From contig JAWAAW010000001.1 of the NCBI GenBank assembly GCA_038884975.1, positions 18,476-82,475 of the forward strand: a stretch of DNA of 64,000 nt, read 5' to 3'. This stretch comes from Candidatus Woesearchaeota archaeon. Lineage in GTDB: Archaea; Nanobdellota; Nanobdellia; Woesearchaeales; ARS49. The position numbers and the translations under genes are program-made. Positions 1 through 64,000 of the stretch are shown here, piece after piece; the stretch's first letter is position 1; the number at the start of each line of letters is the position of its first letter. The notes beneath the pieces were generated by a model. It saw only the letters and a list, made by a program, of their open reading frames with translations. It was not told where the DNA came from and did no database searches.

Positions 1-563
1 CAGTACTGCGCAGAAAAACAAAACCAATGCTCATAGTAGCAAACAAAATGGACCTTCCAACAGCAAAAACAAACCTGGAACGCATCAAAGAACAATTTCC
101 GGACTACATCTTCGTACCATGCTCTGCAGAAAGCGAGCTCGCCCTGAAAGAAGCCTCAAGAAAAGGGCTGATTGAGTACATCCCGGGAAGCAAGGACTTC
201 AAGCCAACAGGCGAATTGCAGCCAGCACAAGAAAATGCATTAAGGTTTATCAAGGAAAACGTGCTTGACATCTTTGGCTCGACAGGAGTACAACAGGCAA
301 TTGATACAGCAGTCTTTGAGTTACTCAAATACATCGCGGTTTTCCCAGGCGGAGTAACAAAGCTTGCAGACCAGTTCGGAAATGTACTTCCAGACTGCTT
401 CTTATTGCCTTCAGGAAGCACTGCACTTGACTTTGCGGCAAAAATCCACACAGACCTTGCAAAAAACTTTGTTGCGGCAATAGACGTGAAGACAAGAAGA
501 AAAGTGGGAAGGGACCATGTTCTGAAGCACAGGGACGTGATTGAGATACTAACCACAAAATAA
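1..563 (+). CDS. Obg-family GTPase (YchF/DRG-like), C-terminal part with TGS-like domain; 5' end lies outside the window
   Basis: Reading frame is open from the window edge. G4 motif NKMD (ANKMDL) is present. C-terminal segment GSTALDFAAKIHTDLAKNF...RDVIEIL resembles a TGS domain. Confidence 0.6.
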   Translation, partial: VLRRKTKPMLIVANKMDLPTAKTNLERIKEQFPDYIFVPCSAESELALKEASRKGLIEYIPGSKDFKPTGELQPAQENALRFIKENVLDIFGSTGVQQAIDTAVFELLKYIAVFPGGVTKLADQFGNVLPDCFLLPSGSTALDFAAKIHTDLAKNFVAAIDVKTRRKVGRDHVLKHRDVIEILTTK

Positions 564-1550
564 TTAATTGATTTTACCAAGCCCTGATGCCTGCTGGATG
601 TCAATAACGCCGAGAGACTTGTCAAGTATCAGAAAATTCCTTGTCTGGTTCTTGCCATTGCGCTTTGCAGCATACAGTGCCTTGTCAGCCTCTTTAAGCA
701 AGGTTTCAGGCGACACAGATGCATTCATGCACGTGGCAATCCCTATTGAGATTGTTGTTGGAAATTTTTCCTGAACAATCCCCCTCAAGCGCTCAGCAAA
801 CGCAAAAGCACGGTCATGCTGAGTTTCAGGCAGGATTATTGCAAATTCCTCACCGCCATAACGGGCAGGAATGTCAATTGACCTTATTGTCGCACGCAAA
901 ACCTCGCCAAGCTGCTTGAGCAGATTATCTCCCTCAACATGTCCATGGGAATCATTTAATTCCTTGAAGTTGTCAAAGTCAAACATCACAAGCGATATTG
1001 GGCGCTGAGACCTTGCGGACCTTGCCACTTCGTTCTTAAGCGCTTCAAGGAAGTATGCTTTGTTGTAAATCCCTGTGAGGGCATCAGTCATCGCAGAATA
1101 CTTAGCGTTCTGATAACACTGAGCCCTTCCAAGCGCAATTGACAACTTGTCAAGCAATAATGAAATAAGGTCAGTGCTGAGCAACTGCGCTGAAACACCA
1201 AGCACGAGCGTGGCAACATGCCTGTTCTGCAACCGAACAGGAAAAGCATAAATTTGTGCAGTTATCTTGTCAGAATCAGGAACATGCGAGGTCAGCACGT
1301 CTTTTCCTGAATTGGTAACCAGGACAAAAGAATTGTTAGAACTCACGTGATTATGCAAAGCCCTGCTCACTGCAAGAAAAACGTTGCTTGCAGGAACCCC
1401 AGAAACATTCTCGCCATTAACCCAAAAGGCACAATGTTCTGGCTTAAACACCCTTGACATGAAATCAGCTGTCTGATGAATCAATTGCTCAACAGTAGTG
1501 GCAGAATTAAGGCAGTCAAGATAATTCAGCAGGATATCCTTTTGGTCCAT
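564..1550 (-). CDS. GAF-like sensor domain fused to a GGDEF diguanylate cyclase
   Basis: C-terminal motifs are MFDFDNFKELND (metal site), RSID (RxxD I-site) five residues before RYGGEEF (A-site), and AKRNGKN. The N-terminal ~150 aa look like a GAF-type sensor. Confidence 0.85.
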   Translation of the reverse strand: MDQKDILLNYLDCLNSATTVEQLIHQTADFMSRVFKPEHCAFWVNGENVSGVPASNVFLAVSRALHNHVSSNNSFVLVTNSGKDVLTSHVPDSDKITAQIYAFPVRLQNRHVATLVLGVSAQLLSTDLISLLLDKLSIALGRAQCYQNAKYSAMTDALTGIYNKAYFLEALKNEVARSARSQRPISLVMFDFDNFKELNDSHGHVEGDNLLKQLGEVLRATIRSIDIPARYGGEEFAIILPETQHDRAFAFAERLRGIVQEKFPTTISIGIATCMNASVSPETLLKEADKALYAAKRNGKNQTRNFLILDKSLGVIDIQQASGLGKIN

Positions 1551-1650
1551 AAAGGGAGTTTATGCGTTGCTGTATAAATGCATTGCTGTGATTATGTAAG
1601 AATAAAATTATAAAAATAATTCAAAAAAACAAAAATTATTCCTTTACTGT

Positions 1651-2118
1651 TTAAGGTGTGCAGCAGTAAAAGTCCTCATAGCCTGAGGGGATTCTGCCAT
1701 CGCTGATTGCTTCTTCAGGCATTATTCCGGACCTTATGCAATTGCGTCCTGCTGCATTAATCGCAGTGACCTTCACAGTGTAAGGCGCGTATGGGCACGG
1801 ATTGTCCTTTACTGGACCTGTGCGCTTGTAATCACTGTTATACGTTGGTATTGGAACTGGCGCTCCACCGGTGTCCTTTATGCGCTCTGGGAAAACATAC
1901 TCTGCGCCGGCATAAACGCGATTATCACTGTACCGCACAAACCCTCCGTCGCTGTATTGGTCAAGCCCATAGGTTATTTCTCCGCCACCGTAGACCTTGG
2001 GTTGTTCCATCACTACCTTTCCTGCTCCGCCCTTGAAAAGCAGGACAAGCCCTACCACTGCAATAACTGCAACTATTCCGAGAATCGCGTACGCAACTCC
2101 CTTACCTTCATCTGCCAT
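1651..2118 (-). CDS. Small membrane-anchored Cys-containing protein (paralog family with 5227..5682)
   Basis: N-terminus MADEGKGVAYAILGIVAVIAVVGLVLLF is nearly identical in pattern to MAEEGRNLSLVILGIVAIIAVVGLVLLL of 5227..5682. C-terminus ends in YCCTP. Confidence 0.6.
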   Translation of the reverse strand: MADEGKGVAYAILGIVAVIAVVGLVLLFKGGAGKVVMEQPKVYGGGEITYGLDQYSDGGFVRYSDNRVYAGAEYVFPERIKDTGGAPVPIPTYNSDYKRTGPVKDNPCPYAPYTVKVTAINAAGRNCIRSGIMPEEAISDGRIPSGYEDFYCCTP

Positions 2119-2121
2119 GGT

Positions 2122-3279
2122 TTATTCACCTCTTTGTTGTTCTTGATTTTTCTTATTAGTATATAAATTTTTGCCAAGAGCATTAACAATTCTTTGCCTA
2201 AACCTCTGCAAGTCTGCGGGCCTGAAATGCGCACCTGCAGCAGGCACATGACCGCCCCCATTAGCACTCTTTAATCCCTTAACCGCACTCTTGAGTAGTT
2301 CGTTCATTCTCACGCGCTGGCTCTGACACCTTCCTGAAACGCGGACAATGTCCTTTCCCTTATCAACAATTATTATTGCATAATCATAATATTTCGTGTC
2401 AAGAGACAGCATTGTTGAAAGAGGCGAGTTAATATGGTATTTGGGAGTGATTTCATACCATATCAGCTTCAGCGTCTCATCCTTTTGCGCAATCTTTGGA
2501 GCAAGCCTTGCCCACTTACTAATTTCCTTCTCAAGCGATTTTCTGAGTGAAACAAGCTTCTTGTCTTTCAGGATGTCTGCAGGCGCTTTTGCCTTCATCA
2601 AAACATCATAACAATAATTAATGTTTTTGTCGTCAATAATCATTGCGGCAAGCAAAAGCTCTGAAACCTTACCAAGCTCTGTTTTGAACCAGTCCTTGGG
2701 ATTTGGCTTGATCTTGTGGCGCTCAAAAACCTGTGCCAGGAATTCAGGCCATGCGCTTCCTGCCATGTCACCAATCAACCCTATCGCTGCAATCCACGCA
2801 ACGTCCTCAATGCCCACATGTCTGTCTGCAAAATCATAAGCAAGCTTGCTTGCAGGATATCTTGAAGGATCAACCTCGTCTGCCAAAAGCTGAGGCATTG
2901 CAAGCACAGCCCTTTCAGAGGTTATGTCGTGAAAGAATGCGTGATGGTCAATTACAAGGATTTCACACTGCTTCTCAAGGCGCTTGATTGACGCCGCATC
3001 CTCGTGAACAGGAAGGTCTGTAAAAATCACCTTAAAGATTTTCCTGGACTTCAGCATTTTTAAAATGTCAGGAGTAACGCTGTTACGAACAAGCTTCCTT
3101 GTTGAATAATGGAAGTCAGCAGGCTTTCCGCGCAAGCGTTCAATCATCCTGCTAAGAACGACAGAAGAGCACAAGCCATCAGGGTCTGCATCATGGATTA
3201 TTGCAATCTTTTCCTTTGGCGAGAAAGACATTAGGAATCTATCAATTTTTGCCCATTGCTCCGGGTTTTTTGGTATCAT
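2122..3279 (-). CDS. DHH/DHHA1 family phosphoesterase (RecJ-like / nanoRNase-like)
   Basis: Motifs HDADPDG, VIDHH and C-terminal GGGHVPAAGA (DHHA1 GGGH) are present. Confidence 0.8.
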   Translation of the reverse strand: MIPKNPEQWAKIDRFLMSFSPKEKIAIIHDADPDGLCSSVVLSRMIERLRGKPADFHYSTRKLVRNSVTPDILKMLKSRKIFKVIFTDLPVHEDAASIKRLEKQCEILVIDHHAFFHDITSERAVLAMPQLLADEVDPSRYPASKLAYDFADRHVGIEDVAWIAAIGLIGDMAGSAWPEFLAQVFERHKIKPNPKDWFKTELGKVSELLLAAMIIDDKNINYCYDVLMKAKAPADILKDKKLVSLRKSLEKEISKWARLAPKIAQKDETLKLIWYEITPKYHINSPLSTMLSLDTKYYDYAIIIVDKGKDIVRVSGRCQSQRVRMNELLKSAVKGLKSANGGGHVPAAGAHFRPADLQRFRQRIVNALGKNLYTNKKNQEQQRGE

Positions 3280-3304
3280 TGGGCATCACAGCCCGCTGCA
3301 GAAT

Positions 3305-3686
3305 AAAAAAGGGGCGCGTACCAGAATCAGCATTGGCGATACGCGCCTGGTGAGAGAGGGGGATGAATGCGATTTCATTTTTTTCACAGGAGTGTGAGCC
3401 AGGACAGCTTTCCTGTCCTGGGGTGATTGTTGGTGTGGTTGCATTCTGTGCGCGCCAACGCAACTGATGCAATGCCACGCCTTGATGCAGTTTTTATTCT
3501 CTGTTGTTTCTGCTACCCGGCCCTGTCATCTCCACTGTTTCTTTGAGCGGGATTATTCGCAATGAACAGCATATCAAGGGTTTGTGCCCGGGCATTAGCG
3601 ATTACGTGTGGTTGGCGCTCAGCAAACCGGGTCAATGACTCGCGAACGCAAGTTTGTGCGCCGTTGCATCATGCGCTCGCGCCCTA
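3305..3686 (-). ncRNA. Candidate structured RNA of unknown class (free-standing ncRNA or long structured leader of the DHH gene)
   Basis: GC-rich stretch with no convincing ORF. On the minus strand, 5' GGGCGCG (3684..3678) is complementary to 3' CGCGCCC (3318..3312) and is followed by a U6 tract (3310..3305). An AT-rich TATA-like element TTTAATAA lies ~25 nt upstream (about 3710..3717). There is a perfect 9-bp hairpin CCAGGACAG-GAAAG-CUGUCCUGG and an 8-bp long-range pairing UGAUGCAA/UUGCAUCA. Confidence 0.4.
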
Positions 3687-3792
3687 TTTGTTGTTGCTCA
3701 TTTGGATACTTATTAAACAAAACAATTATATATACATAACGTACTTACAATATTACTAGTACGACAAGTAAGTACAAAACAGGTGGTAGTTA

Positions 3793-4725
3793 ATGCACAT
3801 CCGCAAGTTAGTCAAGGCAGGTCAGGCAAGCCACACAATTTCATTGCCAAAGGAATGGCTTGAAAAAAACAAACTCAGCAAAGGAGCAACTATTTACGTC
3901 TATGAAAAGTCTGATTCAGAACTCTTGATAACACCCACCCTAACCGAGAAAAAACCAACAGAACAAAATACAGTAACGATTAATGTGGACAACAAACAAC
4001 CAGATACAATACAACGCGAGATTTCTGCAGCGTATTTGAACAATGCAAGCACGATTGAACTTGTTGGCGAAAGCATAACCAAGCATGCAAAAGAAATCAG
4101 ACGAATGCTTCATGACTTTGTCGCGCTTGAAATATCAGAGCAAAACGCAAACAAAATAATCGCAAAAGACCTACTGAACCTCAAGGAAATTTCTGTTGAC
4201 AAGAGCATCAAGAGGATGGACATGATTACAAGGACGATGTTGCAGGACTGCAGAACGACAGTTGCAGGAAAAGACCTGAGCGAGAGCGTGATGTTCCGTG
4301 ATTATGACGTGAACAGGCTTTATTTCCTGCTCACAAGGCTTTTGAAAAGCGCGCTGGCAAGCCCAGAAATGGCATCATTGCTCGCGTTGGAGCCTGCAAA
4401 AGTGCTTGGCACATGGATGCTTGTGCATTACATTGAGGGACTTGCCGACGCTGTAAAAGCATTGTGCAAGGAATGCTCCTCCCTAAATGGGGGCCAGAAA
4501 AAGACAGTCAACTCACTCCTTAGTCTTTTGGAACAGGATTATCTTGACGTAATGAAGGCAGTCCACGAAGGAAACAGGCAGCTGGCTGACGAAGTTGCAA
4601 GAAGAAGAAGCGAAAGACTTGAACTGTGCACAAAGATAAACCAATTACCTGAAGTTTCTCACGCCTGCAGTTCCATAGCCTCAATACTGTCAGACATTGC
4701 AAGGCTGGTCATTGACGAGAACTAA
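3793..4725 (+). CDS. AbrB/SpoVT-type DNA-binding domain fused to PhoU-like domain (putative regulator)
   Basis: N-terminus MHIRKLVKAGQASHTISLPKEWLEKNKLSKGATIYV is a swapped-hairpin AbrB pattern, followed by a helical PhoU-like body. AGGTGG lies 7 nt upstream of the ATG. Paralog at 61285..62157. Confidence 0.7.
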   Translation: MHIRKLVKAGQASHTISLPKEWLEKNKLSKGATIYVYEKSDSELLITPTLTEKKPTEQNTVTINVDNKQPDTIQREISAAYLNNASTIELVGESITKHAKEIRRMLHDFVALEISEQNANKIIAKDLLNLKEISVDKSIKRMDMITRTMLQDCRTTVAGKDLSESVMFRDYDVNRLYFLLTRLLKSALASPEMASLLALEPAKVLGTWMLVHYIEGLADAVKALCKECSSLNGGQKKTVNSLLSLLEQDYLDVMKAVHEGNRQLADEVARRRSERLELCTKINQLPEVSHACSSIASILSDIARLVIDEN

Positions 4726-5093
4726 ACAAGGGTTTGTGGCTGACCGATGTTCTCAAATACCGGCGCTGAACGGCATTTCATCTGCACCATAAGCTTTGAA
4801 TGATAAATACAGTCTGCCTTAAGCCCCTGCCTACCGGGATTAAGGTATTCGCACTGGCGGTGGATGAACGAGTCCAGCGTGGTCGGCCTTTCCCTTGCAA
4901 GCACGCAAACCCCCTCATCAACCGGCACGTGCTGAGCAGGGTCGTTCTGATAAATGATTTCACCCTGCCCACGTATCTGCTGATACGCAGAAACCATTCC
5001 AGTTGATGCTGAAGAAAACGTAAGCGCAATTCCTGCAACTGCAACAACAAGAACAGCGCCAACAATCATAAGCATAATTGCCCTGTCTTCCAT
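4722..5093 (-). CDS. Small membrane-anchored Cys-containing protein
   Basis: Start trimmed to MEDRAIMLMIVGAVLVVAVAGIALTF (single N-terminal TM). Extracytoplasmic part carries 4 Cys. Confidence 0.5.
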   Translation of the reverse strand: MEDRAIMLMIVGAVLVVAVAGIALTFSSASTGMVSAYQQIRGQGEIIYQNDPAQHVPVDEGVCVLARERPTTLDSFIHRQCEYLNPGRQGLKADCIYHSKLMVQMKCRSAPVFENIGQPQTLV

Positions 5094-5226
5094 ATTATCA
5101 CTCTTTTTTGACCAATTTGTCACATTGCTATATAAACATTTTCATCGGATTAGCGTTAAGCACATGGTCTAGGCGTTTTTCAGGACCAACAAAAAGAATG
5201 AAAGAAAAAGAAGAAACAACAAAAAA

Positions 5227-5682
5227 TTATCTCTCTATCACGTATGGTCCGACAGGGACTCCAGAATCGCGCTCATTCGGAACGCCTGCAAAGTCATTGA
5301 ATGGCGGTCCCTTGACGAGCGACTCATCACCGTGGAGGATGCTCCTGTCATTCACTGTCGGGCAACAGCAGTACAGGTTGTCATCACCACTTACCAGAAC
5401 GCCTGGATAGCGCGGGTCCTGATAACCTGTCTTGAAGCAGCTCTTGCCAAACGCCTTCTCAAAGTCCTCTTTCTGATACAATGCGTCACGCTCTGTCGGT
5501 CCCATGAGTACTGGCGTGCACGGGCTGTCGCACATCGGCTTTCCGCCAAGTGCAGGAACGTTAAGTATCTGGCCCGTCTTGGCTGCCTTGCCTCCTGACA
5601 ACAGCAGGACCAGACCCACCACTGCAATAATTGCGACTATTCCCAGAATCACGAGACTCAGGTTTCTGCCTTCTTCAGCCAT
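5227..5682 (-). CDS. Small membrane-anchored Cys-rich protein (paralog of 1651..2118)
   Basis: Shares the N-terminal anchor with 1651..2118. Contains a YCCCP motif and several other Cys. Confidence 0.6.
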   Translation of the reverse strand: MAEEGRNLSLVILGIVAIIAVVGLVLLLSGGKAAKTGQILNVPALGGKPMCDSPCTPVLMGPTERDALYQKEDFEKAFGKSCFKTGYQDPRYPGVLVSGDDNLYCCCPTVNDRSILHGDESLVKGPPFNDFAGVPNERDSGVPVGPYVIER

Positions 5683-5762
5683 TGAGTATCACCTCTTGAT
5701 ACGGATGTTTATTTGTTTTGCTTTACTCATATATAAACCTTTCCTTGTGTCGACGAGAATGC

Positions 5763-6077
5763 TTAGTGCAGTCCTGCAGTGCCGACAGAAGGATTCTGTT
5801 GCCACAATTCATAAGGCGGGCAGCAATTGCTTGTCCTAAAACAGCAGGGCGTTATACCATCATACCCAAAAAAGCACTTGTGCCCAAGCCGCTCATACCA
5901 AGCAATCTCCTTCAAATAAACCCCTGCGCCCTCAGCAAGAATCGGAGTTGAGCCAGGCGGGCAGATGCCAGTGCTTACTGCACCAGTAACTGAAGGACGC
6001 AAAAAATAAAACAGGAGCAACAGCGCAATGAGTGCAACAACTGCAACAACGCAGATGCACAGCGTCCTGAACTTCAT
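5763..6077 (-). CDS. Small membrane-anchored Cys-rich protein
   Basis: N-terminal TM MKFRTLCICVVAVVALIALLLLFYF. Mature part has PCC and NCC pairs. Confidence 0.5.
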   Translation of the reverse strand: MKFRTLCICVVAVVALIALLLLFYFLRPSVTGAVSTGICPPGSTPILAEGAGVYLKEIAWYERLGHKCFFGYDGITPCCFRTSNCCPPYELWQQNPSVGTAGLH

Positions 6078-6457
6078 TTCTTTCTCATCCTCCTAAAAGT
6101 TTCTGCAATGTCAATTATGTATTTGCCATCAGCGAGCTTGAAAATCAAAGGCTCGCCCTTGAACAACTGCACAAGGTCCAGCTCGTACTTGCCCGGCTTC
6201 AACACTCTCACGCTTTCAAGGTCAAGAACAACAGGCTCCTCTGACTCCTTCACGCCAAGAACATCCAGGACATCATTCTCAATCTGCCTCCGCTCCTCCT
6301 CGCTTACCTGTGGTGGCGTTTCGTCAGCCTTCTTTATCTGCTCAAGCCGCTCTTTCTTTATGAAAAAGAAAAGCTTTGCACCACACGGGCATCCTTTCAG
6401 GATTACATCATTCCCGTCGTCATAGAAAGTGTTGCAGCGCACGCACTGGTGTGGCAT
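6074..6457 (-). CDS. Zn-ribbon protein (DUF2072-like), member of the GTPase/DUF2073/Zn-ribbon triad
   Basis: N-terminal CxxC...CPC pattern (HQCVRCNTFYDD...LKGCPCG). ATGA overlap with the downstream gene at 6074..6077. Confidence 0.55.
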   Translation of the reverse strand: MPHQCVRCNTFYDDGNDVILKGCPCGAKLFFFIKKERLEQIKKADETPPQVSEEERRQIENDVLDVLGVKESEEPVVLDLESVRVLKPGKYELDLVQLFKGEPLIFKLADGKYIIDIAETFRRMRKK

Positions 6458-6460
6458 TGT

Positions 6461-6844
6461 TCACCTTTTGCGCTTCCGCTTTTCAGAAGTCAGCAATTCA
6501 ATCTTGTTCGGGTCCTTTTTTATCTGCTTGACAATGCTTGCAGGCCCAATAATTGTCAACCCTTGCCTGTCCCCAAGCACTGCGCCAATCAAATCGTTTT
6601 TAAGCTTTTGAAGCCCGCTGAGATTTGCTGCAGCCGGGTTGATTACGGCGAGTTCAATACCCTTGAATTCCTTGTTAATCTCTTCCATCGTCACCTTGAT
6701 AAGCTCTGTTTCCTCATCCTTCTTCAGCCTGCCCTGCAAAAGCACTATCTTATCCTGCTTGGCAATATTGAGAAGCTTCCTTATCCTTCCAACAGAACTC
6801 AATGACTCAATTTCTGTGTATGGAAGCAATTGTATTGTAACCAT
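6461..6844 (-). CDS. Conserved archaeal protein (DUF2073-like)
   Basis: Sits between the small GTPase and the Zn-ribbon gene with 2-3 nt spacers. The assignment rests on recalled synteny, not on a motif. Confidence 0.4.
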   Translation of the reverse strand: MVTIQLLPYTEIESLSSVGRIRKLLNIAKQDKIVLLQGRLKKDEETELIKVTMEEINKEFKGIELAVINPAAANLSGLQKLKNDLIGAVLGDRQGLTIIGPASIVKQIKKDPNKIELLTSEKRKRKR

Positions 6845-6846
6845 CT

Positions 6847-7491
6847 TTACTTCACCAGCTCAAAGATTTTTTCATAAAGCTCCTTGACATTCCTGCCATA
6901 CTTTGCCGAAATCCCTATGACATCATACTGCGGGAACGCTGCCTGCACTTTCTTTATGTTTGCGCGCTTCAAGTCAACCTTGTTTGCCACGATAAGCACA
7001 GGAATGTCGCGCGCCTGCAGGTTTCCAATAATTGTGACATTAACTTGGGAATAAGGGTCCTGCGTTGCATCAAGGACAACAAGGACAGCATCCATCTCAT
7101 CAAGCCACTTGATGGCCTCAATCACACCTTTCGTTGCTTCCCTTGCCCTGCGCTTTGCCTTTGATTCTGACATCCCTGCCTTGAGGAAATCCTCATAATC
7201 AATCTTTGTGGCAATGCCAGGCGTGTCAACAAGGTTGAACATCAGCTCCTTTCCGTCCTTGCTCTTTATCGACACCTGCTCCTTAATCTGAATTTCACGC
7301 GTTTCATGAGCCAAAGGGCTTACCTTACCAAGCTCCTCTCCAACCCAGTCAAGGCATATCTTATTCGCAAGAGTTGTTTTTCCAGAGTTAGGAGGACCGT
7401 AAAGACCAAGCTTAAGATCCTTCCTCACCGCAAAAAAATCTCTCCAGAACTGGTTGAATACCCGTTTTACAAAACTGAACACCACAACCAA
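6847..7491 (-). CDS. Small GTPase (Arf/Era-like P-loop)
   Basis: G1 GPPNSGKTT, G3 DTPG, G4 NKVD and G5 SAK motifs. Confidence 0.8.
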   Translation of the reverse strand: MVVVFSFVKRVFNQFWRDFFAVRKDLKLGLYGPPNSGKTTLANKICLDWVGEELGKVSPLAHETREIQIKEQVSIKSKDGKELMFNLVDTPGIATKIDYEDFLKAGMSESKAKRRAREATKGVIEAIKWLDEMDAVLVVLDATQDPYSQVNVTIIGNLQARDIPVLIVANKVDLKRANIKKVQAAFPQYDVIGISAKYGRNVKELYEKIFELVK

Positions 7492-7600
7492 CCACTCTCT
7501 TTTTGCTGTTTTTTATTGCTGCTTTCCACTGACGAGTTGCTGTCTATTTATACTTTTCGGAATTCAAAACAAGATAATAAAAAGATAAAAAAAAGCGGCT

Positions 7601-7834
7601 TTATCTGCCGCCGCGCGCCATCTTGGCACGTGAAATATCTCCTGCCTTGTCTATGAAGTACAAGTATCCTTTTGCCTTCTTGACACCAACCTTTGCAACC
7701 TTTTCAGGCCTGCCGCCCGCACCCTTCTTGCGGCCGCGCGCCATCTTTGCCCTTGAAACATCTCCTGCCTTGTCAACGAAGTACAGGTATCCTGCTGCCT
7801 TCTTGACACCAACCTTTGCAACTTTTTCTGCCAT
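7601..7834 (-). CDS. Small basic protein built from two tandem ~38-aa repeats
   Basis: EKVAKVGVKKAAGYLYFVDKAGDVSRAKMARG is repeated as EKVAKVGVKKAKGYLYFIDKAGDISRAKMARG. The protein is K/R-rich. Confidence 0.6.
   Translation of the reverse strand: MAEKVAKVGVKKAAGYLYFVDKAGDVSRAKMARGRKKGAGGRPEKVAKVGVKKAKGYLYFIDKAGDISRAKMARGGR
7611..7834. repeat. Intragenic tandem duplication, two copies of roughly 117 bp
   Basis: The DNA copies starting near 7611 and 7731 align along their length with scattered substitutions (by eye). Confidence 0.7.
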
Positions 7835-7982
7835 TGTAGATTCCTCCTTTTATGGAAACCATCTGGAAAACCAGATGACCCCCCACATGACGTTTATCGT
7901 CAATTTTCAACTCCAAAACACAAGTCCTTTATAAACTTTTCGTCGAAAAAAGGCAGTTTCTCGTCGAGTAGTAACCAAAAAA

Positions 7983-8204
7983 TTATTTTTTCTTAAGCCT
8001 TTTGCCGGGCTTATCAATGTCCTTAACGAACCACTCTGGCTTCAGGAGCTTTTGCAGACGGCGGGCTTCCTCAATCCCCTCACGATAAATTTTAGAAATT
8101 TCCTCTCTTGAAGGCTCTGGGATTTTTTCAAGCTCCTTTGCGGCAGCAAGCGCCTTTTTTTCTATTTTGCAATTCTTACTGTGCTTTTTCTGCATAAGCA
8201 GCAA
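7983..8204 (-). CDS. Hypothetical small basic protein
   Basis: ORF only, lysine-rich, no recognisable motif. Divergent from the Mre11-like gene. Confidence 0.3.
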   Translation of the reverse strand: MLLMQKKHSKNCKIEKKALAAAKELEKIPEPSREEISKIYREGIEEARRLQKLLKPEWFVKDIDKPGKRLKKK

Positions 8205-8272
8205 TTGTGAATAACCAATATATAATATTTCTCTTCACAAATCTTTATATTGACCATCAGGATTGGATTTTT

Positions 8273-9478
8273 ATGAAATTCGCACACCTTGCAGACGTTC
8301 ACCTTGGAGGTTGGAGAGAACCAAAATTAAGGGAGCTTAATACAAAGAGCTTTGTTTATGCGATTGATAAATGCATTACGGAAAAAGTTGATTTTGTAAT
8401 AATAGCAGGAGATTTGTTCAACACATCACTGCCTTCAATGGACGCATTGAAGGTGTGCGTGCAGAAACTTAGAGAACTCAAAGACAATGGCATTTCAGTT
8501 TATCTCATACCTGGTTCGCATGACTTCTCGCCAAGTGGAAAGACAATGATAGACATCCTTGAGCAGGCAGGAATTGCAGTCAATGTTGCAAAAGAGGAGC
8601 CAACAAGCAGCAGAATACATCTAAGTTTTACTACAGACAAGAAAACAGGAGTAAAGATTACAGGAATATTTGGCAAAAGAGGTGGGCTTGAAAAGCACAC
8701 GTATGAAAAACTTGACAAGGAAAAACTCGAAGCAGAAGCGGGAACAAAAATATTCCTCTTTCATTCTGCAGTCACAGAATTAATGCCTAAATCACTTGGC
8801 TCAATCGATGCACTGCCTGTTTCCTCAATGCCAAAAAAATTTGATTATTACGCAGGAGGACACATACACATAAGAGAAAGCAAGTTCATTGACGGCTACG
8901 GCACTTTCGTTTATCCAGGCCCCCTCTTCCCCAACAACTTTTCAGAACTGGAAGAACTTGGGTGCGGAAGCTTCACAATTTATGACAATGATAACATAAG
9001 GTATGAAAAAATACAATTGCAGCCTGTTGTAAGAATAAGCGCAGACGTGACAGGCAAAAGTGCGTCAGAAGCAGAAAAAGAAATACAAAACAAGCTCAAC
9101 ATGACGGACGTGACAAACGCAATAGTGCTCATACGAGCTGAAGGAATGCTGAGAGAAGGAAAACCGGGAGACATCCCATTCAACCTGATAATTGATTCGC
9201 TGAACAGAAAAGGAGCATATGTGGTACTGAAGAACACCAATAAGCTAGAAAGCAAGGAATTTGAGGAAATCAAGGTAAGCAAAGGAACAGTCGACGAGAT
9301 TGAAGAAGACATAATCAACAAGCACATAGGCCAGCTCAAGATAATGCCAAAAGAAAAAGAGGGTTTTTTTGCAAAAGAGCTTATGAGAATTCTCAGCGCT
9401 GAAAAAGAGGAGGGTGAAAAAGTTGCTGACTTTGAAAAAAGAATATCGCATGAGGTGGACAAGCTACTTGGGCTCTAA
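8273..9478 (+). CDS. mre11: Mre11/SbcD-like metallophosphoesterase nuclease
   Basis: Start trimmed to the ATG at 8273 (MKFAHLADVHLGG); the track start is a GTG. Motifs DVHLG, GDLFN, PGSHD and GGHIH are present. Confidence 0.75.
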   Translation: MKFAHLADVHLGGWREPKLRELNTKSFVYAIDKCITEKVDFVIIAGDLFNTSLPSMDALKVCVQKLRELKDNGISVYLIPGSHDFSPSGKTMIDILEQAGIAVNVAKEEPTSSRIHLSFTTDKKTGVKITGIFGKRGGLEKHTYEKLDKEKLEAEAGTKIFLFHSAVTELMPKSLGSIDALPVSSMPKKFDYYAGGHIHIRESKFIDGYGTFVYPGPLFPNNFSELEELGCGSFTIYDNDNIRYEKIQLQPVVRISADVTGKSASEAEKEIQNKLNMTDVTNAIVLIRAEGMLREGKPGDIPFNLIIDSLNRKGAYVVLKNTNKLESKEFEEIKVSKGTVDEIEEDIINKHIGQLKIMPKEKEGFFAKELMRILSAEKEEGEKVADFEKRISHEVDKLLGL

Positions 9479-9678
9479 AACCTCTTGAAATACACATGCA
9501 CAAAATGCTTTCTTCTCTTTCTGTAAAAAAGAGAGATAAGCCAGAGTATTACTGCCGCGACAACCGCAACAGGAATAAAGATAATGATTACATTAAGGAC
9601 AAAAAACAGTACAACAAGTATAAGAAGCACCACTAAAAAGAAGACGACAAGCCCTTTCAGCCCATTGAATTTAATCAT
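9475..9678 (-). CDS. Small two-TM membrane protein
   Basis: Highly hydrophobic 67-aa ORF. Its start codon overlaps the DedA stop codon by 1 nt at 9678. Confidence 0.4.
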   Translation of the reverse strand: MIKFNGLKGLVVFFLVVLLILVVLFFVLNVIIIFIPVAVVAAVILWLISLFYRKRRKHFVHVYFKRF

Positions 9679-10319
9679 TAATTCCTCCTTGAGAGTTTAA
9701 GTATAAAATTCTTTATGGTCTTCCTGAACAAACACACAAAAATTGCGAACATCACAAAAACAATAAGGAGAAGAAATGGGATTATCGCATCAACAGAATA
9801 CACAAATGCTAATAATTTCTCAACCTGAGGACCAAGCATTCTGCCAATCCACACTAGTATTGGCGTCTGAATTACTGCTCCAAAAGAATCTGCAAAAAAG
9901 AATCTGCTCTGCCTCATTCCAGAAGCGCCTGCAACCCACGCCGTGACCACACGGGTGCCAGGGATAAACCGCGCGAAAAAAACAGCATAAGGGCCGTGCG
10001 AATCAACAGCATTTTGCACATGCGCAATTAACCTATCATTAACAAAACACTTCAGGATGGAGTGACCGTGGCTTGCGAGATAAAAATGAAAGTTATCAAC
10101 AACAATCACGCTGATTAATGCAACAAGAACAGCAGGCCAAAAGCTGAAAACAGTCTCAAAAACAAGGCAGCCAGTAAGCAAAAGAATAACTTCCTCAGGA
10201 ATTGGCAGGAAACCAGAGCCATTAAGCAGAATAACAACAAATATTGCAAGATATGAGAGTTGTGCTGTGTAAGGAATTGTTATCTCTGCAACCATTTCAA
10301 CTTTTTCAAGAATGCTCAA
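9678..10319 (-). CDS. DedA/VTT-domain membrane protein
   Basis: Multi-TM protein with FIPGTRVVTAWVAGASGM, typical of the DedA family. Confidence 0.7.
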   Translation of the reverse strand: MSILEKVEMVAEITIPYTAQLSYLAIFVVILLNGSGFLPIPEEVILLLTGCLVFETVFSFWPAVLVALISVIVVDNFHFYLASHGHSILKCFVNDRLIAHVQNAVDSHGPYAVFFARFIPGTRVVTAWVAGASGMRQSRFFFADSFGAVIQTPILVWIGRMLGPQVEKLLAFVYSVDAIIPFLLLIVFVMFAIFVCLFRKTIKNFILKLSRRN

Positions 10320-10326
10320 TAAAAAG

Positions 10327-11709
10327 CTATTGCTTCAATGCATTTTTCAACAGCGCAAGAACTGCTTGTTCCTTTGCCCTTCCTTGGCTTGCCCTGATGA
10401 CCTGCCCAACAAGGAACTGCATTGCCTTTTCCTTTCCTCTCTTCACGTCACTGACTGCCTGCGGATTTTCCTTGATGACCTTCTCAACAATTTCTTCTGT
10501 TTCCTTTTCCCCCAAAGCCAGCAAACCAAGCTTTTCAGCTAATTGTCTTGCAGGAGCAGGATGCAACAACAATTCCCTAAGCAACAATTCAGCACCTCGC
10601 TTTGAAACAACACCCGAAGAAAGCATGCCAAGAAAATCATTCATATGCTCTGCCTTGAATCCGGTCCTGTCAAAACGCACCGCATTAAAGTTCAGGATTT
10701 TCTGAACATAAGAATACCACATTGCGGCAAGGGAGGCATCATTTTTCCTCACAACCTCCTCAAACTGGTCTGCAAGTGCGCGCTCTGACATCAAGGACTC
10801 TGCCTGCTCCTGCTTGATTTTGTATTCCTTCACAAAGCGGGCAATCCTCTTTCTTGGAGGCTCTGGCATTTCCAACCGTACCTTCTCCAATTGCTCATCG
10901 GTTATTATTAATGGTGGAAGGTCAGGTTCAGGAATGTAGCCGTATTCTTCCTCTGTTTCCTTATGCCTCATACTATCAGTGGTACCTGTACGCTGGTCAA
11001 AAGAGCGCGTTTCTGTGACTCCCCGTTCCCCTCTTGCAACGATGCTTTCCTGGCGTATTATTTCAAACTGGGCTGCGCGTTCAACATCGCGAAAGCTCGT
11101 AATATTCTTTACCTCAACCCTTGGGTGACCTTCTACTGAAACATTCACGTCAGCCCTTATTTTACCTTCCTGCGCATCAAAAATTCCAATGTAGTCAGCA
11201 AGACGCATCAGTTCCTCAAGAAATTCCCTAGCCTCAGCAGGACTTGAAAATACTGGCGGAGTAACAATCTCGCACAAAGGCGTGCCTGAACGATTGTAAT
11301 CAATAAGCACGTACTCCGTGCCTTTCTTTCCCTCAACATGCTTCAATGACGCAGGGTCCTCCTCAATATGAATTCTTGTAATTGGAATTTTTCTGTCCTT
11401 AAGCTCAAGCAATCCCTCTGTTGCGAACGGCTGGTCATACTGCGTAATCTGGAAGTTCTTGGGCAAATCAGGATAAAAGTATGTCTTTCTTGCAAAAAAA
11501 GATATTTTCTGGATTTTGCAATTCATTGCCAAAGCAAGCTTTATGGCAGCAATAAACGCGTCAGTGTTCAGCCGCGGCTTCGAGCCGGGCATTCCCAAGC
11601 AAGTCGGGCACACTTTGGTATTAGGTTCAGCACCCTCTGTCGAGCACGCACAGAACAGTTTGCTTTTGGAGTTCGGCTGCAGGTGAATCTCCAAGCCAAT
11701 CTTAACCAT
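10327..11709 (-). CDS. gatB: Asp-tRNA(Asn)/Glu-tRNA(Gln) amidotransferase subunit B
   Basis: Start trimmed to MVKIGLEIHLQ (ATG at 11709; 8-nt overlap with gatA). GatB-like along its whole length, including the YqeY-like tail. Confidence 0.9.
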   Translation of the reverse strand: MVKIGLEIHLQPNSKSKLFCACSTEGAEPNTKVCPTCLGMPGSKPRLNTDAFIAAIKLALAMNCKIQKISFFARKTYFYPDLPKNFQITQYDQPFATEGLLELKDRKIPITRIHIEEDPASLKHVEGKKGTEYVLIDYNRSGTPLCEIVTPPVFSSPAEAREFLEELMRLADYIGIFDAQEGKIRADVNVSVEGHPRVEVKNITSFRDVERAAQFEIIRQESIVARGERGVTETRSFDQRTGTTDSMRHKETEEEYGYIPEPDLPPLIITDEQLEKVRLEMPEPPRKRIARFVKEYKIKQEQAESLMSERALADQFEEVVRKNDASLAAMWYSYVQKILNFNAVRFDRTGFKAEHMNDFLGMLSSGVVSKRGAELLLRELLLHPAPARQLAEKLGLLALGEKETEEIVEKVIKENPQAVSDVKRGKEKAMQFLVGQVIRASQGRAKEQAVLALLKNALKQ

Positions 11710-12988
11710 AATTCTCACCCACCTGCACAAGCAGTTCATCATTGTTATGGTCCGCAATCAAGTGCAACCCCACAGGCATCCCTTTTGCAGTTCCGCAAGG
11801 AATGCTCAAGTGTGGCAATCCAGCAAGATTTGCAGGAACAGTCAAGACGTCCATTGAGTATTCCTCCAAAGGCGACAGCTTTTTTATTTCCTCAAAAGTC
11901 GGCGCAACAATCGGCATAGTAGGTGCAGCAATAACGTCAACATCCTTGAATGCCTTCTTGAAATCATTGATCAGCAATTGCCTAATTTTCTGTGCCTGTA
12001 CGTAATACTTGTCACGGTAGCCTGCCATGCGGACAAAAGTGCCAAGCAATATCCTGCGCTTTGCTTCTGTGCCAAAATATTTGCTGCGCACCCTGCTGAA
12101 ATATTCCCAGTACTCGCCACCACCCTCAAGCGGCAAGGTTGAGCCGTATCTTAATCCGCAATACTTTGCAAGGTTTGTTGATGCCTCTGCGAGCGCAATG
12201 ATGTAATAAGCAGCAAGGGCATAAGGTGTTGTGGGAATGCTGATTTCCTTAACAGCAATTCCAAGCGATTCAAGCTTTTTTACTGCATCATCAAAGCATT
12301 TTTTTACTCCTGCGTCTATTTCTTGAGCAAGCCATTCCTTTGGAATTCCAATTGTTACTTTCTTTGACAATTTGGGGGGGTCCCTGAACCGCACACCCTG
12401 ACAAGTCTCGTCTTTTCCATCAGGACCAGAAATGACTTCAAGGGCCCTGCTTGCATCACGCACTGTTTTTGCCACAACACCTATCTTGTCCAACGAGTTT
12501 GCATAATCAATCAACCCATACCTTGAAACCCTCCCATAAGTTGGCGTCAATCCAACAACCCCGCAGAAAGCAGCAGGAGCGCTGATTGAGCCGCCTGTTG
12601 ACTGCGCAAGAGCAAACCTTGCAAACTTTGATGCGGCAATGTAGCCAGCACTACCACCTGACGAACCACCGCAGGAACGCTTTGGGTCGTGAGGGTTTTT
12701 TGGAACCCTGAAAGTATTTGCTGAAAAAGTGCCAAATCCGAATTCGTCCATCGCAGTCTTTCCGAGAATGCTGTAGCCATTTGCCTTGAGCCGCACCACT
12801 ACGGTGGCATCAAATGGGGGAATATATTGCTCGAGTATTTTTGAGCCTGCAGACGTTGGAATTCCTTTTGTGCAAATGTTATCCTTGACCGCAACAGGAA
12901 TTCCTTCCTGCGGATGCTTAAGCGTGATGAAGAAATTATATTGCTCATTCAGTTTTTTGGCTTCCTCAACTATTTCTGCATTGCTCAT
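11702..12988 (-). CDS. gatA: Amidotransferase subunit A (amidase signature family)
   Basis: GGSSGGSA amidase signature. ATGA overlap with gatC. Confidence 0.9.
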   Translation of the reverse strand: MSNAEIVEEAKKLNEQYNFFITLKHPQEGIPVAVKDNICTKGIPTSAGSKILEQYIPPFDATVVVRLKANGYSILGKTAMDEFGFGTFSANTFRVPKNPHDPKRSCGGSSGGSAGYIAASKFARFALAQSTGGSISAPAAFCGVVGLTPTYGRVSRYGLIDYANSLDKIGVVAKTVRDASRALEVISGPDGKDETCQGVRFRDPPKLSKKVTIGIPKEWLAQEIDAGVKKCFDDAVKKLESLGIAVKEISIPTTPYALAAYYIIALAEASTNLAKYCGLRYGSTLPLEGGGEYWEYFSRVRSKYFGTEAKRRILLGTFVRMAGYRDKYYVQAQKIRQLLINDFKKAFKDVDVIAAPTMPIVAPTFEEIKKLSPLEEYSMDVLTVPANLAGLPHLSIPCGTAKGMPVGLHLIADHNNDELLVQVGENYG

Positions 12989-13260
12989 TTTGTCGGCGGG
13001 CCCTTAATGAAGCCATCCCCCTTAAGTTCAGTATTCCTTAGCGCGTCCTCTCTTGACAACCCTTCTGCAACAACATCCTTTCTTTCCATTGGCAACAAAG
13101 GAACGGGGTGTGTTGCTGGCTGAACCCCCTTTGTGGGCGCTTTGGCTATGATGTCAAATGCCTTGAGAATGCTGTCTAATTCCTTTGCAAATCTTTCACG
13201 CTCTTCTTTTGTAAGGTCAAGCCTTGCAATTTTTGCAAGCTTGTCGATAGGCTCGTCCAT
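12985..13260 (-). CDS. gatC: Amidotransferase subunit C
   Basis: 91 aa. LAKIARLDLTKEERERFAKELDSIL is the GatC pattern. Located directly upstream of gatA. Confidence 0.85.
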   Translation of the reverse strand: MDEPIDKLAKIARLDLTKEERERFAKELDSILKAFDIIAKAPTKGVQPATHPVPLLPMERKDVVAEGLSREDALRNTELKGDGFIKGPPTK

Positions 13261-13264
13261 AAGA

Positions 13265-13337
13265 CGCCCGAGGCAGGACTCGAACCTGCGACTTCCTGGT
13301 TAACAGCCAGGCGCTCTACCTGCTGAGCTACTCGGGC
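13265..13337 (-). tRNA. tRNA-Asn (anticodon GUU), no encoded CCA
   Basis: Minus-strand read GCCCGAG-UA-GCUC-AGCAGGU-AGAGC-G-CCUGG-CUGUUAA-CCAGG-AAGUC-GCAGG-UUCGAGU-CCUGC-CUCGGGC-G folds as a canonical cloverleaf. Confidence 0.9.
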
Positions 13338-13381
13338 AGGATAAGAAAACAAGGTCAGAAAGCTCTATAAAAAGGTTGTGT

Positions 13382-14692
13382 TCACGGCTCCAGTCTTTCA
13401 GGGTCCCTTGGGAAAAGCACCGCCTCTCTGATGTTCTCAAGCTGGCAGATTGTCTGCACCATTCTGTCCATGCCAATGCCAAAGCCGCCGTGAGGTGGGA
13501 TGCCGTACTTAAAGGCGTCAAGGTAGAACTCAAAATTGTCAGGGTTCATGCCCTTGTCAGCAATTTGCTGTTTCAAAACTTCGTACCTGTGCTCTCTTTG
13601 GCCTCCTGATGCAAGCTCAAGACCCCTGTACATAAAATCAAATCCCCTGCAGTATTCGCCATCATTCATTATGTAGAACGCCCTGACTTTTGTCGGGAAT
13701 TTCGTGAGGAAATAAGCGCTTGCGCCGTACTTCTTCTGCACGAGTTTGCCAAGCTTTTTCTCATCCTCTGAGCCCAAGTCATCGCCGAGCTTCATCTTTG
13801 AGCCAGAGGCATTAAGCATCTCAACACCTTCCTTGTAAGTGATTCTTGGAAAAGGGAACTTGGGAATGTCAAGCTTGATGCCAAGCAAATCAATCTCTTC
13901 CTTGCACTTTTCTTCAACCTGTTTCATCACGTACATAAACATCCTTTCCATAACCTTAAGGACATCGTCTTCGTCATCAATGTAGGCCATTTCAAAGTCA
14001 AAATGCGTGAATTCAGTCAGGTGCCTTGTTGTGTGTGATTTCTCTGCACGAAAAGTAGGGCCGATTTCAAACACCTTCTCAAAACCAGCAGCAAGCATCA
14101 TTTGCTTGTACAATTGCTGACTCTGACTCAAGAATGCCTTTTTGTTGTAATAAATAACGGGGAATAATGTTGCTCCTCCTTCAGCGCCTGCAGAAATCAG
14201 TTTTGGAGTCTGCATTTCAATAAATCCCTCTCCTATCAGGAATTCCCTGATTGCCATATTGACCCTGCTTCTGATTTTGAAAATGGCAAGAACTTTAGGA
14301 TTCCTCAAATCAAGAATGCGAAAATCAAGGCGCTTGTCAAGGTTTGTCTCAATCCTGCCAGTGAAATCAATTGGAAGGTTTGGCTGAGCTGCACTTAGGA
14401 CCTCAAGCTCTTCCAACTGCAGTTCCTTTGCTCCGCTCTTGAGCTTGCTTGCCTTGACCTTCCCTTTTACTACAATCACGCTTTCTTTTGTTATTCCCTT
14501 TATGTCCTTGAAATGATGATTGTCGGAAGTGGCTACAATCTGCACTGTACCAGAACGGTCGCGCAAAGTTATGAATGCAATCTTGCCCATTTCCTTTGCA
14601 TCAGCAGCAAAACCAGCAACAAAAACAACATCCCCTTCCTTCTTTTTCTGCACGTCTGCTGCAGGAATCCTTTTAGCAAGCGATAAAGCCAT
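13382..14692 (-). CDS. aspS: Aspartyl-tRNA synthetase, archaeal type
   Basis: Class II motifs FRAEKSHTTRHLTEF and GGFGIGMDR, with an N-terminal OB anticodon-binding domain. Confidence 0.9.
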   Translation of the reverse strand: MALSLAKRIPAADVQKKKEGDVVFVAGFAADAKEMGKIAFITLRDRSGTVQIVATSDNHHFKDIKGITKESVIVVKGKVKASKLKSGAKELQLEELEVLSAAQPNLPIDFTGRIETNLDKRLDFRILDLRNPKVLAIFKIRSRVNMAIREFLIGEGFIEMQTPKLISAGAEGGATLFPVIYYNKKAFLSQSQQLYKQMMLAAGFEKVFEIGPTFRAEKSHTTRHLTEFTHFDFEMAYIDDEDDVLKVMERMFMYVMKQVEEKCKEEIDLLGIKLDIPKFPFPRITYKEGVEMLNASGSKMKLGDDLGSEDEKKLGKLVQKKYGASAYFLTKFPTKVRAFYIMNDGEYCRGFDFMYRGLELASGGQREHRYEVLKQQIADKGMNPDNFEFYLDAFKYGIPPHGGFGIGMDRMVQTICQLENIREAVLFPRDPERLEP

Positions 14693-14731
14693 AAGTATCA
14701 GCGAATAAGGGCGTTATTTAAAGGTTTTGAA

Positions 14732-15313
14732 CTATTTTTTCTTCATACGTATCTGCAACGCGAGGTCCTCGAGCTTTTCAAGGCCATACTTTATTGAGTC
14801 AAACTTCCTTCTTACAGGAAGGTTCCTGAAATCAAAAAGTGAAAGCTCCTGATGCAATTGATTGACAAAATCGCGTATCTGAAGTGCGGTCATCGTGTCG
14901 CCCCTTATTGCGCTGTTTATTGCCTTTCGCACAAGCTCGCCAACAAGGTCGCACAAGCCAGGCAAATAAGTATCAATGTCAACCCCCAACTGTTTTGCGG
15001 TAGGCAAAGCCTTTTTTGTTAACAGCGACAAGTAGCAGGATGCCTCAACATATTCCTCAAGCGCCTCAAGATAAGCCCCTGTTGCTGCAAGATGCGTGTC
15101 CTTTTTTATCAGTTTTTGTATCCTTGCTATTGTCTTTCTTGCAATTGCAATCTGTTTTTTTGCTGTTCCTACTTCATTCCTGTGCAATGAATAGATTGAT
15201 TTTTTGCTTAGTGCAAGAACATCGCGCGAAAGCCGTATCAATTGCTCACGCAAGGCATCATGGCTTTCAATATGCCTGCGCATCATTTCAAATGCCTTCT
15301 TGTCAATCCTCAT
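14732..15313 (-). CDS. Translin-family protein
   Basis: Helical 193-aa protein with EALEEYVEA and PGLCDLVGELVRKAI, resembling the translin/TRAX core. Confidence 0.55.
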   Translation of the reverse strand: MRIDKKAFEMMRRHIESHDALREQLIRLSRDVLALSKKSIYSLHRNEVGTAKKQIAIARKTIARIQKLIKKDTHLAATGAYLEALEEYVEASCYLSLLTKKALPTAKQLGVDIDTYLPGLCDLVGELVRKAINSAIRGDTMTALQIRDFVNQLHQELSLFDFRNLPVRRKFDSIKYGLEKLEDLALQIRMKKK

Positions 15314-15378
15314 TTTGTCCGACGAAAGTTTTATATAGGAACGTATTTAAAGTTATCGAAAGAAAAAGAGATGAGGAA

Positions 15379-15945
15379 ATGGCAGCACCAACAGTATTAG
15401 GGAATGTCCTTTTGTTCTTCCAGCGTATTGGCATTTATGACGTTGTGCTCCCCTTTCTATTGGTATTCACAATCACATTCGCAATCTTTGAAAAAAGCAG
15501 GATTCTTGGAATAGAAAAGATTGAGGACAAGGAATACACAAAGAAAAACCTCAACGCAATGGCATCATTCGTGATAGCATTCCTTGTCGTGGCTTCAAGC
15601 AAGCTTGTGGAAACAATCACAAGGGTAAGTTCAAACATAATCGTTCTCGTCCTGCTTGGGGTTTTCTACCTGCTTCTTGTCGGCACATTTTGGGCGCCAA
15701 AGGAAGAAAAGGAAAAATGGGTTGGTCTTCCCAAACACTGGAACACATTATTTATGGTAATAATGTTCATCGGCATCGTCATAGTTTTCCTTGACGCGAT
15801 AAGAGACGAGTCAGGAAGAAGCTGGCTTGACGCCTTATGGGACTACTTGAGCCAATTCTGGACATCAACTGCTGTAGCATCGATAATCTTAATAATATTC
15901 CTTATTGTCTTTGTTTACTGGATGGCAAAGGGAGAAAAGAAATAA
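15379..15945 (+). CDS. Polytopic membrane protein, paralog 1 of 3
   Basis: Start trimmed to the ATG at 15379; the upstream part of the track ORF is antisense to the translin gene. Shared motif GIYDVVLPFLLVFTITFAIFEKSRILG. Confidence 0.65.
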   Translation: MAAPTVLGNVLLFFQRIGIYDVVLPFLLVFTITFAIFEKSRILGIEKIEDKEYTKKNLNAMASFVIAFLVVASSKLVETITRVSSNIIVLVLLGVFYLLLVGTFWAPKEEKEKWVGLPKHWNTLFMVIMFIGIVIVFLDAIRDESGRSWLDALWDYLSQFWTSTAVASIILIIFLIVFVYWMAKGEKK

Positions 15946-15955
15946 GAGGTGACTT

Positions 15956-16579
15956 ATGGTATTATTCCAATTTTATGGCGGTTATAGGGGATGGGGCTGG
16001 GGAGGATACTTCAGCGACTTTGTCTACTGGCTTGATTACTGGGGAGTCCGCGACATAATACTGCCGTTCATACTGATATTCACGATCTTTTTTGCAGTAC
16101 TGCAAAAAATAAACCTATTTGGAACTGGCTCCAAGAAATACAACATTGTGCTTTCATTAGCAATTGCACTCCTAGTTGTTATTCCTCACGCAACAGGCTT
16201 TTATCCACCCCAAGCGGATGTTGTTAACATAATAAACGACTCAATACCAGAAGTGGCGCTGCTAGTAGTTGTTGTGGTATTATTGCTTTTTATGGTCGGT
16301 CTTGCAGGAGGAGAAGTGCCCAAAAAAACAGGACTTACTTCAGTTATTGCGCTGGCAGCAATGGCATTAATAATACTAATTTTCGTCAATGCATGGACGC
16401 CAATTCCAATCCTTCAATATATTGACCCAAGCATCCAAGCATTAATCGTAATACTCCTCGTATTTGGAATAATAATATGGTTTGTAACAAAACCAGAAGC
16501 GCCTCCACCAGGAGCAAAAGGGCTAAAGGAATGGCTGTGGGAAGAATTCGGAGGCACACCTAAACAAGGCGGTGGCTAA
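15956..16579 (+). CDS. Polytopic membrane protein, paralog 2 of 3
   Basis: Shared motif GVRDIILPFILIFTIFFAVLQKINLFG. G/W/Y-rich N-terminus. Confidence 0.65.
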   Translation: MVLFQFYGGYRGWGWGGYFSDFVYWLDYWGVRDIILPFILIFTIFFAVLQKINLFGTGSKKYNIVLSLAIALLVVIPHATGFYPPQADVVNIINDSIPEVALLVVVVVLLLFMVGLAGGEVPKKTGLTSVIALAAMALIILIFVNAWTPIPILQYIDPSIQALIVILLVFGIIIWFVTKPEAPPPGAKGLKEWLWEEFGGTPKQGGG

Positions 16580-17144
16580 TAAAGAGATGGCAACACTATT
16601 AGATATCGGATTGTTGCAAAAGTTTGACGTAATCTTTCCCTTCATTTTTGTTCTCGTCATAGTTTATGCTGTGCTGACAAGGACCAAGTGGATGGAGAAC
16701 AAACAAGCGCTTGCGTTCCTCCTGGCTTTCGTGCTTGCTGTAATGACCTTGTTCAGCAGTATTGCGGTAAAGACAATCAATCGCATGGCTCCTTGGTTCA
16801 TAATCCTCGTCATTTTCGGCATCCTCTTAATCCTTGCTTACCAGGCATTTGGGGTCAAGGAAGAAACAATACTGGACGTGCTTACAAAGAGTGAGTACCG
16901 CCACAACTTTGCCTGGTGGGTTCTGGCACTAATGCTTATAATAGGAATTGGCACACTAACATCAGTCGTTTCTGAGGAAAAACAGTTCACAAAACTCGCT
17001 GCTGGAGAGAACGTGACAGGAATTCCTGCAGAGGGCGAGCAGATTGGCTTCTGGGCAACGATATTCCATCCCAAAGTCCTCGGGCTTGCACTAATCCTGC
17101 TGATAGCCATGTTCACAATACAGAAGCTGTCTTCTACGGATTGA
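16572..17144 (+). CDS. Polytopic membrane protein, paralog 3 of 3
   Basis: Shared motif QKFDVIFPFIFVLVIVYAVLTRTKWM. 8-nt overlap with paralog 2. Confidence 0.6.
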   Translation: MANKEMATLLDIGLLQKFDVIFPFIFVLVIVYAVLTRTKWMENKQALAFLLAFVLAVMTLFSSIAVKTINRMAPWFIILVIFGILLILAYQAFGVKEETILDVLTKSEYRHNFAWWVLALMLIIGIGTLTSVVSEEKQFTKLAAGENVTGIPAEGEQIGFWATIFHPKVLGLALILLIAMFTIQKLSSTD

Positions 17145-17173
17145 CACTGAGCAATTCTGAAACCTGATGCTGC

Positions 17174-17857
17174 TTATTTCTTTCTTGCGGGCGCTGCAGC
17201 TGGCTTTGCTGTCTTTGCAGTCTTTGTTATCCTAGACAACTCTGCAACAGAACCAGTCAGCTCAGGAAGGACTTTCTGGAAGACCTTTTCCATTGCCTTT
17301 ATTTCAGTGCCCACATCAAGAAGGTTCTTGTCATATTCTGAAATCTTGCTCACGATTGCCTTGTGCAGGTTGTCAAGATCAGATTTCATATCTGCCAAGG
17401 ACTGGTCAAGCTTGTCAAGCCTGGATGTTGTTGCTTCCTTCCACTCATTAATCTTGCCAATCTCCTTCATAAACTCATTCCATTTTTCCTCAACAACCGC
17501 CTCCGCAATTTCCTCAAAGCCCTTTGGAGTCTCAGCCGCGCCCTTCGGAGCGGTCTCTGCTGCAGGAAACTCTCCGACACCAGCACTCGGCGCTTCTGGC
17601 ATTGGCTCCGCACCGCCCTTCATCTCTGCCTGAGCCATGGCATCATAAATCTGCTGGGGCTGATAGCCTTGCCTTTGTAAGGTCTGGATTATTTGGTTAT
17701 TAGTCAATCCCTGCTGCCGCATTGCCAAGACCTGGTCTGTCGGAACTTCAGGAGGCATTGGTCCTGGCACAGGCATTCCCATAGGCACGGGATAACCCGC
17801 AACAGGCGCAGGAGCCTCTGCTGCGGGCTTTTTCTTGAAAATGTCCAGCAATCCCAT
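17174..17857 (-). CDS. Soluble coiled-coil protein with Pro-rich N-terminus (FlaC-like coiled coil?)
   Basis: N-terminus MGLLDIFKKK, a P-rich linker, a small helical module LAMRQQGLTNNQIIQTLQRQGYQPQQIYDAM, then a heptad-rich C-terminus (LDKLDQSLADMKSDLDNLHKAI...). No TM segment. Confidence 0.5.
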   Translation of the reverse strand: MGLLDIFKKKPAAEAPAPVAGYPVPMGMPVPGPMPPEVPTDQVLAMRQQGLTNNQIIQTLQRQGYQPQQIYDAMAQAEMKGGAEPMPEAPSAGVGEFPAAETAPKGAAETPKGFEEIAEAVVEEKWNEFMKEIGKINEWKEATTSRLDKLDQSLADMKSDLDNLHKAIVSKISEYDKNLLDVGTEIKAMEKVFQKVLPELTGSVAELSRITKTAKTAKPAAAPARKK

Positions 17858-17897
17858 TTTATTCCTCTTTTTCCCTTGTTGCTCGTCAAATTACTTA

Positions 17898-18395
17898 TTA
17901 AATGTTTTGGTCGCCCGGCTTACTAGCAAGCTTTTCCTCAACAACCTCGCGGGCAATCTTTTCAGCATAGTCAGCAGTCACGAACTTCACAGGGTCCCAC
18001 AGCTCAATATAGCGCTTCATCACATCCATGTCACTTTTTCTTGCAGTAAGCCTCAACTCCTTGATGATTGTTATCACCCTGTCCTCAACCGCCTCAAGCT
18101 TGTGCCTGAGCTCGTCAATTTCCTCATTTGACAACTTTATCTCGCTTAATGTTTTTTTATGGTTGTTTAACATGTTTTGCTCAATGAAAAGAAGCTTTCT
18201 GCGCAGTTCGTTAAATCGCTCCTCATTGACCCTTATGCGCGAGGCAAGAGAATTAATCTGTTCAGCAAGACCAGTGACTTCTGGGCTTGGTCCTGGCGCT
18301 GGCTTTGTGCCACCAAAAAGCCTTTTTTTTGCAGGAGGGGTAGGCATTGCGCCAAATGCGTACTGGTCAGTGAAAGGCACAGCTTCATCAGCCAT
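17898..18395 (-). CDS. Soluble coiled-coil protein
   Basis: Heptad-rich (INSLASRIRVNEERFNELRRKLLFIEQN...EIDELRHKLEAVEDRV). No TM segment. Upstream of 17174..17857 on the same strand. Confidence 0.5.
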   Translation of the reverse strand: MADEAVPFTDQYAFGAMPTPPAKKRLFGGTKPAPGPSPEVTGLAEQINSLASRIRVNEERFNELRRKLLFIEQNMLNNHKKTLSEIKLSNEEIDELRHKLEAVEDRVITIIKELRLTARKSDMDVMKRYIELWDPVKFVTADYAEKIAREVVEEKLASKPGDQNI

Positions 18396-18538
18396 ACTTG
18401 AATGAAAAATGAGGATATACTTTAACTTTGTGGTGCTCTTGCCCAGTGGTCATTTATATTATAAAATATATATTTTCAGATTTCATATGTCAAGAAAACA
18501 CAAAATATATAAAATAATATGTTTGCACTGCGCCAAGG
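18396..18538. promoter_or_regulatory. AT-rich divergent promoter region between the coiled-coil operon and the RHH-ATPase operon
   Basis: TATA-like tracts tttatattataaaatatatatt and aaaatatataaaataat. The latter ends ~20-25 nt before the RHH ATG at 18539, consistent with a short-leader or leaderless archaeal transcript. Confidence 0.35.
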
Positions 18539-18682
18539 ATGAAAAAACCAATTTCGGCAACAATAGAGGAAGACCTCATTGCCTGGATTGACAAAAAGGT
18601 TGCAAAAGAGAGAAAAAGATTTCGAAACAAGTCGCACCTCATAGAAGTCGCACTTGAAAAACTGCGCGAGGAGGAAGACTGA
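18539..18682 (+). CDS. Ribbon-helix-helix (CopG/Arc/MetJ-type) protein, 47 aa, absent from the ORF track
   Basis: Translation MKKPISATIEEDLIAWIDKKVAKERKRFRNKSHLIEVALEKLREEED fits the strand-helix-helix pattern (xxISxxIEEDL ... RNKSHLIEVALEKL). Its TGA overlaps the ATG of the ATPase gene (TGATG). Confidence 0.7.
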   Translation: MKKPISATIEEDLIAWIDKKVAKERKRFRNKSHLIEVALEKLREEED

Positions 18683-20955
18683 TGGCAGCGAAATGCGGGG
18701 TAAGCGAAGTCATCAAGGAAGGAGAGGAAATCACTATCAGGATAGACTGCGAATCATGCCCATACTTCCCATCACTTGAAGACGACCCCCGAGTCATGGC
18801 AATGGTGATTGACACCCTTGCAGAAGCAGGAACAGCCACAAAAATCGTTCTTGTACAAAAGCGTGACTACGAGTACGACTACAACCAGACTGCAATGCTC
18901 ATAGAGATTGCAAAACTTTTCAAACAATTAAGCAAGGAAAGGCTTTCTGCAGGAATACTCGCAAACCCCCTGACCAGAAGATTTGTCGAAGCAAAATATA
19001 CCGAACTGCAAAACATAATCCACCGTTCTCTGAAATCCGACCCCCTTGGCGCCTATGTGGAACTGGTGCGAATAGCCCGCCGGGAACGAACCCAGCTAGA
19101 GCAAGGCGCCATACCCCGAGAAGGTGTACCCTGCATCCAAACTTTCTTGGGCTTGGTCGAGACCATCGTCAGCCGAATGGAAAAAACACGGCTGATAACT
19201 TTGGCCAAGCCCGCCCTGGCGGGTTACACCCTTGGAGACAGAGAGATTTACAGGCGATTCTTCTCCCCCCTCGTAAAGCCTGACTTCATGTATACCAAGC
19301 TTCAGGCAAGCTACCCTGCAGAAGGAGAGGAAATCGAAAGCTACGAGGTTGGCGAGAATGAAGTAACAATATTCTCAATACCACAAACAGTCCAGTACCT
19401 TTACCACCTCTCGCCGCCAGAATTCAAGCTCAACGAGGAAAAATACGAGCTCCTTGACGCGGCAAGAAAAATACTTGCAGAACACAAACCAAAACGCTCC
19501 GAATTCGTTGACCCTGAAAGAATGAGGCAAGTCTTCACAAACGTCGGAATGGATCTTCTTGAAGAACTTGCAGGATACAGGAACATAAGGCTCAGAGAAA
19601 AAGAACTTGAGGAACTCACAAAAATACTTGTGAAGTACACTGTCGGCTTCGGGCTTGTCGAGAACATTCTTGAAGACGAAAAAGTGCAGGACATCACAAT
19701 CAATAGCCCAATGGGAAGAACCCCTATTTTCATTGTCCACGCAGAATACGGGGACTGCATGACAAACATAATGCCCACAGTCACAGAAGCAGAAAGCTGG
19801 GCATCAAAGCTAAGAATGATTTCAGGAAGGCCATTGGACGAAGCAAACCCCATCCTTGACACAGAGCTTGTCCTCCCAACTGCAAGGGCAAGAGTTGCCG
19901 CAATCACTGCCCCACTGAATCCAACAGGACTCGCTTATGCATTGAGAAGACACAGGGACAAGCCATGGACTCTGCCCTTATTCATCAAAACAAAAATGAT
20001 GACCCCTCTTGCTGCAGGAATCATCAGCTTCCTTGTTGACGGCTCAAGAACAATACTAGTGGCAGGAACAAGGAGCGCAGGAAAAACATCTGTGCTCGGC
20101 AGCATAATGACAGAAATAATGAGAAAAGGCCGCATAGTCACAATTGAAGACACCCTTGAACTACCTGTTGACGCATTAAGAAAACTCAATTACAACATAC
20201 AAAGCATGAAAGTGGCAAGCGCGCTCACAAGAGGAACAACAGAAGTCAGCGCTGACGAGGGCATAAGAACAACCCTGCGCCTTGGCGATTCTTCCCTAAT
20301 AGTCGGAGAAGTCAGGAGTGTTGAAGCAAAAGCACTATATGAAGCAATGCGTGTCGGCGCACTTGCCAATGTGGTGGCAGGAACAATACACGGAGACAGC
20401 CCTTACGGCGTATTTGACAGGGTCGTGAATGATTTAGGAGTGCCAAAAACATCATTCAAGGCAACAGACATAATCATTGTTGCAAATCCCGTGCGTTCGC
20501 CTGACGGACTTCACAGGTTCAGGCGAATCACCCAAATAACAGAAGTAAGGAAGAAATGGGAAGAAGACCCCCTTACAGAAGGAGGTTTTGTTGATCTCAT
20601 GAAGTACGAAAGCAAAGACGACATGCTCCAAGCAAGCCGCGACCTGCTAGCAGGCGACAGCGACATAATAAAGGCAATTGCTGGCTCTGTAAGAGAATGG
20701 GCAGGCAACTGGGAAGCAGTCTGGGACAACATACTCCTAAGGGCAAACATCAAGCAGGAGCTTGTAAGCACTGCAGACAAGCTAAAAAGACCTGAACTGC
20801 TTGAGGCAAATTTCAGCGTGCTAGCAAATGATGAATTCCACCGCATAAGCGAAAGAATAAGAGAGGAAGTTGGAGCACTTGACAGCAAGAAAATCTTTGC
20901 GGAATGGTGCGAATGGCTCAAGCGCACAATCAAGAAGCCAATGGTTCTCGAATGA
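18682..20955 (+). CDS. Type II/IV secretion-family ATPase (FlaI/ArlI/PilB-like), 757 aa with long N-terminal extension
   Basis: Walker A AGTRSAGKTS, Asp box TIEDTLEL, Walker B LIVGEVR and His box GTIHGDSP. Confidence 0.85.
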   Translation: MAAKCGVSEVIKEGEEITIRIDCESCPYFPSLEDDPRVMAMVIDTLAEAGTATKIVLVQKRDYEYDYNQTAMLIEIAKLFKQLSKERLSAGILANPLTRRFVEAKYTELQNIIHRSLKSDPLGAYVELVRIARRERTQLEQGAIPREGVPCIQTFLGLVETIVSRMEKTRLITLAKPALAGYTLGDREIYRRFFSPLVKPDFMYTKLQASYPAEGEEIESYEVGENEVTIFSIPQTVQYLYHLSPPEFKLNEEKYELLDAARKILAEHKPKRSEFVDPERMRQVFTNVGMDLLEELAGYRNIRLREKELEELTKILVKYTVGFGLVENILEDEKVQDITINSPMGRTPIFIVHAEYGDCMTNIMPTVTEAESWASKLRMISGRPLDEANPILDTELVLPTARARVAAITAPLNPTGLAYALRRHRDKPWTLPLFIKTKMMTPLAAGIISFLVDGSRTILVAGTRSAGKTSVLGSIMTEIMRKGRIVTIEDTLELPVDALRKLNYNIQSMKVASALTRGTTEVSADEGIRTTLRLGDSSLIVGEVRSVEAKALYEAMRVGALANVVAGTIHGDSPYGVFDRVVNDLGVPKTSFKATDIIIVANPVRSPDGLHRFRRITQITEVRKKWEEDPLTEGGFVDLMKYESKDDMLQASRDLLAGDSDIIKAIAGSVREWAGNWEAVWDNILLRANIKQELVSTADKLKRPELLEANFSVLANDEFHRISERIREEVGALDSKKIFAEWCEWLKRTIKKPMVLE

Positions 20956-23105
20956 GCAACAACAAACTTCCAGCGGACCTAGTACAAAAATACAAGCAGA
21001 AACTACAAAGCCAGCTGGACCTCTCAACTGCAGAACCAATTCCTGTAGTAAGCAGGGAGTACAAGACATTCAAGCAGGAATCAATGCCGGGTCACATGAG
21101 CGTCTACGAAAAGGGATGCAACTTTGCAGGCAGACTTCTTAAAATCAGAGTTGACCCAAAAAGGGCGCAAGAACTGCAAGAATCAATTGACATCGCCCAC
21201 CTGAACATAACCCCTTCAGGAGTTATTGCCTTCAGCGTCGTCTTCCCCCTCGCGTATATAATATTTGGTTGCCTGCTCAGTCTTGCAATCGCAACATCAT
21301 TGTTTTTCACACTATTCTTCCTCGTATCCGGAATCACCCTCATGATTGTATTTGGAAAATACCCAATGTTCCTGGCAAACAACTGGCGCATGAAAGCAAG
21401 CAACCAAATGGTGCTCTGCGTGTTCTACGTTGTCACGTACATGCGCCACACAAGCAACCTCGAGCTTGCAATAGAATTCGCATCAGAACACCTCACCCCG
21501 CCATTGGCGCTTGACCTGAAAAAAATATTGTGGGATGTTGAAACCCAAAAGTATGAAAGCGTCAAAGAAAGCCTTGAAATGTATCTTGAAACGTGGAGGA
21601 AATGGAACAATGAATTTGTTGAGGCATTCCACCTAATAGTGAGTTCGCTTTACGAAACATCAGAAGAAAGAAGGCTCGCTCTTCTTGACAAGTCGCTTGA
21701 CGTCATACTTGAGGAAACGTACGAGAGAATGCTGCATTATGCACAAAACCTCAAGGGACCAATCACAATGATTCACATGCTCGGAGTAATACTACCAATC
21801 CTCGGGCTAGTTATACTGCCGCTCGTGGTAAGCTTTATGAGCAATGTTAAATGGTACCACATTGCAACCCTTTATAACATAATACTGCCTGTTGTCGTGT
21901 ATTTGCTTGGAAAGAACGTTCTCAGCCGGCGTCCCACAGGATATGGAGACACAGACATCGCAGAACTCAATCCCGCGCTCAAGAAATACCGAAACATAGT
22001 AATAAGGCTTGGCAATACAGAACTGCAAATAAACCCCATCTTCATCTGCGCAATCATCGGAGGCCTGTTTTTACTCCTCGCCCTTATTCCAGTAATACTC
22101 CACACAATACAACCAGACCTAAGCTATGACATTTCATTACCTTTTGACTGGAAACTGCTTGAATACCGCCAAAACACTGAAACAGGCGAAATAATAGGTC
22201 CTTTCGGAATGGGCGCATCACTCCTAAGCCTTGCATTCCCCCTTGCCCTCGCATTCGGAATCGGCCTTTATTTCAAGATGCGGTCGCAGAACGTGATAAA
22301 GATAAGGGAACAGACAAAAAAACTTGAAGACGAGTTCGCAAGCGCGCTCTTCCAACTCGGAAACAGGCTCGGCGACGGCCTGCCTGCAGAGATTGCATTT
22401 GCAAAGGTAGCAGAAGTAATGCCTGACACCGTAAGCGGGCACTTTTTTGAGGTCGTTGCCACAAACATCATGAAGCTTGGAATGGGAGTCAAAGAAGCCT
22501 TATTCAATCCCAGAACAGGCGCGCTCGTGTACTTCCCAAGCAACGTAATCCAAAGCTCAATGAAAGTGCTGGTGGAAAGCATCAAGAAAGGACCTGCAAT
22601 AGCTGCGCAGGCACTTCTCAACGTGGCAAGATACATCAAAGAAATCCACAAAGTAAACGAACGCCTAAAGGACCTTATGGCAGACGTCATTTCAGACATG
22701 AAGTCACAAATAAGCTTTTTGACGCCGGCAATAGCAGGGATAGTAATAGCAATAACAAGCATGATAACCTTCATCCTCGGCTCGCTCACATCAAACATCC
22801 AAAACCTCGGCGCAACAGAACTCGCAGGCAAGATGAGCGACATTGCAGGAATGTTCGGAATGGGAGTCCCAACATACTACTTCCAACTCGTTGTGGGGGT
22901 TTATGTGTTCGAAATAGTATTCATCCTCACAATAATGGCAAATGGAATTGAGAACGGAGCTGACAAACTGCAGGAAAAATATAACCTGGGAGCAAACCTC
23001 ATCAAGAGCACAATGCTTTACTGCATGCTCAGCTTCATAATGATGATAATATTCAACATGATTGCCTCACGCATAGTTGGCGTTGCAGGAGTCATGGCTG
23101 GATAA
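20952..23105 (+). CDS. FlaJ/ArlJ/TadC-like polytopic platform protein (two T2SS-F-like helical domains)
   Basis: Start set at the ATG 20952 (ATGA overlap with the ATPase stop). Two cytoplasmic helical modules (ELAIEFASEHLTPPLALDLKKILWDVE... and EDEFASALFQLGNRLGDGLPAEIAFAKVAE...) are separated by TM blocks. Confidence 0.75.
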   Translation: MSNNKLPADLVQKYKQKLQSQLDLSTAEPIPVVSREYKTFKQESMPGHMSVYEKGCNFAGRLLKIRVDPKRAQELQESIDIAHLNITPSGVIAFSVVFPLAYIIFGCLLSLAIATSLFFTLFFLVSGITLMIVFGKYPMFLANNWRMKASNQMVLCVFYVVTYMRHTSNLELAIEFASEHLTPPLALDLKKILWDVETQKYESVKESLEMYLETWRKWNNEFVEAFHLIVSSLYETSEERRLALLDKSLDVILEETYERMLHYAQNLKGPITMIHMLGVILPILGLVILPLVVSFMSNVKWYHIATLYNIILPVVVYLLGKNVLSRRPTGYGDTDIAELNPALKKYRNIVIRLGNTELQINPIFICAIIGGLFLLLALIPVILHTIQPDLSYDISLPFDWKLLEYRQNTETGEIIGPFGMGASLLSLAFPLALAFGIGLYFKMRSQNVIKIREQTKKLEDEFASALFQLGNRLGDGLPAEIAFAKVAEVMPDTVSGHFFEVVATNIMKLGMGVKEALFNPRTGALVYFPSNVIQSSMKVLVESIKKGPAIAAQALLNVARYIKEIHKVNERLKDLMADVISDMKSQISFLTPAIAGIVIAITSMITFILGSLTSNIQNLGATELAGKMSDIAGMFGMGVPTYYFQLVVGVYVFEIVFILTIMANGIENGADKLQEKYNLGANLIKSTMLYCMLSFIMMIIFNMIASRIVGVAGVMAG

Positions 23106-23118
23106 AAGAATTATAAAA

Positions 23119-23233
23119 TGGGAGCGGTGAGATTTGAACTCACGACCCCACGGTAACAGAGGACCGCAAAGCCCGCTTCAGCCGTCTAAGCCAACCTTTT
23201 GGGCTGAGTGCTCTCCCGCTGAGCTACGCTCCC
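23119..23233 (-). tRNA. tRNA gene with ~43 nt of extra sequence between D and T arms (intron-containing); isotype unresolved, best guess Phe(GAA)
   Basis: Canonical acceptor GGGAGCG/CGCUCCC with discriminator A, D arm GCUC-AGCGGGA-GAGC and T arm GUGAG-UUCAAAU-CUCAC. The internal 66 nt contain a perfect arm AGCCC...CUGAAGC-GGGCU plus a second hairpin GCGGU-CCUCUGUU-ACCGU. Confidence 0.7.
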
Positions 23234-23277
23234 ATCAAGCAACCATTTCACTCTAAGCCCTTTAAAAGTCTTTTGCT

Positions 23278-24774
23278 TCAAATCTGGCTGAAGCGCGTCT
23301 GACCTGTATAGAGTTCGTAAAGAATATTCTTCAAGTCCTTTATTTTTATGCGTTTCTGCTCTGTCGTGTCGCGATCACGCAGAGTCAAGTCCTCATTCTT
23401 AAGGCTATCAAAGTCTATCGTTACAGCCCACGGACAGCCAATCTCATCCATCCTCGCATAGCGCTTCCCAATGCTGCCTGACTCATCGTAAAATGCATCA
23501 AAGCACTTCAGCACTTCATAAACCTCCTTTGCCTTTTTCTTAAGCTCATCCTTGTTGCTAAGCAATGGGAAAACCGCAACAGTCAAAGGAGCGAGCAAAG
23601 GCTTTATTCCAAGAACAATGCGCTTTTCATTGTTCTTTTCCTCTTCCCTATAAGCATGCTCGAGGACTGCATAAAAGGTACGGTCAAGCCCTATCGAGAT
23701 TTCCCATACGTGTGGGATTATTTTTTTGCCATCAGGATAAACATAGCTCAAGTCCTGCTTGCTTCCTGCTGCGTGCCCTTTCAGGTCATAGTCAGTGCGG
23801 TTGTTGTTAGCCACAAGCTCAACCCAACCAAGGCTTGTTTCGACCTCAAAATCCCATGTTTCTTTTGAGTAGAACGGACGTTCATCACTTCCCACTTCCC
23901 TGAAGCGCATTTTTTCCCGCGGAATTCCAAGGGACTCAAAAAAGCGCTGCGTATGAGCCAAATAATACGCAATAAGCTTGCCTGACACAATGCCCTTGTC
24001 AACAAGCGAACGAGCCAAAACACTTTCAATTTTATCAGAGCCAATGCGCATTATCTGCACAGGATGGTCTTTTATTTCATCAAAACCCTCAACCTCATTT
24101 ATTGCAACTGGATCAAAAAACACCTCTGCCTCCATTTGCGAGAACTCAACCTGCCTGAGTAAGGTCTGCCGTGGAGAAATTTCGTTCCTAAAACTCCTAC
24201 CCACCTGCGCAACACCCTGCGGAAGCTTTATTCTCATAGTTTTCATCAATCTCTGCCAATCACAGAAAATACTCTGGCACGTCTCAGGGCGCAAATAAGT
24301 GTCTGCCTTTGTTGAAACACCCACTTCTGTGCGGACCATCATGTTAAACCGCCTAACTGCTCCAAGGGCTCCCTTGCACTTGGGGCATGTAAGCTTGTGA
24401 GCCTGTATTTCCCTGTCAAATTGCTCATTGCTCATTGCTTCAGGATAATGTTCTCCTGTCGCATCCTCAAGCAGTTTGTCCGCACGGTGGATTGTGTTAC
24501 ATTTTGAACACTGTGTGACAGGGTCATTGAAAGAAGCCAAGTGTCCTGAACTCTTGAAAACATCAGCAGGCATTATCTGACAGCCGTAAATCTCAAGCAT
24601 CCCTGTCTTCTGAACAAGCTCCTTTCGCCAAACATCAATGATTTTCCTTCTTATTGTTGCTCCGTAAGGACCAAAATCATAGAATCCTGCAGGAGCATTT
24701 GCATAAATCTCGCTGGCAGGGAAAAAAATTCCCCTGCGCAATGCCCAGTTGACAACATCATCATATCTTGACAT
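23278..24774 (-). CDS. glyS: Glycyl-tRNA synthetase (alpha2 archaeal/eukaryotic type)
   Basis: N-terminus RRGIFFPASEIYANAPAGFYDFGPYG, class II core, C-terminal anticodon-binding domain. Confidence 0.85.
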   Translation of the reverse strand: MSRYDDVVNWALRRGIFFPASEIYANAPAGFYDFGPYGATIRRKIIDVWRKELVQKTGMLEIYGCQIMPADVFKSSGHLASFNDPVTQCSKCNTIHRADKLLEDATGEHYPEAMSNEQFDREIQAHKLTCPKCKGALGAVRRFNMMVRTEVGVSTKADTYLRPETCQSIFCDWQRLMKTMRIKLPQGVAQVGRSFRNEISPRQTLLRQVEFSQMEAEVFFDPVAINEVEGFDEIKDHPVQIMRIGSDKIESVLARSLVDKGIVSGKLIAYYLAHTQRFFESLGIPREKMRFREVGSDERPFYSKETWDFEVETSLGWVELVANNNRTDYDLKGHAAGSKQDLSYVYPDGKKIIPHVWEISIGLDRTFYAVLEHAYREEEKNNEKRIVLGIKPLLAPLTVAVFPLLSNKDELKKKAKEVYEVLKCFDAFYDESGSIGKRYARMDEIGCPWAVTIDFDSLKNEDLTLRDRDTTEQKRIKIKDLKNILYELYTGQTRFSQI

Positions 24775-24817
24775 AATGTTTTGGGAATTAGGTCTGCTTA
24801 AAAAGCTTTCCCGAACA

Positions 24818-26029
24818 CTACTTTACCAACCACTGCATTTCCTCCTCATCAAGGTCAAGCTCTTCTGCCAAAAGTTTTGCCTGTTCTGGCTGGTTTTTTG
24901 CAATAACCTGCAGCATTGGCAGTGTTTGTTGTATTGCTGTTGAAGACGAGCAGTGAGTTACTTTTGCAACTTTCTGAGCAATATTCTTGCGCTTATTGTA
25001 AATCATGTTTGCCCGCCAGATTTTAAGCAACCTTGTTGTCTGTTCATATTCAGGCGGGCTTTTTGATCTGGCATCCTTTGCAACAGCAACCCCTGCTGTT
25101 ATAAGCTCAAAAATGTGGCTGAGGAAGCGCCAGTGCTGCTGCCTTTTAATCCTTCCCCTGAAAACATCCGCCCTGCTCAAGATATCATAAGCCCTATCCC
25201 TATCATGCGGGTCGGAATATTCCTTCGCAAGATTGTGGTCCAGCCAATGAAAAATCTCGTCAATGTCCGTGTCTGTATTGTCAAAAGCGCCCAGCGCAAG
25301 TGCGGGGTCTGAGTTCCTGAAAACCTTGATAAGCGCATTCCTGATTTGTTCAAGCCTGTTTCTCTCACCAAGGGTTTCAAGGCTTTTTTGAGTTATTCTT
25401 CCACCTTGGCTCAGCAATTGAAAGTCATTTATTGCAGAACGCAAGTCACCACCTGACCGCCTGGCTATTGACTTGAGGACATCAGGCTCTGCCTCAAGAC
25501 CTTCCTTTTTGCAAATTTCCTGAAGTATTCCCGCGATTGCATCAGCAGAAAGTGCTGGAAACTCAACAAGCACAGACTTGCTCCTGAGAGTTGAGAACCT
25601 CCTGTCCCAAGGGTCCTGGGCAGTCAGGATTATAGGAAAACTTGATTTTGCAATCAGGTCAACAAGCGCAGGAATGCCTCCACGATCATCACTTCCCGAA
25701 ACTCCATCTATCTCGTCAACAAGGAAAAGCTTGCCTGCAAAGAACAATGAACGCTGCTTCAATGCATTCCCAAGCCTCTCGTTAATCTGCTCTTCATTGC
25801 GAACATCAGAGGCATTAAGCTCAACAATCTCCCAATTCAAGTCCTTTGCAAGGGCGTGGACAGCGCAGCTCTTACATGTTCCTGAAGGACCATAAAGGAG
25901 CATGGCCCTCTTTTTCTGTCTCGCAAAATTTTTAACAAACTTCTCAAGTGCGGCAATTCCGTCAGGCTGCGGAACAGACTTCAAAGTAGAAGGCCTGTAA
26001 TGATGAATCCATAAACGACTCTCCCCCAT
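24818..26029 (-). CDS. rfcL: Replication factor C large subunit
   Basis: Start trimmed to MGESRLWIHHYRP. Walker A GPSGTCKS, Walker B LVDEIDG, and an RFC-box-like N-terminus. Confidence 0.8.
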   Translation of the reverse strand: MGESRLWIHHYRPSTLKSVPQPDGIAALEKFVKNFARQKKRAMLLYGPSGTCKSCAVHALAKDLNWEIVELNASDVRNEEQINERLGNALKQRSLFFAGKLFLVDEIDGVSGSDDRGGIPALVDLIAKSSFPIILTAQDPWDRRFSTLRSKSVLVEFPALSADAIAGILQEICKKEGLEAEPDVLKSIARRSGGDLRSAINDFQLLSQGGRITQKSLETLGERNRLEQIRNALIKVFRNSDPALALGAFDNTDTDIDEIFHWLDHNLAKEYSDPHDRDRAYDILSRADVFRGRIKRQQHWRFLSHIFELITAGVAVAKDARSKSPPEYEQTTRLLKIWRANMIYNKRKNIAQKVAKVTHCSSSTAIQQTLPMLQVIAKNQPEQAKLLAEELDLDEEEMQWLVK

Positions 26030-26110
26030 AAAAAAACACTTTAATAACACTTATTTATAAGACTTATTGGCTCGAAACCTATAAAAACAAGCATTTAATG
26101 ATGTGTTTTA

Positions 26111-26506
26111 ATGAAGACTGTGCCACTAAGATTTATCAGCGCAGAAGTTGCATCATACAATGCGCGTGATGAGCACCTTGAAATCAAGATTCTGCTAAAC
26201 GATGGAAAGGACAAGCAAATGATAAAGCAACTTCATATTGAAGACCCTTCAGGGCAAGCAAATGAAATACTCAGGGAAGTCAGGGAAAAACTCAAGAAGG
26301 CACACTCGTCAGGACCAAACTATGACGACAATCCATTGAGTGGCATTGTCAACATCAGACTCTTGCAGGATGAGGAACTCGTGGAAGAACGGCTTGCCAA
26401 GTTCATCGCTGCACTGAAAGAAAAAATCAGGAATGCAAAAAGAAAAAATATAAGCTATTACGACCTTGAACAACAAGTGAGACTTTTGAAGACTGGTTTT
26501 GGTTAG
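26111..26506 (+). CDS. Hypothetical protein
   Basis: 131-aa ORF with no recognisable motif. Converges on valS with a 4-nt overlap. Confidence 0.4.
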   Translation: MKTVPLRFISAEVASYNARDEHLEIKILLNDGKDKQMIKQLHIEDPSGQANEILREVREKLKKAHSSGPNYDDNPLSGIVNIRLLQDEELVEERLAKFIAALKEKIRNAKRKNISYYDLEQQVRLLKTGFG

Positions 26507-28905
26507 AATTCTATTGTAACTTTTATTTTCGGCGCGATTTCCTCAAGCGCTTTGCCTTTCTCGATTACAGCAGCACAAGATGTTGCCTTAAGGTCTGCAA
26601 GCGCTGGCAAAATATCAACCTCACTCTCATAAACAATTCTCTTAACAGGCGCCTTTATTGAAAGCTTGTTCTCTGATTTCTTCTTTCGCACAGCTGCAAG
26701 AATTGCAACAACCACCACTCCAACTTTGCTTGCTTCCTCGCACTTCTTTGGAACATCAGGCCATGACGAAACATGAACGCTTGGGAACCCCTCGTGAGCG
26801 TGCAAGTACTTGTGATAAACTTCTTCAGTTATAAAAGGCGTGAAAGGGGCGAACAAGCGGACAAGCGCGCTCAGGCATTTTGCAATAACCACCTGCGCGC
26901 TTTCCTTTTCTTCAGGCTTCCTTGGCTCGTACAACCTTTGCTTTGAAAGCTCAAGATAATTATCGCAAAAATCATCCCAAAAGAATTTCTCAATAACCTC
27001 CTTGGCACGCGAGTATTCATAAGCATCAAAATGACGTGTTGCCTCCTCAATTGTTACTGCAAGCCTGTGCTGAATCCACTTATCAATAATTTCTGTCGGT
27101 TCCTTCTTTGACAATTTCTTAAGGTCGGCATCCTTTAGGTGCATTGCAGAAAATTTTGCAGCATTCCAGAATTTCGTGACGAACTTATCGCCTGTAATAA
27201 TTTCCTTTTCCTGATACGCAATGTCCTCTCCAAGTTTGCTCGATCCAGCCCAATAACGCAAGGCGTCAGCACTGTATTTTGCAAGGATTGCCTGAGGCTC
27301 TATCACGTTTCCCTTGCTCTTGCTCATCTTTTCACCGAGTGGGTCAGTGACATACCCTGAAAGAACCACATCCTTCCACGGGTTGCACTTGTAATGCAAA
27401 CGGCTCTTGACAAGAGTGTTGAAAAGCCAGAAAGAAATAATCTCGTGAGCCTGAGGCCTTAAAGACATGGGGTAAAGCTTTTTGCGATATTTTTCAGGAA
27501 CAAGCTGAACAGACAATTGTGGAGTCATGCTTGATGTTGCCCACGTGTCCAAAACATCCTTTTCTGGAACAAACTTGTCGTTCTTGCACTTCGGACAGGC
27601 CTTTTTAGGAGGCTTGTCCCTCAATGGATCAACAGGAAGCTTTTTTTCATCAGCAAAAACAGGCTCATCACACTTTGAGCAGTACCAGACAGGGAAAGGA
27701 ACACCGAAAAACCTCTGTCTTGATATGAGCCAGTCCCACTGCAGGCCCTTCACCCAATTATCATACCTGTGCTTCATGAATTCAGGATGCCACTTGAGCT
27801 CAGCACCCCATCTTAACAAGTCCTCTTTCAAATCAAGATATCTAATGAACCACTGCTTGCTGTTTATGATTTCAATTTCTGTCCCGCAACGCTCATGAAC
27901 CTTGACCTCGTGAGTGATTGGCTTTTGTGCTTTAAGCAACCCTGCTGCTTTCAAGTCTTCAATTATTGCCTTTCTCGCCTTGTGCAACGACATTCCCTTG
28001 TACTTGCCGGCAATTTCAGTCATGCCACCATTTTTGTCAATCGCCTGTTTCAATGGCAGTTTGTGCGCAAGATACCAAGCAATGTCTGTTGTGTCACCAA
28101 ATGTGCAACACATCACAATCCCTGTGCCTTTTGCAGGGTCTGCACGTTCATCAGCAATTATGGGAACCTCAAAATCAAACAATGGAACCTTTGCCTTCTT
28201 GCCAAACAAGTCCTTGTATCTCGCATCAGTCGGGTGTGCAAAAACTGCGACGCAGGCAGGTAAAAGCTCAGGTCGTGTTGTTGCAATGAGCACGTCCTTT
28301 CCGTCAACCTTGAAAACAACATCATTGAAGGTGCTGTTCTTTTCTTCATCCCTACATTCAACCTGCGAGATTGCGGTACCACAAAGCGGGCACCACAATG
28401 CAGGAGCCTCCTTACGGTAAACCCTGCCTTGATTGACCAAATCAAGAAATGACCATTGAGAAATCCGTCTACAATGCTCATTTATCGTGCTGTAAAAAAG
28501 ACTGAAGTCACAACTCATTCCAATGCGCTTCCAATCCGCAACAAAAGCAGGCCTTATCTCCTTAAGCGTGTCCTCGCAAAGCTTGATGAATTCCTGCCTT
28601 TCCATAGCCGCGCCCTTGACGTTCTTCAGTTTCTCAACAAGGCGCTCTGTCGGAAGCCCATTGTCATCAGTTCCAAACGGATAAAAGACATTGAATCCTC
28701 TCAAACGCTTGTAACGGACAAAAATGTCCTGCTGGGCATAGCTGAATGCATGACCTATGTGCATCTTGCCAGAAACAGTCGGCGGAGGGGTATCCACGCT
28801 AAAGACTTCACCCTTCGCTTCAGGATTAAAGGCAAATATTTTCTCTTTTTCCCAATACTGTACCCACTTGGGCTCCTCAACCTTTGCGTCATAACGCTCT
28901 GCCAT
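26503..28905 (-). CDS. valS: Valyl-tRNA synthetase (archaeal-like type)
   Basis: TPPPTVSGKMHIGHAFSY (HIGH region), FGTDDNGLPTE and KMSKSKGN. Confidence 0.8.
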   Translation of the reverse strand: MAERYDAKVEEPKWVQYWEKEKIFAFNPEAKGEVFSVDTPPPTVSGKMHIGHAFSYAQQDIFVRYKRLRGFNVFYPFGTDDNGLPTERLVEKLKNVKGAAMERQEFIKLCEDTLKEIRPAFVADWKRIGMSCDFSLFYSTINEHCRRISQWSFLDLVNQGRVYRKEAPALWCPLCGTAISQVECRDEEKNSTFNDVVFKVDGKDVLIATTRPELLPACVAVFAHPTDARYKDLFGKKAKVPLFDFEVPIIADERADPAKGTGIVMCCTFGDTTDIAWYLAHKLPLKQAIDKNGGMTEIAGKYKGMSLHKARKAIIEDLKAAGLLKAQKPITHEVKVHERCGTEIEIINSKQWFIRYLDLKEDLLRWGAELKWHPEFMKHRYDNWVKGLQWDWLISRQRFFGVPFPVWYCSKCDEPVFADEKKLPVDPLRDKPPKKACPKCKNDKFVPEKDVLDTWATSSMTPQLSVQLVPEKYRKKLYPMSLRPQAHEIISFWLFNTLVKSRLHYKCNPWKDVVLSGYVTDPLGEKMSKSKGNVIEPQAILAKYSADALRYWAGSSKLGEDIAYQEKEIITGDKFVTKFWNAAKFSAMHLKDADLKKLSKKEPTEIIDKWIQHRLAVTIEEATRHFDAYEYSRAKEVIEKFFWDDFCDNYLELSKQRLYEPRKPEEKESAQVVIAKCLSALVRLFAPFTPFITEEVYHKYLHAHEGFPSVHVSSWPDVPKKCEEASKVGVVVVAILAAVRKKKSENKLSIKAPVKRIVYESEVDILPALADLKATSCAAVIEKGKALEEIAPKIKVTIEF

Positions 28906-28944
28906 AATGCAAAAAAACAGCCGATGTATTTAAAAACGTTATGC

Positions 28945-29385
28945 CTACCTTGCGCTTCTTTCTCGCCTCAAAAAGTCGCCAATGTCATAATAGTTCTTTA
29001 TGCCTTTGCCGTCAAACAAGCCATAACCAATGCATTCATTACGCTGTGTGAGCACAAGTACAAGTTCCCCTTCCTTCGCCTCATTCTTCACAATGCTTTC
29101 TGCGAGCGCAGGGCGCTTACATACAAACATCCAAGCGCCCTTTTCATTAAGCCATGCCTTTTTTGCATTACTTCTTGCAAGCATTCGAAGCAAGTCAAGC
29201 GAGGGTTTTGCAGCATTGTCCTGAAACCTTCCAAGATATTTTCCTGCATAAAGGGGCGGAAGCTTTATTTTGTTAAGAAAAGATGAAAGTTCAGGAGAAA
29301 GAATAAAAAAATCATTACCAATCCTTCTGATCAGGGCATCATCAAACAGTTTTTGTTTGGTGAACTGTGTAATGAACCTTTTCAT
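28945..29385 (-). CDS. NIP7-like PUA-domain protein
   Basis: C-terminal PUA pattern ELVLVLTQRNECIGYGLFDG...KNYYDIGDFLRRE. ATGA overlap with the NSUN methyltransferase gene. Confidence 0.55.
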   Translation of the reverse strand: MKRFITQFTKQKLFDDALIRRIGNDFFILSPELSSFLNKIKLPPLYAGKYLGRFQDNAAKPSLDLLRMLARSNAKKAWLNEKGAWMFVCKRPALAESIVKNEAKEGELVLVLTQRNECIGYGLFDGKGIKNYYDIGDFLRRERSAR

Positions 29386-30275
29386 GTTTTCCTCACCTTT
29401 GCTATGAAAAACCCTTCTGTTCCTGTCTTGTGAGGCCAGAAGCGCCTGCAGTTAGCAATTGAACCGTGCAATCTTCTTCCAAACACATCAGTAAGGCCCC
29501 GGTCACCAACATTTACACAAACGGGCTCAAGATTCACATCATAATTCTCAATCAACCACTGCATGTTCAGCTCGTTTTCTTCCGGCTCAAGCGTGCAAGT
29601 GCTGTAAACAAGCACTCCTCCGGGTTTAAGGACACTGATTGCTGCCTTCAACAAGCCACGCTGAAACTTAGCACTTTTCATTATGTCATTAATTTTCCGC
29701 TTTGAAAACCATCCCTTATCCGAGGCATAATTTCCAGAACACGGCGCGTCAAGAAGGACTTTATCAAACATTATTCCAAGCTTTTCTGCCTTCACAGCAT
29801 CAAGATGATAAACAACACAGTTTGAAACTCCGAGCCGCTCAAGATTGTTGCGCAAAGAAAGTAGACGGTGCGACTTCTTTTCCAACGCGATTATTGCGCC
29901 CTTGTTCTGCACATGTTGGGCAAGCTGAGTTGTTTTCCCGCCAGGAGCAGCACAGCAATCAAGAACAACATCTCCAGGCATTGGGTCAAGTATTTCAACA
30001 GGCAACTGCGCAGCGGCTTCCTGCAAGTAATAATAGCCGAGAAGGAATTCAATAGTTGCCCCTAGCGAGAATTTAGAGCGCTCAATCCGGTAACCATGAG
30101 TCAACCAGGGAATCTTTGAAAGACTGACGCCGAGGGAATGCAGGCGGTTGACAAGGACATCCTCTTGAATCCTCAAAGTATTGACCCTCAGAGCAGGCTT
30201 CAGTTCAATCTTTTCAGGAACAGTCTCGCCAAGCCTTGAATATCTGTCAAGAAAAAAATTCACGCTCGCTTCCAT
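29382..30275 (-). CDS. NOL1/NOP2/Sun-family RNA cytosine-C5 methyltransferase
   Basis: SAM motif DCCAAPGGKT; catalytic DAPCSGN and YSTCTLEPEENE. Confidence 0.85.
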   Translation of the reverse strand: MEASVNFFLDRYSRLGETVPEKIELKPALRVNTLRIQEDVLVNRLHSLGVSLSKIPWLTHGYRIERSKFSLGATIEFLLGYYYLQEAAAQLPVEILDPMPGDVVLDCCAAPGGKTTQLAQHVQNKGAIIALEKKSHRLLSLRNNLERLGVSNCVVYHLDAVKAEKLGIMFDKVLLDAPCSGNYASDKGWFSKRKINDIMKSAKFQRGLLKAAISVLKPGGVLVYSTCTLEPEENELNMQWLIENYDVNLEPVCVNVGDRGLTDVFGRRLHGSIANCRRFWPHKTGTEGFFIAKVRKT

Positions 30276-31660
30276 CTAACACCCTGCGGCAAATCCTCAA
30301 GGATAATACCCTTTTCCTTCAGCTTCTCACGCAATTCATCTGCCTTTCTCCATTGTTTTGCCTTTCTTGCCTCTTCGCGCTCATCAATCAGCTTTTGCAG
30401 TTCATCAGGAAGCGTTTCTTCCTTCCTTTTAAGAATGCCAAGCACCTTGTCAACATCCTCAAAAGCCCCTCTTAACACTCTCCCGTCTTCTGCACTCAAG
30501 GAATTATTTGCAATCATCAAATTGACATCCTTTACAAATTCAAACAAAGCAGCAAGTGCGGGAGAAATGTCAAGATCATTGTCCATTGCATCAGTGAATT
30601 CCCTCTTAAGCCTCTCAATGCGTTTATGCACTTCAGGATTGTGCTTTGGCGAATTCACGATGCCGAGTTTGTCATAACAGTCATAGATTCTCTGCAATGA
30701 TTGCTTTGCTGCATCAATGCCTGCAAAAGTGAAATTAAGCTGCTGCCTGTAGTGCGTACTAAGCAGAAGATAACGTATTGCCAATGGGTCATAACCCTTT
30801 GCAAGAACATCCCTAAAAGTGTAAAAATTGCCAAGACTTTTTGACATTTTCTTTCCATCAACAAGCAGCCATTCGTTGTGCATCCAGAATTTGACAAACT
30901 GCTTTCCTGTGACCCCTTCGCTCTGCGCAATTTCATTCTGGTGATGGGGAAAGATAAGATCAACGCCACCCGTATGAATGTCAAACTGCTCTCCAAGATA
31001 TTTCATGCTCATTGCCGAACACTCGATATGCCACCCAGGCCTACCCTTGCCAATTTCAGTTTCCCAGAACACAACACCATCCTCAGGAGTCCAGAATTTC
31101 CACAAGGCAAAGTCATGCGCATTCTCCTTTGCATACTCATCAGCCTTTACGCGACCTGAAGCGCCACTTTCAAGCTCTTCGAGTTTTATATGCGCGAGCT
31201 TGCCATAATTCTTGAATTTATTGATGCTATAATAAATGCCATCGTCGCTTTTATAAGCAAGCCCCTTGTCAAGCAATTTCTTTATCAGCGCAACCATTTC
31301 ATTTATGTGTTCTGTCGCCCTAGGAAAAATATCAGCAGGCAGAATGTTCAAAGTTTCAAGATCCTCAAAAAAAGCATTCTCGTACTTTTGCGTGAATTCC
31401 TTGAGGGAAATCTTTTCCTTCTGCGAGTCCCGTATAGTCTTGTCATCAACATCAGTAATATTCATTACGTGAGTGACATCAAATCCTTTGTACCTGAGGT
31501 AACGCTTCAAAATGTCGCTGAACACATAAGCCCTGTAATTCCCAATGTGTGGATAATTGTAGACGGTGGGACCACAGGTATAAATACCTATCTTTGGTGC
31601 TTTTAAAGGAACAAACTCCTCTTTCTTCCTTTTCAAAGTGTTGTATAACTTCAACGCCAT
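30260..31660 (-). CDS. cysS: Cysteinyl-tRNA synthetase
   Basis: CGPTVYNYPHIGN (HIGH region) and KMSKSLGN. Confidence 0.9.
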   Translation of the reverse strand: MALKLYNTLKRKKEEFVPLKAPKIGIYTCGPTVYNYPHIGNYRAYVFSDILKRYLRYKGFDVTHVMNITDVDDKTIRDSQKEKISLKEFTQKYENAFFEDLETLNILPADIFPRATEHINEMVALIKKLLDKGLAYKSDDGIYYSINKFKNYGKLAHIKLEELESGASGRVKADEYAKENAHDFALWKFWTPEDGVVFWETEIGKGRPGWHIECSAMSMKYLGEQFDIHTGGVDLIFPHHQNEIAQSEGVTGKQFVKFWMHNEWLLVDGKKMSKSLGNFYTFRDVLAKGYDPLAIRYLLLSTHYRQQLNFTFAGIDAAKQSLQRIYDCYDKLGIVNSPKHNPEVHKRIERLKREFTDAMDNDLDISPALAALFEFVKDVNLMIANNSLSAEDGRVLRGAFEDVDKVLGILKRKEETLPDELQKLIDEREEARKAKQWRKADELREKLKEKGIILEDLPQGVRWKRA

Positions 31661-31699
31661 GGCAAGAAAATCACTGTGTTGGATTTATATATCTTATGC

Positions 31700-33511
31700 C
31701 TACTGTGGTTGTTCCTTCTTCGGGGCTGACTTTGCAAGGTATTTAAGGAATAACTTGTTCTTCATGCCATAATAAACCACAAGGACGAGCAAAATGCTGA
31801 CTGCGGCAAATAATGCAAGAAGCACAAGACCTGCCCAAATTTCTGCAAAGGACGCATTGAACACTATTGTCCTCCTGAGCAGGTTAATGCCGATCACCAA
31901 GGGGTTATACTCCGCAATTTGCATAACGACCGCAGGCATGCTTTCAATCGGTATTATTATATCAGAGATGAACAAAAAGATGCTTCCAAGAGCCATCGCT
32001 GCAAGCATAGCGGTCTCCTCGGAATTGAACATATAGCCGATAATCATCCCAAGACAAGTATAAAGCACAATCATCAGTGCAAGCACAAGAGCAGCGTATG
32101 CAAATGCACTGAATATCTGCGTGAAGAATATGCCTGCAATTGCAAGAATAATCACCAACTGAACGACAAGCAAAAACGCAGTAGTCACAAAGATAGAGCT
32201 TATGAAAACAACATCACCTGTTGGAGTCATGAAATTCCTGAAGTAAGCCGGCGAATTGCGCTCAAACAAAATCAAGGTTGGCGCAAGAAGGAGTGCACTA
32301 AAAAGCATTACGAGTGCAATGAGTGTTGGAAAGAGGTAGTTCAAGTAGCTTCTTTCTGCAACAACAGGCACGATTGTGGTCTGAACCGGCTGGACTATTG
32401 CCTGCGGATCAGTAACAGGTATTGCGCCAATCACCTTCTCAATTTCGTTCAAGGACTTCTGAATTGTAAGGATGTTGAGCAATGCCTGGTCAAGAAGTTT
32501 TGTAATTGTGTTAAGTTCATCAAGCGTGAAACCCTTAGCATTCTCAGCAAGGTCAATCTGTGATTTTGTCTGGGTAATCCTGCCAGCAAGATGGTCTATC
32601 AAACTGCTTAGACGGGAATATTCCTGATCAACAACTTCGCTGGTTGTTTGCAGTCGTTCCTCTATTTGCCCAATGTCATCAAGGCTTGCCTGCAATGATG
32701 CTGCAAGACTGTTTGAGACTTGCGAACCTGCAGAGCTCTTCTTGACAAGGTCATCAACAACATTGATGAAGTGTTTTGCCTCGGCAAGCGAACTCCTACC
32801 AAGATTGAGCGAATTATCAACCCAGTGCTTGACTATTGTCTTTGCACTAGTAAGGTTTGAAATGCCGAACTCGCCAGGATCAAGGCTTAGCTCAATTTCC
32901 AAAAGCTCTGCCTGAATGTTGCCAACGCGTTGCCCAATCTCGTCATTCTGTGTAGTCAAGGCAACAAGATTCTGCTTCCTGTCCTTTACTGCCTTCCTTG
33001 TAAAGTCTACAGCCTGCACAAGAACGGAGGTAAGGTTCCTGCTAAGCTCTGTCGCACGCGCAGAAATGCTTGTCGTCATCACATTAAGTATTGTCCAAAC
33101 AAGGTTTATCTGCGAATAATCAACAGCAAACCGAATTTCGTTGGAACCGTTCTTCCCTATAGAAAAGTCAGGCGCGAACATAATGCACGTATGAATCTCG
33201 CCACGCCTTATTCCCTGCGTGCAGGTCTCTTCTGTCGGATACCTCGTTATCTTAAACTGCTTTTCAGCAAGCTTGTCAATGAATGAATTTGAAAGATCGT
33301 TGTAAGACTGCGAGTAAGTCCCTATTCTCACCGCATAAAGATTTGTGTTGTCAAACGCGAGCCCCGCAAGAAATATTATGAGCAAAGGACCAAGAATAAC
33401 CACTAGCGCGGAGGCCCTTGCTCTCAAAAGGAGCTTGAGATTTTTCTGTACCAAAACAAGCAAGTTCTCTATCCCTCTTTTGGTCCTCTCAGTGGAGTGT
33501 GTGGGTGTCAT
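31700..33511 (-). CDS. ABC-2-type transporter permease with large extracytoplasmic coiled-coil insert
   Basis: One N-terminal TM, a ~330-aa soluble helical region, then about five C-terminal TMs. 23-nt overlap with the ATPase gene. Confidence 0.65.
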   Translation of the reverse strand: MTPTHSTERTKRGIENLLVLVQKNLKLLLRARASALVVILGPLLIIFLAGLAFDNTNLYAVRIGTYSQSYNDLSNSFIDKLAEKQFKITRYPTEETCTQGIRRGEIHTCIMFAPDFSIGKNGSNEIRFAVDYSQINLVWTILNVMTTSISARATELSRNLTSVLVQAVDFTRKAVKDRKQNLVALTTQNDEIGQRVGNIQAELLEIELSLDPGEFGISNLTSAKTIVKHWVDNSLNLGRSSLAEAKHFINVVDDLVKKSSAGSQVSNSLAASLQASLDDIGQIEERLQTTSEVVDQEYSRLSSLIDHLAGRITQTKSQIDLAENAKGFTLDELNTITKLLDQALLNILTIQKSLNEIEKVIGAIPVTDPQAIVQPVQTTIVPVVAERSYLNYLFPTLIALVMLFSALLLAPTLILFERNSPAYFRNFMTPTGDVVFISSIFVTTAFLLVVQLVIILAIAGIFFTQIFSAFAYAALVLALMIVLYTCLGMIIGYMFNSEETAMLAAMALGSIFLFISDIIIPIESMPAVVMQIAEYNPLVIGINLLRRTIVFNASFAEIWAGLVLLALFAAVSILLVLVVYYGMKNKLFLKYLAKSAPKKEQPQ

Positions 33512-34610
33512 CTTTCACGAGCGATGCAAATACCTCTGCCATTGAAGGCCTGTCAACCCGCAGGTACGTGACAGAAATCTTGCTTTTAGCAAGGAAGGCA
33601 AGCAATTGCTTCAACGCCATACGCGGTTGAGAGGTCTGTGCAACAAAACAGCCATCCTTCTCTGCTGTTCTCGAGTAAATTTTACGGTTCCTGCTGCAGA
33701 ACGACTTTATCTTTTGATAATCATTTTTATCAGTCCTGAGGAAAATCTCGTAGTGCTTTGAATAAATGTCTCGCAATTGCGTTGTGGTTCCAACTTCAGT
33801 AATTTTATGGTTACGCAAAATCGCAATCCTGTTGCAATATTGCTCGAGTTCTGAAACAACGTGCGAGGCAACAATCACTGTGGTGCCCTGCCTGTTAATC
33901 TGCACCAAAAGCGCCCATATCTGGTCACGGATTATTGGGTCGAGGTCAGCTGTCGGCTCATCAAGTATGAGTATCGAAGGGTTGTGCACAATGGCGCAAG
34001 CAATATCAAGGCGCTTCTGCATCCCTCCGGAAAGGTTCTGGGCAAGCGTGTGCTGCGCCGATTCAAGACCTACAAGCTTCAAGAGGCCGTCACATTTTGA
34101 GATGCGCTCTGCTGGTGGGATATTGTAAAGTGCTGCAAAATGCTCAATATTCTCGCGTACAGTCAGTTTTCCATAAAAAGAAGGCACCTGTGCTGCAAAG
34201 CCGAACATCCTTTTTGCAGCATCCTTTGCATTAATCACTGAAACCTCTGTCTTGTCAGGAAGCTGCAGCAAGACCTCACCCTCATCCGGTTTTATGAAAC
34301 CAACAATTGTGTTAAGGAGTGTTGTCTTTCCAACCCCACTGAGCCCGATAATCCCAAAAAGTTCTCCTGGCGGAATGTCAAGGTCAACATGATCAAGAAC
34401 AACATTGTCCCCAAAGCGCTTCGTGACCCCTTTCAGCCTCACAAGAGCAGGGCCCTTGGGCAAAACAACCTCCTGCGCCTCGCAAAGATATTCGTCAACA
34501 ATCTCCTTGGGCCAGCCTGCGCTGACGAGGAGCTTTTCAAGGTCCTTTCGCTGAGCCCCTCTTGCAATTGCCTGCATTATGTGCTCCCGCAGGGCTAACG
34601 CCGTTGCCAT
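33489..34610 (-). CDS. ABC transporter ATP-binding protein with ~55-aa N-terminal helical extension
   Basis: Walker A GLSGVGKTT, signature LSGGMQKR and Walker B ILILDEPT. Confidence 0.85.
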   Translation of the reverse strand: MATALALREHIMQAIARGAQRKDLEKLLVSAGWPKEIVDEYLCEAQEVVLPKGPALVRLKGVTKRFGDNVVLDHVDLDIPPGELFGIIGLSGVGKTTLLNTIVGFIKPDEGEVLLQLPDKTEVSVINAKDAAKRMFGFAAQVPSFYGKLTVRENIEHFAALYNIPPAERISKCDGLLKLVGLESAQHTLAQNLSGGMQKRLDIACAIVHNPSILILDEPTADLDPIIRDQIWALLVQINRQGTTVIVASHVVSELEQYCNRIAILRNHKITEVGTTTQLRDIYSKHYEIFLRTDKNDYQKIKSFCSRNRKIYSRTAEKDGCFVAQTSQPRMALKQLLAFLAKSKISVTYLRVDRPSMAEVFASLVKDDTHTLH

Positions 34611-34729
34611 ACCTGAACCCGAGCCATTTTGTTTTAAAATATAATAGCACTACTCTTAAATAGTCACAGTCGCTGTTCACGAGTTAAAAAACGGAAATTT
34701 ATTTAAACGGACAAAAATGAGCCAATCTT

Positions 34730-35185
34730 ATGAATTGCGAAATGTGCGGAAAGGACGCAGAACTTTTTAACGCAGTGATTGAAGGAATCCAGCTACGCGT
34801 CTGTGCCCATTGTAGCAAATTCGGAAATGTGATTAAAAAAGTTGTTCCAAAAACGACAACCAAACCTGCAAAGGTCAAACAAGAACCAGTCGCTGTAGAA
34901 CAAGTAGTGAGCGATTATGCGCAAAGGATAAAAAATGCAAGGGAAAAACGCAATCTCACCCAGAAGGATTTTGCAAAGCTTGTGGCAGTCAAAGAATCGC
35001 TTATTCACAAGATAGAAACAGGGCATTTTGAGCCGCCAATAGAGCTGGCGCGCAAAATGGAAAAAATACTAAGAATTACACTCGTCGAAGTGCGCGAAGA
35101 AAATGCAGTTATGCCGCAAGAAAAAGGAGAAAAATATGTAGGAATGACAATAGGAGACATAATAAAAATAAAACAAAAATCTTAA
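34730..35185 (+). CDS. mbf1: Archaeal multiprotein bridging factor 1 (Zn-ribbon + XRE HTH)
   Basis: CEMCG...CAHC zinc ribbon followed by RNLTQKDFAKLVAVKESLIHKIETG (HTH). Confidence 0.8.
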   Translation: MNCEMCGKDAELFNAVIEGIQLRVCAHCSKFGNVIKKVVPKTTTKPAKVKQEPVAVEQVVSDYAQRIKNAREKRNLTQKDFAKLVAVKESLIHKIETGHFEPPIELARKMEKILRITLVEVREENAVMPQEKGEKYVGMTIGDIIKIKQKS

Positions 35186-36603
35186 CGAGCGTATATCGAA
35201 TACCAGCACCTGCCTGACTGGTCAAAGAAAACCTGTCTGAAATGCTCATTCAGGAAAAAACGCATTTTCTCAATCTCAACAGGACATTGCTTATCATCAG
35301 GCGAGCAAACAAGACCGCCTCCACAGTTGTCGAGCAGGACAGCCCCAACCTTTTCTGAATTCTGCGCAAGATACTTATTGAAATCAGTGGCAGTTTCCAT
35401 CCCATAAATCGGATAATATATCTTGCTGATTTTCTGATTGGTGAAAGCAGCAACGACCGGGTTGCTGGTCCAGATTTCACCATCAATCTTTCTATTCTCA
35501 AGCCAGCGGAAAAATCTTTCTGAAGCAAGGTCAGGAATTCTTGGCTCGTTGTTGTGATAAAAAAGGATTGCGTGCAAGGCAGAAACAACAAAAACAACAA
35601 CAATTGAAATTGCCCAGACATACTTCGCGATTTGTTTTTTATTCTCAAGCCAGCTTACACAAGCTTCAATGCCAAATCCTGCAAACAAGGCAACAAAAGG
35701 GAGAAAAATCACCAGATAGCGATAATCCCTGCAATGAAGCTGCACAAAATAAGCAAGAGGAAGAAGAAGCGAAAGCAAAGGCAACAAATACTGCTTTTTC
35801 CAGCCCTTAACAGCAGATATTATTCCAACAACGGCAAATGCATTAAGCACATTATCAAAGAGAATCCACCCAAAATACTGATACCACGGCTTGTAGCGCA
35901 AAATATTACAACCAACAACCATCAAAATACTCTTTTGCGCCTCAAGAATGGGCAAAAGCATTGAGCCGTACATCATTTGATTGAACATAAGAAAAGGAAT
36001 TGAGGGAATTGCAAAACCAATCAATAAATATGCCATTTGCTTCCAGCGCTTTTGAATAACAAGACAAATGCCAAGAACAAGAAGGAAGACCCCTGCAGGA
36101 AACTTCATAAGGAAAGCAAGACCTGCAAAAATCCCTGCCAAAAAATTTTTGCCTGAAATAAATGCAAATACTGCGGCAAGGACAAGTGTCACTTCAGGTA
36201 TTTCGGTGTACTCGTGAAAACCCAGATAAAAGACAATCGAGCTGAAAGCCCATAAAATGCTGGAGATGACTGCAGCACGCTTGGAAAATAGTTTTCGGGA
36301 AATCAAATAAACAAGAAGTATTGAAATTATTGAAAGCAAAAACTCAATAATCCTTGCAAACCACACAATGTCAAGCTTCAACCACCAACCAAAACCAATA
36401 ATCAAAGGCCAAAGAACAGGCCTTATCGGCTCCCACAATCCTGAAGTTCCACCCGACCACAAGTATTTAGCCATTCCAAAATAAACACCCGAATCCCACC
36501 AAACCTCATGCCAGTCAAACAAATAAATCAACCTGGCAAGAGCGGCAACAATAATTACAGAACAAACCAGCCAATGCTTTCGAAAGCAATGGATCACATT
36601 CAT
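35182..36603 (-). CDS. GT-C fold glycosyltransferase (PMT_2/ArnT-like)
   Basis: More than 10 TM segments. The N-terminal loop HEVWWDSGVYFGMAKYL is typical of the dolichyl-phosphate-sugar transferase family. ATGA overlap with the upstream gene. Confidence 0.6.
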   Translation of the reverse strand: MNVIHCFRKHWLVCSVIIVAALARLIYLFDWHEVWWDSGVYFGMAKYLWSGGTSGLWEPIRPVLWPLIIGFGWWLKLDIVWFARIIEFLLSIISILLVYLISRKLFSKRAAVISSILWAFSSIVFYLGFHEYTEIPEVTLVLAAVFAFISGKNFLAGIFAGLAFLMKFPAGVFLLVLGICLVIQKRWKQMAYLLIGFAIPSIPFLMFNQMMYGSMLLPILEAQKSILMVVGCNILRYKPWYQYFGWILFDNVLNAFAVVGIISAVKGWKKQYLLPLLSLLLPLAYFVQLHCRDYRYLVIFLPFVALFAGFGIEACVSWLENKKQIAKYVWAISIVVVFVVSALHAILFYHNNEPRIPDLASERFFRWLENRKIDGEIWTSNPVVAAFTNQKISKIYYPIYGMETATDFNKYLAQNSEKVGAVLLDNCGGGLVCSPDDKQCPVEIEKMRFFLNEHFRQVFFDQSGRCWYSIYAR

Positions 36604-38690
36604 TTTACAACCCTCGGATTAGGATCATCAAAGCTTGTCTGCTTAGGAAACTCCTTAAGCAACAAATAACCATAAGGATATGAAACTGAGTGGAAAAGAA
36701 TAGCGCGATGCTGTCCTGACTCCACAAGCCATTTCCTAAGAATGTCATAATCGTTTGAGTTGAAAACCCTTGCAGCAATCACTTTTGCCCCAACCGACTT
36801 TGCCTTTTGAACAACCTTTTCCATCTGATTAAAGCCATCAATTTGGACATAATAAATCTTAAGCGGCACTGACTCCTGCAATGTACTGAAATAATTTGCA
36901 GGAGTCTGGTAATACCAGACCGCATAAGGCCAGTCTGTTGAGTTCATCACAACAATTGGCTCTATCGTCTTGATTTCAACAGGCTGACCACCAATAATAA
37001 TCTTGCTGCCAACACGTTTAATCGGCGGGCTTCCAACAATGCTCAAATTATGCCCTAACGCAAGATTAAGATACTTATCAGTCAAGCAGATCACAGGAAC
37101 TCTTTTCTTTGCCAGATATTCAGCTGCCTTTATTTTTCCAGGATGATCACAGCAGCCCATAACCGCAGATACATTCCTCCTCAGCGCTTGCTCAACAAGC
37201 ATGTTAACGCCATGGGTGTCCATAATTACTGTAAGGTCGTCCCTCAAGAATCTCGTTGTGGGGTATAACAGCTTGTCAAGCGGAACCTCAAACCTGAAAA
37301 TGCCGTTCTCGTCAGAAGCATACCACTTGTCACGCAACCTGGCAACAAGAGTCCCGTAACCAACAACCGGCTCAATACCTGCCTTTGCCAGCTCATCCAT
37401 CCTGCCACCTTCGTGCCAACCAATGTCCTCGCGCAATTCAGAAGAATTGTAAGTCAGGCGCTCTGAGAAAGTCGTGAGAACCTGACTGCCAAACAAGTCA
37501 TCCTTTACCTGCAAGCCTAACCAATCCCTTTTCATGCGGTCTGACTGAGTGAGCACGGCGTCCCCTTGCTGCAGGACGATAGACGTTTCCCCGATAATGA
37601 TGCGCGAAGCGTTCTGCAAGAAAAGTGCAGAATCAACATCGCCAGTTTCGAACTTCAGGTTTGTCTTTTGATACGTTGCAAGGGACTCGTCAAGCTTTGC
37701 GCGTGCGGAATTGTTCAGCAACACCCATCGCTTTGCGGCTTCAAGCAAAAATGCCCTTTTGTTCCTGCCGCAATCGATTGATGCAATCGTCTCGTAAATT
37801 AATGCCTGCTTTTCCATATTGTTTGTTTCCTGCAATGCGCGGTCATACCACTGCAGGCTTTCACAAATCATTGAATCGTTCTTGGTTATCCTTCCAAGCA
37901 TCAGCATCAGGTCTGCGCGGGCATATGCAGAAAGGCTTCCTGAAAGCATTGTGGAAATGTTTCCGACAAACTCGCTGACATTTATACCCACAGAATTCAG
38001 GACGTAAGTAAAGTCATATTGCTGGCCGTAAGGGTCTGCACGCCTTAGCAAATTCATTATTGTTGCATTAAGTTCGCCTGTGTAAACAAGCCCTTCCTTT
38101 TTCTGGCTGTCAAAAATTATTGTGGGCGCCGTGGTGACATTGTATTTTGTCACCAAAAGCTTGACAAGGGGCTCGTCCTTGTAATCCTTGTCGATCGAGA
38201 GAACAACAACCTGCCGCTCATATTCCTTGCTCAGGTCTGCAAGAATAAATCCCTGTCTCTCGCTAAGGTCATCATCAATCTTGTAAAAGAAGATAATCGG
38301 AATGTAAGGCCTGTTGCATTCCTTGTTAAGTTGCTCAATCAAGGCGAGAAATTTAAGCTCAAGGAGGAAGTATTTGCGCTTCAAGTAATCATAGTCATTT
38401 TTCTTGAAAAAGCTGAAAGCGCTGTAACTGCCAAGGTCTGCGCCGACAGTCTTGATTTCCTCCTTTAGCTGGGCAATGCGGGCATTCATTATCTCACACC
38501 TGTTCCCGCCAAAGGAATCTGTGAACTCCTGCTCAGCCAAGTATGCAGCGGTATTAATCTCATGCTTAACCATTACATCAGCAATCGTGCTTATGCGCAC
38601 AAAATCAAGCCCGTAATTCAGCAGGATACCAAACGAAAAAATAAGTATTGTCAAAAAGAGACTGCTGATAATGATGCGCGTGCGCACCAT
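36600..38690 (-). CDS. Membrane-anchored 696-aa protein; N-terminal ~200 aa paralogous to 38693..39325, C-terminal ~480 aa unknown
   Basis: N-terminal TM. Shared blocks YLAEQEF...C, NDYDYLKRKYF and NVTTAPTIIF. Confidence 0.6.
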   Translation of the reverse strand: MVRTRIIISSLFLTILIFSFGILLNYGLDFVRISTIADVMVKHEINTAAYLAEQEFTDSFGGNRCEIMNARIAQLKEEIKTVGADLGSYSAFSFFKKNDYDYLKRKYFLLELKFLALIEQLNKECNRPYIPIIFFYKIDDDLSERQGFILADLSKEYERQVVVLSIDKDYKDEPLVKLLVTKYNVTTAPTIIFDSQKKEGLVYTGELNATIMNLLRRADPYGQQYDFTYVLNSVGINVSEFVGNISTMLSGSLSAYARADLMLMLGRITKNDSMICESLQWYDRALQETNNMEKQALIYETIASIDCGRNKRAFLLEAAKRWVLLNNSARAKLDESLATYQKTNLKFETGDVDSALFLQNASRIIIGETSIVLQQGDAVLTQSDRMKRDWLGLQVKDDLFGSQVLTTFSERLTYNSSELREDIGWHEGGRMDELAKAGIEPVVGYGTLVARLRDKWYASDENGIFRFEVPLDKLLYPTTRFLRDDLTVIMDTHGVNMLVEQALRRNVSAVMGCCDHPGKIKAAEYLAKKRVPVICLTDKYLNLALGHNLSIVGSPPIKRVGSKIIIGGQPVEIKTIEPIVVMNSTDWPYAVWYYQTPANYFSTLQESVPLKIYYVQIDGFNQMEKVVQKAKSVGAKVIAARVFNSNDYDILRKWLVESGQHRAILFHSVSYPYGYLLLKEFPKQTSFDDPNPRVVK

Positions 38691-38692
38691 CT

Positions 38693-39325
38693 TTATTCCT
38701 CCCGGACCAGTGCCACAAGCTCTTCATATGGTGTCAGGCCCTTGCGCACAATGTCAAAGTTCACAACAATGGAAGGTGTGCTTGTGATTTCATAATACTC
38801 CTCAAGGAAACGCAATTCTGGAGAATAATTGTATTCTATTGCAAAAACATTCGCATCAAAACCACTAACTATCTTATCAAGTATTGCACCCTGCTCAAGC
38901 GACTTTGAGTCATTCTGGCTGTAATAAAAAAGTATTATAGAAACATCAACTTCACAGTCCTGACTCAATCGGTGGTATAGCGTGTAAGTCTTTATCTGCA
39001 TCAAATGGAATTTTCGCTTAAGGAAATCATAATTTGCATTACCAAGATCCTCTTTAGCAGTTTCTGAGCCAAGAAGCTTGCCAAGCCGCCAAAGTTCACC
39101 TGACAGCGCAGAAAGCCTTAGCTTTGCAAGGTCACAATTATTTTCCATATCTGCAAACAATTCCTGCTCAATAAGGTATGATTCAGTGGCCAGCTCGCTC
39201 TGCTTGATGAACCTGTTGACCTCAGAGAGCTCAGGATTGCTTACACTTCTGCCCACAATTATCCCAATCGCAAATACCAGAATCAGAAGAAGAATCATCG
39301 AAATGTATGTTTGGCGCCTTACCAT
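38693..39325 (-). CDS. Membrane-anchored thioredoxin-fold-like protein (no CxxC)
   Basis: N-terminal TM. Blocks YLIEQELF...C, NYDFLKRKFH and EITSTPSIVVN (resembling the cis-Pro loop of thioredoxin folds). Confidence 0.5.
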   Translation of the reverse strand: MVRRQTYISMILLLILVFAIGIIVGRSVSNPELSEVNRFIKQSELATESYLIEQELFADMENNCDLAKLRLSALSGELWRLGKLLGSETAKEDLGNANYDFLKRKFHLMQIKTYTLYHRLSQDCEVDVSIILFYYSQNDSKSLEQGAILDKIVSGFDANVFAIEYNYSPELRFLEEYYEITSTPSIVVNFDIVRKGLTPYEELVALVREE

Positions 39326-40563
39326 TTTTTCCTTGTTCCCAGCGCCTCGTGAACTATTGCGGAAATCCAGTGCATCGTGGTAATGTAAGGTGCAATAAAC
39401 ATGTAGATTGCAATGTAGTGCGCGTGCCTGAAAAACCGCTCATTAAATTCCTTATGCGCCAAATACATCAAGTAAATCCCCAGCAGTATGCCAAGCAGTA
39501 TTGGCAAAGTTACTTGCACGTTTTGTGCAAGAAAAAACTTTTCAAAACCAGGAAAATCAAGTACGTGGTTGAAAAAATAGCCTTTAATAGTAAGGCTCCT
39601 GTAGAGGGTTTCATAGAGGTCGCCAAGTGTGCCGTATGCGGCAAGAGAGACTGTCAGAAGCAAAAGGAATATGCTGAGTATATTAAGCGGCATCTGAAAC
39701 AAACCGTAAATTCCATGCGCCTTTTTGAAAAGGAGTCTGCGGTAATTCCAGTGGTTGACTGCAAAGCCACGATACCACCTTATGCGCTGGCGCCAGAGTT
39801 CGTTCCAGCTCCGAGGTGCCTTTGTGTACATTATTGCGCGAGGGTCCATCCGCACTTCGTATCCATGTGAGCGCAGGCGCAAGGCAATCTCAAGGTCCTC
39901 TGTTAGGCCTCCATCACGAAAACCCCCAACTTTCTTCAACACCTTTGTGTTAAACATGGACAGCGCTCCACCCGGCGCGATTGCAAGAGTTCCAAGTGAA
40001 GACATCATCCTCCTGACAAAGTTGCTGATTATGTATTCAATGCGCTGAAGCTTCTCATAAATGTTTTTTGGCTCGTCAACTTTGACCTGACCGATAACAG
40101 CACCAATCTTTGGGTCTGAAAAATGCTTTACTAAGTGGTTCAATGCTTCTGGATGAACTCTTGTATCGCAGTCAAGACAGGTAAACAATTCCCCTACTGC
40201 ATGTGCAAGGGCAGTATTGACTGCGGCTGCCTTGCCCTTGTTGCATTCATGATGCAAAACCTGAATTGGCAGTGCTGGAAACTCCCTTTGCAAACGCTTG
40301 GCTTCTTTAAGAGTATCGTCTGTCGAGCAGTCATCAACGAGAATTATTTGCAGAAGTGTTTTTGGATAATTAAGATTGTTCAGCGACTTTATCGTCTTTG
40401 AAATTACTTTTTCCCTGTTGAAGCAAGGAATTGCAAAAGTGACTGTTGACAACTGTTTTGGCAAAGCCCTTCTTGGGCTGGGTTCAAAGACTATCATGTT
40501 AAGCCATATCAGCGATATCCAAAGGCTGATAAATGAAACTCCCCATAATATGTATTGTATCAT
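39319..40563 (-). CDS. Processive family-2 glycosyltransferase (NodC/IcaA/PgaC/cellulose-synthase-like)
   Basis: DDCSTDDT, DCD, TEDLE and QRIRWYRG (QxxRW), with flanking TM helices. Confidence 0.85.
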   Translation of the reverse strand: MIQYILWGVSFISLWISLIWLNMIVFEPSPRRALPKQLSTVTFAIPCFNREKVISKTIKSLNNLNYPKTLLQIILVDDCSTDDTLKEAKRLQREFPALPIQVLHHECNKGKAAAVNTALAHAVGELFTCLDCDTRVHPEALNHLVKHFSDPKIGAVIGQVKVDEPKNIYEKLQRIEYIISNFVRRMMSSLGTLAIAPGGALSMFNTKVLKKVGGFRDGGLTEDLEIALRLRSHGYEVRMDPRAIMYTKAPRSWNELWRQRIRWYRGFAVNHWNYRRLLFKKAHGIYGLFQMPLNILSIFLLLLTVSLAAYGTLGDLYETLYRSLTIKGYFFNHVLDFPGFEKFFLAQNVQVTLPILLGILLGIYLMYLAHKEFNERFFRHAHYIAIYMFIAPYITTMHWISAIVHEALGTRKKW

Positions 40564-42014
40564 TCTGGCTTATTGGGTGGAATGACTGCCCAAATATCGA
40601 CGAAAGCTGAGTGATAAATGTTTTTAAAGGTTTCGTTGTTTCTCAGAAGGAAAAGAAGGTCCTGCTCAGGCAAATCCCACACAAGCCCATCTTTCATGTC
40701 CCCGGTGATGACAAGAGCGCCTATCTTATGCTTGTAAAGCAAAGCCCTTGCATTTGTTATATCCTGCGAGTGCCATATTGCTTGAGCAACAGCCCAACGA
40801 GTTGCAATACCAGGAGTCAGGGAAGGCCAGCCGTCAAGATAAACCTGCCTTCCAGACCAGTACTCCAACCAGAAACCGTTCTTAGGATGCGACAAAAGAA
40901 CTGTTTTTTCAGGTAATAGGGACCTTACTGCAACGGCAGCGTCCTTTATTTCCTTTGTTGGCGGTCCTCTTGCCAGGAAAATACCTTGCGTAAGTGTTGA
41001 GAAAAGCAAACCGCACACCAGCACAAACACAGTAAGAACCCTTATGTCATCAAACACCCATTTCCTGCCTGCAAGGAATGCAAGCGCATTGCCTGCCAGG
41101 AAAGCCGTTAGCGGATGGGCAATCGGAAGGGCAGAAGGCATTATTAATGAAACTACGAGTGTGATTCCAACCGCAATCATTGCTGCAAAATATTTTTTCT
41201 TGAAATGCCAAAGCAGGACAAAGCCTATAAGGGCAAGCAGCCACGCAAAAAGGCTCATCCCACCCACCCCTCCAAAGTCGCTTATTGCCTGAATTACAAA
41301 AACCTGCTTTCCAAAGGAAGGCTGCTCGTACTGAAGGAACTGCGGAAGTGCAACCGTCACAAGCACGATAAACGCAGCAATGCTGGAGGCAACAATTGAT
41401 GAAGGAATCCTTCTGCTCAATGTACGCAAAAGCAACGGAAGCACAAACGCAGCCAAGGCAGGAATTATTCCGAATGAAGCAAGCAATGCAGCAACAAAAA
41501 CTGCAATAATAACGAGCAGAATGCCTCTACTTGCAGAACGCTTTCCTTCAGGTAGAGAAAGTAATAGTAAAAACAGGACGAACAGGAAAAGCTCAAGCGA
41601 CCTTGGAATTGCCTGAGTGAATGTAGTGACAAAAAAAGGTGAAATAACAAAAACAACAATTATTGAAAGTACAATTACGGGAGACAATTGCCATTTTCTA
41701 AGCACAGCATAAAAGCACAAAACAGACAATACCCCAAGAACCAATGGCAAGAGAATTGCCGCTGCCTCAATTCCGACTAGTTTTGCAAAACCTGCGAGCA
41801 GAATGTCGAAAGCATTAGGAACATACTTTCTTTCAGGCATTAAAGGGTCATACTTCGGAATTCCTGACTGCGCAATTATTCCAGCCATCCTTGCGTGACC
41901 ATAACTTTCACTACCAAGCATTAAGGGCATTCCATTAAGCGCCCTAATCAAGACAGGCAAAAGCAACAGCAATACACCAAATACAATTACTGCCTTAACA
42001 ATCAGTTTTTTCAT
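40560..42014 (-). CDS. GT-C polytopic protein, AglB/STT3-like paralog with degenerate catalytic motifs
   Basis: About 12 TM segments plus a C-terminal soluble domain. The N-terminal loop GSESYGHARMAG and C-terminal LPEKTVLLSHPKNGFWLEYWSGRQVYLDG occupy the positions of the DxD-type and WWDYG motifs. Confidence 0.45.
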   Translation of the reverse strand: MKKLIVKAVIVFGVLLLLLPVLIRALNGMPLMLGSESYGHARMAGIIAQSGIPKYDPLMPERKYVPNAFDILLAGFAKLVGIEAAAILLPLVLGVLSVLCFYAVLRKWQLSPVIVLSIIVVFVISPFFVTTFTQAIPRSLELFLFVLFLLLLSLPEGKRSASRGILLVIIAVFVAALLASFGIIPALAAFVLPLLLRTLSRRIPSSIVASSIAAFIVLVTVALPQFLQYEQPSFGKQVFVIQAISDFGGVGGMSLFAWLLALIGFVLLWHFKKKYFAAMIAVGITLVVSLIMPSALPIAHPLTAFLAGNALAFLAGRKWVFDDIRVLTVFVLVCGLLFSTLTQGIFLARGPPTKEIKDAAVAVRSLLPEKTVLLSHPKNGFWLEYWSGRQVYLDGWPSLTPGIATRWAVAQAIWHSQDITNARALLYKHKIGALVITGDMKDGLVWDLPEQDLLFLLRNNETFKNIYHSAFVDIWAVIPPNKPE

Positions 42015-43516
42015 TCAACAACCTCCACGCGGCAGTATGGCAGCTTCACGAAAACCTCGTGCCCTTTTTCTGAAAACGTCTGTGAGAAGCATTTGCTTTT
42101 TTCTATGTATCTCAGAGTGGTTATCCTATACTTATTCTTTGTTTCCTGCGAAAGAAGGATAACATTTGCATTATAGCGCTCCATAATTTCTGCAGCTTCA
42201 ACACCAAGCACTGTGCCAAAAACCCTATCAATATCGTGCAACCTCTGCTTAGCATCGTGCTGGAGCAGGAAATGGCTGTCGACGACATTTTTCCTCTGGG
42301 CGAGCTCTGCAATCTTGTGCCCCTCGTCAACATAAGCAACAACTGTTGAATCAGCGGGCGTCTGGGTACGCACCCATTCATAGGCCCGGATTTCGGCTGG
42401 CGAAGGCGCTTTCGCCTGCATTGCCCAGCCAGAACTAAGAGATGGCACGAACCCTGTGAGGACAAATGCAGCTACAAGCAGGGTAACAATTAATGGAACA
42501 ACGCGGTGAAATCTTGTTGTTGGAACATACGTAAGAAAGAAATCTACCCATCTGCTGAATAGGACAATCAGGAACATTCCAAGCATAATCATTCCCTGTT
42601 GGATAGGAATGAGCCTGAACCAGAGCAAGACTGCTGCCGCAAGCGTAAAGGATATCAGGAAATACGTCATCTTCTGCTTCCGCCTGAAAAGATAACGATA
42701 GACGACAAAAACACCATAAAGCACAGGAAGTATTCCAATCTGGTAAATTGCTGACAAGATTGTCACCTCAGCAAACTGCGATGACAACAATTGAGAAGGA
42801 ATGTTCTGCCAAATGACAGCAGGACCATGGGCAAGAATAAAGTTCTTGTAAAGCAAAAACTGACTCCAAAGGACAAAAAAAAGAGAAAACAACATTATCT
42901 CAAGCTCTGCATGCTCCATCTTAACACGCTCAACAAGAACAAGGAACAAATAAACTGCCAAACCAAAGGCAAAAAGCAGCGCAATCGGGTGCGTAAATGA
43001 AAGAACAATGAGTCCTGCAATATAAAGGTAGCGCCACTTGGGCTCCTGAACCCTCATCAGGGAATAAATAATGAAAAAAAGCAAAAATGCCGCAAGCGTG
43101 AGTGGCGAGAGCGTGTTGATAGTGTAAGCAAACCAGACAGGAACAAAGGCTGAAAAGACCGCAGTAAACAATGCAACACCACGATTTTTTGTAATCCTGA
43201 GCACAATCCCAAATATTAGTGGAATAAGCAATACTGCCAGCAGGTTAGGAATAACTTTTGCAGCAATCCCAACAGGCATTAACAATGAGAATGCAGCAAC
43301 AACATAATGAAAAACAGGACTGAAGAAGTAAGTCCTTCCACCCCAGCTCAATTGGTCTTCAAATAACGGCAGGCCTGTACGTCTTATGTGTTCTACTTGC
43401 CTCAGATGGAAGTAAGCATCATCACTGCTGAAGCCTTCAGCACTGAAAGCAATCCATAATCTCAGGGCAAAAACAGCAACACATACCAATGCAAGCAGCC
43501 ACGCTGTCCCCTTCAT
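42011..43516 (-). CDS. GT-C polytopic protein, AglB/STT3-like paralog with degenerate WWDYG
   Basis: Start set at the ATG 43516 (MKGTAW; the track start is a TTG). Loop-1 SSDDAYFHLRQVEHI resembles the AglB first-loop motif. C-terminal AYEWVRTQTPADSTVVAYVDEGHKIAELAQRKNVVDS parallels the WWDYG region. Confidence 0.5.
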   Translation of the reverse strand: MKGTAWLLALVCVAVFALRLWIAFSAEGFSSDDAYFHLRQVEHIRRTGLPLFEDQLSWGGRTYFFSPVFHYVVAAFSLLMPVGIAAKVIPNLLAVLLIPLIFGIVLRITKNRGVALFTAVFSAFVPVWFAYTINTLSPLTLAAFLLFFIIYSLMRVQEPKWRYLYIAGLIVLSFTHPIALLFAFGLAVYLFLVLVERVKMEHAELEIMLFSLFFVLWSQFLLYKNFILAHGPAVIWQNIPSQLLSSQFAEVTILSAIYQIGILPVLYGVFVVYRYLFRRKQKMTYFLISFTLAAAVLLWFRLIPIQQGMIMLGMFLIVLFSRWVDFFLTYVPTTRFHRVVPLIVTLLVAAFVLTGFVPSLSSGWAMQAKAPSPAEIRAYEWVRTQTPADSTVVAYVDEGHKIAELAQRKNVVDSHFLLQHDAKQRLHDIDRVFGTVLGVEAAEIMERYNANVILLSQETKNKYRITTLRYIEKSKCFSQTFSEKGHEVFVKLPYCRVEVVE

Positions 43517-43594
43517 GATTATTGCAAGCAAAACCCCTTTTATAAAGTCTTCGCAGCAATATTTTTATAGCCAGTGCAACATTTTGTTTAAGCG

Positions 43595-44266
43595 ATGGAG
43601 GGCAGGATATCCACCGGAACAGAAGTCCTTGATCAACTGCTCGAAGGCGGATATGAGAACGACGCAATCACAACAATTTACGGCCCTGCAGGAGCTGGAA
43701 AGACAAACTTGGCTTTGCTTGCAGCTGTTTCTACTGCTTCCAAAGGCAAAAAAGTGATTTACATTGACACAGAAGGTGGGTTTTCAGCAGCAAGACTCAA
43801 GCAAATTGTTGAAAACCCAAAAAAAGTCCTTAATAAAATAATGTTTTTGCGCCCGACTAATTTTGAAGAGCAGAAAAAGGCATTTGCAAGGCTAAAAAAC
43901 ATCAAAGGCAAGCAAGTTGGGCTAATTGTTGTTGACACAATTGCAATGCTCTACAGGCTACAAAGGAATAATGAGGACATTCACGAAATCAATCGCGAGC
44001 TTGGAATGCAAATAGGAATCTTGAACGAGATTTGCAGGAAGCACAAGATACCTGTGGTTGTCACAAACCAAGTTTATTCTGAATTCACAACCAACCGCAT
44101 TAATATGGTTGGTGGGGACATTCTGAAGTATGGCAGCAAATGCCTTCTGGAGCTTCAGCCGTTAGCTTCTGGCTGGAGAAAAGTCATCCTCAGAAAACAC
44201 AGGAGCATAGCAGGAGAGAAAGAAGCATTGTTCCAGATAGTTGATAAGGGAATCAGCGGAAAATAA
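43595..44266 (+). CDS. radB: RadB (RadA/Rad51 paralog)
   Basis: 223 aa with a Rad51 core only. Walker A GPAGAGKT and Walker B LIVVD. Confidence 0.8.
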   Translation: MEGRISTGTEVLDQLLEGGYENDAITTIYGPAGAGKTNLALLAAVSTASKGKKVIYIDTEGGFSAARLKQIVENPKKVLNKIMFLRPTNFEEQKKAFARLKNIKGKQVGLIVVDTIAMLYRLQRNNEDIHEINRELGMQIGILNEICRKHKIPVVVTNQVYSEFTTNRINMVGGDILKYGSKCLLELQPLASGWRKVILRKHRSIAGEKEALFQIVDKGISGK

Positions 44267-44500
44267 TCATTTCCAATTCTTGGTGAGCTCGTAGATTGAG
44301 CCAAGCACCCACGCAGCATTCAGTATGAGGAATGGCACACTATTGAGAAGGTATGCGTAGTATGTTAGCAAGGTGCTTCCCACTATATTTGCTGCGAGAA
44401 ATGTCTTGTTGTACGGGTCGATGTGCTTGAAAAGCTCGAGCAGATAGGCTGTGAGTATAATCGCTCCGCCTATTGCTCCGAAAATTAAAGGCTCAATCAT
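44267..44500 (-). CDS. Small hydrophobic membrane protein (multiple predicted TM segments)
   Basis: 77-aa hydrophobic ORF. ATGA overlap with the rps2 stop, so probably co-transcribed. Confidence 0.45.
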
Positions 44501-45099
44501 TCTTCGGTAAAGTCCTCAATGGTGAACTTTGGCTCCTCATCCTTTCCAAGCAAACCCCTGCCGCGCAAATACTCTCTTGCGAGCAAATAAAAGAGCAATC
44601 CCAGCGACTTCTTTCCCTTGTTGTTACACGGAACAATAAAGTCAACCTCGTTTGCCTGGTTGTTTGTGTCGCACAATGCAATGACAGGAATTCCGACAAG
44701 CATTGCATCCTTGATTGCATTCCTGTCAGGCCACGCATCTGTTACAAGGATAAGCTTGACCTCCATATAACTCTCAAGATTTGGATTTGTCAAAATTCCC
44801 GGAGGGTAACGTCCAGCAAAGACCTTGCAACCAGTATTCTTGCCAAATGCCTTCACTGCTTTCCAGCCATTTTCTCTCCTTGAACAGATAAGAATATCCT
44901 GCGGCTCATACTGTGAAAGTATGCTTGCTGCCATTCTGATTCTTTCATCAATCTTCTGAAGGTTAAGGACAGAAAGACCATCTGGGCGAGTCTTATAAAT
45001 AAAAGGCTCCATGTACTTTGTCCTGAACTTTGTGCCTATATGTATCCCTGACTTCAAATAAATGTCCTGCGCGACAAGGAATTGTGGTTCTGATGTCAT
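44497..45099 (-). CDS. rps2: 30S ribosomal protein uS2
   Basis: [34 protein letters not shown] and ALCDTN are typical of archaeal S2. Confidence 0.9.
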
Positions 45100-45203
45100 T
45101 TTCTGTTTTCTCCGCCACGGTTATTTGTTGCCTCACGTGGCATTTGCCTTGCACCAAGCAAGTGCAAAAGCATTGGCAATGTATCTGAAATACAGGAGTG
45201 TGT

Positions 45204-45737
45204 TTATAAAGCTTGTGCCTTGCTAATCTCCATCAACTGCTCGTGCACGGCACCTGTTGGGCTGAGCTGGCTCTTGAAAAGAACAAGCTTGTTCACTTCA
45301 AAAGTCAAAGGGTCAACCTTTATCTGTTTTAACGCATTAAGGAATTTTTGCTTGTCAGCAACATATTTAACCCGCGCAATAGTCAAATGGGCCTGGAAAC
45401 GCTTTTCCTTTGGAAACAATTTTTCAAGAGCACTGTCAACAAGCAGGTGCAATTCCTCAAACTTCTCACCCGGAGTCAGACCAACCCACACCACACGAAT
45501 AAAATCCTCTGTAAAAACCCCAACGCCATTAAGCGTTGCCTTGAAAGGCTTGAACCTTATCTCTGAAAGCTTTTGCTTTATTTCCTCAATCTTTGTGTCA
45601 GGGACATCACCCAAGAACTTTATGGTTAAGTCTATGTTCTTGGGCACTGTGAGTTTCGCTTCTGGCAGCCGCTTTGCCAATTCATGAATGTAATCAGATA
45701 TTTCCTTTGGCACTTCGCATGATATAAACAAGCGCAT
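45204..45737 (-). CDS. 2H-phosphoesterase (LigT/ThpR-like RNA 2',3'-cyclic phosphodiesterase), first HxT motif altered
   Basis: Start trimmed to MRLFISCEV. Second motif is HLTIARV. The first motif position reads DLTIKFLG instead of HxTxKFLG. Confidence 0.65.
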   Translation of the reverse strand: MRLFISCEVPKEISDYIHELAKRLPEAKLTVPKNIDLTIKFLGDVPDTKIEEIKQKLSEIRFKPFKATLNGVGVFTEDFIRVVWVGLTPGEKFEELHLLVDSALEKLFPKEKRFQAHLTIARVKYVADKQKFLNALKQIKVDPLTFEVNKLVLFKSQLSPTGAVHEQLMEISKAQAL

Positions 45738-45770
45738 AAGAATCAAAAAAAACAAAATAAAAAAACGAGC

Positions 45771-46208
45771 TTACTGCTCGCCTTCTTCCTCGCCAAAGCT
45801 CTCTGAGTCCTCAGCAGTCTCTTCTGCCGGCGCTTCCTCTTCTACAGATTCTTCTCCTTCAGGAGTCTCTGCTGCAGGAACTTCTTCTGCATTGGCTTCT
45901 GCTGCTGGTGCTGCTTCCTTCCCAACGACCTCTGCAAAGCCAACCTTACGCAATACCTTTGTGACGCGGATGCGGACCTGTTCGCCCTGCTTTACTCCAG
46001 GAACAAAAAGCACAAATCCGTCCTTTTTTGCAATTCCATCTCCCTTTTCGCCGACTGCCTCGATTGTGACATCGAGCTCGTCGCCAACCTTTACAGGGGC
46101 AGTGCTTTGCCTGTAGCCTCCTCCGTATCCTCCGCCATAGCCGCCTTCGCCGCCATAGCCACTTCGATCTCCTCCACGTCCTCTATTTCCATACATTTTT
46201 CTTTTCAC
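45771..46208 (-). CDS. TRAM-domain protein with RGG/YGG-rich N-terminus and acidic C-terminal tail
   Basis: Core VKVGDELDVTIEAVGEKGDGIAKKDGFVLFVPGVKQGEQVRIRVTKV (TRAM). Flanked by GNRGRGGDRSGYGGEGGYGGGYGGGY and an E/A-rich tail. Confidence 0.75.
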   Translation of the reverse strand: MKRKMYGNRGRGGDRSGYGGEGGYGGGYGGGYRQSTAPVKVGDELDVTIEAVGEKGDGIAKKDGFVLFVPGVKQGEQVRIRVTKVLRKVGFAEVVGKEAAPAAEANAEEVPAAETPEGEESVEEEAPAEETAEDSESFGEEEGEQ

Positions 46209-46384
46209 CTACCAATTCAATTATTCTCGTGACTTAAGCCACGATAAAACCCATCCTAAATACTTCGGTTTTTAAAAGTTGTGTATTCAAACACCATAAT
46301 CTGGAAATAATTAAAATTGCGGCGCTTACCAGTACAAAGACACAAAACTATTCTTCATTGTTGTTCAATAAATGAAATAAAAAC

Positions 46385-47395
46385 TTAAACATCCTTTATC
46401 CCGCTGTCCTCGACAACAAATGTCGCTTCTGCTTCAGCAAGGTTGGGAGCGTCAACCATTTTCGCCACCCTTGTCCCCTTCTTTCCCTTGCGCAAATAAA
46501 GCCTGTAAGTCGAGTTGTGACCAACAATGTGCCCTCCAATCGCCTCTGTCGGGTCTCCAAAGAACACATCAGGCTTTGCCATTACCTGGTTTGTCACGTA
46601 AACAGCAAGATTATACTTATCAGCAAGCTTCATCAACGAATGCATGTGCTTGTTTATCTTCTGCTGGCGGTCAGCCAAAGTGCCCCTACCAATGAATTCT
46701 GCCCTGAAATGCGCAGTTAAGGAATCAACAATCACAAGCTTGACAGGCAATCCCTGCTTCTTTATCAAATCCTCAACTTTTTCAGCAAGCAATGCCTGAT
46801 GGTCGCTATTAAAAGCCCTGGCAACCCTGATGTTCTTGAGCACTTCCTCTGGCTCAAGGTCAAGACCCTTTGCTATCTGAACAATCCTTTCAGGACGAAA
46901 AGTGCTTTCTGTGTCAATAAAAACACAAGCGCCGCCAGCACCGCCCTTCTCAACAGGCAACTGGCACCTTACTGCAAGAACGTGCGCAATCTGCGACTTA
47001 CCAGCGCCGTACTGCCCATACGCCTCTGTAATGCTTCCTGTCTCAAAGCCCCCACCCATCAACTTGTCAAATTCCTTGCTTCCTGTTGTTATCCTGATGC
47101 ATTGCTCACGCTTCCTAAGGACTTCCTCACCTGACTGAAATTCCATTTCAAGATTAGCCCGAGCAATCGCAATGACTTTCTTAGCAGTAGCCTCGCTCAT
47201 CTCGGTAGCACCAACAAGCTCTCCAGGAGTTGCGACAGCAATACTCATAAGGTCAGAGAATCCTGCAGCCTCAAGCTTCTCTATCGTTGCAGGACCAATC
47301 CCTGGCAGGTCAGAAACTGACTGCACTCTCTTTGCAGTAACCTTGGGTCCGCTCTCATCCATCTCGATTTCCACCACTTGCGTCATGTTAAGCAC
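46385..47395 (-). CDS. radA: DNA repair and recombination protein RadA
   Basis: N-terminal HhH (LPGIGPATIEKLEAAGF), Walker A GQYGAGKSQ and Walker B LVIVDS. Confidence 0.9.
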   Translation of the reverse strand: MLNMTQVVEIEMDESGPKVTAKRVQSVSDLPGIGPATIEKLEAAGFSDLMSIAVATPGELVGATEMSEATAKKVIAIARANLEMEFQSGEEVLRKREQCIRITTGSKEFDKLMGGGFETGSITEAYGQYGAGKSQIAHVLAVRCQLPVEKGGAGGACVFIDTESTFRPERIVQIAKGLDLEPEEVLKNIRVARAFNSDHQALLAEKVEDLIKKQGLPVKLVIVDSLTAHFRAEFIGRGTLADRQQKINKHMHSLMKLADKYNLAVYVTNQVMAKPDVFFGDPTEAIGGHIVGHNSTYRLYLRKGKKGTRVAKMVDAPNLAEAEATFVVEDSGIKDV

Positions 47396-47466
47396 CTCTT
47401 TTGTTCTTTATATGATTTTCCATTGAAAAACCGGAAATCTTCCGGTCATCAAAATAATAAAAAAAA

Positions 47467-47790
47467 TTATTCCACAACAACCTCTTCTGACTGGGCGCCG
47501 TTAAGGGTCAAGTGCCTGTAAGCTTCCTGAATCACAAGCGCTGCCTTTGGCAAGTCCTGAATCCTGAAAGAATTTGCGTTCTTCCAGTTTCCTGACTTGT
47601 CCTTGTAGCTGCGCTCAAGAGAAATTGTGTGGTAGGAAAAACTCTCACCAGTTGCCTTTACCCTATCGTTTTTCCACACGGTAGCGCTTACTGCACCTGC
47701 ACGGAACTTCTTCTCAGGACCCCTGCCATCAGAAATGTGCGGCAGTCCTGCATCGTCAGGGGCTGTTTGGCCCATTGGTATTGCTTGCAT
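47467..47790 (-). CDS. Possible PC4/YdbC-like single-stranded nucleic-acid-binding protein
   Basis: VSATVWKN...YHTISLERSYKDKSGNWKNANSFRIQDLPKAALVIQEAY parallels the PC4 C-terminal domain pattern. Weak, by-eye assignment. Confidence 0.35.
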   Translation of the reverse strand: MQAIPMGQTAPDDAGLPHISDGRGPEKKFRAGAVSATVWKNDRVKATGESFSYHTISLERSYKDKSGNWKNANSFRIQDLPKAALVIQEAYRHLTLNGAQSEEVVVE

Positions 47791-48026
47791 TTTATTGCAC
47801 CTCTTGCTTTCGCATTTTTTTTCATTTCTCCCTTGGAATGGAGAGGAGGTGGCCGCCAGTTGAAGGCAAACTGGCGGCTGTTTACTTGAACAATGCGAGC
47901 ATTGTCAAGTATGTCACCAATGTCTCATTGGCGAGACTTGGCGCAACGTTATTCATTGATAATCGAATCATTTATATACGCTATCTGGCAATGTCCAGTG
48001 ACCAGTGGACGGGATAATCCCATAAA

Positions 48027-48629
48027 ATGGCTAAAAAAGAGCGTGTTTTGAACTTTCTTGGATGGATTTTTATAGCATTAGGGCTCGTATCCGTTATTAC
48101 CCATGTTGTATTTGGAAACTGGCGGTATGCAGTGTGGTTTTGCAATCACGCAATGATAATCTCAGGACTTGCAATAATGTACAAGAACAGGTTCTGGCTT
48201 ACTGCAATGCTAAACTGGTCATTAATACCAGTAAGCATGTGGACAATTGATTTTGTCAGCAAGGTCTTGTTTGGTATTTTTCCCTTTGGAATCACGCAAT
48301 ACATGTTTGAAGGACCAATACAAATAATCAGCCTCCAACACTTGTTCACTGTGCCATTGATGCTTTACGCGATGCACCTGCTAGGCAGACCTACAAAATG
48401 GGCTTGGCTCGGAACAACAGCACATGGAATAATCCTGTGGATAATTTCTTACTTTTTCATAACGCCAGACTACAACGTGAACTGCGCACACCAAGCATGC
48501 ACGCTTCTGAAAGGACTTCCCTATTATGTGGCGTTATGGCCTTTCATTGCAATACTGATGTTCTTTGTGACAAACAAATTCCTTGTGTGGGCATTCAGTG
48601 TACCAAAAGCAAAACATCCAAAGCAATAA
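48027..48629 (+). CDS. Polytopic membrane protein, unknown function
   Basis: About 6 hydrophobic segments. No motif recognised. Confidence 0.5.
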   Translation: MAKKERVLNFLGWIFIALGLVSVITHVVFGNWRYAVWFCNHAMIISGLAIMYKNRFWLTAMLNWSLIPVSMWTIDFVSKVLFGIFPFGITQYMFEGPIQIISLQHLFTVPLMLYAMHLLGRPTKWAWLGTTAHGIILWIISYFFITPDYNVNCAHQACTLLKGLPYYVALWPFIAILMFFVTNKFLVWAFSVPKAKHPKQ

Positions 48630-49050
48630 CAACAAAAAACAAAAGCGTTTCCATAAGTGTTCCTGTCTGGACAGGCCCCCTGACCTTATAGTGAGCTATC
48701 GGGTTAAGGAAGCCAACGCCTGATAAGGTCAAGGCGTCGCTGACAAGATGAGAAAGATAGCCTATTGAGACTCCAAAACCATAAATGAAACCCTGCCACC
48801 ACCACAATCCTGCAAAAACAAGAATTACTGCAAAAATGCTATGAAAAAAACCCCTGTGGCCAAAAATAATTGGAATAACCTTTGTGATTTTCAAGGAATT
48901 GTTAACCTTGCTTTCGGGATGGTCAATGTCTGGCAGAAAAACACCAAGAATCACAAGAGCAATGAACAACAATTCGTTCTGAACACTTGTGTACTTCAGG
49001 GTAATCAGGCCTGCAAGAATTCCAAAAGCAACATGAGTCTTAGCAAGCAT
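48595..49050 (-). CDS. Membrane-bound metal-dependent hydrolase (YdjM/DUF457-like)
   Basis: MLAKTHVAFG, PDIDHPES, HRGFFHS and SHLVSDALT. Confidence 0.65.
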   Translation of the reverse strand: MLAKTHVAFGILAGLITLKYTSVQNELLFIALVILGVFLPDIDHPESKVNNSLKITKVIPIIFGHRGFFHSIFAVILVFAGLWWWQGFIYGFGVSIGYLSHLVSDALTLSGVGFLNPIAHYKVRGPVQTGTLMETLLFFVVIALDVLLLVH

Positions 49051-49126
49051 AAAAACCCCTGTTGAAGCACTATTATAAATACTTCACGATAAGTTTATAA
49101 GAAATCAGGAATGACTGATTACAGTA

Positions 49127-49642
49127 ATGGAACAAGTAATATTGGTTGACAAAAACAACAAAAAAATTGGTGTTGAAGAAAAAATAAGAGCTCACAAGGA
49201 AGGCATGCTTCACAGAGCGTTCTCAATCTTTGTTTTCAATTCCAAAGGAGAACTTCTTATCCAACAAAGAGCCACTAACAAATATCATTCTGGTGGATTA
49301 TGGTCGAATACAGTCTGCAGTCACCCAAAACCACACGAGACTTATCATAAAGCAGTTCATAGGAGGCTGAAGGAGGAAATGGGGTTTGACTGCCCCCTAA
49401 AAAAGGCATTCAGTTTTACTTACAAGACACGCTTTCAAAATGGACTGATTGAAAACGAACACGATTCTGTCTTTATCGGCAGCTTTGACGGAAAACCAAA
49501 ACCCAACCCTGAAGAAATAATGAATCACAAATGGGTTTCTGTAAAAAAACTAAAGAAGGACATAACAAATAACCCCAACAAATACACGATTTGGCTGAAA
49601 ATCGCCCTTGAAAAAATGACTGCCTTAAAAGAAAATCACTGA
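49127..49642 (+). CDS. idi: Isopentenyl-diphosphate delta-isomerase, type 1 (Nudix)
   Basis: GMLHRAFSIFVFNSKGELLIQQRA..K..SGGLWSNTVCSHP and a Nudix-like RRLKEEMG. Confidence 0.8.
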   Translation: MEQVILVDKNNKKIGVEEKIRAHKEGMLHRAFSIFVFNSKGELLIQQRATNKYHSGGLWSNTVCSHPKPHETYHKAVHRRLKEEMGFDCPLKKAFSFTYKTRFQNGLIENEHDSVFIGSFDGKPKPNPEEIMNHKWVSVKKLKKDITNNPNKYTIWLKIALEKMTALKENH

Positions 49643-50661
49643 GAGGGCGGCTGGACTGGCTGAGAAACAGTTGCCTGAAGCCGTGCCAGTTCTTCCTGAG
49701 GGTCAGGATTAAGAAATACCATCTGGACATTGAACTCAAGCCGGTCAAAAAAAGTGTTTTTCTTAACCCGTCCAACCAATTTCACAATCTGCCCAAGCAA
49801 TTCTGTCTTCAAAGGCTCAAACTGCTCAGGAACATGACGCAAAGGCAACAACTGGTCAATTGTTTTGCCAAGCAAACGCTCTGCCTGCTGGCGAAAAAGA
49901 ACGCACCTTATATTATCAGTGCCGTCATCAAGGAAAAGGTTCATTACAAAAGCATAATCTGGCTTAACAACTCCATGCTTTTCGCAAACAAAATTGCCGT
50001 CCTGCTCCTTTGCCCTTCCATTGCATGTGGGACAAATCTCAAAAAACCTCGGATCAAAAACCTGGACTATTGTGCCGAGCACTTCAACATTCTCATCACC
50101 ATCCTGCAAAGCCTTGATTTCCTTTCTTATGGCAGCAGCCCTCTGTTGCAACTGCCTGACCTCCCCAAAAGCAATGCCTGCAGGATTGACAATCAAATGG
50201 GCTTTCTCATTAACATGAACTTCTGGATAGCCGCGCTGGTTTTCCTTGGCCAGCCCGCCAGAAACCTTAACAATGTTGCCAATCTCAAGCTTGCTAATTA
50301 CTTCCGCCTGCTCACCCCAACCAACAACACGCATAACACCAGTCTCATCAGCAACCATGCAACTTGAGACCTTCCCTTCTGTACCGTCCTGCCTCGAAAA
50401 AGTATTCAACGGATAAACCGCCTGCACCTTGCCAGCAAACTCAACACTCCTCATTCCAGCATAAATATCCTTAATCTTGCCTGAATTCTCCAAAAGTTTA
50501 ACGCCAAGCTCATTCGCAATGATGTGAGCAGCACCTTCCTTGCTTATCAGCCCAGAGAGCTGCTTTAGTTTGGTATCAATTCTTTCCTGAATCTGCTGGC
50601 GAGAAAGACCTGTCTTTTGCTCGATCTTTGCAAGCATTTCATCATAAGGAATTCTTATCAC
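49636..50661 (-). CDS. rpa: Replication protein A-like ssDNA-binding protein (OB folds + Zn finger)
   Basis: N-terminal helical domain (LISKEGAAHIIANELGV), OB-fold regions and CPTCNGR...CEKHG. Confidence 0.75.
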   Translation of the reverse strand: MIRIPYDEMLAKIEQKTGLSRQQIQERIDTKLKQLSGLISKEGAAHIIANELGVKLLENSGKIKDIYAGMRSVEFAGKVQAVYPLNTFSRQDGTEGKVSSCMVADETGVMRVVGWGEQAEVISKLEIGNIVKVSGGLAKENQRGYPEVHVNEKAHLIVNPAGIAFGEVRQLQQRAAAIRKEIKALQDGDENVEVLGTIVQVFDPRFFEICPTCNGRAKEQDGNFVCEKHGVVKPDYAFVMNLFLDDGTDNIRCVLFRQQAERLLGKTIDQLLPLRHVPEQFEPLKTELLGQIVKLVGRVKKNTFFDRLEFNVQMVFLNPDPQEELARLQATVSQPVQPPSQ

Positions 50662-50721
50662 TCAAACCACCCTTCCCTGTGAGAATCACAAGGAACAGGA
50701 ACGGGTATAAATAGTTTTGGA

Positions 50722-51579
50722 TTATGTTGCAGCACTCCAAGATTCAGGTGCATAAAGAGCAAAAATAATGTCACTCATTGAGCCATAGGGGTTAATTACG
50801 GGATTCTTCGCTGTGCAAACAAGATAGTCAGGATTTGAAGAACTCCTGACAGCAGAAAATGCAGTTATTGTTTTCAGACAATCATCAACAGAATAAGCAT
50901 CAGTGCATTCATAAAATGTCCTTACTGCCGCCTTAAGCGAATCATAAACCTCAAGCCTTGCACTGACAGGAACAGTAAATGAAGGCTTGAAAGAATACTC
51001 ACCAATTGCAGCTTTTTTCAATACCGCAGTTGTTATTGTTATAAACCACCGTTCGTATTTGCGCAGTTCAGGAGGAGGCTGCAACAAGACTCTGGCTGAC
51101 TTAATAGCAGTCCCAGTAACTGAATTATTCTGGACAAAAATCACGTAATTGCCAGCAGGCAGCATTGCGGACTGGTATTTGCTTGTGAAAACATCCATTT
51201 GCTTGTTGAATGCGGCATTTAGTGCCTCATAAGGTTGCACAGAATCCAAACAAAGCATTCCTCTTGCAGACCAAGCATAAATTTTTTTGTTAGCCTCTTC
51301 AATAATGCCACACTTCGCCTCAACCACAGCCCCTGAAGCGGCAACTTCATCAAGCGCGCGATAAACAGACATTTTTGCAGACTGATCAACGTAAAGCAAG
51401 GCATTCTCGCCAGACTGGTACGCATTCAACAGAGCCACCTGAGAACCGCCCAGCGGAGTCTCAAATGACTCAACCTTTGACGCGAGCTGTATGTACATAT
51501 AAATAACAAGTATCAGCGTTACAAGCACCATCATTGCTGAATAATCAATCCCTTTCTTGTTTTTCAGCATCTGAATCAT
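50722..51579 (-). CDS. Secreted/anchored protein with prepilin-like N-terminus, unknown function
   Basis: MIQMLKNKKG|IDYSAMMVLVTLILVIYMY. ATGA overlap with the upstream gene. Last gene of the operon. Confidence 0.55.
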   Translation of the reverse strand: MIQMLKNKKGIDYSAMMVLVTLILVIYMYIQLASKVESFETPLGGSQVALLNAYQSGENALLYVDQSAKMSVYRALDEVAASGAVVEAKCGIIEEANKKIYAWSARGMLCLDSVQPYEALNAAFNKQMDVFTSKYQSAMLPAGNYVIFVQNNSVTGTAIKSARVLLQPPPELRKYERWFITITTAVLKKAAIGEYSFKPSFTVPVSARLEVYDSLKAAVRTFYECTDAYSVDDCLKTITAFSAVRSSSNPDYLVCTAKNPVINPYGSMSDIIFALYAPESWSAAT

Positions 51580-51968
51580 TGGCGCTTCACCTCAACCCTG
51601 TATTCTGAAACTGCGCCATCATAACTGGGAAGAACGGTTTTCATCACAGCACTTGGCAGGTCAATCTTGGAACCGCACAAAAATTTGTCATTCCGATAAA
51701 CTGCAATCTGTGCCTGTGGCCCATAAGCATCACGTGTGACCTGGTCAACCCTTGAGCAGTCATTGCGTTCCAAATCATCAGCGACAGCAGCAAGCAAAAG
51801 CCGCAGCTGGTCTGAGGTGTCCAAATCGATTATTTCTGCCTTGATGTCAAATGCCTGCTTTTTAATGAATGCGCTGGTTGTTAACGTAAAGCCCACCAGC
51901 ACCAACGCTATTATTCCAACCGCTGCGAGCAAAGTAAATGCCCTTCCTGCAAGACCGCGCTTGTTCAT
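51576..51968 (-). CDS. Prepilin-like protein
   Basis: MNKRG|LAGRAFTLLAAVGIIALVLVGF. ATGA overlaps at both ends. Confidence 0.55.
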   Translation of the reverse strand: MNKRGLAGRAFTLLAAVGIIALVLVGFTLTTSAFIKKQAFDIKAEIIDLDTSDQLRLLLAAVADDLERNDCSRVDQVTRDAYGPQAQIAVYRNDKFLCGSKIDLPSAVMKTVLPSYDGAVSEYRVEVKRQ

Positions 51969-52453
51969 CTAAAACCTCCCGGTGGCTTTGGAGCATAAAC
52001 CTGGTCTATTTCCAGCAAGGCAAACTTCTGGCTGTCCTGAATCCAGACAGGCCTTGTCTCAATGAAGTTCTGATACCTAACTGGCGACAATGGTTTCGCT
52101 TCCTTGTATAGCCCTTCATTGAAATACGCTTCATCATGGTCAAGCGTAAGCTTCATCGCAAGTCTTCTTGGAGTGCCCGCAGTCGTAAACGCATCCACAA
52201 TCATTTTCTTGTCCCATAAGCCCTTGCTTGCAAGCACACCCGAATAAATCCTGTGAGTGAGGGGGGATTGCCATGCAGTTTTTGTCAGGATACGCTCTGT
52301 AAAAATCACGTTCTCAAGCCCTGCGGTGTCTGTCTTTTGCGAAAACACACTTGAAGGTGCCTGAACAATAAAGAAAATAACTGCAACAGTAAGCGCAATG
52401 TAAAATATCCAAAAAACCACTGCCTCACTAATTTGAGCCCTGCGATCAAGCAT
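51965..52453 (-). CDS. Prepilin-like/anchored protein
   Basis: ATG at 52453 gives MLDRRAQISEAVVFWIFYIALTVAVIFFIV. The track start at 52462 is a GTG. Overlaps the upstream gene by 8 nt. Confidence 0.5.
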   Translation of the reverse strand: MLDRRAQISEAVVFWIFYIALTVAVIFFIVQAPSSVFSQKTDTAGLENVIFTERILTKTAWQSPLTHRIYSGVLASKGLWDKKMIVDAFTTAGTPRRLAMKLTLDHDEAYFNEGLYKEAKPLSPVRYQNFIETRPVWIQDSQKFALLEIDQVYAPKPPGGFR

Positions 52454-53381
52454 TGGAAACACCCCTCATTATTGCAGTGGCAATCATCATCTGATGACTT
52501 GGGTCTACAAACAAGCTTTGGTCTGAAGCGCTGATTTCAAGCAACACACCAGCAGTTCCTTTTGAAATGACAGAATCATCAGCTGAAGTCTGGTCAGGAT
52601 TAACAGGAATAACTGCCGCACCTGTTACTTCAAAACCCATCCTGCCAAACTCTGTTATTAGCGCATTCACAACCTCGCAGCCAAGGCGCTGGCTTTGGCC
52701 AAGAATCTCAGGAACATTGTCTCCATTTACGAAAGCCTTAATAATTAATTCGCCAGGACTGGAATTGCTCAGTTTTATTGCAAGCAAATTATTTCCCTGC
52801 TTTGGGCCCAGCATTCCACTTGCCATTCGAGCAATCACCTGTTCTGCTTCAGCATTGGAAGCGTGCGCAGACACTACCGAAACCCCGCCAGCGAGCTTTT
52901 CATCACTGCACGTAAGATATTCGCGATAATAATCATAATTGCGCTCATTCAGGTTGCGGACAAGCAAGTTTTTGCCCTGCTTGACAAAGACAGGAATTAC
53001 TTTCTTGTCGCTAAATGACAGGAATGATTCTTCAGTGCTTATGCCCGGATCTGGAGTGAAATAAAATAAGCCGGGAGATGGATCATCAATCTTTGCAAGA
53101 GCACTGACGCTATTCCTTGAAAAGTTGTATAAGTAATTGATGCTGAAGTTCTCACCAACCTGAGGTATATAAATCAAGAAAAGATTTCCCGGCTGAGGCA
53201 TTGCAGGAATTGCATCCTGTATGAGCGCAAGGTCTGTTGCGAGAAAGCGCTTTTCAAAAGTGGTTTTTTCACCAACACCATGAATGTACGACAACATTGT
53301 TATCAGAATCATTACGGCAACCATGGTTTCAAACAAAGGATGCAATACAAAACCTATCCAAGCGCCTTTTTTTGATTTCAT
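52446..53381 (-). CDS. Prepilin-like/anchored 311-aa protein
   Basis: ATG at 53381 (ATGA overlap) gives MKSKKG|AWIGFVLHPLFETMVAVMILITML. The track start is a TTG. Confidence 0.55.
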   Translation of the reverse strand: MKSKKGAWIGFVLHPLFETMVAVMILITMLSYIHGVGEKTTFEKRFLATDLALIQDAIPAMPQPGNLFLIYIPQVGENFSINYLYNFSRNSVSALAKIDDPSPGLFYFTPDPGISTEESFLSFSDKKVIPVFVKQGKNLLVRNLNERNYDYYREYLTCSDEKLAGGVSVVSAHASNAEAEQVIARMASGMLGPKQGNNLLAIKLSNSSPGELIIKAFVNGDNVPEILGQSQRLGCEVVNALITEFGRMGFEVTGAAVIPVNPDQTSADDSVISKGTAGVLLEISASDQSLFVDPSHQMMIATAIMRGVSNA

Positions 53382-53833
53382 GAGCAAGCAGCACCAATAT
53401 GCACTGAATTATCCATCTTGCGGCATATCCTGACAGGCGTGCCTTGAGCAACAGCAACAACTTCAGGCTCAGGATTTATGGCACACATTCCTTTTTCGCA
53501 ATTGCTCTCAATCTTTTGCAGTATCACGCACGTCTTGCTTTCTGAATCGCAAATGCAGGGCTTGCCCTTGCAATAATCATTAGTGTTTCCTGCACCATAA
53601 AACTCAAGAACATAACCACCGCCAGTAGTAATAACGTCAATTGCCTGGTTTGGCTGCAATGCTGCAATTTCCTTGACAACCCTTTCGCGGTCCCTCACCA
53701 CAAGGGTTGTTGGTTTCTTAGATACTTCCCAAACGCCGTAAAATATTGAAAACAAAATAAGGGCAATCATGACAGAAAAAAGAAGTATTCCTGCATGAAT
53801 CACCGGCACTTCAACCTGTCCCTTTTTGTCCAT
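53378..53833 (-). CDS. Prepilin-like Cys-rich protein
   Basis: MDKKGQ|VEVPVIHAGILLFSVMIALILF. The mature part has 8 Cys (CKGKPCICD...CEKGMC). Confidence 0.55.
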   Translation of the reverse strand: MDKKGQVEVPVIHAGILLFSVMIALILFSIFYGVWEVSKKPTTLVVRDRERVVKEIAALQPNQAIDVITTGGGYVLEFYGAGNTNDYCKGKPCICDSESKTCVILQKIESNCEKGMCAINPEPEVVAVAQGTPVRICRKMDNSVHIGAACS

Positions 53834-53873
53834 ACTTTAAAGCCAACAAACAAGGGATATAAATGTTTCTATC

Positions 53874-54179
53874 TCAGCTGACTTCGCAGCAAGACATTCC
53901 TTTTGGCGTGCAGTCAGCCCAAGTGCCTGGAAGTGTGATTGAGTTTGGAACTTCAGAACAACTATTGGCGCACTTTCTTGTGTGGAGCGCAAAAAGGGTT
54001 TCACAAACGTCTGCCTTTGCCTGCTGTTCTGCAGTTTCAGAAATGTTAACATACTTTTTGGAACCTTTCTGCAGCTGCGTGGTTATCAAGACAATAAGAA
54101 CCACCAGCACAACAAGCCCAAGAACAGCAAGAATAATTGTGTTGATTGGCAAACCCTGACCGCGCTTCATAACATTCAT
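53874..54179 (-). CDS. Small type IV pilin-like protein (paralog C)
   Basis: M(NVM)KRGQG|LPINTIILAVLGLVVLVVLIVL. C-terminus contains a CC pair. Confidence 0.7.
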   Translation of the reverse strand: MNVMKRGQGLPINTIILAVLGLVVLVVLIVLITTQLQKGSKKYVNISETAEQQAKADVCETLFALHTRKCANSCSEVPNSITLPGTWADCTPKGMSCCEVS

Positions 54180-54206
54180 TTTTTGCTGCTCCCTATTTAA
54201 TCTTTT

Positions 54207-54851
54207 CTAGTGTATTGCCATCATTATGATGTTGCTGGCCTGTGCGGGATCAACACCGCCCGGCTGAATGTTGCCAACTTGCACGCCACCAAGGCTTCCA
54301 TCACTACCAAGTCTTGAGCTGTCATCCTGCACAAAATCATGATAAACGCCTTGACGGACCTGATTAAAGACAAAAGGCCTGCTCTTTGAATAATCAGAGC
54401 CCCACACAATGCGCAAGTCATTGCCAACAGCCCTCCGCCAGTCCTCATCAATAAAAATATGTGTTTCAAGAACGCCATTCATTGAACGCTCAACCATAAA
54501 ACCCTGCAAAATTCCATCATTTGGATTGAGAATTGGAGTGACTTCCATCATCAGCTTTCCATTTTCATCAAAGTACTTGGTGCCAAAGAAATTTCCCTTG
54601 TAAATCCCCTCGTAAGCAAAAGCAGTAAAGCCCATACCCGGAATCAAAACCTGCTCATTAACATCATTGTATTTCCCTTTGCCACGCGTTGCTTCTTTCA
54701 CATCAACAGAAACACCACCAGGAACAGGCGAAAGCCAGTCAGCAGGATTGTTGCTGTACACGTGCCTTTTTGGCATCATGACCCAACGAATTCCGAGAAT
54801 AATCAGGATTACAATAAGCAATGCCAAGACAACAGCTAAGAGTTTTTTCAT
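54207..54851 (-). CDS. N-terminally anchored/secreted protein, unknown function
   Basis: ATG at 54851 (ATGA overlap with the stop of the 1032-aa gene) gives MKKLLAVVLALLIVILIILGI. Confidence 0.55.
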   Translation of the reverse strand: MKKLLAVVLALLIVILIILGIRWVMMPKRHVYSNNPADWLSPVPGGVSVDVKEATRGKGKYNDVNEQVLIPGMGFTAFAYEGIYKGNFFGTKYFDENGKLMMEVTPILNPNDGILQGFMVERSMNGVLETHIFIDEDWRRAVGNDLRIVWGSDYSKSRPFVFNQVRQGVYHDFVQDDSSRLGSDGSLGGVQVGNIQPGGVDPAQASNIIMMAIH

Positions 54852-57800
54852 GGCCATTTCTCCCAAGCCTCCAATACAACATCAGTCGCTGCAGATATAA
54901 GCCCGGTCGAGAGCAACGCGACAGGGGTTGCCAGTCCGGAAGTAAAGCCAATCATAACTGCATCAACCGCCAGCGAAGCCATTGTTACAACATTCCTAGC
55001 CCATTCCAGCCGAGGAAAGTTATCATAGCAATAAGTTCCGTCAAGAATGTTCGCCTCTATCTCAAGGCAGTCTGGCTTGAAATACTCGTCCTTAAGGAGA
55101 GAATTCAGCATGTTTTTCTTGGCTTCAGAACTCATTGATTCACCCCAAATATTGCCGCCAGCCAAATAGCTATAATAAAGAGTGCCTCCAAAATTCATCA
55201 CGTCCTTCACAAATCCTGCTTGGTCGCACTGCTTGACAGCATGGGAGGCATCATACCATTCTTTCATCCGTTCACCTGCCATAATTGTAGAAGGCCCTCC
55301 CTGCACCTGCCGGGTTCCAGCAAGCCAGTGTATCAATCCATCCCTGCCCTTCACAAGACCGCCGACAGGAGAAACAACATCACTGAAGAAATTGTCATCG
55401 TATTTTTCCATTTCCTCGTCAAGGTATTGTGCGAATGCGTACTTATCATACGAATCGCCGTACACATTTAATTTTGTCATCGCATCAAGAGCATTCCATT
55501 GCGCACGCCAATTCTCAAACTTCACTGCCTTGACAACATCCTCCCACTGCTTCTTGAATTTTGCCTCAAGAACAGCACCTGACAAAGGCTTCACTGAACC
55601 CGGCTCAACATTAATTGTTCCAGTCGGATAAGTGAACTTGTGCAATTGTGGATTCTTGTAACAAGTGCACTTGCGCTTATAAACAACAAGGTCTGCCTTG
55701 CACGGGCTAACATAATACATCCTTTGTCCATACTTGTCCTTGTTGTGCACGAAAAAATCATACGATGCGTTGTTAAGGTCAAGGGGCAACGTTGGACCAA
55801 GCAGTGTTGGCTGGTTGATTGCGAGGGAATTTGCACCAACAGGCCTGAATTTCTCATTAACAGAATCTTGTGCCTCAATAAACCAACCAATTAACAGCAT
55901 TGCAGGATAACTGTGCTGAGCAACCCAGACTGGCAAATTGACCAGTGTCTTGATTGCGGTTCCACCAATTACAAGCCCGCCAGCTGACAGTTTTACAGGT
56001 GATTGTGCTGTAATGAATGCAAAAAGCTCACTCGGCTTCCACACTTTTGGGAAGTTCTTTGTTGAGAACCCGCCAAGAGTTCCTGAGAGGAGAATATCAA
56101 GCATTTCGCGACTGCCACCCAAAGCCTTCTGAACACCTGTCGGATTTATCTTGCCTATAGCATTAAGACTCTTGATTGCTGACTCTGCATTCTTTGTGAA
56201 CAGGTCAATATCCAGTGTTCCCTCTTTTGTAATCATCCCTGAAAGAAGGTCCTCATAAGCGCGCTTTCTGATAATATTTGCTGCCATTTCTTTGCTCAAA
56301 TCTCGCTCTATAAGCTCCTTAAACCCGCCCTTAACCTCTGCGCCAGCAAATGACATTGTTTTCTTTGCGCCAGCTTCTATCGCTTCCTCAGGCAATTCCT
56401 TTCCTTCAATAATGAACTTTTTGATAGATTCCTTATATGCCTGCAAAGCCTTCGCGCGGATTTCTGCTTCAGAAAGCCCCACCTGGCCAGGACCCACCAA
56501 CTCGGTTATCGGTGCCTTTTCCTTCCAAGCCTTGACAAACACATCAGGAACATCATTAATCCTTTTTTCAATAACATCATCAATCTGGCTTGCAAGACCT
56601 TTTTCCATTGCTTTTTGCCACGCTCTTGGTCCAGACCTGGTTCCGATGGATTTCAAAATGACATCTGTAATTTCTTCTGCCACATCATCAGTCATTCCTT
56701 GCACTCCCATCATTGCCTCTTTCATCACCACTGCCTTCATCGTGTTTTCAACGCCGTTCCTGGCAAGCCTGTTAATAATCACTTTCTCTACTTCAGTAAT
56801 TCCACGCTTTGCCAACGCCTCGCCAGTCTGTTTTGCAATTTCTTTTGCCTCTTTTTCAGCAACCTTCTTGACAGCCTTTGCACCCTTTCCAATACCACCA
56901 AACATATTAAAAAAGCCAGAAGCAGTAACTGTTGCGATTGTCCAGAGATTGAACATGTCGCTCCATTCCTTATGCCAGTACTCAGCAGCCTCAGGAGGGA
57001 AGGACTCATAATAAACAAGCCATCGTGGGTCTCCATATGCTGAAAGGAATAGTTTTGCCATTCCGCCACCAACATCCTGCGGAAGCTCAAAACCCTTCAC
57101 AGAGCACGAAAAAGTGTCAGTGGCATCAATATCACAATCATTAATGCTGATGTACTGATGAAAATTGCCGTGCCTGAAATCAATGCAGAAAACCATATCC
57201 TGATTCCTGAAAATTTTTCCTTTATTGAAACTTGTTTGTATCTCAACAGCATTCTGGAATGCCATGTTTGTTTTTGAAAGCAATTCATCAATAACTTTTT
57301 CCTGTCCCGGAAATTTTGCCTTGTTATTTTTCATATAAGAAACCAGCTCGTCCTCATCAATTGAAAAATCATCACCCCGCCTTTTGTAATCAACATAAGC
57401 GCAACGCAAATCCTGCTTAAGGAACGGGTCTGACTTTATCTTGCAGTCTATTATTTGCTTTGAAAGCTCATAAATTACGTCTTCTTTTTTTGCAGGCGCT
57501 ACAACCCGAACAGGCGCAATTCCAGAGCACTTAACAACTGAAGAATCATACTGTTTTGGCTCTGTTGTTGTCATTCCCGTAACAACAGCCCAAGCCTTGC
57601 CTGTCGGAGTCTGCGCCATTTGTTGCGGCACTGCCTCAAGCGGAGGGGGGCAGACTTTAGGGTCATTCGGCCTGAACTCGCCCAAGGCAACACTATTCAG
57701 AGCACAACGCAAAGCATTCACCGAATTCATCACCTTGCGCTCTTCTTCAGTGAGCGGCGGGCCGGTATAAGGAACAAAAACCTTTTCGGCAGGCGCCCTT

Positions 57801-57946
57801 CCAAGAACACCTCTCTCGCCAAAAATTTTTTCTTTGGCAAACTGATAGCCCAGGTTCCCCAGACCATAAACAACAAGAAGTATAACTATTGCTCCGAGCA
57901 CTATGCTGATGAATGCCATTGCCTTTTTGTGCATCATCTCAGCCAT
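54848..57946 (-). CDS. Giant (about 1030 aa) multi-pass membrane protein, unknown function
   Basis: N-terminus (MAEM)MHKKAMAFISIVLGAIVILLVVYGL. Further hydrophobic segments near aa 330, aa 640-690 and the C-terminus. Contains a ~300-aa K/E/A-rich helical region. An alternative start at 57937 gives an ATGA overlap with the upstream smORF. Confidence 0.7.
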   Translation of the reverse strand: MAEMMHKKAMAFISIVLGAIVILLVVYGLGNLGYQFAKEKIFGERGVLGRAPAEKVFVPYTGPPLTEEERKVMNSVNALRCALNSVALGEFRPNDPKVCPPPLEAVPQQMAQTPTGKAWAVVTGMTTTEPKQYDSSVVKCSGIAPVRVVAPAKKEDVIYELSKQIIDCKIKSDPFLKQDLRCAYVDYKRRGDDFSIDEDELVSYMKNNKAKFPGQEKVIDELLSKTNMAFQNAVEIQTSFNKGKIFRNQDMVFCIDFRHGNFHQYISINDCDIDATDTFSCSVKGFELPQDVGGGMAKLFLSAYGDPRWLVYYESFPPEAAEYWHKEWSDMFNLWTIATVTASGFFNMFGGIGKGAKAVKKVAEKEAKEIAKQTGEALAKRGITEVEKVIINRLARNGVENTMKAVVMKEAMMGVQGMTDDVAEEITDVILKSIGTRSGPRAWQKAMEKGLASQIDDVIEKRINDVPDVFVKAWKEKAPITELVGPGQVGLSEAEIRAKALQAYKESIKKFIIEGKELPEEAIEAGAKKTMSFAGAEVKGGFKELIERDLSKEMAANIIRKRAYEDLLSGMITKEGTLDIDLFTKNAESAIKSLNAIGKINPTGVQKALGGSREMLDILLSGTLGGFSTKNFPKVWKPSELFAFITAQSPVKLSAGGLVIGGTAIKTLVNLPVWVAQHSYPAMLLIGWFIEAQDSVNEKFRPVGANSLAINQPTLLGPTLPLDLNNASYDFFVHNKDKYGQRMYYVSPCKADLVVYKRKCTCYKNPQLHKFTYPTGTINVEPGSVKPLSGAVLEAKFKKQWEDVVKAVKFENWRAQWNALDAMTKLNVYGDSYDKYAFAQYLDEEMEKYDDNFFSDVVSPVGGLVKGRDGLIHWLAGTRQVQGGPSTIMAGERMKEWYDASHAVKQCDQAGFVKDVMNFGGTLYYSYLAGGNIWGESMSSEAKKNMLNSLLKDEYFKPDCLEIEANILDGTYCYDNFPRLEWARNVVTMASLAVDAVMIGFTSGLATPVALLSTGLISAATDVVLEAWEKWP

Positions 57947-58098
57947 TCAAGCCAGGCAGCCTGCCTTTGCCCTGCCTTGGCAATCAGCCATATCGCGAAC
58001 AAGAGGACAAACAAGCCAATAATCAAGGCAATAACGTAAGCCCATCCTGGAATGTCCCCTTTCTTATTCCTCAACATTGAATAAAGTGTTCGTATCAT
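57934..58098 (-). CDS. Unannotated small prepilin-like ORF (54 aa)
   Basis: Hand translation MIRTLYSMLRNKKG|DIPGWAYVIALIIGLFVLLFAIWLIAKAGQRQAAWLEWLR. Starts 3 nt after the stop of 58102..59067, and its TGA overlaps an ATG of the giant gene. Confidence 0.5.
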   Translation of the reverse strand: MIRTLYSMLRNKKGDIPGWAYVIALIIGLFVLLFAIWLIAKAGQRQAAWLEWLR

Positions 58099-58101
58099 TT
58101 T

Positions 58102-59067
58102 TCAGTCCAAAAGGAACGTGCAATCACCCTGTGGCGCAACAATCAAGTCCTGCCTGTACTGCAAAATCTTGAGCACGTTTGCATCTTGCTTTATGCCACC
58201 AATGCTAATGCCAGCAATGTCTCCAAGCTGTTGGGCATTAATTCTTTCATAAAGGATTGCAATTCCTTCATCACTTAATTCAAAATTATTCTCTCCCATC
58301 TTAAAAAGGGCGCTTTTCACGGTCTGGCCCTCCTCGATGTATTCCATATACGACTTTGTTAAGTGTGGCACTGGATTATTTGACATAAATTCATTAAGGC
58401 TTGTAATGCTAGTCTTGCCAACAAGCTGAACTATCTGCGGGTCAAACGTGATGTGCGAGCAAAGAATGCAATTAGTTGGCGCTTTCTGCGCCTGCAGCTT
58501 GCCAGAAACAACTTCCCAAATTCCATAAATAGGAACTGCAAACGTGGCAAAATCCTCTAATTTTGAGCACGGCTCTGTCTTCCCATCCTTCTTGCAATTG
58601 TAAAGCCTCCACCACTCATCAAATATTGGAATCCTGCCTTTAAAGACTTTTTCCCAACAAGAAACCATCTGGTCTGCAATAATGCTATCAAGCGCGAACT
58701 CATAAACAAGCTGCTCCTCACTACGCTTTTCAGGATTATCCCTAAAATACGGCGCGGTGTCTTTGTACAATTCCTCACTTTTAATGGTTTTTAACCTTTT
58801 TTTGGCATAACTCACCTTATTGCGGAGGTCTTCTGGCTTTATTACAATACGGCTTGCACGACAACCTTCAGGCACCCCTTCTGCAATACTCAATGAGCCT
58901 GCCTTGCGGATGCCTGCAAGAAGCACAGCCCACTCACAAGCCCCTTTTTCTTCTGCTGCGTAAAGCTTTTTCTCAACAGTCGGATACAAACTAAGAAAAA
59001 CAACAAGAAAAACAACAGCAATACTGAGTGGTATAAGGGCATTAATAATCTCCCCTTGTTTTTTCAT
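58102..59067 (-). CDS. Prepilin-like 321-aa protein, unknown function
   Basis: MKKQG|EIINALIPLSIAVVFLVVFLSL. The mature part has 8 Cys. Confidence 0.6.
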   Translation of the reverse strand: MKKQGEIINALIPLSIAVVFLVVFLSLYPTVEKKLYAAEEKGACEWAVLLAGIRKAGSLSIAEGVPEGCRASRIVIKPEDLRNKVSYAKKRLKTIKSEELYKDTAPYFRDNPEKRSEEQLVYEFALDSIIADQMVSCWEKVFKGRIPIFDEWWRLYNCKKDGKTEPCSKLEDFATFAVPIYGIWEVVSGKLQAQKAPTNCILCSHITFDPQIVQLVGKTSITSLNEFMSNNPVPHLTKSYMEYIEEGQTVKSALFKMGENNFELSDEGIAILYERINAQQLGDIAGISIGGIKQDANVLKILQYRQDLIVAPQGDCTFLLD

Positions 59068-59183
59068 GCAACACCACCAGGAACAATCCTGCCGATTATT
59101 TTAAGGATAATATAAAAAAGTACAACAAGAAGCACAAGAACAACTAAAGTAGTAACAACCAAACGGGACGCACCTCTTTTCAT
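59064..59183 (-). CDS. Unannotated small prepilin-like ORF (39 aa)
   Basis: Hand translation MKRG|ASRLVVTTLVVLVLLVVLFYIILKIIGRIVPGGVA. ATGA overlap with the downstream gene. Confidence 0.45.
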   Translation of the reverse strand: MKRGASRLVVTTLVVLVLLVVLFYIILKIIGRIVPGGVA

Positions 59184-59229
59184 ACCTTGTTCTCGAGAAT
59201 ACTATTTATATAAGGCTTTCGGTGAAGAA

Positions 59230-59511
59230 TCAATAATTGTACTTTTCCTTTGTACAGCAGACTTCCATAAAGCCAAGCCTGGACTTGTCTTCCTTGACAA
59301 AACTGCCAATCTGTGGTTCTCCGCCAAGACTCTCACATTCTGATGCAGACATCACAGCATTAGCAGGACAAACAGATTCCTGCGCCTCACTCACGCCCTT
59401 CCCAAACTTTTGAGCCCTAAAGCCAAAAATGCCGAGAAGGACAAAAAGAACAATTAAACCCAGAGCTGCAATGATGATTACTGTTATTGGAAGACCTTGG
59501 GCTTTTTTCAT
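59230..59511 (-). CDS. Small type IV pilin-like protein (paralog B)
   Basis: MKKAQG|LPITVIIIAALGLIVLFVLLGIF. C-terminus has a CC pair. Confidence 0.7.
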   Translation of the reverse strand: MKKAQGLPITVIIIAALGLIVLFVLLGIFGFRAQKFGKGVSEAQESVCPANAVMSASECESLGGEPQIGSFVKEDKSRLGFMEVCCTKEKYNY

Positions 59512-59645
59512 GTTACTGATGACATTATTGGTATTACGATGTGCTTGTTAAGCACGAACAATGTTGTTATTAAGTAAATGAGTAACAACACCAGAAAGAT
59601 TAGGATAATAATCTTTCCAGGCGTTGCTTCTGTGACGAAGGGCAT
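59508..59645 (-). CDS. Unannotated small TM ORF (45 aa)
   Basis: Hand translation MPFVTEATPGKIIILIFLVLLLIYLITTLFVLNKHIVIPIMSSVT. TAATG overlap with pilin A and ATGA overlap with pilin B. Confidence 0.4.
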   Translation of the reverse strand: MPFVTEATPGKIIILIFLVLLLIYLITTLFVLNKHIVIPIMSSVT

Positions 59646-59962
59646 TATGCTATAGGCACGCAGCAACGCGTGCATTTGACGATATCTTCTGGCTTTATGT
59701 TCTGAGGTTGCCCTGGCTTTACGTAATTGCCACTAACCTCACGCTCAAAACCAGGAGTGCATTCCCTGTCAGCAGTAATCATTACTTTCGAATCACCAGA
59801 GCCTGTGTATTCGCCAACACAAATTCCTGGGCATTCTGCAGTAGCCCTACCAAAGATGGCAAGCCTGCCTGTTGTGATTGCGAACAAAATGACCAGAACA
59901 ACCAGGCCAAGAATGGCGATGATTATTGTTGTTATAGGGAGTCCCTGAGCTTTCTTGTCCAT
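59645..59962 (-). CDS. Small type IV pilin-like protein (paralog A)
   Basis: MDKKAQG|LPITTIIIAILGLVVLVILFAI. C-terminus reads CTRCCVPIA. Confidence 0.7.
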   Translation of the reverse strand: MDKKAQGLPITTIIIAILGLVVLVILFAITTGRLAIFGRATAECPGICVGEYTGSGDSKVMITADRECTPGFEREVSGNYVKPGQPQNIKPEDIVKCTRCCVPIA

Positions 59963-60031
59963 TCAAACACCTCGTTTACTGCAGTTCTGGGAAATAACTA
60001 GGTATATAAAGTTTACTCCTTGTTAAGGCAG

Positions 60032-60370
60032 TCAGTAACTCCTGGGCAGCCTGCCTGACTCGTAGCAGTCTATGACGCCATCCTTATTCTTGTCCTTTTC
60101 AGCAATAGTTTCCCGCATCATCCGCATCGCTTCCATAGCAGCCCTTTCGCGCTCATAGAACCTAACAGCAGCCCATAATCTTTCATTTTCCACCTTGTCC
60201 ACAACCAAATAATCAACGTAATTACTCTCAAGATAAGCCTTTTTAACTATGGAGCCAAAACCACCGCCAAGCGCAAGACCTACAAATGCAATTGTTGCAG
60301 ACTTGCACACATTATTCCAAAAACCAACCGGCTTTTTTTCGCCAATTTTTGAATCAATTGTCTCGTTCAT
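60032..60370 (-). CDS. Membrane-anchored protein with a single C-terminal EF-hand
   Basis: One TM (ATIAFVGLALGGGFGSIV). Canonical 12-residue loop DKNKDGVIDCYE. Confidence 0.65.
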   Translation of the reverse strand: MNETIDSKIGEKKPVGFWNNVCKSATIAFVGLALGGGFGSIVKKAYLESNYVDYLVVDKVENERLWAAVRFYERERAAMEAMRMMRETIAEKDKNKDGVIDCYESGRLPRSY

Positions 60371-60381
60371 TTTAACACCTC

Positions 60382-60690
60382 CTACTGGTTCCTGAGATAG
60401 AACAGGACCTCTTCTTCAGTGATTTTGCCGTCCTTGTTCCTGTCAAGCAAACGTTCAGGACAAGGATATTTTGCCCTGACCGCACCAGCAAGCTTCCTCA
60501 CCTTTTCTGATTCATACTCAATTGCCATTTCTTTTTTTCCATTGTTAAAAAAGCTTATTTTTGGAAGCGCACCTGTCATTTCAAGATGCCTGTAGCCGAC
60601 ATACATACAAACGGCGCAACAGGCTGTCACAAGCGCGAGGTCAAATGCCACACGGATTGCCTCATTTACTTTTTCCTCAAGCTCTCCCAT
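60382..60690 (-). CDS. Membrane-anchored protein with a single C-terminal EF-hand
   Basis: One TM (AFDLALVTACCAVCMYVGY). Canonical loop DRNKDGKITEEE. Confidence 0.65.
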   Translation of the reverse strand: MGELEEKVNEAIRVAFDLALVTACCAVCMYVGYRHLEMTGALPKISFFNNGKKEMAIEYESEKVRKLAGAVRAKYPCPERLLDRNKDGKITEEEVLFYLRNQ

Positions 60691-61156
60691 AACCCATCAC
60701 CTGCCCTGCGAGCGAAGGATCAGAAAGGAAGCTCTCACGCTTCAATTCCTCAACAATAAAATGAACCTCCTTTGTCTTCACACCATAAGATTGCTCAAGC
60801 TTCTCGCAGAATTCCTCAAGCTCACGCATGTCCCTAAAAACACATTCTGCCATGAAATCATAACCGTTATTGATACGCATCAAAGAATTAACATTAGTGG
60901 AGCACAACAAGTGTTCTTTCAGCTGATCACGCTTTTCCTTCAGCACCTTGAACATAATTGTTGCACAAGTATTAAAACCAAGCTTCTGGAAGTCAAGCAA
61001 AGCAGAAAGCCTTTTTATGCCTATCGAGTCAGGCGAATGAATCCTATCGAACAAGGTGCTGACAGGAATGCCAGTCAGCCTTGACAATTTTGACAGCTTT
61101 ATGCGCGCATCCTGCCTCAAATGCGCTGTTATTGCCAGCAATTTTTCCTCACGCAT
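60677..61156 (-). CDS. Lrp/AsnC-family transcriptional regulator
   Basis: Start trimmed to MREEKLLAITAHLRQDARIKLSKLSRLTGIPVSTLFDRI (HTH), with a C-terminal RAM-like domain. 14-nt overlap with the first EF-hand gene. Confidence 0.7.
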   Translation of the reverse strand: MREEKLLAITAHLRQDARIKLSKLSRLTGIPVSTLFDRIHSPDSIGIKRLSALLDFQKLGFNTCATIMFKVLKEKRDQLKEHLLCSTNVNSLMRINNGYDFMAECVFRDMRELEEFCEKLEQSYGVKTKEVHFIVEELKRESFLSDPSLAGQVMGYGRA

Positions 61157-61284
61157 CCAAATCACCTCCGAATAATTCGCAATATATCCGGAAACAACAT
61201 ATACTTTTCTCATATACCATATATATTACCATAAACATTTATATTCCACAAGATTTATATATATGAAAACAATAAGCGACATTA
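61157..61284. promoter_or_regulatory. AT-rich divergent promoter region (Lrp-led operon versus AbrB-PhoU gene)
   Basis: Several TATA-like tracts (catatatattacc, atttatattcc, gatttatatatatg) lie within 128 bp between the two start codons. Confidence 0.35.
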
Positions 61285-62157
61285 ATGCGACGCAAAGTCA
61301 TAAAACTTGGAAAGAATTCCCTGCTCGTCAGCCTGCCGAGCAGGTGGGCAAAACAACACGGAATAAAGAAAGGTGATGAGGTCGAAGTTAGCACTAATTC
61401 CAGCCAGGTAATCATCACCTCAAAACAGGCAGAAAAGAAAAACAAAATTATGGTCCTTGCAGAAGACCCCGAAGTTGCTGCAAGACAGATAAAAATCGCA
61501 TACAAGAAGGGAATTGATGAGCTTGAAGTGCAGTATGAAAACCCAAAAGCGTACGCAGCAGCATTATCAGAGCTCAAGAACCTCATCGGATTTGAGATCG
61601 TCGACTCAGGAAAAAAATACAGCAGGATAAAGAACATTGCAATAGGAGAAATAGAGGAATTCAGCGTTGTACTCAGAAGGGCATTCCTTTCCTTGCTTGA
61701 AATGGCGGAAAGCGTTGAAGAGTGTGCAAAAGGCTCAAAAGAAGCAATAGAGCACGTGAATGTTGCCGAGAACGACATTGACAGGCTGACTGACTTCTGC
61801 AAACGCCTATTGAACAAGCAGGGAGCAGAAGACAACAATACCCTAACAATGAATTACGGATTGCTCAAGGACATTGAACGCATTGCAGACCATTACTCAA
61901 GCATTGCACAAACAAGAATGCCAAAGGAAGCTCAAGGATTCCTAACGCAGGCAAGAGCACAATTAAGGATGGTTTACGAGCTTTTCTATTCCTACGACCA
62001 CGCAAAGGCGGGTAAGTTGCTGAAGGAACTGAAGCAACTTGATAGTTCAGCAGAGAAATTGTTGCGCGGGAAAAGTCCTCTAGCCGTGCACCATATTGCA
62101 GGCATAATACAAATGCTTAATGAGATGAGCTGGGCGGTGTGCGCGCGCTCAATGTGA
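61285..62157 (+). CDS. AbrB/SpoVT-type domain fused to PhoU-like domain (paralog of 3793..4725)
   Basis: MRRKVIKLGKNSLLVSLPSRWAKQHGIKKGDEVEV followed by a helical PhoU-like body. Confidence 0.7.
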   Translation: MRRKVIKLGKNSLLVSLPSRWAKQHGIKKGDEVEVSTNSSQVIITSKQAEKKNKIMVLAEDPEVAARQIKIAYKKGIDELEVQYENPKAYAAALSELKNLIGFEIVDSGKKYSRIKNIAIGEIEEFSVVLRRAFLSLLEMAESVEECAKGSKEAIEHVNVAENDIDRLTDFCKRLLNKQGAEDNNTLTMNYGLLKDIERIADHYSSIAQTRMPKEAQGFLTQARAQLRMVYELFYSYDHAKAGKLLKELKQLDSSAEKLLRGKSPLAVHHIAGIIQMLNEMSWAVCARSM

Positions 62158-63919
62158 TTAATTGGTTTTCGGCATCCTTTATCGCACAAGACAAGTAATT
62201 GTACACGTTTTGAGAAAGGGCTTCTTCCCTAAGAAGACACAAGTCATTTCTAGCGTTTTCAAGAAAGCTCAATGCTATATGATGCCTTGAGGGTTTTCCC
62301 CACACAAATGCAGCAAAGCGCAATGCCTTGTAAGGGCTTGCCCTGAGGACATATTCTGGAAAAACATTGGGCGGAATCTGTCTTTCACGAGACACCATCC
62401 GGTTATATTTCTCAATGCTCTCAACTAACAGGTCTTTCTGAGTTTCCCAAGAACCAACTTGCCTGCCCTGCCTGAGGAGCTTTGCATAATCAAAGGCAAT
62501 AGGACTGCACCCTCTTGGTTCAAGATCATAAATAGTAATCTGACCTGTTGTGTTATAATGCCTGTTTTCCCTATGGCCATCGCAGTCAGCAGCCTGATAA
62601 GTCCAGATAGGAGCAAGCAAAACACCCAAGGCATCGCTAAGCGCTTGTCTGTCAGTTTTCCACGGAATTCTGCTGACAAACGAGTCAATGTCTGTCTTTA
62701 AATCAAGCACCCGGTCGCTTGGAACAAGGCTGTGCAGTGCTGCTTGAGTAAGTGCTGCCTTTCGAATAACCTCAAAATCAGGTTTATTGTCAAGCAAATC
62801 GTAAAGCCGCGTGCCATCAGAAAAAGCCTCAAACAAATAACTTGTTCCACCGTAGTCCCAAACGCCAAAAGGACGCGCAACCTCAAAATCGTGCTTGCCT
62901 GAATATGGCAAGAGATATTGCAAATTCAATAATTCCTGCTCAAGTTTTTCTCTTTTGCCAGGTTTCCAGTACACGAGGCTTTTTTCATAATCAAGGCAGT
63001 TAGTGTCCACAGGCAGGCTATGCAACACATCCTGTCGTATTTTATCAGCAGTCTTTGTGTCGCCAACAAAATCAAGCAAAAAGGACTGGAAAAGCTTTTC
63101 CTGGAGCGTGCATGCAGGATGATAAACAATTCTTTCAGCAACGCGCGTTGCGCTCGCCTTGTCTTGCTTCATCAAATAAATGAATTCACGATGTACCAAA
63201 GTACATAAATCATCAGGATTCTTTTCAATCTTACGGGAATTAAGCCAAAGAAGAAGCGGAAACATTGTTTGCCGCGTCAATCCTTCAATCCAGTTAAAAG
63301 AAATAGCAACCTCAAATTCTGGACGGCGGCGCAACGTTTGCAGACTGGCATTACAATAATACAAAACATCTGACTTTTTACCAAGCATTGATGCAACTCC
63401 TGCCTTTGCGCTCAATGTTAAATCAGATTCGATTGCAAAAATAGACCCCATCAACTTTTCCCTTTTTCTGGGGTCACGAGTCGTAATAAACAGATAAACA
63501 TTTTTCAGGCAAGGGGAGCTATATTTTGAAATGTTGTCGTAAAACATGTAAGAGAACGCGCCAAATGAGGCAAGCATTACGCTTATCCAACCTGATAACA
63601 AAAACGGTTCATTCATAACCCTTTCAAGCGCATTTTCAGGATCACGAAGATAAAAAGGAATACCAGAACCCACTACAGCGGCAATGCTTGTTGCCAAAGA
63701 AAGCATTCCTGGATAGTCCAAAACTCTATCTATTCCTTTGTGTCGCTCAATAATCCTGTAGCGTTTCCGCGCTCGCCAAGTGCCGTATGCGCCAAGAAGC
63801 AAAGTGCCTGCTAATACCCCCAGTGCAGGCAGGCAATAATAAGCAGCCAAAGGAGGTCTATAATATTCTTTTTTCCCGCTTTTAGATAAAACAATAAAAT
63901 TTGGATTTTCAGACCACAC
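62117..63919 (-). CDS. Membrane-anchored protein with C-terminal protein-kinase-like (APH/ChoK-type) phosphotransferase fold
   Basis: Three or four N-terminal TMs. The C-terminal segment DCDGHRENRHYN...ITIYDLE fits the HxDxxxxN catalytic-loop and DxE/DFG-like patterns only loosely. Confidence 0.45.
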   Translation of the reverse strand: MWSENPNFIVLSKSGKKEYYRPPLAAYYCLPALGVLAGTLLLGAYGTWRARKRYRIIERHKGIDRVLDYPGMLSLATSIAAVVGSGIPFYLRDPENALERVMNEPFLLSGWISVMLASFGAFSYMFYDNISKYSSPCLKNVYLFITTRDPRKREKLMGSIFAIESDLTLSAKAGVASMLGKKSDVLYYCNASLQTLRRRPEFEVAISFNWIEGLTRQTMFPLLLWLNSRKIEKNPDDLCTLVHREFIYLMKQDKASATRVAERIVYHPACTLQEKLFQSFLLDFVGDTKTADKIRQDVLHSLPVDTNCLDYEKSLVYWKPGKREKLEQELLNLQYLLPYSGKHDFEVARPFGVWDYGGTSYLFEAFSDGTRLYDLLDNKPDFEVIRKAALTQAALHSLVPSDRVLDLKTDIDSFVSRIPWKTDRQALSDALGVLLAPIWTYQAADCDGHRENRHYNTTGQITIYDLEPRGCSPIAFDYAKLLRQGRQVGSWETQKDLLVESIEKYNRMVSRERQIPPNVFPEYVLRASPYKALRFAAFVWGKPSRHHIALSFLENARNDLCLLREEALSQNVYNYLSCAIKDAENQLITLSARTPPSSSH

Positions 63920-64000
63920 GTCAGAATACTTTGACTTTATTACGCCATACGCGCCCAGAGAGGCAATAGCTATCCATGGTAAGCATTTGAAGCAAAGTTT

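What the first reader, a model, noticed from the sequence alone, without database searches (positions are those of the whole stretch)
564..1550. Apparently functional GAF-GGDEF diguanylate cyclase in an archaeal genomic context, close to a DHH/DHHA1 phosphoesterase
The C-terminal domain keeps every hallmark of active, product-inhibited cyclases: DFDNFKELND, the RxxD I-site (RSID) exactly five residues before the GGEEF A-site (compare the recalled PleD-type string RAIDLPCRYGGEEF), and AKRNGKN. c-di-GMP signalling is generally regarded as bacterial and rare or absent in archaea. Yet the flanking genes here are archaeal and tightly packed: the cyclase stop abuts the stop of the convergent GTPase gene at 563/564. 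A DHH/DHHA1 enzyme at 2122..3279 lies 570 bp away. That family includes pGpG/pApA-degrading nanoRNases and c-di-NMP phosphodiesterases. No EAL, HD-GYP or PilZ domain is visible in the window. This could be a horizontally acquired signalling module, and a link to the surface or pilus systems is speculation.
Basis: partly seen in the sequence, partly recalled or inferred. Interest (0 to 1): 0.6.

Follow-up and report, generated by a model that had tools for sequence, protein, structure and literature searches.

The report
Native diguanylate cyclase of Woesearchaeota
A tiny DPANN archaeon (Woesearchaeota) carries an intact, long-inherited gene for the enzyme that makes the "bacterial" messenger c-di-GMP, plus a matching PilZ receptor elsewhere in its genome. 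None of the usual degrading enzymes is present, but archaeal cyclases of this kind were published in 2026, so this is a good new example and not a new kind of thing.

Summary
ORF 564..1550(-) encodes a 328-aa GAF-like + GGDEF protein with every catalytic motif and an RxxD I-site five residues before GGEEF. It lies inside a 140-kb archaeal contig of an 838-kb, ~100% complete Woesearchaeota genome.

It is neither a chimera nor a recent transfer:
- Orthologs sit at the same locus (YchF-type GTPase / GGDEF / DHH / AbrB-PhoU) in all 8 genomes of the genus and in at least 7 other genera.
- GGDEF genes occur in 37/37 genomes of the family, 53/61 of the order sample and 190/401 of the phylum sample.

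The genome has one PilZ protein with invariant RxxxR and DxSxxG motifs. It has no EAL, HD-GYP or any HD domain, and no c-di-AMP cyclase.

The neighbouring DHH/DHHA1 enzyme is catalytically intact and is a family-restricted extra paralog. It is usually directly upstream of a GGDEF gene. By sequence and fold it is an archaeal RecJ-type enzyme, not an NrnA/GdpP type, so a role in c-di-GMP or pGpG turnover is only a hypothesis (~0.3).

Sidorov et al. 2026 (PMC13725321) already showed that archaeal GGDEF proteins, including some from DPANN MAGs, act as diguanylate cyclases. Novelty: new member of a known kind. Interest 0.45.

The parts
564..1550 (-). GAF-GGDEF diguanylate cyclase gene (328 aa)
   Evidence: ORF. 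Pfam GGDEF 8.9e-44 and TIGR00254 1.1e-47. PDB profile hits to PleD 2.7e-45, WspR and GcbC. About 50 ortholog clusters of the same length, named Woesearchaeota.
1176..1550 (-). N-terminal GAF-like sensor domain (residues ~1-125)
   Evidence: Pfam GAF in 18/27 orthologs. Model secondary structure H-H-E-H-E-E-E. Foldseek top full-length hits are the GAF-GGDEF protein 4zmu and the phytochrome-cyclase 5llw. The ligand is unknown.
1095..1175 (-). long linker helix (residues 126-152) joining sensor and catalytic domain
   Evidence: Model helix H126-151. This matches the signalling-helix layout of sensor cyclases matched (inference).
645..1094 (-). GGDEF catalytic domain (residues 153-302)
   Evidence: The catalytic residues are invariant in 27 orthologs.
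873..884 (-). I-site RSID (residues 223-226)
   Evidence: RxxD is kept in 24 of 27 aligned orthologs, read from the alignment.
843..857 (-). A-site GGEEF (residues 232-236)
   Evidence: Invariant in the alignment.
588..632 (-). family-specific conserved C-terminal tail LILDKSLGVIDIQQA (residues 307-321)
   Evidence: D310, I316 and D317 are nearly invariant. The tail is modelled as an extra strand plus helix. Function unknown.
1551..1650 (-). 100-bp spacer with a T-run after the upstream gene and a TTTATA box ~30 nt before the cyclase ATG
   Evidence: Read from the sequence. The terminator and promoter roles are inferred only.
1651..2118 (-). small N-terminally anchored, Cys-rich protein (155 aa), inserted between DHH and GGDEF only in this genus
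   Evidence: Present in the genus loci and absent in other genera, where DHH abuts GGDEF. No Pfam hit.
2122..3279 (-). DHH-A: RecJ-type DHH/DHHA1 phosphoesterase (385 aa), candidate partner
   Evidence: Pfam DHH + DHHA1. All DHH motifs and GGGH are invariant. Model pLDDT 92. Nearest folds are archaeal RecJ-Cdc45, RecJ2 and GAN, plus PAP phosphatase 8a8k. On the same strand within 1.6 kb of a GGDEF gene for 24 of the 37 DHH-A-type hits, covering 24 genomes.
3313..3347 (-). conserved inverted repeat GGCGCG-N23-CGCGCC followed by a T-run, 30-70 nt upstream of the DHH-A start
   Evidence: Stem bases are invariant in 10 genomes of 3 genera, the spacer varies and the spacing is kept. Only one such site in the genome. 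No Rfam match.
3..563 (+). C-terminal part of a YchF-related GTPase, convergent, stop-to-stop with the cyclase
   Evidence: PRK09602 5.2e-68. Syntenic in relatives.
3793..4725 (+). AbrB/MazE-PhoU domain protein, divergent from DHH-A
   Evidence: Pfam PhoU + MazE_antitoxin. Syntenic in relatives.

Best explanation
The gene encodes a native, vertically inherited sensor diguanylate cyclase of a Woesearchaeota (DPANN) archaeon.

Proposed mechanism:
- An N-terminal GAF-like domain with an unknown ligand controls, through a long helix, the dimerisation of the C-terminal GGDEF domain.
- The GGDEF domain condenses two GTP into c-di-GMP at the GGEEF site.
- The product feeds back on the RxxD I-site and caps its own level.
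- In this genus the signal is read by at least one stand-alone PilZ protein (G000 contig C2:11541-11978) with intact c-di-GMP-binding motifs. That gene lies in front of a membrane-anchored ArsR-type regulator gene.

The genome has no EAL, HD-GYP or any HD-domain enzyme, and no c-di-AMP cyclase. Clearance must therefore be non-canonical. The only candidate seen is the co-inherited, catalytically intact RecJ-type DHH/DHHA1 enzyme directly upstream.

What is shown and what is inferred:
- Shown: domain content, motifs, fold, lineage-wide conservation and synteny, gene inventory.
- Inferred: activity, product, ligand control, and the PilZ read-out.
- Inferred with lower probability (~0.3): DHH-A as a c-di-GMP or pGpG hydrolase.
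For: Catalytic competence:
- GGDEF scores far above the cut-offs.
- The profile matches PleD, WspR, GcbC and DosC at 1e-42 to 1e-50.
- The Mg/guanine/transition-state residues are invariant in 27 orthologs: D191, D193, N199, D200, GH203-204, GD207-208, R230-GGEEF, K296.
- D208 (Asp, not Ser) marks the c-di-GMP type and not the Hypr/cGAMP type, a criterion also used in PMC13725321.
- The I-site is present.
- The catalytic domain of the model superposes on solved cyclases at rmsd 1.3-2.7 A.

Native and vertical:
- The identical protein is on a 227-kb contig, and the gene is 19 kb inside contig C1.
- Gene order is the same in 8 genomes of the genus and in 7-8 other genera, with identity falling in step with the neighbours.
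- The family's orthologs form a supported clade that follows genus and family (SH-aLRT 98).
- GGDEF occurs in 37/37 family genomes, 53/61 order genomes and 190/401 phylum genomes.

Receptor:
- PilZ scores 43 bits against a 22.5 cut-off.
- R13, R17 and D50-L51-S52-x-G54-G55 are invariant in 6 homologs.

No canonical phosphodiesterase and no c-di-AMP.

Precedent: archaeal and DPANN GGDEF proteins make c-di-GMP in heterologous hosts (PMC13725321).

DHH-A link:
- All catalytic motifs are invariant.
- It is an extra paralog restricted to this family. DHH-B is the near-universal one.
- A GGDEF gene lies within 1.6 kb on the same strand for 24 of the 37 DHH-A-type hits, covering 24 genomes. In 5 genomes GGDEF genes flank it on both sides.
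- Its stop abuts or overlaps the cyclase start in other genera.
- One fused DHH-DHHA1-PocR-GAF-GGDEF ORF exists at the same locus.
Against: Activity and product:
- No biochemical or expression data exist for this protein or organism. c-di-GMP has never been measured in an archaeal cell (PMC10249747; PMC13725321 abstract).
- The residue equivalent to PleD R446 is Lys (AKRNGKN).
- The window protein's own N-terminus does not reach Pfam GAF significance.

Receptor:
- PilZ is found in only 5/61 relatives, 4 of them in this genus. It cannot be the general receptor of the lineage.

DHH-A:
- By sequence it matches archaeal RecJ at 1e-25 to 1e-17, against TmPDE at 6e-7 and GdpP at 8e-6.
- By fold, NrnA, GdpP and Rv2837c are not among the top 50 hits.
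- The surrounding ~12 genes are also syntenic in the family, so adjacency is partly inherited gene order.
- The single fusion is a singleton, and its junction lies on an A7 homopolymer followed by TTG/GTG codons. It may be an indel artefact.
Confidence: 0.75

Rival explanations
1. The cyclase is real and active, but the DHH/DHHA1 neighbour is an ordinary RecJ-type nucleic-acid exonuclease with no role in c-di-GMP turnover, and the adjacency is inherited gene order. c-di-GMP would then be limited by I-site feedback, by dilution or export, or by an enzyme of an unrecognised family.
For: - DHH-A is closest to archaeal RecJ-Cdc45, RecJ2 and GAN in both sequence and fold.
- A block of about 12 genes around the locus is syntenic across the family.
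- 10 of 34 family genomes with DHH-A have it away from any GGDEF gene or on another contig.
- DHH-A is absent from most other GGDEF-bearing families of the order.
- The one fusion may be a homopolymer artefact.
Against: - DHH-A is an extra paralog that evolves faster and is restricted to one family. DHH-B is the conserved housekeeping-type copy.
- The DHH-GGDEF junction persists where the flanking junctions acquire insertions.
- It also persists with GGDEF partners of different architecture (300-520 aa).
- In 5 genomes GGDEF genes flank DHH-A on both sides.
- No other phosphodiesterase candidate exists in the genome: no EAL, no HD, no HD-GYP.
- From general knowledge, GdpP/YybT is a precedent for a GGDEF + DHH/DHHA1 partnership.
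Confidence: 0.5
2. The protein does not act as a c-di-GMP synthase in vivo. It could make another nucleotide, or act as a GTP or c-di-GMP sensor or scaffold.
For: - Some archaeal GGDEF proteins showed catalysis-independent phenotypes in Salmonella (PMC13725321).
- A canonical receptor is absent in most relatives.
- There are no canonical phosphodiesterases.
Against: - All catalytic residues are invariant under long-term selection.
- The specificity position carries Asp, not Ser.
- Degenerate GGDEF paralogs do exist in relatives and look clearly different. The second GGDEF of G004/G005 lacks the GGDEF motif.
Confidence: 0.1
3. The gene is bacterial DNA, either through a chimeric contig or bin contamination, or as a very recent horizontal acquisition.
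For: - GGDEF domains are overwhelmingly bacterial.
- The domain is 40-49% identical to many bacterial cyclases.
- The backbone of the domain tree is unresolved, so ancient transfer or transfers from bacteria cannot be excluded.
Against: - The same locus and gene order occur in 15 or more independent assemblies from 8 or more genera.
- GC content is uniform.
- Archaeal genes lie on both sides.
- The ortholog clade tracks taxonomy.
- All close homologs are named Woesearchaeota.
Confidence: 0.02

Closest known systems
Archaeal GGDEF diguanylate cyclases of Sidorov et al. 2026 (Mol Microbiol, PMC13725321), including DPANN MAG proteins such as KHO53289.1 and KHO53915.1
   Same: A GGDEF protein with conserved signature residues, encoded between unambiguously archaeal genes. 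GAF is among the N-terminal sensor domains reported. The paper shows cyclase activity of such proteins in Salmonella and E. coli reporters.
   Different: That paper calls the occurrence 'sporadic' and leaves phosphodiesterases and receptors open. Here the gene is a core syntenic gene of a whole family and is common in the phylum. It is also accompanied by a PilZ protein and a linked DHH enzyme. I could not check whether this exact ortholog group was among their 20 proteins, because no supplement is held.
Dcsbis (PA2771) of Pseudomonas aeruginosa, a GAF-GGDEF cyclase (PDB 4zmu)
   Same: Same two-domain layout. Foldseek aligns 345-347 columns (E 1e-18). Active GGEEF-type site.
   Different: Only 23% identity. 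The relative domain orientation differs (TM 0.45). The host is bacterial. Here the GAF domain is too diverged to score in Pfam for the window protein itself.
PleD (1w25/2v0n) and WspR (3bre/3i5b), I-site-regulated cyclases
   Same: RxxD five residues before GG(D/E)EF, the same Mg and guanine ligands, 34-42% identity in the domain, and profile E 1e-43 to 1e-45.
   Different: Their control is through REC phosphorylation, whereas here it is through a GAF-like domain. Lys replaces the second basic residue of the AKxxGRN motif. A conserved 20-residue C-terminal tail is added.
GdpP/YybT (PAS-degenerate GGDEF-DHH/DHHA1 cyclic-dinucleotide phosphodiesterase; general knowledge, Pfam PF24898)
   Same: It pairs a GGDEF domain with a DHH/DHHA1 phosphoesterase that cleaves cyclic dinucleotides. 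It is the nearest precedent for the gene pair seen here.
   Different: In GdpP the GGDEF domain is degenerate, the domains are fused, and the substrate is mainly c-di-AMP. Here the GGDEF domain is intact, the genes are separate, no c-di-AMP cyclase exists, and the DHH enzyme is RecJ-like. The GdpP catalytic domain scores only 8e-6.
Archaeal RecJ/Cdc45 family (M. thermautotrophicus RecJ-Cdc45 7bhi, M. jannaschii RecJ2 6tvv, P. furiosus RecJ 5x4h, T. kodakarensis GAN 5ghr)
   Same: Best sequence matches (1e-25 to 1e-17) and best fold matches (E ~1e-18, TMq 0.6-0.72) for DHH-A. It shares the DHH motifs, GGGH and a helical inter-domain linker.
   Different: DHH-A is 60-115 residues shorter. It scores 70 bits against a 360-bit cut-off for NCBIfam RecJ_archaeal. 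It is the non-universal paralog and is genomically tied to GGDEF genes.
Stand-alone PilZ c-di-GMP receptors of bacteria (Pfam PF07238)
   Same: The 145-aa protein consists of a PilZ domain with RRxxxR and DxSxxG.
   Different: The host is archaeal. The family is tiny (6 clusters found). It is restricted to part of one genus plus one other genome. Its neighbour is a membrane-anchored ArsR-type HTH gene.

Membership tests
GGDEF diguanylate cyclases (PF00990 / TIGR00254) | Domain model above the curated cut-off | tested here: met
   149.5 bits against 23.8; 161.9 bits against 37.4.
GGDEF diguanylate cyclases (PF00990 / TIGR00254) | GG(D/E)EF active-site hairpin | tested here: met
   GGEEF at residues 232-236, invariant in 27 orthologs.
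GGDEF diguanylate cyclases (PF00990 / TIGR00254) | Metal-binding Asp and guanine-binding Asn/Asp (PleD D327, N335, D344), with Asp and not Ser at the specificity position | tested here: met
   FDFDNFKELND...GHVEGD. D191, D193, N199, D200, G207 and D208 are invariant.
GGDEF diguanylate cyclases (PF00990 / TIGR00254) | Transition-state Lys/Arg of the AKxxGRN motif (PleD K442, R446) | tested here: inconclusive
   K296 is invariant. The second position is Lys300 in place of Arg, and is K or R across the orthologs.
GGDEF diguanylate cyclases (PF00990 / TIGR00254) | RxxD allosteric I-site five residues upstream of the A-site | tested here: met
   RSID at 223-226; kept in 24/27 orthologs.
GGDEF diguanylate cyclases (PF00990 / TIGR00254) | Makes c-di-GMP from GTP | not testable with these tools
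   Needs an enzyme assay. Related archaeal proteins were positive in vivo (PMC13725321).
GAF sensor domain (PF01590) | Domain model or fold match at the N-terminus | tested here: inconclusive
   No hit for the window protein. 18/27 orthologs hit GAF, best E 1.3e-6. The full-length fold match to GAF-GGDEF 4zmu supports a GAF-like fold.
PilZ c-di-GMP receptors (PF07238), protein at G000 C2:11541-11978 | Domain above the cut-off, plus the RxxxR and (D/N)xSxxG motifs | tested here: met
   42.5-43.2 bits against 22.5. RRGYER and DLSGGG are present, and both motifs are invariant in 6 homologs.
PilZ c-di-GMP receptors (PF07238), protein at G000 C2:11541-11978 | Binds c-di-GMP | not testable with these tools
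   Needs DRaCALA, ITC or a similar assay.
NrnA/GdpP/Pde2-type DHH/DHHA1 cyclic-dinucleotide or nanoRNA phosphodiesterases (for DHH-A) | DHH motifs I-IV and the DHHA1 GGGH motif | tested here: met
   D32, D34, D88, D111-H112-H113, D171 and G342-G343-H344 are invariant or nearly so.
NrnA/GdpP/Pde2-type DHH/DHHA1 cyclic-dinucleotide or nanoRNA phosphodiesterases (for DHH-A) | Closest relatives in sequence or fold are NrnA/GdpP-type enzymes | tested here: not met
   Archaeal RecJ enzymes score 1e-25 to 1e-17, against TmPDE 6e-7, GdpP 8e-6 and 5xsi 0.5. No NrnA, GdpP or Rv2837c structure is in the Foldseek top 50.
Archaeal RecJ / GAN / Cdc45 nucleases (for DHH-A) | NCBIfam equivalog cut-off (RecJ_archaeal, GAN_nuclease) | tested here: not met
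   70.2 bits against 360; 40.5 bits against 850. The fold is nevertheless closest to this group.
EAL / HD-GYP c-di-GMP phosphodiesterases | Any EAL (PF00563), HD_5 (PF13487) or HD (PF01966) domain in the genome | tested here: not met
   0 matches in the genome for each, while the control genomes gave matches.

The most novel reading that the evidence does not exclude
One Woesearchaeota family runs a minimal, self-contained c-di-GMP circuit that has replaced the c-di-AMP signalling of other archaea. It would work without any EAL or HD-GYP enzyme. A GAF-GGDEF cyclase makes the signal. A RecJ-derived DHH/DHHA1 paralog (DHH-A), co-transcribed with or translationally coupled to the cyclase, breaks it down, either c-di-GMP directly or pGpG. 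In this genus a stand-alone PilZ protein passes the signal to a membrane-anchored ArsR-type regulator. DHH-A would then be a new class of c-di-GMP-turnover enzyme that arose from the archaeal RecJ/Cdc45 lineage.
Probability: 0.2. Interest if true: 0.7.

Novelty: new member of a known kind. Interest (0 to 1): 0.45.

Why it matters
Until 2026, c-di-GMP signalling was treated as a bacterial trait (PMC10249747). Sidorov et al. 2026 showed that archaeal GGDEF proteins can make c-di-GMP. They left three questions open: how widespread the genes are, which phosphodiesterases accompany them, and what the receptors are.

This locus bears on all three.
- Spread: in Woesearchaeota-type DPANN archaea the cyclase is a common, vertically inherited gene. 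It occurs in all 37 family genomes and in 47% of 401 high-quality phylum genomes.
- Phosphodiesterases: canonical ones are absent from this genome.
- Receptors: a PilZ protein with intact binding motifs is a concrete candidate for an archaeal receptor.
- Turnover: the RecJ-type DHH enzyme is a concrete, cheap-to-test candidate.

All three proteins are small and soluble, and can be assayed in E. coli without culturing the archaeon.

Tried and rejected
Synteny in independent assemblies was used as a substitute.
2. MshEN-type receptor. No motif match was found in any ORF of the genome. The 757-aa FlaI-like ATPase in the window has no T2SSE_N domain.
3. Remnant of the second, degenerate GGDEF gene that G004-G007 carry between DHH and PhoU. 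Nothing is left in window 3280-3792.
4. HD protein next to PilZ in a relative (L051). It has no ortholog in this genome.
5. Defence-system membership. There were no PADLOC hits.
6. Riboswitch or known RNA in the conserved DHH leader. There were no Rfam hits even at E <= 1.
7. A regulon for the GGCGCG-N23-CGCGCC repeat. There is only one such site with these flanks in the genome.
8. Nearest bacterial donor.
   - The 140-sequence domain tree has an unresolved backbone (75 of 137 inner branches below 80). Neither a single origin nor several origins can be claimed.
9. Fusion as Rosetta-stone evidence. One fusion was found. I downgraded it because it is a singleton with an A7 homopolymer at the junction.
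10. Supplement of PMC13725321, to see whether this ortholog was among the proteins tested. The supplement is not held.
Full report
**1. Observation**

ORF 564..1550 on the minus strand encodes 328 residues.
- Pfam GGDEF covers residues 153-302 (E 8.9e-44). TIGR00254 scores 1.1e-47, and PleD, SiaD and DgcS models also match over the same stretch.
- The stop codon abuts the stop of the convergent GTPase ORF at 563/564.
- The DHH/DHHA1 ORF 2122..3279 lies 572 bp upstream on the same strand.

The N-terminal 150 residues of the window protein give no Pfam hit.
- 18 of 27 aligned orthologs do hit GAF.
- The AlphaFold2 model (mean pLDDT 87.6) shows a helix/strand pattern followed by a long helix (126-151).
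- Foldseek ranks the GAF-GGDEF cyclase Dcsbis (4zmu, 345-347 aligned columns) and phytochrome-linked cyclases (5llw) first.
- 'GAF-like' is therefore justified, with the reservation that the window protein's own sequence is too diverged to score.

**2. Organism and context**

The window is C1:18476-82475 of an 838-kb, 17-contig genome rated 99.95% complete. Close homologs of the cyclase are named 'Candidatus Woesearchaeota archaeon'.

The window encodes the following:
- replication factor C large subunit, Mre11 and a FlaI-like ATPase;
- archaeal-type AspRS(ND), GlyRS and ValRS;
- a YchF-related GTPase (PRK09602);
- a tRNA with an intron.

GC content is flat at 0.41-0.48. The cyclase gene lies 19 kb inside the contig, and the identical protein is also recorded on a 227-kb contig.

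**3. Not a chimera, not a recent transfer**

I fetched about 14 kb around the ortholog in 17 related genomes.
- The order GTPase (convergent) / GGDEF / [small protein] / DHH / AbrB-PhoU (divergent) is kept in all seven other genomes of the genus. Cyclase identity there is 67-95%.
- It is also kept in G008, G010, G012, G015, G027, G033 and G035, which belong to other genera. There cyclase identity is 31-49%, DHH 27-42% and GTPase 53-69%.
- A metagenome contig fetched later (L173) shows the same order.

I built a tree of 140 GGDEF domains: 60 from Nanoarchaeota and 80 from named bacteria.
- The window groups with its genus, and then with its family, in a clade with SH-aLRT 98.
- Archaeal sequences cluster far more than chance. 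The 'Bacteria' label needs 12 changes on the tree, against a shuffled mean of 45.
- The backbone is unresolved, so the number and age of transfers between the domains of life stay open.

**4. How common**

| Domain | Where searched | Genomes with a match |
|---|---|---|
| GGDEF (PF00990) | own family | 37/37 |
| GGDEF (PF00990) | order sample | 53/61 |
| GGDEF (PF00990) | high-quality phylum genomes | 190/401 (153 of 281 genera) |
| EAL | order sample | 1 over the cut-off |
| HD_5 (HD-GYP type) | order sample | 21/61, strong hits only outside the family, none in the genus |
| PilZ | order sample | 5/61, four in this genus |
| DAC (c-di-AMP cyclase) | order sample | 3/61, none in this genome |

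The DAC search did find matches in the euryarchaeal control genomes. This genome has no HD-superfamily domain at all (PF01966, 0 hits, while all 14 controls gave hits). In this lineage the GGDEF enzyme is therefore the only recognisable cyclic-dinucleotide synthase, and the canonical degrading enzymes are missing.

**5. Catalytic competence**

In an alignment of 27 orthologs (31-86% identical), the following are invariant:
- D191, D193, N194, F195, K196, N199, D200;
- G203, H204, G207, D208;
- R230-GGEEF-236;
- K296, G299, N301.

Further points:
- RxxD is kept in 24 of 27.
- The specificity residue before the helix (GHxxGD) is Asp, not the Ser of Hypr/cGAMP enzymes. PMC13725321 uses the same criterion.
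- A profile of the family matches GcbC, Marinobacter 3ign, PleD, WspR, DgcR and DosC at 1e-50 to 1e-42.
- The catalytic domain of the model superposes on solved cyclases at 1.3-2.7 A.
- The one deviation is Lys in place of Arg at the second basic position of AKxxGRN.
- A conserved extra C-terminal tail, (I/L)(I/L)DKxLGVIDVQxA, is specific to this archaeal family. Its role is unknown.

**6. Receptor**

The genome's single PilZ hit is at C2:11541-11978 and encodes 145 aa.
- It carries RRGYER and DLSGGG.
- In its six known homologs, R13, R17 and D50-L51-S52-x-G54-G55 are invariant.
- It is followed within 37 bp by an ArsR-type HTH protein with a C-terminal membrane segment, and then by a SIMPL/DUF541 protein.
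- Most relatives with a cyclase lack PilZ, so other receptors must exist in the lineage.
- No MshEN motif or T2SSE_N domain was found.
- Some members of the genus carry a second, degenerate GGDEF protein next to DHH-A. It lacks the GGDEF motif and could be a sensor. It is absent here, with no remnant.

**7. The DHH/DHHA1 neighbour (DHH-A)**

It is catalytically intact. The DxD, D, DHH, D and GGGH motifs are invariant in 33 homologs, and the model has pLDDT 92.

Evidence for a link to the cyclase:
- a. It is an extra paralog.
  - DHH-B (C11:12069-13127) is found in 57/61 genomes at 36-92% identity.
  - DHH-A orthologs (E <= 1e-30) are confined to the family plus one other genome, and diverge faster.
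- b. A GGDEF gene lies on the same strand within 1.6 kb for 24 of the 37 DHH-A-type hits, which fall in 24 genomes.
  - In 18 of these the GGDEF gene is downstream.
  - In G004-G007 and G024, GGDEF genes lie on both sides.
- c. In other genera the DHH stop abuts or overlaps the cyclase start.
- d. The GGDEF partner varies in architecture (300-520 aa), yet the pairing stays.
- e. One 871-aa ORF at the same locus fuses DHH-DHHA1 to PocR-GAF-GGDEF.
- f. The genome has no other candidate phosphodiesterase, and no c-di-AMP for this enzyme to degrade.

Evidence against a link:
- By sequence and fold it is an archaeal RecJ/Cdc45-type enzyme.
  - P. furiosus RecJ scores 1e-25, M. jannaschii RecJ2 2e-23 and GAN 3e-23.
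  - TmPDE scores 6e-7 and GdpP 8e-6.
  - The Foldseek top 50 holds no NrnA, GdpP or Rv2837c structure. The best compact match is an archaeal PAP phosphatase (8a8k, TMt 0.82).
- About 12 genes around the locus are syntenic across the family, so adjacency is partly inherited order.
- The fusion is a singleton. Its junction sits on an A7 run, directly followed by TTG/GTG codons where the unfused cyclases begin, so an indel artefact is plausible.

I put the probability that DHH-A hydrolyses c-di-GMP or pGpG at about 0.3.

**8. Regulation (inferred only)**

- In this genus a 155-aa Cys-rich anchored protein gene has been inserted between DHH-A and the cyclase.
- The 100-bp spacer before the cyclase holds a T-run and a TTTATA box about 30 nt from the ATG. 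The cyclase may therefore have its own promoter here.
- Upstream of DHH-A, an inverted repeat GGCGCG-N23-CGCGCC abuts a T-rich box. It is conserved in three genera, with a variable spacer sequence.
- This fits an operator for a dimeric regulator better than a stable RNA hairpin. The divergent AbrB-PhoU gene is an obvious but untested candidate for that regulator.

**9. What is known**

- The 2023 review PMC10249747 states that c-di-GMP has not been described in archaea, and that diguanylate cyclases, EAL and PilZ are almost exclusively bacterial.
- PMC13725321 (Sept 2026) identified GGDEF proteins in archaeal isolates and in MAGs, 'mainly ... DPANN and class II'. Some carry GAF N-termini.
- That paper showed cyclase activity in Salmonella and E. 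coli assays. It calls the occurrence sporadic, and lists phosphodiesterase co-occurrence and receptors as open questions.
- The existence and likely activity of DPANN GGDEF cyclases are thus already published.

What this locus adds:
- the lineage-wide, syntenic conservation of the gene;
- the gene inventory (PilZ present; EAL, HD-GYP, HD and DAC absent);
- the RecJ-type partner.

**10. Verdict**

- Observation confirmed. Interpretation partly supported.
- It is a new member of a known kind, and a well-defined set of three small proteins for bench tests.
- Interest 0.45.
- Earlier notes of this scan on sister genomes reached similar conclusions and disagreed about the DHH partner. I used them as leads only and re-tested the points listed in 'earlier findings used'.

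Noticed in passing
window 3280-3792 (minus strand sense), core at 3313-3347: The 513-bp DHH/PhoU intergenic region is 83% identical across four species of the genus, about as conserved as the flanking proteins. Its promoter-proximal ~100 nt are 97% identical even to G005. It contains an inverted repeat GGCGCG-N23-CGCGCC plus a T-run that is conserved in other genera. There is no Rfam match. It could be an operator or leader element, or a non-coding RNA.
   Followed up: partly
window 1651-2118, 4722-5123, 5227-5682, 5763-6077 (all minus strand): Four paralogous small proteins (104-155 aa), each with one N-terminal hydrophobic anchor and a Cys-rich tail, and no Pfam hits. One of them has been inserted between DHH-A and the cyclase in this genus only.
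   Followed up: partly
G000 whole genome: The genome has no HD-superfamily domain (PF01966) at all, although all 14 control genomes have one. It also has no DAC c-di-AMP cyclase, which is present in only 3 of 61 relatives.
   Followed up: partly
L034:3890-4750 (G005), and equivalents in G004, G006 and G007: A second, degenerate GGDEF gene (287 aa, no GGDEF motif, insertion in the domain) lies between PhoU and DHH-A in a subclade of the genus. DHH-A is therefore flanked by GGDEF genes on both sides there. The gene is absent from the window without a remnant.
   Followed up: partly
G000 C2:11541-13334 (L002:1369-3162): PilZ, an ArsR-type HTH protein with a C-terminal membrane segment, and a SIMPL/DUF541 protein lie head to tail with 30-40-bp gaps. 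In a relative, PilZ also follows a GDE_C glucosidase gene.
   Followed up: partly
G000 C11:12069-13127 and C3:11100-12065: Two further DHH/DHHA1 paralogs. DHH-B (352 aa) is near-universal in the order. A 321-aa protein has a degenerate DHH motif (NSHH) but keeps GGGGH.
   Followed up: partly
L173:4001-6616 (ENA ERZ21828334 contig-100_2346): An 871-aa ORF fuses DHH-DHHA1 with PocR-GAF-GGDEF at the syntenic locus. It is a singleton, and its junction lies on an A7 homopolymer. Other fusions in the family are GNAT-DHH-GNAT (P0298, 731 aa) and methyltransferase-DHH (P0169, 556 aa).
   Followed up: partly
window 588-632 (residues 307-321 of the cyclase): A conserved C-terminal tail, (I/L)(I/L)DKxLGVIDVQxA, lies beyond the GGDEF domain. 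It is specific to this archaeal ortholog group and modelled as a strand plus helix.
   Followed up: no
window 18682-23105: A 757-aa FlaI-like ATPase has an unassigned ~290-residue N-terminal extension. It is followed by a 733-aa protein with no family match. No MshEN or T2SSE_N domain was detected.
   Followed up: partly
window 23119-23233 (minus strand): Rfam finds a 115-nt tRNA that ARAGORN misses. It probably carries an intron.
   Followed up: no

What the first reader, a model, noticed from the sequence alone, without database searches (positions are those of the whole stretch)
18539..23105. RHH / oversized FlaI-like ATPase / oversized FlaJ-like platform module, with the RHH gene missing from the ORF track
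A 47-aa ribbon-helix-helix ORF (18539..18682) ends in TGATG, which is also the start of a 757-aa secretion-superfamily ATPase. The ATPase has Walker A AGTRSAGKTS, Asp box TIEDTLEL, Walker B LIVGEVR and His box GTIHGDSP. It in turn overlaps (ATGA) a ~717-aa FlaJ/TadC-like protein. From memory, both core proteins seem considerably longer than typical archaellum FlaI/FlaJ. The extra length is an N-terminal region of the ATPase beginning MAAKCGVSEVIKEGEEITIRIDCESCPYFPSLEDDP. No archaellin, FlaF/G/H or prepilin peptidase gene is adjacent, so this looks like a pilus-type motor rather than an archaellum-type one. It is the only candidate engine in the window for the pilin operon at 50.7-61.2 kb. A DNA-binding RHH translationally coupled to the motor ATPase would be an unusual autoregulatory arrangement.
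Basis: partly seen in the sequence, partly recalled or inferred. Interest (0 to 1): 0.6.

Follow-up and report, generated by a model that had tools for sequence, protein, structure and literature searches.

The report
DPANN pilus motor operon with RHH
This is the only pilus-assembly motor (ATPase plus membrane platform) of a tiny Woesearchaeota archaeon; nearly every sampled relative keeps the same oversized form, and about a fifth of its order add a small DNA-binding-type gene welded to the front, so it is an uncharacterised lineage-specific variant of a known machine.

Summary
A 47-aa RHH ORF (18539..18682) overlaps by TGATG a 757-aa secretion-superfamily ATPase (18682..20955). That ATPase overlaps by ATGA a 717-aa polytopic membrane protein (20952..23105).

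The genome is an 838-kb Woesearchaeota (DPANN) assembly. It has this one T4F ATPase, one prepilin peptidase on another contig, and no archaellin. The motor is therefore pilus-type and the only one in the genome.

The extra size is the lineage's normal form, not a local oddity. The first ~190 residues are an extra N-terminal domain relative to afGspE (PDB 2OAP). That domain matches nothing in Pfam or in PDB sequences. It occurs once per genome in 247 of 251 genomes sampled across the phylum.

The platform lies directly downstream in 30 of 30 loci. It is so divergent that Pfam T2SSF misses it and databases call it hypothetical.

The RHH is a real gene under purifying selection. Its orthologue sits only directly upstream of the ATPase, in 17 of 61 and about 35 of 251 sampled genomes, all in the same order. 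It comes with its own conserved 19-nt TATA block.

Autoregulation by the RHH is plausible but untested. This is a new variant of a known kind, of moderate interest.

The parts
17174..17857 (-). 227-aa soluble coiled-coil protein; second gene of the divergent pair; probable accessory component (inferred)
   Evidence: A homologue lies in the same position in 23 of 30 related loci by tblastn and in the gene calls of L036 and L037. It has no curated family hit.
17898..18395 (-). 165-aa soluble coiled-coil protein, transcribed divergently from the RHH/ATPase operon across a 143-bp spacer; probable accessory component (inferred)
   Evidence: A homologue lies directly upstream on the opposite strand in 26 of 30 related loci, whether or not the RHH is present. 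It has no curated family hit.
18428..18450 (+). Conserved non-coding element TTGTGGTGC...CAGTGGT (consensus roughly TTGYGTRAC-N8-AGTRGT); promoter-proximal or 5'-leader element of the ATPase operon
   Evidence: By eye it is present in RHH-bearing and RHH-lacking loci of several genera. In RHH-lacking loci it sits just before an AAAGAGGTG Shine-Dalgarno-like site and the ATPase ATG.
18498..18516 (+). 19-nt block ACACAAAATATATAAAATA; BRE/TATA-type promoter of the RHH gene and candidate operator
   Evidence: It lies 22 nt upstream of the RHH ATG here. It is found 22-27 nt upstream of the RHH start in 10 of 14 RHH-bearing loci and 211 nt upstream in an eleventh. It is in 0 of 16 RHH-lacking loci. 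It is unique in the window, with 0 expected by chance.
18539..18682 (+). 47-aa ribbon-helix-helix (CopG/Arc-MetJ type) protein; first gene of the operon
   Evidence: Pfam RHH_1 scores 19.3 bits against a cut-off of 20.5, and 8 of 13 orthologues hit it. It aligns end to end with CopG 1B01/2CPG at E 0.6. Orthologues are annotated RHH. Variable sites by codon position within the genus are 11/8/39. It is adjacent to the ATPase wherever the orthologue exists.
18682..20955 (+). 757-aa type IV filament assembly ATPase. Residues 1-~190 (18682..19251) are a lineage-specific extra N-terminal domain. Walker A is at 20062..20091, Asp box at 20140..20163, Walker B at 20296..20316, and His box at 20380..20403.
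   Evidence: Evidence comes from Pfam T2SSE; PDB sequence hits to afGspE, CpaF and FlaI; an AF2 model at pLDDT 77 whose best fold match is afGspE with TMt 0.79; and the N-terminal profile, which hits only this family. It is one copy per genome in 247 of 251 genomes.
20952..23105 (+). 717-aa polytopic platform protein (divergent FlaJ/TadC/GspF-type), coupled to the ATPase by an ATGA overlap
   Evidence: It lies downstream of the ATPase in 30 of 30 loci. T2SSF hits are weak: E 3.9e-4 genome-wise, and 26 of 48 homologues at E <= 0.1, best 6.5e-5. The AF2 model has pLDDT 79 and pTM 0.75, with two cytoplasmic helical bundles and about 9 TM segments. The local fold match to the EpsF cytoplasmic domain 2VMB has probability 0.99 and TMt 0.71.
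50722..59962 (-). Cluster of prepilin-like genes; probable substrates of the motor. It lies outside the finding and was not analysed in depth here.
   Evidence: Several products start with a short basic leader followed by a hydrophobic helix. Examples are MKKAQGLPITVIIIAALGLIVLFVLL and MDKKAQGLPITTIIIAILGLVVLVILF. There is no other T4F ATPase in the genome.

Best explanation
The locus is the single type IV filament (pilus-type) assembly core of a Woesearchaeota (DPANN) archaeon. It is read as one operon: RHH, then ATPase, then platform.

Shown:
- The 757-aa protein is a secretion-superfamily ATPase with all four catalytic boxes.
- Its fold is afGspE-like, with about 190 extra N-terminal residues. 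These form a small beta/alpha module carrying conserved Cys5, Cys23 and Cys26, followed by a four-helix bundle.
- That extra domain is found only in this protein family.
- The family is single-copy and nearly universal in the phylum.
- The 717-aa partner always follows it and has a GspF-like cytoplasmic bundle.
- The RHH gene is real. In a minority of the order it is always stop/start-coupled to the ATPase, and it comes with its own conserved TATA block 22-27 nt from its start.

Inferred:
- The ATPase forms a hexamer on the cytoplasmic bundles of the platform. ATP hydrolysis then drives prepilins from the membrane into a filament used to attach to a host or partner cell. The prepilins would be cut by the lone A24 peptidase and are probably encoded at 50.7-60 kb.
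- The extra N-terminal domain docks lineage-specific partners. The two coiled-coil proteins encoded divergently next door are the obvious candidates.
- The RHH dimer binds the shared 143-bp promoter region and feeds back on its own operon, as the 45-aa CopG does on copG-repB. Translational coupling would tie repressor output to motor output.

My odds: pilus-type T4F core 0.9; RHH a real co-expressed protein 0.95; RHH a DNA-binding autoregulator about 0.5.
For: - One motor per genome: one T2SSE ATPase, one A24 peptidase and no archaellin. The other weak hit is a PilT-like ATPase with a KH domain.
- ATPase motifs and family match.
- Ranking of solved relatives: by sequence, afGspE E 5.9e-27, CpaF 5.6e-21, FlaI 2.8e-15. 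By fold, afGspE has TMt 0.79 over 547 columns.
- Conservation: a match at E <= 1e-20 in 61 of 61 genomes of the order, near-full-length at 54-90% identity in most. The N-terminal domain is in 247 of 251 genomes of the phylum sample.
- Specificity of the N-terminal domain: among 1.84 billion representative proteins, the 150 best of 340 hits all match at or near the N-terminus of the protein.
- Platform: adjacent in 30 of 30 loci, with weak T2SSF hits and an EpsF-like local fold.
- RHH: purifying selection and conserved coupling through TGATG, TAAATG or ATGA junctions. Strong orthologues occur only next to the ATPase. It has a CopG-like profile and public RHH annotation.
- The RHH-linked promoter block is in 11 of 14 RHH-bearing loci and 0 of 16 RHH-lacking loci.
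Against: - There is no experimental or transcript evidence.
- No operator repeat could be defined in the AT-rich spacer.
- The RHH Pfam score is just below the curated cut-off.
- Most relatives do without the RHH, so it is not needed for the machine.
- The platform fails the curated T2SSF threshold. It has no global fold match in PDB, and hhalign found no internal repeat.
- The link to the 50.7-60 kb pilin cluster rests only on the lack of an alternative motor.
- Filament formation by Woesearchaeota has not been shown in the papers I read.
Confidence: 0.7

Rival explanations
1. The RHH does not autoregulate this operon. It could bind the ATPase (for example its extra N-terminal domain) as an adaptor or inhibitor. 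It could instead be a DNA-binding regulator whose main targets lie elsewhere, such as the divergent coiled-coil genes or the pilin cluster.
For: - Tight stop/start coupling would favour fixed protein stoichiometry.
- No operator repeats were found, and the 19-nt block is unique in the window.
- The promoter region is shared with the divergent coiled-coil pair.
Against: - The protein is a minimal 47-aa RHH with no flexible tail. Its invariant N-terminal strand (K2, K3, S6, A7, T8) is typical of DNA-reading ribbons.
- It comes with its own conserved promoter block, as expected of a self-contained regulatory module.
- Small first-gene RHH autorepressors such as CopG are the established precedent.
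Confidence: 0.2
2. The ATPase-platform pair, with the coiled-coil proteins and the three neighbouring membrane paralogues, is not a conventional pilus assembler. It would be another T4F-derived envelope machine of DPANN archaea, for example for secretion, DNA or substrate uptake, or a bindosome-like structure.
For: - Near-universal single-copy conservation at 54-90% identity across an order, and inteins in some homologues, are what one expects of a core housekeeping-like function.
- The N-terminal domain is unique to the family.
- The platform is very divergent.
- The literature calls the subsystem identity of most Nanobdellati T4F ambiguous.
Against: - The genome carries a prepilin peptidase and many prepilin-like genes but no other motor.
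- 1990 Nanobdellati genomes are reported to carry system-1 (Epd-like) pilins.
- The ATPase core fold is that of filament-assembly ATPases.
Confidence: 0.15
3. It is an archaellum motor (ArlI/ArlJ). Woesearchaeota MAG studies often annotate such genes as flaI/flaJ.
For: JGI names several homologues 'flagellar protein FlaI'. A Woesearchaeota MAG paper lists flaI and flaJ as motility genes (PMC11606122). FlaI is among the fold matches.
Against: - The NCBIfam archaellum FlaI equivalog scores 117.9 bits against a cut-off of 550.
- There is no Arch_flagellin match in the genome even at E <= 1.
- afGspE and CpaF match better than FlaI.
- No ArlF, ArlG or ArlH gene is nearby.
Confidence: 0.03
4. The 47-aa ORF is a chance open frame and not a gene.
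For: It is short, and its Pfam score is below the curated cut-off.
Against: - Orthologues are 57-87% identical in 17 of 61 genomes across several families of the order.
- Third-codon-position variation dominates, at 11/8/39.
- Gene callers predict it, and public databases annotate it as RHH.
Confidence: 0.01

Closest known systems
afGspE, archaeal secretion ATPase of Archaeoglobus fulgidus (PDB 2OAP/2OAQ)
   Same: It is the best sequence match (E 5.9e-27) and the best fold match (E 3e-22, TMt 0.79, 547 aligned columns). The fold match covers most of afGspE's 503 residues.
   Different: The Woesearchaeota protein has about 190 extra N-terminal residues with no detectable relative outside its own family. 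Identity is only about 20%.
Archaeal T4F 'system 1' / Epd pilus of Methanococcus maripaludis (PMC13705601; PMC4858521 clade 1)
   Same: It is an adhesive, non-motility pilus. The literature assigns system-1-type pilins to about 1990 Nanobdellati genomes, and notes that the ATPase and platform are adjacent while pilins are scattered.
   Different: System 1 is defined by two platform genes, an 11-gene locus and a dedicated peptidase, EpdA. Here there is a single 717-aa platform gene and an unlinked A24 peptidase. I did not test whether the ATPase is orthologous to the Epd ATPase.
Bacterial Tad/Flp pilus motor CpaF(TadA)-TadB-TadC (PDB 8RKD, 9E24)
   Same: CpaF is the second-best solved relative of the ATPase core (E 5.6e-21). 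NCBIfam TadA is the top family hit at 118.9 bits. JGI names some platform homologues TadB.
   Different: The TadA score is far below the cut-off of 373. The platform here is one protein rather than TadB plus TadC. The system is archaeal, with a class III signal-peptide context and no secretin.
Archaellum ArlI/ArlJ (FlaI/FlaJ; PDB 4IHQ, 4II7)
   Same: It belongs to the same ATPase superfamily, has the same two-gene ATPase-platform core, and gives a fold match.
   Different: There is no archaellin. The FlaI equivalog test fails. The ATPase is about 240 aa longer than FlaI.
CopG of plasmid pMV158 (PDB 1B01, 2CPG), a 45-aa RHH autorepressor and first gene of the copG-repB operon
   Same: It has the same size and an RHH layout that aligns end to end. 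It likewise sits as the first gene directly ahead of the protein it would control.
   Different: Similarity is marginal (E 0.6). CopG controls plasmid replication. Neither of the two archaeal T4F surveys I searched mentions an RHH in its main text.

Membership tests
Secretion (GspE/VirB11/PilB) ATPase superfamily, Pfam T2SSE PF00437 | Score above the curated cut-off | tested here: met
   59.1 bits against a cut-off of 24.9, residues 361-601.
Secretion (GspE/VirB11/PilB) ATPase superfamily, Pfam T2SSE PF00437 | Walker A, Asp box, Walker B and His box all present and conserved | tested here: met
   They lie at residues 461-470, 487-494, 539-545 and 567-574. Their core residues are invariant or nearly invariant in 48 homologues.
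Secretion (GspE/VirB11/PilB) ATPase superfamily, Pfam T2SSE PF00437 | Two-domain NTD/CTD fold of the hexameric assembly ATPases | tested here: met
   The AF2 model matches afGspE, FlaI and CpaF at probability 1.00. The hexameric state itself was not tested.
Archaellum ATPase ArlI/FlaI (NCBIfam NF058587 equivalog) | Score above the equivalog cut-off | tested here: not met
   117.9 bits against a cut-off of 550.
Archaellum ATPase ArlI/FlaI (NCBIfam NF058587 equivalog) | Archaellin genes present in the genome | tested here: not met
   PF01917 gives no match at E <= 1 in a genome that is 99.95% complete.
TadA/CpaF family (TIGR03819) | Score above the curated cut-off | tested here: not met
   118.9 bits against a cut-off of 373.
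Platform proteins GspF/PilC/TadC/FlaJ (Pfam T2SSF PF00482) | T2SSF domain above the curated cut-off | tested here: not met
   14.6 bits by hmmscan and 19.7 bits genome-wise, against a cut-off of 25.2. 26 of 48 homologues hit at E <= 0.1, best 6.5e-5.
Platform proteins GspF/PilC/TadC/FlaJ (Pfam T2SSF PF00482) | Cytoplasmic helical bundle of GspF type, set between transmembrane helices and present twice | tested here: inconclusive
   There is a local Foldseek match to the EpsF cytoplasmic domain 2VMB (probability 0.99, TMt 0.71, E 1.0). The model shows two helical bundles and about 9 TM segments. There is no sequence-level repeat by hhalign and no PDB sequence hit.
Platform proteins GspF/PilC/TadC/FlaJ (Pfam T2SSF PF00482) | Conserved adjacency to the assembly ATPase | tested here: met
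   It is downstream of the ATPase in 30 of 30 loci, and here the two genes overlap by ATGA.
Ribbon-helix-helix, CopG family (Pfam RHH_1 PF01402) | Score above the curated cut-off | tested here: not met
   19.3 bits against a cut-off of 20.5. 8 of 13 orthologues hit below the threshold.
Ribbon-helix-helix, CopG family (Pfam RHH_1 PF01402) | Strand-helix-helix layout of about 45 aa, with a polar N-terminal strand and an N/G-x-S/T cap on helix 2 | tested here: inconclusive
   The pattern KKPISATIEEDL ... RNKSHLIEVALEKL fits. It aligns end to end with CopG at E 0.6, and other pipelines annotate orthologues as RHH.
Ribbon-helix-helix, CopG family (Pfam RHH_1 PF01402) | Sequence-specific DNA binding as a dimer | not testable with these tools
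   This needs EMSA or footprinting.
Archaeal T4F system 1 (Epd-like; PMC13705601) | Two separate platform genes | tested here: not met
   There is a single 717-aa platform gene here and in 30 of 30 relatives.
Archaeal T4F system 1 (Epd-like; PMC13705601) | ATPase in the clade-1 / system-1 branch of the archaeal ATPase tree | not tested

The most novel reading that the evidence does not exclude
The conserved block may be a distinct T4F subsystem not separated out by the current system 1-4 scheme. The block is two divergent coiled-coil genes, an optional RHH, a 750-aa ATPase with a family-specific and possibly metal-binding N-terminal domain, and a 715-aa single-gene platform. It would be a near-essential core organelle of GTDB Nanoarchaeota (Woesearchaeales, Pacearchaeales and relatives). 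Its motor would be tuned by a built-in RHH feedback loop in part of the Woesearchaeales.
Probability: 0.3. Interest if true: 0.65.

Novelty: new variant of a known kind. Interest (0 to 1): 0.42.

Why it matters
DPANN archaea live attached to other cells, and no Woesearchaeota culture or imaging was found in the papers I read. A single-copy motor kept in nearly every genome of 0.5-2 Mb is a strong candidate for their attachment organelle.

Three points are useful for annotation and for design of experiments:
- The FlaI/FlaJ labels in MAG studies are misleading here. These genes are not evidence of motility.
- The platform is systematically left as 'hypothetical', so profile-based censuses can under-count complete T4F cores.
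- The lineage-specific N-terminal ATPase domain, the neighbouring coiled-coil pair and the optional RHH give concrete handles for interaction and regulation studies of an otherwise inaccessible group.

None of this overturns current views. It refines a known machine.

Tried and rejected
- Archaellum reading: rejected.
- Second motor in the genome: the only other T2SSE-like hit (C11, E 4e-4) is a 470-aa PilT-like ATPase with a KH domain, of the MJ1533 type, which is not a secretion ATPase (family described in PMC4858521).
- Homology of the N-terminal 210 aa: a profile against PDB sequences gave only noise (best E 0.017, subtilisin prosegment). Pfam gave nothing for the window's copy and only scattered single hits for others. 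The all-protein HMM search gave only the same family.
- Platform: the profile against PDB sequences gave no hits. hhalign of the N-half against the C-half found no repeat. There is no global Foldseek hit.
- Regulon search: the 22-nt promoter block has no second copy in the window at up to 3 mismatches.
- Supplementary tables of PMC13705601 are not held, so its assignment for this genome could not be read.
- In-frame TGA codons flagged inside two ATPase orthologues are only the natural stop codons read through by the aligner.
- A tree against labelled arCOG clades was not built, because no named reference sequences could be fetched.
Full report
**What is in the sequence**

- A 47-aa ORF (18539..18682) ends in TGA, whose A is the first base of the ATG of a 757-aa ORF (18682..20955).
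- That ORF overlaps by ATGA the start, at 20952, of a 717-aa product ending at 23105.
Their core residues are invariant or nearly invariant in 48 homologues.
- Neighbours on the right are glycyl-tRNA synthetase, RFC large subunit and isoleucyl-tRNA synthetase.
- Neighbours on the left are two minus-strand coiled-coil genes, three small membrane paralogues, Translin, AspRS and GatCAB.

**Organism and genome inventory**

The window lies in an 838-kb, 17-contig assembly estimated at 99.95% complete. The identical sequence is in NCBI assembly GCA_038884635.1. The closest protein homologues that carry a source name are labelled Candidatus Woesearchaeota.

Genome-wide profile searches found the following.
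- One T2SSE ATPase above the curated cut-off, which is this one.
- One Peptidase_A24 prepilin peptidase, on contig C2.
- No archaellin, even at E <= 1.
- The only weak T2SSF signal inside the 717-aa ORF itself.
- A second weak T2SSE hit on C11. It is a 470-aa P-loop ATPase with a C-terminal KH motif. This is the MJ1533-type family that Makarova et al. say is never found in secretion contexts (PMC4858521).

So this is the only T4F motor of the whole genome, not just of the window.

**The ATPase**

Family scores are as follows.
- Pfam T2SSE scores 59 bits against a cut-off of 24.9.
- NCBIfam TadA (118.9 bits) and archaellum FlaI (117.9 bits) tie, far below their cut-offs of 373 and 550.
- Among solved structures the order by sequence is afGspE 2OAP (E 5.9e-27), CpaF (5.6e-21), FlaI (2.8e-15).

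An AlphaFold2 model built on 48 homologues has mean pLDDT 77. Its best fold match is afGspE, at E 3e-22 and TMt 0.79 over 547 columns of a 503-residue chain. FlaI and CpaF follow. The sequence alignment pairs query residues 301-637 with afGspE residues 110-428. Roughly the first 190 residues are therefore extra.

In the model these residues form two parts.
- A beta-hairpin/helix/beta-hairpin/helix module (residues 7-85). It carries invariant Cys5 and Cys26 and nearly invariant Cys23.
- Four long helices (residues 96-178).

A possible metal site formed by these cysteines is my conjecture only.

**How special is the extra domain?**

- A profile of residues 1-210 finds nothing credible in PDB sequences.
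- It finds nothing in Pfam.
- Against 1.84 billion representative proteins it finds only 340 proteins. In the 150 listed, the match sits at or near the N-terminus. These are fragments, ~750-aa proteins, or 1260-1780-aa forms; homologues of about 1250-1270 aa carry intein Pfam domains.
- In whole genomes it occurs once per genome in 247 of 251 genomes sampled evenly over the phylum. This sample includes orders other than the window's.
- The full-length protein gives a match at E <= 1e-20 in 61 of 61 genomes of the order, and in most of them the match is near-full-length at 54-90% identity.

The 'oversized' ATPase is thus the normal, single-copy, near-universal form of this lineage. This fits the general statement of Sivabalasarma & Albers (PMC13705601) that non-archaellum T4F ATPases carry subsystem-specific N-terminal or C-terminal extensions.

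**The platform**

- The 717-aa start is supported by 4115 homologues; those listed are mostly 710-730 aa.
- Nearly all are annotated 'hypothetical protein'. A few are called TadB.
- hmmscan gives T2SSF only 14.6 bits here. 26 of 48 homologues hit T2SSF at E <= 0.1, in the window's copy at residues 168-290.
- A profile against PDB sequences gives nothing.
- The AF2 model (pLDDT 79, pTM 0.75) is all-helical. It has about nine hydrophobic spans and two cytoplasmic helical bundles, each followed by a very long helix.
- Foldseek finds no global match. It does find a local match to the cytoplasmic domain of EpsF/GspF (2VMB; probability 0.99, TMt 0.71, rmsd 3.1 over 123 columns).
- hhalign did not detect the two-repeat relationship at sequence level.
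- The gene follows the ATPase in 30 of 30 related loci.

I accept it as a highly divergent FlaJ/TadC/GspF-type platform, on structure and context rather than on curated family thresholds.

**The RHH**

- Pfam RHH_1 scores 19.3 bits against a cut-off of 20.5. 8 of 13 orthologues give similar sub-threshold hits.
- The orthologue profile aligns end to end with the 45-aa repressor CopG, at E 0.6.
- Public pipelines annotate orthologues as RHH proteins, for example MBW2973385.1.
- Gene calls on the NCBI record include the 47-aa gene. It is therefore not an annotation gap.

The gene is under purifying selection. Within the genus, variable sites by codon position are 11/8/39 over 46 codons.

Its distribution is patchy.
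- In 61 genomes of the order, 17 have a strong orthologue, and every one lies directly upstream of the ATPase.
- In the 251-genome phylum sample, 35 have a strong hit (E <= 8e-19). All 35 are in the same order. Wherever the ATPase coordinates were listed, the hit is adjacent.
- Weaker hits elsewhere in these genomes are paralogous RHH genes.
- The stop/start junction is always tight: TGATG, TAAATG, TAAAATG or ATGA.
- RHH identity falls roughly in step with ATPase identity. This fits vertical descent with repeated loss, but I did not test it formally.

**Promoter region**

RHH-bearing loci share a 19-nt block, ACACAAAATATATAAAATA.
- It lies 22-27 nt upstream of the RHH start in 10 of 14 such loci.
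- In an eleventh locus it lies 211 nt upstream.
- It is absent from all 16 RHH-lacking loci.
- It is unique in the window.

The spacing fits an archaeal BRE/TATA promoter giving a leaderless or nearly leaderless mRNA. That reading is an inference from established promoter geometry.

RHH-lacking loci instead have a TATA-like box, a conserved element of the form TTGYGTRAC-N8-AGTAGT, an AAAGAGGTG Shine-Dalgarno-like site and then the ATPase ATG. The same element survives upstream in RHH-bearing loci, at 18428..18450 here.

In the window the ATPase ATG is preceded by GAGGAGG, which lies within the last RHH codons. The RHH therefore looks like a self-contained module, with its own promoter and gene, placed in front of an older promoter. 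No convincing operator repeats could be defined in this AT-rich DNA.

**Conserved neighbourhood**

- Homologues of the 165-aa coiled-coil protein lie divergently upstream in 26 of 30 loci.
- Homologues of the 227-aa coiled-coil protein lie there in 23 of 30 loci.
- Both are present regardless of the RHH.
- The Translin gene and the small membrane paralogues are also syntenic in a relative whose ATPase is 72% identical.

These are the natural candidates for partners of the extra ATPase domain. That is inference.

**Mechanism proposed**

- One promoter drives RHH, ATPase and platform.
- The overlapping stops and starts couple their translation.
- The ATPase hexamer sits on the platform's cytoplasmic bundles. 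It powers insertion of prepilins into a filament.
- The prepilins are processed by the lone A24 peptidase. The prepilin-like genes at 50.7-60 kb have the expected short basic leader plus hydrophobic helix.
- Where present, the RHH dimer binds the shared promoter region and damps the operon, as CopG does for copG-repB. The CopG comparison rests on established knowledge, and this step is untested here.

**Comparison with the literature**

- PMC13705601 (October 2026) reports T4F components in 2942 Nanobdellati genomes. It finds the ATPase and platform adjacent, pilins scattered, 1990 genomes with system-1 pilins, and mostly ambiguous subsystem identity.
- System 1 is defined there by two platform genes. 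Here there is one.
- Neither that paper nor Makarova et al. 2016 mentions an RHH or CopG regulator in its main text.
- MAG papers label such genes flaI and flaJ and treat them as motility genes (PMC11606122). For this genome that reading is not supported.

**Earlier notes of this scan**

Earlier notes describe the same family in other genomes and reach a similar reading. I treated them as leads only.

**Verdict**

- The pilus-not-archaellum reading and the sole-engine reading are supported.
- The RHH is real but optional, and its role is untested.
- This is a lineage-wide, uncharacterised variant of a known machine, of moderate interest.

Noticed in passing
homologues P0035, P0053, P0098, P0110; G029:C9 and G035:C36: Some orthologous ATPases are 1250-1340 aa. 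The protein homologues carry an intein (Pfam LAGLIDADG_3 and Intein_splicing). In the two genome copies the ATPase match breaks at about residues 488-513, around the Asp box, which fits an insert there. Inteins usually sit in highly conserved, important proteins.
   Followed up: partly
window 18428-18450, and the matching positions in L014-L032: A non-coding element of the form TTGYGTRAC-N8-AGTRGT is conserved between the divergent coiled-coil gene and the ATPase operon across several genera, with or without the RHH. It could be an initiator or 5'-leader element, or a binding site for another regulator.
   Followed up: partly
window 15379-17144: Three tandem paralogous small polytopic membrane proteins (188, 207 and 185-190 aa) lie beside the coiled-coil pair. 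A relative (L036) has four such genes in the same place, next to Translin. Their function is unknown, and they may or may not belong to the same machine.
   Followed up: partly
G000:C11:27063-28475 (L002 1153-2565): A 470-aa PilT-like P-loop ATPase with a C-terminal KH-type motif (IIGAGGKNIQ). It belongs to the archaea-specific MJ1533-like family and gives a weak T2SSE signal. It is not a secretion ATPase.
   Followed up: partly
L036 11556-12276: In a relative whose ATPase is 72% identical and which lacks the upstream RHH, a PIN-domain gene and an RHH_12 gene (a likely toxin-antitoxin pair) and a LAGLIDADG gene sit just downstream of the platform gene.
   Followed up: no
window 18662-18682: The acidic tail of the RHH (REEED) is encoded by GAGGAGGAAGAC. 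This doubles as a Shine-Dalgarno-like site 6-12 nt before the ATPase ATG, so part of the conservation of the tail may reflect translation signals rather than protein function.
   Followed up: no
window 53874-54179, 59230-59511, 59645-59962: Three small proteins (93-105 aa) share the N-terminus K-[AG]-Q-G-L-P-I followed by a hydrophobic helix, and have Cys-rich C-terminal parts. They look like the major-pilin candidates of the cluster.
   Followed up: no

What the first reader, a model, noticed from the sequence alone, without database searches (positions are those of the whole stretch)
35182..43516. 8.3-kb six-gene overlapping operon combining three GT-C enzymes, a processive GT2 and two thioredoxin-fold-like paralogs
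In minus-strand order the genes are: AglB/STT3-like 1 (43516..42011), AglB/STT3-like 2 (42014..40560), QxxRW GT2 (40563..39319), a 210-aa anchored Trx-like protein (39325..38693), a 696-aa anchored protein with the same N-terminal domain (38690..36600), and a PMT/ArnT-like GT-C (36603..35182). Junctions are ATGA (x3), a 7-nt overlap and a 2-nt gap, so the products are almost certainly made together. A processive synthase of the NodC/IcaA/cellulose-synthase type together with three lipid-linked-sugar transferases points to synthesis and attachment of a surface polysaccharide or glycoprotein glycan. No nucleotide-sugar biosynthesis or flippase gene is present in the window.
Basis: partly seen in the sequence, partly recalled or inferred. 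Interest (0 to 1): 0.6.

Follow-up and report, generated by a model that had tools for sequence, protein, structure and literature searches.

The report
DPANN STT3-like envelope glycosylation operon
A tightly packed six-gene operon in a tiny symbiotic (DPANN/Woesearchaeota) archaeon encodes a sugar-polymer-type synthase, two stripped-down copies of the enzyme that normally attaches sugars to proteins, a third lipid-sugar transferase and two redox-dead thioredoxin-like proteins; the set is conserved across the phylum and undescribed, and it probably builds part of the cell surface these organisms use to contact hosts.

Summary
Six minus-strand ORFs lie at the stated coordinates, with three ATGA overlaps, one 7-nt overlap and one 2-nt gap.

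The gene assignments hold up:
- **g1 and g2** are full-length paralogs (hhalign E 1e-39). The g1 model matches only STT3/AglB/PglB in its top 19 PDB fold hits (E 5e-12). Both have lost the WWDYG sequon clamp, and g1 also the DXD loop. They miss Pfam STT3. The real AglB lies on another contig.
- **g3** is a membrane GT2 with invariant D, DxD, TED and QRxRW motifs. It is closest to PgaC/IcaA but far below that model's cut-off. Processivity is unproven.
- **g4 and the N-terminal part of g5** are anchored Trx folds with no CxxC. Eleven of 51 orthologues still carry CPxC-type motifs.
- **g6** passes Pfam PMT_2.
- **The g5 C-terminal domain** has no known family. It is secreted, and elsewhere it is fused to GT-C or S-layer domains.

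The order g1-g2-g3-Trx is conserved in at least 42 further genomes from 14 families.

Best reading (about 0.5): a second envelope-glycan assembly line, independent of AglB, whose acceptor is not an N-X-S/T sequon. The function is inferred, not shown. I rate it a new variant of a known kind.

The parts
43539..43546 (-). TATA-box-like element (palindromic TTTATAAA) in the 78-nt divergent intergenic region shared with radB. It lies 23 nt upstream of the g1 ATG, which implies a leaderless or near-leaderless operon transcript.
   Evidence: This is the only strong TATA-like match in the cluster. One weaker match, TTTAAAAA at 40621-40628, lies 58 nt upstream of g3.
42011..43516 (-). g1: STT3-fold GT-C protein, 501 aa, about 13 TM helices plus a C-terminal mixed alpha/beta domain of about 130 aa. 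The WWDYG position reads YVDEG, and the DXD loop is absent.
   Evidence: AF2 pLDDT 90.5. Foldseek top 19 hits are STT3/AglB/PglB, E 4.7e-12, TMq 0.75. Family profile vs PDB STT3 E 3.8e-10. Profile vs the genome's own AglB i-E 2.8e-8. Family invariants include R19, Y35, D54, E206, G399, D413, C476, C495. Pfam PMT_2 scores only E 4e-4, and there is no Pfam STT3 hit.
40560..42014 (-). g2: full-length divergent paralog of g1, 484 aa. The WWDYG position reads HPKNG. Acidic residues are kept at three loop positions (E36, D56, D246 in g2 numbering) as D or E in all 13 orthologues.
   Evidence: hhalign of the g2 family against the g1 family: probability 100, E 1e-39 over 436 columns. Column inspection. 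No Pfam hit for the window protein.
39319..40563 (-). g3: integral-membrane GT2 of the synthase type, 414 aa. One N-terminal TM and about three C-terminal TMs. Motifs D82, D131-x-D133, T221-E222-D223 and Q259-R-x-R-W263 are present.
   Evidence: Pfam Glyco_tranf_2_3 E 1.6e-34. NCBIfam PgaC_IcaA E 2.3e-50, but 171.7 bits against a 422.3 cut-off. PDB 6yv7 E 5e-22 and BcsA E 1e-12. All four motifs are invariant in 10 orthologues of 30-78% identity. TM count is by eye from the sequence and alignment, not from a predictor.
38693..39325 (-). g4: N-terminally anchored protein (N-in, C-out), 210 aa. A helical stalk is followed by a thioredoxin-fold domain. There is no CxxC. The structural Cys pair C64/C124 and the cis-Pro P184 are conserved.
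   Evidence: BLASTP g4 vs g5 N-terminus E 9e-27, 31% identity. Alignment of 51 sequences of this family (49 orthologues plus g4 and the g5 N-domain). No Pfam family.
38045..38690 (-). g5 N-terminal module (residues 1-215): a paralog of g4 with TM anchor, helical stalk and Trx fold. It is followed by a helical repeat at residues 229-338.
   Evidence: AF2 pLDDT 87.8. Foldseek: YbbN/CnoX E 1.2e-5, and dozens of thioredoxins with TMt 0.65-0.81. TraF (a Trx-like family) hits 36 of 48 family members.
36600..38044 (-). g5 C-terminal domain (g5C, residues 216-696; conserved core 360-695): an extracytoplasmic alpha/beta domain with no Pfam or PDB relative. Strictly conserved polar motifs are QxxRxxRDW, (H/M)EG, DTHG, C-x-D...K, D538 and LFHS.
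   Evidence: Only 177 clusters match among 1.84 billion representatives. Fusions to PMT_2 GT-C, S_layer_C, TPR and a YwiC-like membrane domain. Invariants. Signal peptides, lipoboxes and Tat motifs in stand-alone forms. No PDB or Pfam hit.
35182..36603 (-). g6: PMT/ArnT-type GT-C protein, 473 aa. It has an invariant first-loop W36-D37 (VWWDSGVY) and a C-terminal extracytoplasmic domain with four cysteines.
   Evidence: Pfam PMT_2 E 7.8e-13 (49.4 bits against a 26.1 cut-off), DUF2079 and GT22. Family invariants. hhalign vs the g1 family: probability 95, E 2e-8.

Best explanation
The six genes form one translationally coupled operon. I propose it encodes a membrane-bound, largely extracytoplasmic glycan-assembly line that is separate from the genome's canonical AglB N-glycosylation island on contig C3.

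Shown:
- The folds and motifs of all six proteins.
- The paralogy of g1 with g2, and of g4 with the g5 N-terminal domain.
- Conservation of the gene order across the phylum.

Inferred mechanism:
1. g3 is a D/DxD/TED/QxxRW synthase-type GT2. It uses a nucleotide sugar at the cytoplasmic face to build a glycan on a membrane-embedded acceptor, either a polyprenyl-phosphate carrier or a growing chain. Its constant neighbour is the single-pass Trx-fold protein (g4; duplicated and fused as g5). I propose this protein is its partner subunit on the outer face, in the manner of PgaC-PgaD or BcsA-BcsB.
2. g1 and g2 descend from STT3. They keep the first-loop acidic residues but have lost the WWD sequon clamp, and g1 also the DXD loop. 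Possibly as a heterodimer, and together with the PMT/ArnT-like g6, they use lipid-phosphate-linked sugars outside the membrane. They transfer or extend the glycan on an acceptor that is not an Asn-X-Ser/Thr sequon: another protein side chain, a glycan or a lipid.
3. The redox-dead Trx modules act as acceptor-holding scaffolds, analogous to Ost3/Ost6 or CnoX.
4. The new g5C domain handles the product or acceptor at the envelope. In other archaea it is fused to GT-C or S-layer domains.
For: **Operon.** The overlaps are 4, 4 and 7 nt, then a 2-nt gap, then 4 nt. There is a TATA-like element upstream of g1 only, and SD-like motifs before g2, g5 and g6. Synteny is conserved.

**g1 and g2.** The g1 model is STT3-like by fold search and the g1 family by profile. 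The two are full-length paralogs. D54, E206 and D413 are invariant in 39 g1 homologues. Three acidic positions are kept in all 13 g2 orthologues. That pattern suggests enzymes under selection rather than decayed copies.

**Separate from N-glycosylation.** The real AglB, with an intact WWDFG, is on C3. It sits in an island with at least seven GT2 hits, four epimerases and a Wzx-like flippase.

**g3.** The catalytic motifs are invariant. Full-length relatives are synthase-type enzymes: PgaC/IcaA, BcsA, NodC and PcManGT. A g3 orthologue is present in all 9 genomes tested. In G190 and G238 it sits directly beside the Trx-like gene.

**Trx-like gene.** It is found in 326 of 401 genomes of the phylum. 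The Trx fold is confirmed. A CxxC motif survives in 11 of 51 sequences of the family.

**g5C.** It is fused to a PMT_2 GT-C in at least three protein clusters and in L038. It is fused to S_layer_C in four clusters. Stand-alone forms carry signal peptides, lipoboxes or Tat motifs.

**g6.** It passes Pfam PMT_2.
Against: - There is no biochemical, transcript or glycan evidence. Donor, acceptor and product are all unknown.
- g1 and g2 lack two of the three acidic or aromatic motif sets that define OST catalysis, so they could be inactive.
- g3 appears to have only about four TM helices. NodC and PcManGT, which have similarly minimal membrane parts as I recall, are not exporting polymerases, so 'synthase with export' is uncertain.
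- g3 lies outside the cluster in four of ten closer genomes.
- The genome has no detectable sugar nucleotidyltransferase (PF00483) and no PF00953 initiating transferase. The supply of donors is therefore unexplained.
- The roles proposed for the Trx modules and g5C rest on fusions and analogy only.
Confidence: 0.5

Rival explanations
1. A free or loosely attached exopolysaccharide, or a wall-like polymer. g3 (with the single-TM Trx-like protein) would be a PgaC/IcaA-like processive synthase-exporter. The three GT-C proteins would be extracytoplasmic polymerising or branching enzymes acting on the polymer, as Emb and Aft enzymes act on mycobacterial arabinan. They would not be transferases to protein.
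For: The best curated model for g3 is PgaC_IcaA, E 2e-50. The GT2 plus small single-pass partner arrangement recalls PgaC-PgaD and BcsA-BcsB (established knowledge). Foldseek also lists AftA, AftD, AftB and EmbB among the GT-C hits for g1. A conserved ABC-2 transporter pair lies next door.
Against: The PgaC score is far below the equivalog cut-off, 171.7 against 422.3 bits. g3 has only about four TM helices. No deacetylase, porin-like or chain-length component is recognisable. STT3 ranks far above Emb and Aft for g1 (E 5e-12 against 2e-5 or weaker). The ABC-2 pair is not adjacent in distant genomes (L040, L041).
Confidence: 0.2
2. g1 and g2 are pseudo-enzymes. They would be STT3-derived scaffolds that have lost catalysis and serve as structural or channel subunits for the GT2 and g6 machinery, or as membrane anchors for the extracytoplasmic Trx and g5C modules.
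For: The WWDYG clamp is lost in both, and the DXD loop in g1. No acidic residue is strictly invariant in the 13-member g2 alignment. g2 evolves fast, at 23-32% identity outside the genus.
Against: D54, E206 and D413 are invariant across 39 g1 homologues down to 27% identity. The first-loop acidic positions are D or E in all g2 orthologues. Metal-independent GT-C enzymes such as DPY19, ALG6 and PMT work without DXD or WWD (established knowledge). Both paralogs are retained in genomes of about 0.8 Mb.
Confidence: 0.15
3. The system is centred on extracytoplasmic protein folding or redox rather than on glycans. The anchored Trx proteins, which are CxxC-active in some lineages, would be the core function. 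The GT genes would be clients or merely neighbours.
For: The Trx-like gene is the most widespread component, in 326 of 401 genomes. A CxxC motif is present in 11 of 51 sequences of the family. The extracytoplasmic domains of g1, g5 and g6 carry conserved cysteines. YbbN/CnoX is the top fold hit for g5.
Against: Most orthologues, including both copies here, lack any redox cysteine at the active site. The gene is almost always embedded between GT genes in fixed order. g5C is fused to GT-C proteins.
Confidence: 0.07
4. The six genes are adjacent by accident of genome compaction, and the products do not work together.
For: DPANN genomes are very compact, and overlapping genes are common. The flanks are housekeeping genes: radB, an MBF1-like HTH gene, cysS and valS.
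Against: The order is conserved across at least 14 families and several orders, while the flanks change. A Rosetta-stone fusion joins a g6-like GT-C to g5C. All six products are membrane proteins from only three fold classes.
Confidence: 0.03

Closest known systems
STT3 / AglB / PglB oligosaccharyltransferases (CAZy GT66)
   Same: g1, and by paralogy g2, share the about 13-TM GT-C fold plus a C-terminal mixed alpha/beta domain. They keep the first-loop motif (D-x-YF-x-x-R ... D-x-LSYGGR, compare STT3 DPYFNYR ... WYPLGR, recalled). The segment after the last TM aligns residue by residue with the WWDYG region of the genome's own AglB.
   Different: The proteins are about 500 aa instead of 700-1100 aa. 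WWD is replaced (g1 YVDEG, g2 HPKNG). The DXD loop is deleted in g1. There is no Pfam STT3 match. They are encoded as a tandem pair beside a GT2 and a Trx-like gene, while a canonical AglB exists elsewhere. The acceptor is therefore unlikely to be an N-X-S/T sequon.
DPY19 C-mannosyltransferase and other metal-independent GT-C enzymes (PMT, ArnT, ALG family)
   Same: These are structural neighbours of g1 (DPY19 E 5e-8, ArnT E 9e-6). They work with polyprenyl-phosphate monosaccharide donors and need no DXD or WWD motif (established knowledge). g6 passes Pfam PMT_2.
   Different: There is no detectable sequence family membership for g1 or g2. DPY19 ranks below every STT3/AglB/PglB hit.
Membrane-integrated GT2 synthases: PgaC/IcaA, NodC, BcsA, hyaluronan synthase, and the minimal PcManGT (PDB 6yv7)
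   Same: The GT-A domain carries D, DxD, TED and QxxRW, followed by an amphipathic helix and C-terminal TM helices. g3 is paired with a small single-pass membrane partner, as in PgaC-PgaD or BcsA-BcsB.
   Different: g3 scores far below every equivalog cut-off. It has only about four TM helices. The partner is a Trx-fold protein, for which I know no precedent. The product and processivity are unknown.
Ost3/Ost6 (Tusc3/MagT1) thioredoxin subunits of eukaryotic OST; E. coli YbbN/CnoX; F-plasmid TraF
   Same: A Trx-fold module is placed on the non-cytoplasmic side of the membrane next to an STT3-type enzyme (Ost3/6 analogy). A Trx domain without CxxC is followed by a helical repeat (YbbN/CnoX is the top fold hit). 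The sequence-level affinity to TraF is to a CxxC-less Trx-like family.
   Different: The topology differs: a single N-terminal TM plus a long helical stalk, against the four C-terminal TMs of Ost3/6. No sequence family membership is detectable. The gene is linked most tightly to the GT2 rather than to the STT3-like genes.
Three-component extracytoplasmic glycosylation systems (GtrA/B/C, CsbB-YfhO, ArnC-ArnT)
   Same: A GT2 is clustered with GT-C enzymes that modify a surface acceptor outside the membrane.
   Different: In those systems the GT2 is a polyprenyl-phosphate monosaccharide synthase without QxxRW, and a GtrA-type flippase is present. Here the GT2 is synthase-type and no such flippase lies in the cluster.

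Membership tests
STT3/AglB/PglB (GT66) - g1, g2 | GT-C fold with about 13 TM helices plus a C-terminal extracytoplasmic mixed alpha/beta domain, closest to solved OST catalytic subunits | tested here: met
   The g1 AF2 model (pLDDT 90.5) has Foldseek top 19 hits that are all STT3/AglB/PglB, E 4.7e-12 to 3.6e-8, TMq up to 0.77. g2 is linked to g1 by hhalign, E 1e-39.
STT3/AglB/PglB (GT66) - g1, g2 | Match to Pfam STT3 (PF02516) above the curated cut-off | tested here: not met
   hmmscan gives no STT3 hit for g1 or g2. A whole-genome PF02516 search finds only C3:59307-60455. Of 39 g1 relatives, 2 hit AglB_core-like weakly at E 5e-4.
STT3/AglB/PglB (GT66) - g1, g2 | WWDYG motif (clamp for the +2 Ser/Thr of the sequon) | tested here: not met
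   Aligned to SWWDFGH of the genome's own AglB, g1 reads AYVDEGH (family consensus x-x-[DE]-[ED]-G) and g2 reads SHPKNGF. Only the Gly is invariant.
STT3/AglB/PglB (GT66) - g1, g2 | DXD / D-x-x-x-x-D metal-binding motif in the second external loop | tested here: not met
   The HADTD loop of the genome's own AglB aligns to a gap in the g1 profile, and there is no acidic residue in g1 residues 118-142. This rests on an HMM alignment, not a structural superposition.
STT3/AglB/PglB (GT66) - g1, g2 | Catalytic acidic residue(s) in the first external loop | tested here: met
   D54 is invariant in g1, and an acidic residue precedes A/S-Y-F in nearly all of 39 sequences. In g2, positions E36 and D56 are D or E in all 13 orthologues.
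STT3/AglB/PglB (GT66) - g1, g2 | Transfer of a lipid-linked oligosaccharide to Asn of N-X-S/T | not testable with these tools
   This needs an in vitro or in vivo assay.
Processive membrane GT2 synthases (PgaC/IcaA, NodC, BcsA, HAS) - g3 | GT-A domain with D, DxD, TED and Q(Q/R)xRW motifs | tested here: met
   D82, D131-x-D133, T221-E222-D223 and Q259-R260-x-R262-W263 are invariant in 10 orthologues. Pfam Glyco_tranf_2_3 E 1.6e-34.
Processive membrane GT2 synthases (PgaC/IcaA, NodC, BcsA, HAS) - g3 | Equivalog-level match to a characterised synthase | tested here: not met
   The best match is TIGR03937 PgaC_IcaA at 171.7 bits against a 422.3 cut-off. NodC scores 66 against 550, and CelA 68 against 699.
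Processive membrane GT2 synthases (PgaC/IcaA, NodC, BcsA, HAS) - g3 | A TM channel sufficient for polymer export, and processive elongation | tested here: inconclusive
   I count about one N-terminal and three C-terminal hydrophobic helices, by eye from the sequence. That resembles NodC and PcManGT, as I recall them. No structure was predicted for g3. Processivity is not testable here.
Thioredoxin fold - g4, g5 N-domain | Thioredoxin-type alpha/beta fold | tested here: met
   Foldseek of the g5 model matches about 45 thioredoxins at E 2e-4 to 1e-3, TMt 0.60-0.81, rmsd 1.9-4.8 over about 90-108 columns. YbbN is the top hit. g4 is linked to g5 by BLASTP, E 9e-27.
Thioredoxin fold - g4, g5 N-domain | CxxC active site | tested here: not met
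   At the aligned active-site position g4 reads NDS--KS and g5 reads DDD--LS. Eleven of the 51 sequences of the family keep C-P/A/E/F-x-C at exactly this position.
Thioredoxin fold - g4, g5 N-domain | Conserved cis-proline loop | tested here: met
   P184 (T-x-P-[ST]) is invariant in the 11-sequence alignment and nearly so in the 51-sequence one.
Thioredoxin fold - g4, g5 N-domain | Match to a Pfam Trx-clan family above the cut-off | tested here: not met
   Hits are sub-threshold only: TraF 19.3 bits against 23, Thioredoxin_2 17.7 bits against 27. g4 has none.
PMT/ArnT-type GT-C (Pfam PMT_2) - g6 | Pfam PMT_2 above the gathering score, plus a first-loop Asp | tested here: met
   PMT_2 scores 49.4 bits against a 26.1 cut-off, E 7.8e-13. 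W36 and D37 are invariant in 14 orthologues.
Single operon | Same strand, overlapping or abutting ORFs, one promoter, conserved order | tested here: met
Single operon | One continuous transcript | not testable with these tools

The most novel reading that the evidence does not exclude
The cluster may encode an AglB-independent, OST-like machine. It would consist of an STT3-derived heterodimer (g1/g2) plus a membrane-anchored thioredoxin-fold subunit, a prokaryotic counterpart of eukaryotic STT3-Ost3/6. This machine would attach a synthase-made glycan to non-sequon sites on envelope proteins, or tether the S-layer through the new g5C domain. If so, it would be the first candidate machinery for archaeal non-N-linked (for example O-linked) protein glycosylation or S-layer anchoring, and it would be near-universal in one DPANN phylum.
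Probability: 0.15. Interest if true: 0.85.

Novelty: new variant of a known kind. Interest (0 to 1): 0.6.

Why it matters
DPANN archaea live attached to host cells, and their surface chemistry is essentially unknown. This cluster is one of the most conserved membrane-protein gene sets in the phylum. The Trx-like gene is in 326 of 401 genomes, and g1 is in 275 of 401. It is retained in genomes of about 0.8 Mb, which argues for an essential envelope function.

It shows a natural experiment on the oligosaccharyltransferase scaffold. The STT3 fold is kept, the sequon-reading WWD clamp is lost in both copies and the DXD loop in g1, and the gene is duplicated in tandem. That offers a way to ask what else this fold can glycosylate.

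It also defines two unannotated families. One is an anchored Trx family caught in the process of losing its CxxC. The other is a strongly conserved secreted domain (g5C) that elsewhere is fused to GT-C enzymes and S-layer proteins. Enzymes for non-N-linked glycosylation and for envelope anchoring in archaea are, to my knowledge, still uncharacterised. These genes are concrete candidates for them.

Tried and rejected
1. Single-sequence searches of g1, g2, g5 and g6 against PDB gave nothing significant. Only family profiles and fold search resolved g1.
2. Sigma-70 promoter and intrinsic-terminator scans are not meaningful for an archaeon, and their counts were no higher than in shuffled sequence.
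3. g5C as a CE4 polysaccharide deacetylase. The idea came from a C-terminal TFDD-like motif and an RDW motif. I rejected it because the motif order is wrong and there is no Pfam, PDB or fold support.
4. g5C as a metallophosphoesterase, suggested by the DxHG motif. I rejected it because there is no GNHE or GHxH motif and no fold hit.
5. g5C as a type-I periplasmic-binding or eIF2B/MtnA-like sugar-phosphate-binding Rossmann domain. Only sub-threshold hints exist: Foldseek TM below 0.3, and profile E about 0.7. I keep it as a lead, not a finding.
6. The neighbourhood of an S-layer-g5C fusion gene (L042) contains no glycosyltransferase genes, so it adds no pathway link.
7. Literature searches for a description of this cluster or of WWDYG-less STT3 paralogs in DPANN found nothing relevant.
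9. The last word-indexed search, with g4 as query, returned only close Woesearchaeota orthologues with no names. The CxxC survey was therefore done on genome-derived orthologues.

Full report
**Context.** The window comes from an 838-kb, 17-contig genome, 99.95% complete, and spans C1:18476-82475. The organism is an archaeon. RadA and RadB, an archaeal-type S2 and a 115-nt intron-bearing tRNA flank the region. Relatives of its proteins are labelled Candidatus Woesearchaeota or Nanoarchaeota. GC content is about 44% with no compositional break at the cluster.

**Observation.** Six minus-strand ORFs occupy 35182-43516 exactly as described.
- The junctions, read directly, are ATGA at g1/g2, g2/g3 and g5/g6, ATGGTAA at g3/g4, and TAA-AG-ATG at g4/g5.
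- The ATG at 43516 is the likely g1 start, not the upstream TTG. Twenty-six of the 27 closest full-length relatives are 500-505 aa, most exactly 501.
- A TATA-like TTTATAAA lies 23 nt upstream of that ATG, in the 78-nt region shared with divergent radB.
- g1 has no Shine-Dalgarno motif. g2, g5 and g6 have GGAGG-like motifs 11-12 nt upstream of their starts. This is the usual archaeal pattern of a leaderless first gene followed by coupled downstream genes.

**g1 and g2.**
- Single-sequence searches were nearly blank. g1 hit Pfam PMT_2 at E 4e-4, below the cut-off, and g2 hit nothing.
- BLASTP linked the two proteins only over 77 N-terminal residues, E 6e-4.
- Family alignments settled the question. 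The g2 family against the g1 family gives hhalign probability 100 and E 1e-39 over 436 columns, so they are full-length paralogs.
- The g1 family profile hits solved STT3 proteins at E 3.8e-10 and 1.7e-8, PglB at 1.3e-5, and an AglB C-terminal domain at 4e-4.
- The AF2 model of g1 (pLDDT 90.5, pTM 0.88) gives Foldseek top 19 hits that are all OST catalytic subunits. These are human STT3A/B, yeast Stt3, AfAglB and PglB, E 4.7e-12 to 3.6e-8, TMq up to 0.77. DPY19 (5e-8), ArnT (9e-6), AftA and ALG12 follow.
- Membership of the family in the functional sense fails. Pfam STT3 finds only one locus in the genome, on contig C3. That gene is a 1141-aa AglB with an intact WWDFG and, unusually, a C-terminal FKBP domain.
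- Aligned to that AglB, g1 has AYVDEGH and g2 has SHPKNGF where AglB has SWWDFGH. The AglB HADTD (DXD) loop falls in a gap of the g1 profile.
- What is kept in g1 is D54, invariant in D-x-LSYGGR, an acidic residue before A-Y-F-H-L-R-Q, and E206, W236-Q-N, G399, R408-K-N and D413.
- g2 keeps D or E at three loop positions in all 13 orthologues.
- This pattern resembles an enzyme that has changed acceptor, and perhaps donor type, more than a decaying copy. Inactivity cannot be excluded.

**g3.**
- Pfam GT2 families match at E 1e-34. The best curated model is PgaC/IcaA at E 2.3e-50, but 171.7 bits against a 422.3-bit cut-off.
- The best solved relatives are the minimal cellulose-synthase-like PcManGT (6yv7, E 5e-22) and BcsA (E 1e-12).
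- D82, D131-x-D133, TED221-223 and QRxRW259-263 are invariant in ten orthologues of 30-78% identity.
- QxxRW is not proof of processivity. It also occurs in ceramide glucosyltransferase, HpnI and PcManGT, all of which appear among the hits.
- I count only about four TM helices by eye. 'Synthase-type' is shown; 'processive exporter' is not.

**g4 and g5.**
- g4 and the first 215 residues of g5 are paralogs: 31% identity, E 9e-27.
- The g5 model has pLDDT 87.8. It shows an N-terminal TM, a long helical stalk, a Trx-fold domain, a helical repeat (229-338) and a large alpha/beta C-terminal part.
- Foldseek gives E. coli YbbN/CnoX first. That protein is a CxxC-less Trx plus TPR chaperone. Dozens of thioredoxins follow, with TMt 0.60-0.81.
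- I aligned 51 sequences of this family, 49 orthologues drawn from across the phylum plus g4 and the g5 N-domain. A structural Cys pair (C64/C124) is invariant, and the cis-Pro is nearly so.
- Eleven of the 51 carry a canonical CPxC-type motif at the Trx active-site position. About 27, including both window copies, have a two-residue deletion ending in Ser. Twelve have a four-residue deletion.
- The family is thus an anchored extracytoplasmic thioredoxin that has become redox-dead in most lineages.

**g5C.**
- Residues 216-696 match no Pfam family (48 members scanned) and no PDB sequence, even with a 30-member profile.
- Only weak, low-TM fold hits to periplasmic-binding-type domains appear.
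- Across 1.84 billion representative proteins, only 177 clusters match.
- The architectures are informative. They include the Trx-anchor fusion of about 700 aa and stand-alone forms of about 500 aa.
- Fusions are to PMT_2 GT-C proteins (912-927 aa), to the S_layer_C outer domain (850-1002 aa, one annotated as an S-layer protein), to TPR arrays and to a YwiC-like membrane domain.
- A minimal core of 360-400 aa also occurs, including in an Altiarchaeales genome.
- Stand-alone forms begin with signal peptides, lipoboxes or twin-arginine motifs. The domain therefore works outside the cell.
- Residues conserved in at least 90% of 42 diverse members (several in all 42) form polar motifs: QxxRxxRDW, (H/M)EG, DTHG, C-x-D...K, D538 and LFHS. 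These suggest catalysis or precise ligand binding.

**g6.** It passes Pfam PMT_2 (49.4 against 26.1 bits) and also hits DUF2079 and GT22. It has an invariant first-loop W-D and is distantly related to g1 (hhalign probability 95).

**Conservation.**
- In 20 fetched loci, the order radB | g1 g2 (g3) g4 g5 g6 | hth | ABC-2 pair, cysS holds within the family. L028 is the exception, with no g1 or g2 hit.
- A core g1-g2-g3-Trx(-g6) holds in other orders of the class.
- Where g3 is missing from the cluster, a 43-47% identical orthologue lies elsewhere. In G190 and G238 it directly abuts the Trx-like gene.
- The Trx-like gene is found in 326 of 401 sampled genomes, and g1 in 275 of 401.
- In 42 of 43 further genomes from 14 families, g1 lies 3.6-5.6 kb upstream of the Trx-like gene on the same strand.
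- One genome fuses a g6-like GT-C to g5C (L038).

**Genome background.** The canonical glycosylation island is on C3, about 21-61 kb. It holds four epimerases, a Wzx-like flippase, several small GT2 genes and AglB. No PF00483 nucleotidyltransferase and no PF00953 transferase were found anywhere in the genome. Sugar activation is therefore unexplained or depends on the host.

**Interpretation.**
- The best-supported reading (about 0.5) is a second envelope-glycoconjugate assembly line, independent of AglB.
- In it, a synthase-type GT2 works with a single-pass partner.
- Three extracytoplasmic GT-C transferases take part, two of them STT3-derived with the sequon clamp removed.
- Trx-like modules serve as scaffolds, and g5C is a new envelope-facing domain.
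- Rival readings are free polysaccharide synthesis (0.2), g1 and g2 as pseudo-enzymes (0.15), a folding- or redox-centred system (0.07) and chance adjacency (0.03).
- Nothing about donor, acceptor or product is shown.

**Prior notes.** I found no description of this cluster in the searchable literature. An earlier agent of this scan reached a concordant reading on a related genome.

Noticed in passing
G000:C3:57807-61955 (L001), outside the window: The genome's canonical AglB is a 1141-aa protein. It carries four N-terminal acidic repeats (DDELSIDFSKIKSWFTKKE-like), then the STT3 and STT3-PglB_core domains with an intact WWDFG, and a C-terminal FKBP-type prolyl isomerase domain (E 1.7e-20). 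I had not seen a foldase fused directly to an oligosaccharyltransferase. It parallels the Trx-like partners of the STT3-like genes.
   Followed up: partly
whole genome G000: No NTP_transferase (PF00483) and no Glycos_transf_4 (PF00953) hit was found in a 99.95%-complete genome. The same genome has an AglB, many GT2 genes, five epimerases and a flippase. Sugar activation and glycan initiation may depend on the host or on unrecognised enzymes.
   Followed up: partly
window 31700-34610 (-): An ABC-2 transporter pair lies just downstream. The ATPase has a DrrA-like C-terminal domain, and the 603-aa permease has a large external loop. Only the convergent MBF1-like HTH gene (34730-35185) separates the pair from g6. 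The adjacency is conserved within the family but not in distant orders. The pair could be an exporter for the cluster's product, or it could be unrelated.
   Followed up: partly
L038:7796-10561 (G169:C20); also P0234, P0244, P0255: A Rosetta-stone fusion joins a PMT_2-type GT-C membrane domain to the g5C domain in one protein of about 920 aa.
   Followed up: yes
P0271, P0272, P0273, P0285 (L042:10001-13009 for P0271): S-layer-like proteins (Pfam S_layer_C outer domain) carry g5C as their C-terminal half. The P0271 neighbourhood has no glycosyltransferases. It does have an FtsX/MacB ABC system and type IV filament ATPase genes.
   Followed up: partly
L030:10895-13131 (G050:C1): One relative has an extra 506-aa GT-C gene and a small 242-aa GT2 gene inserted between g5 and g6. 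This suggests the cluster accepts additional glycosylation modules.
   Followed up: no
window 23119-23233 (-): A 115-nt tRNA match (Rfam, 46 bits) was not called by ARAGORN. It is probably an intron-containing archaeal tRNA.
   Followed up: no
P0315, P0335 (stand-alone g5C-core proteins): Two minimal g5C proteins start with twin-arginine (RRxFL) signals, and several others have lipobox-like L-x-x-C motifs. The domain is therefore exported by different routes in different lineages. Export in a folded state through Tat hints at a cofactor or tight fold.
   Followed up: no
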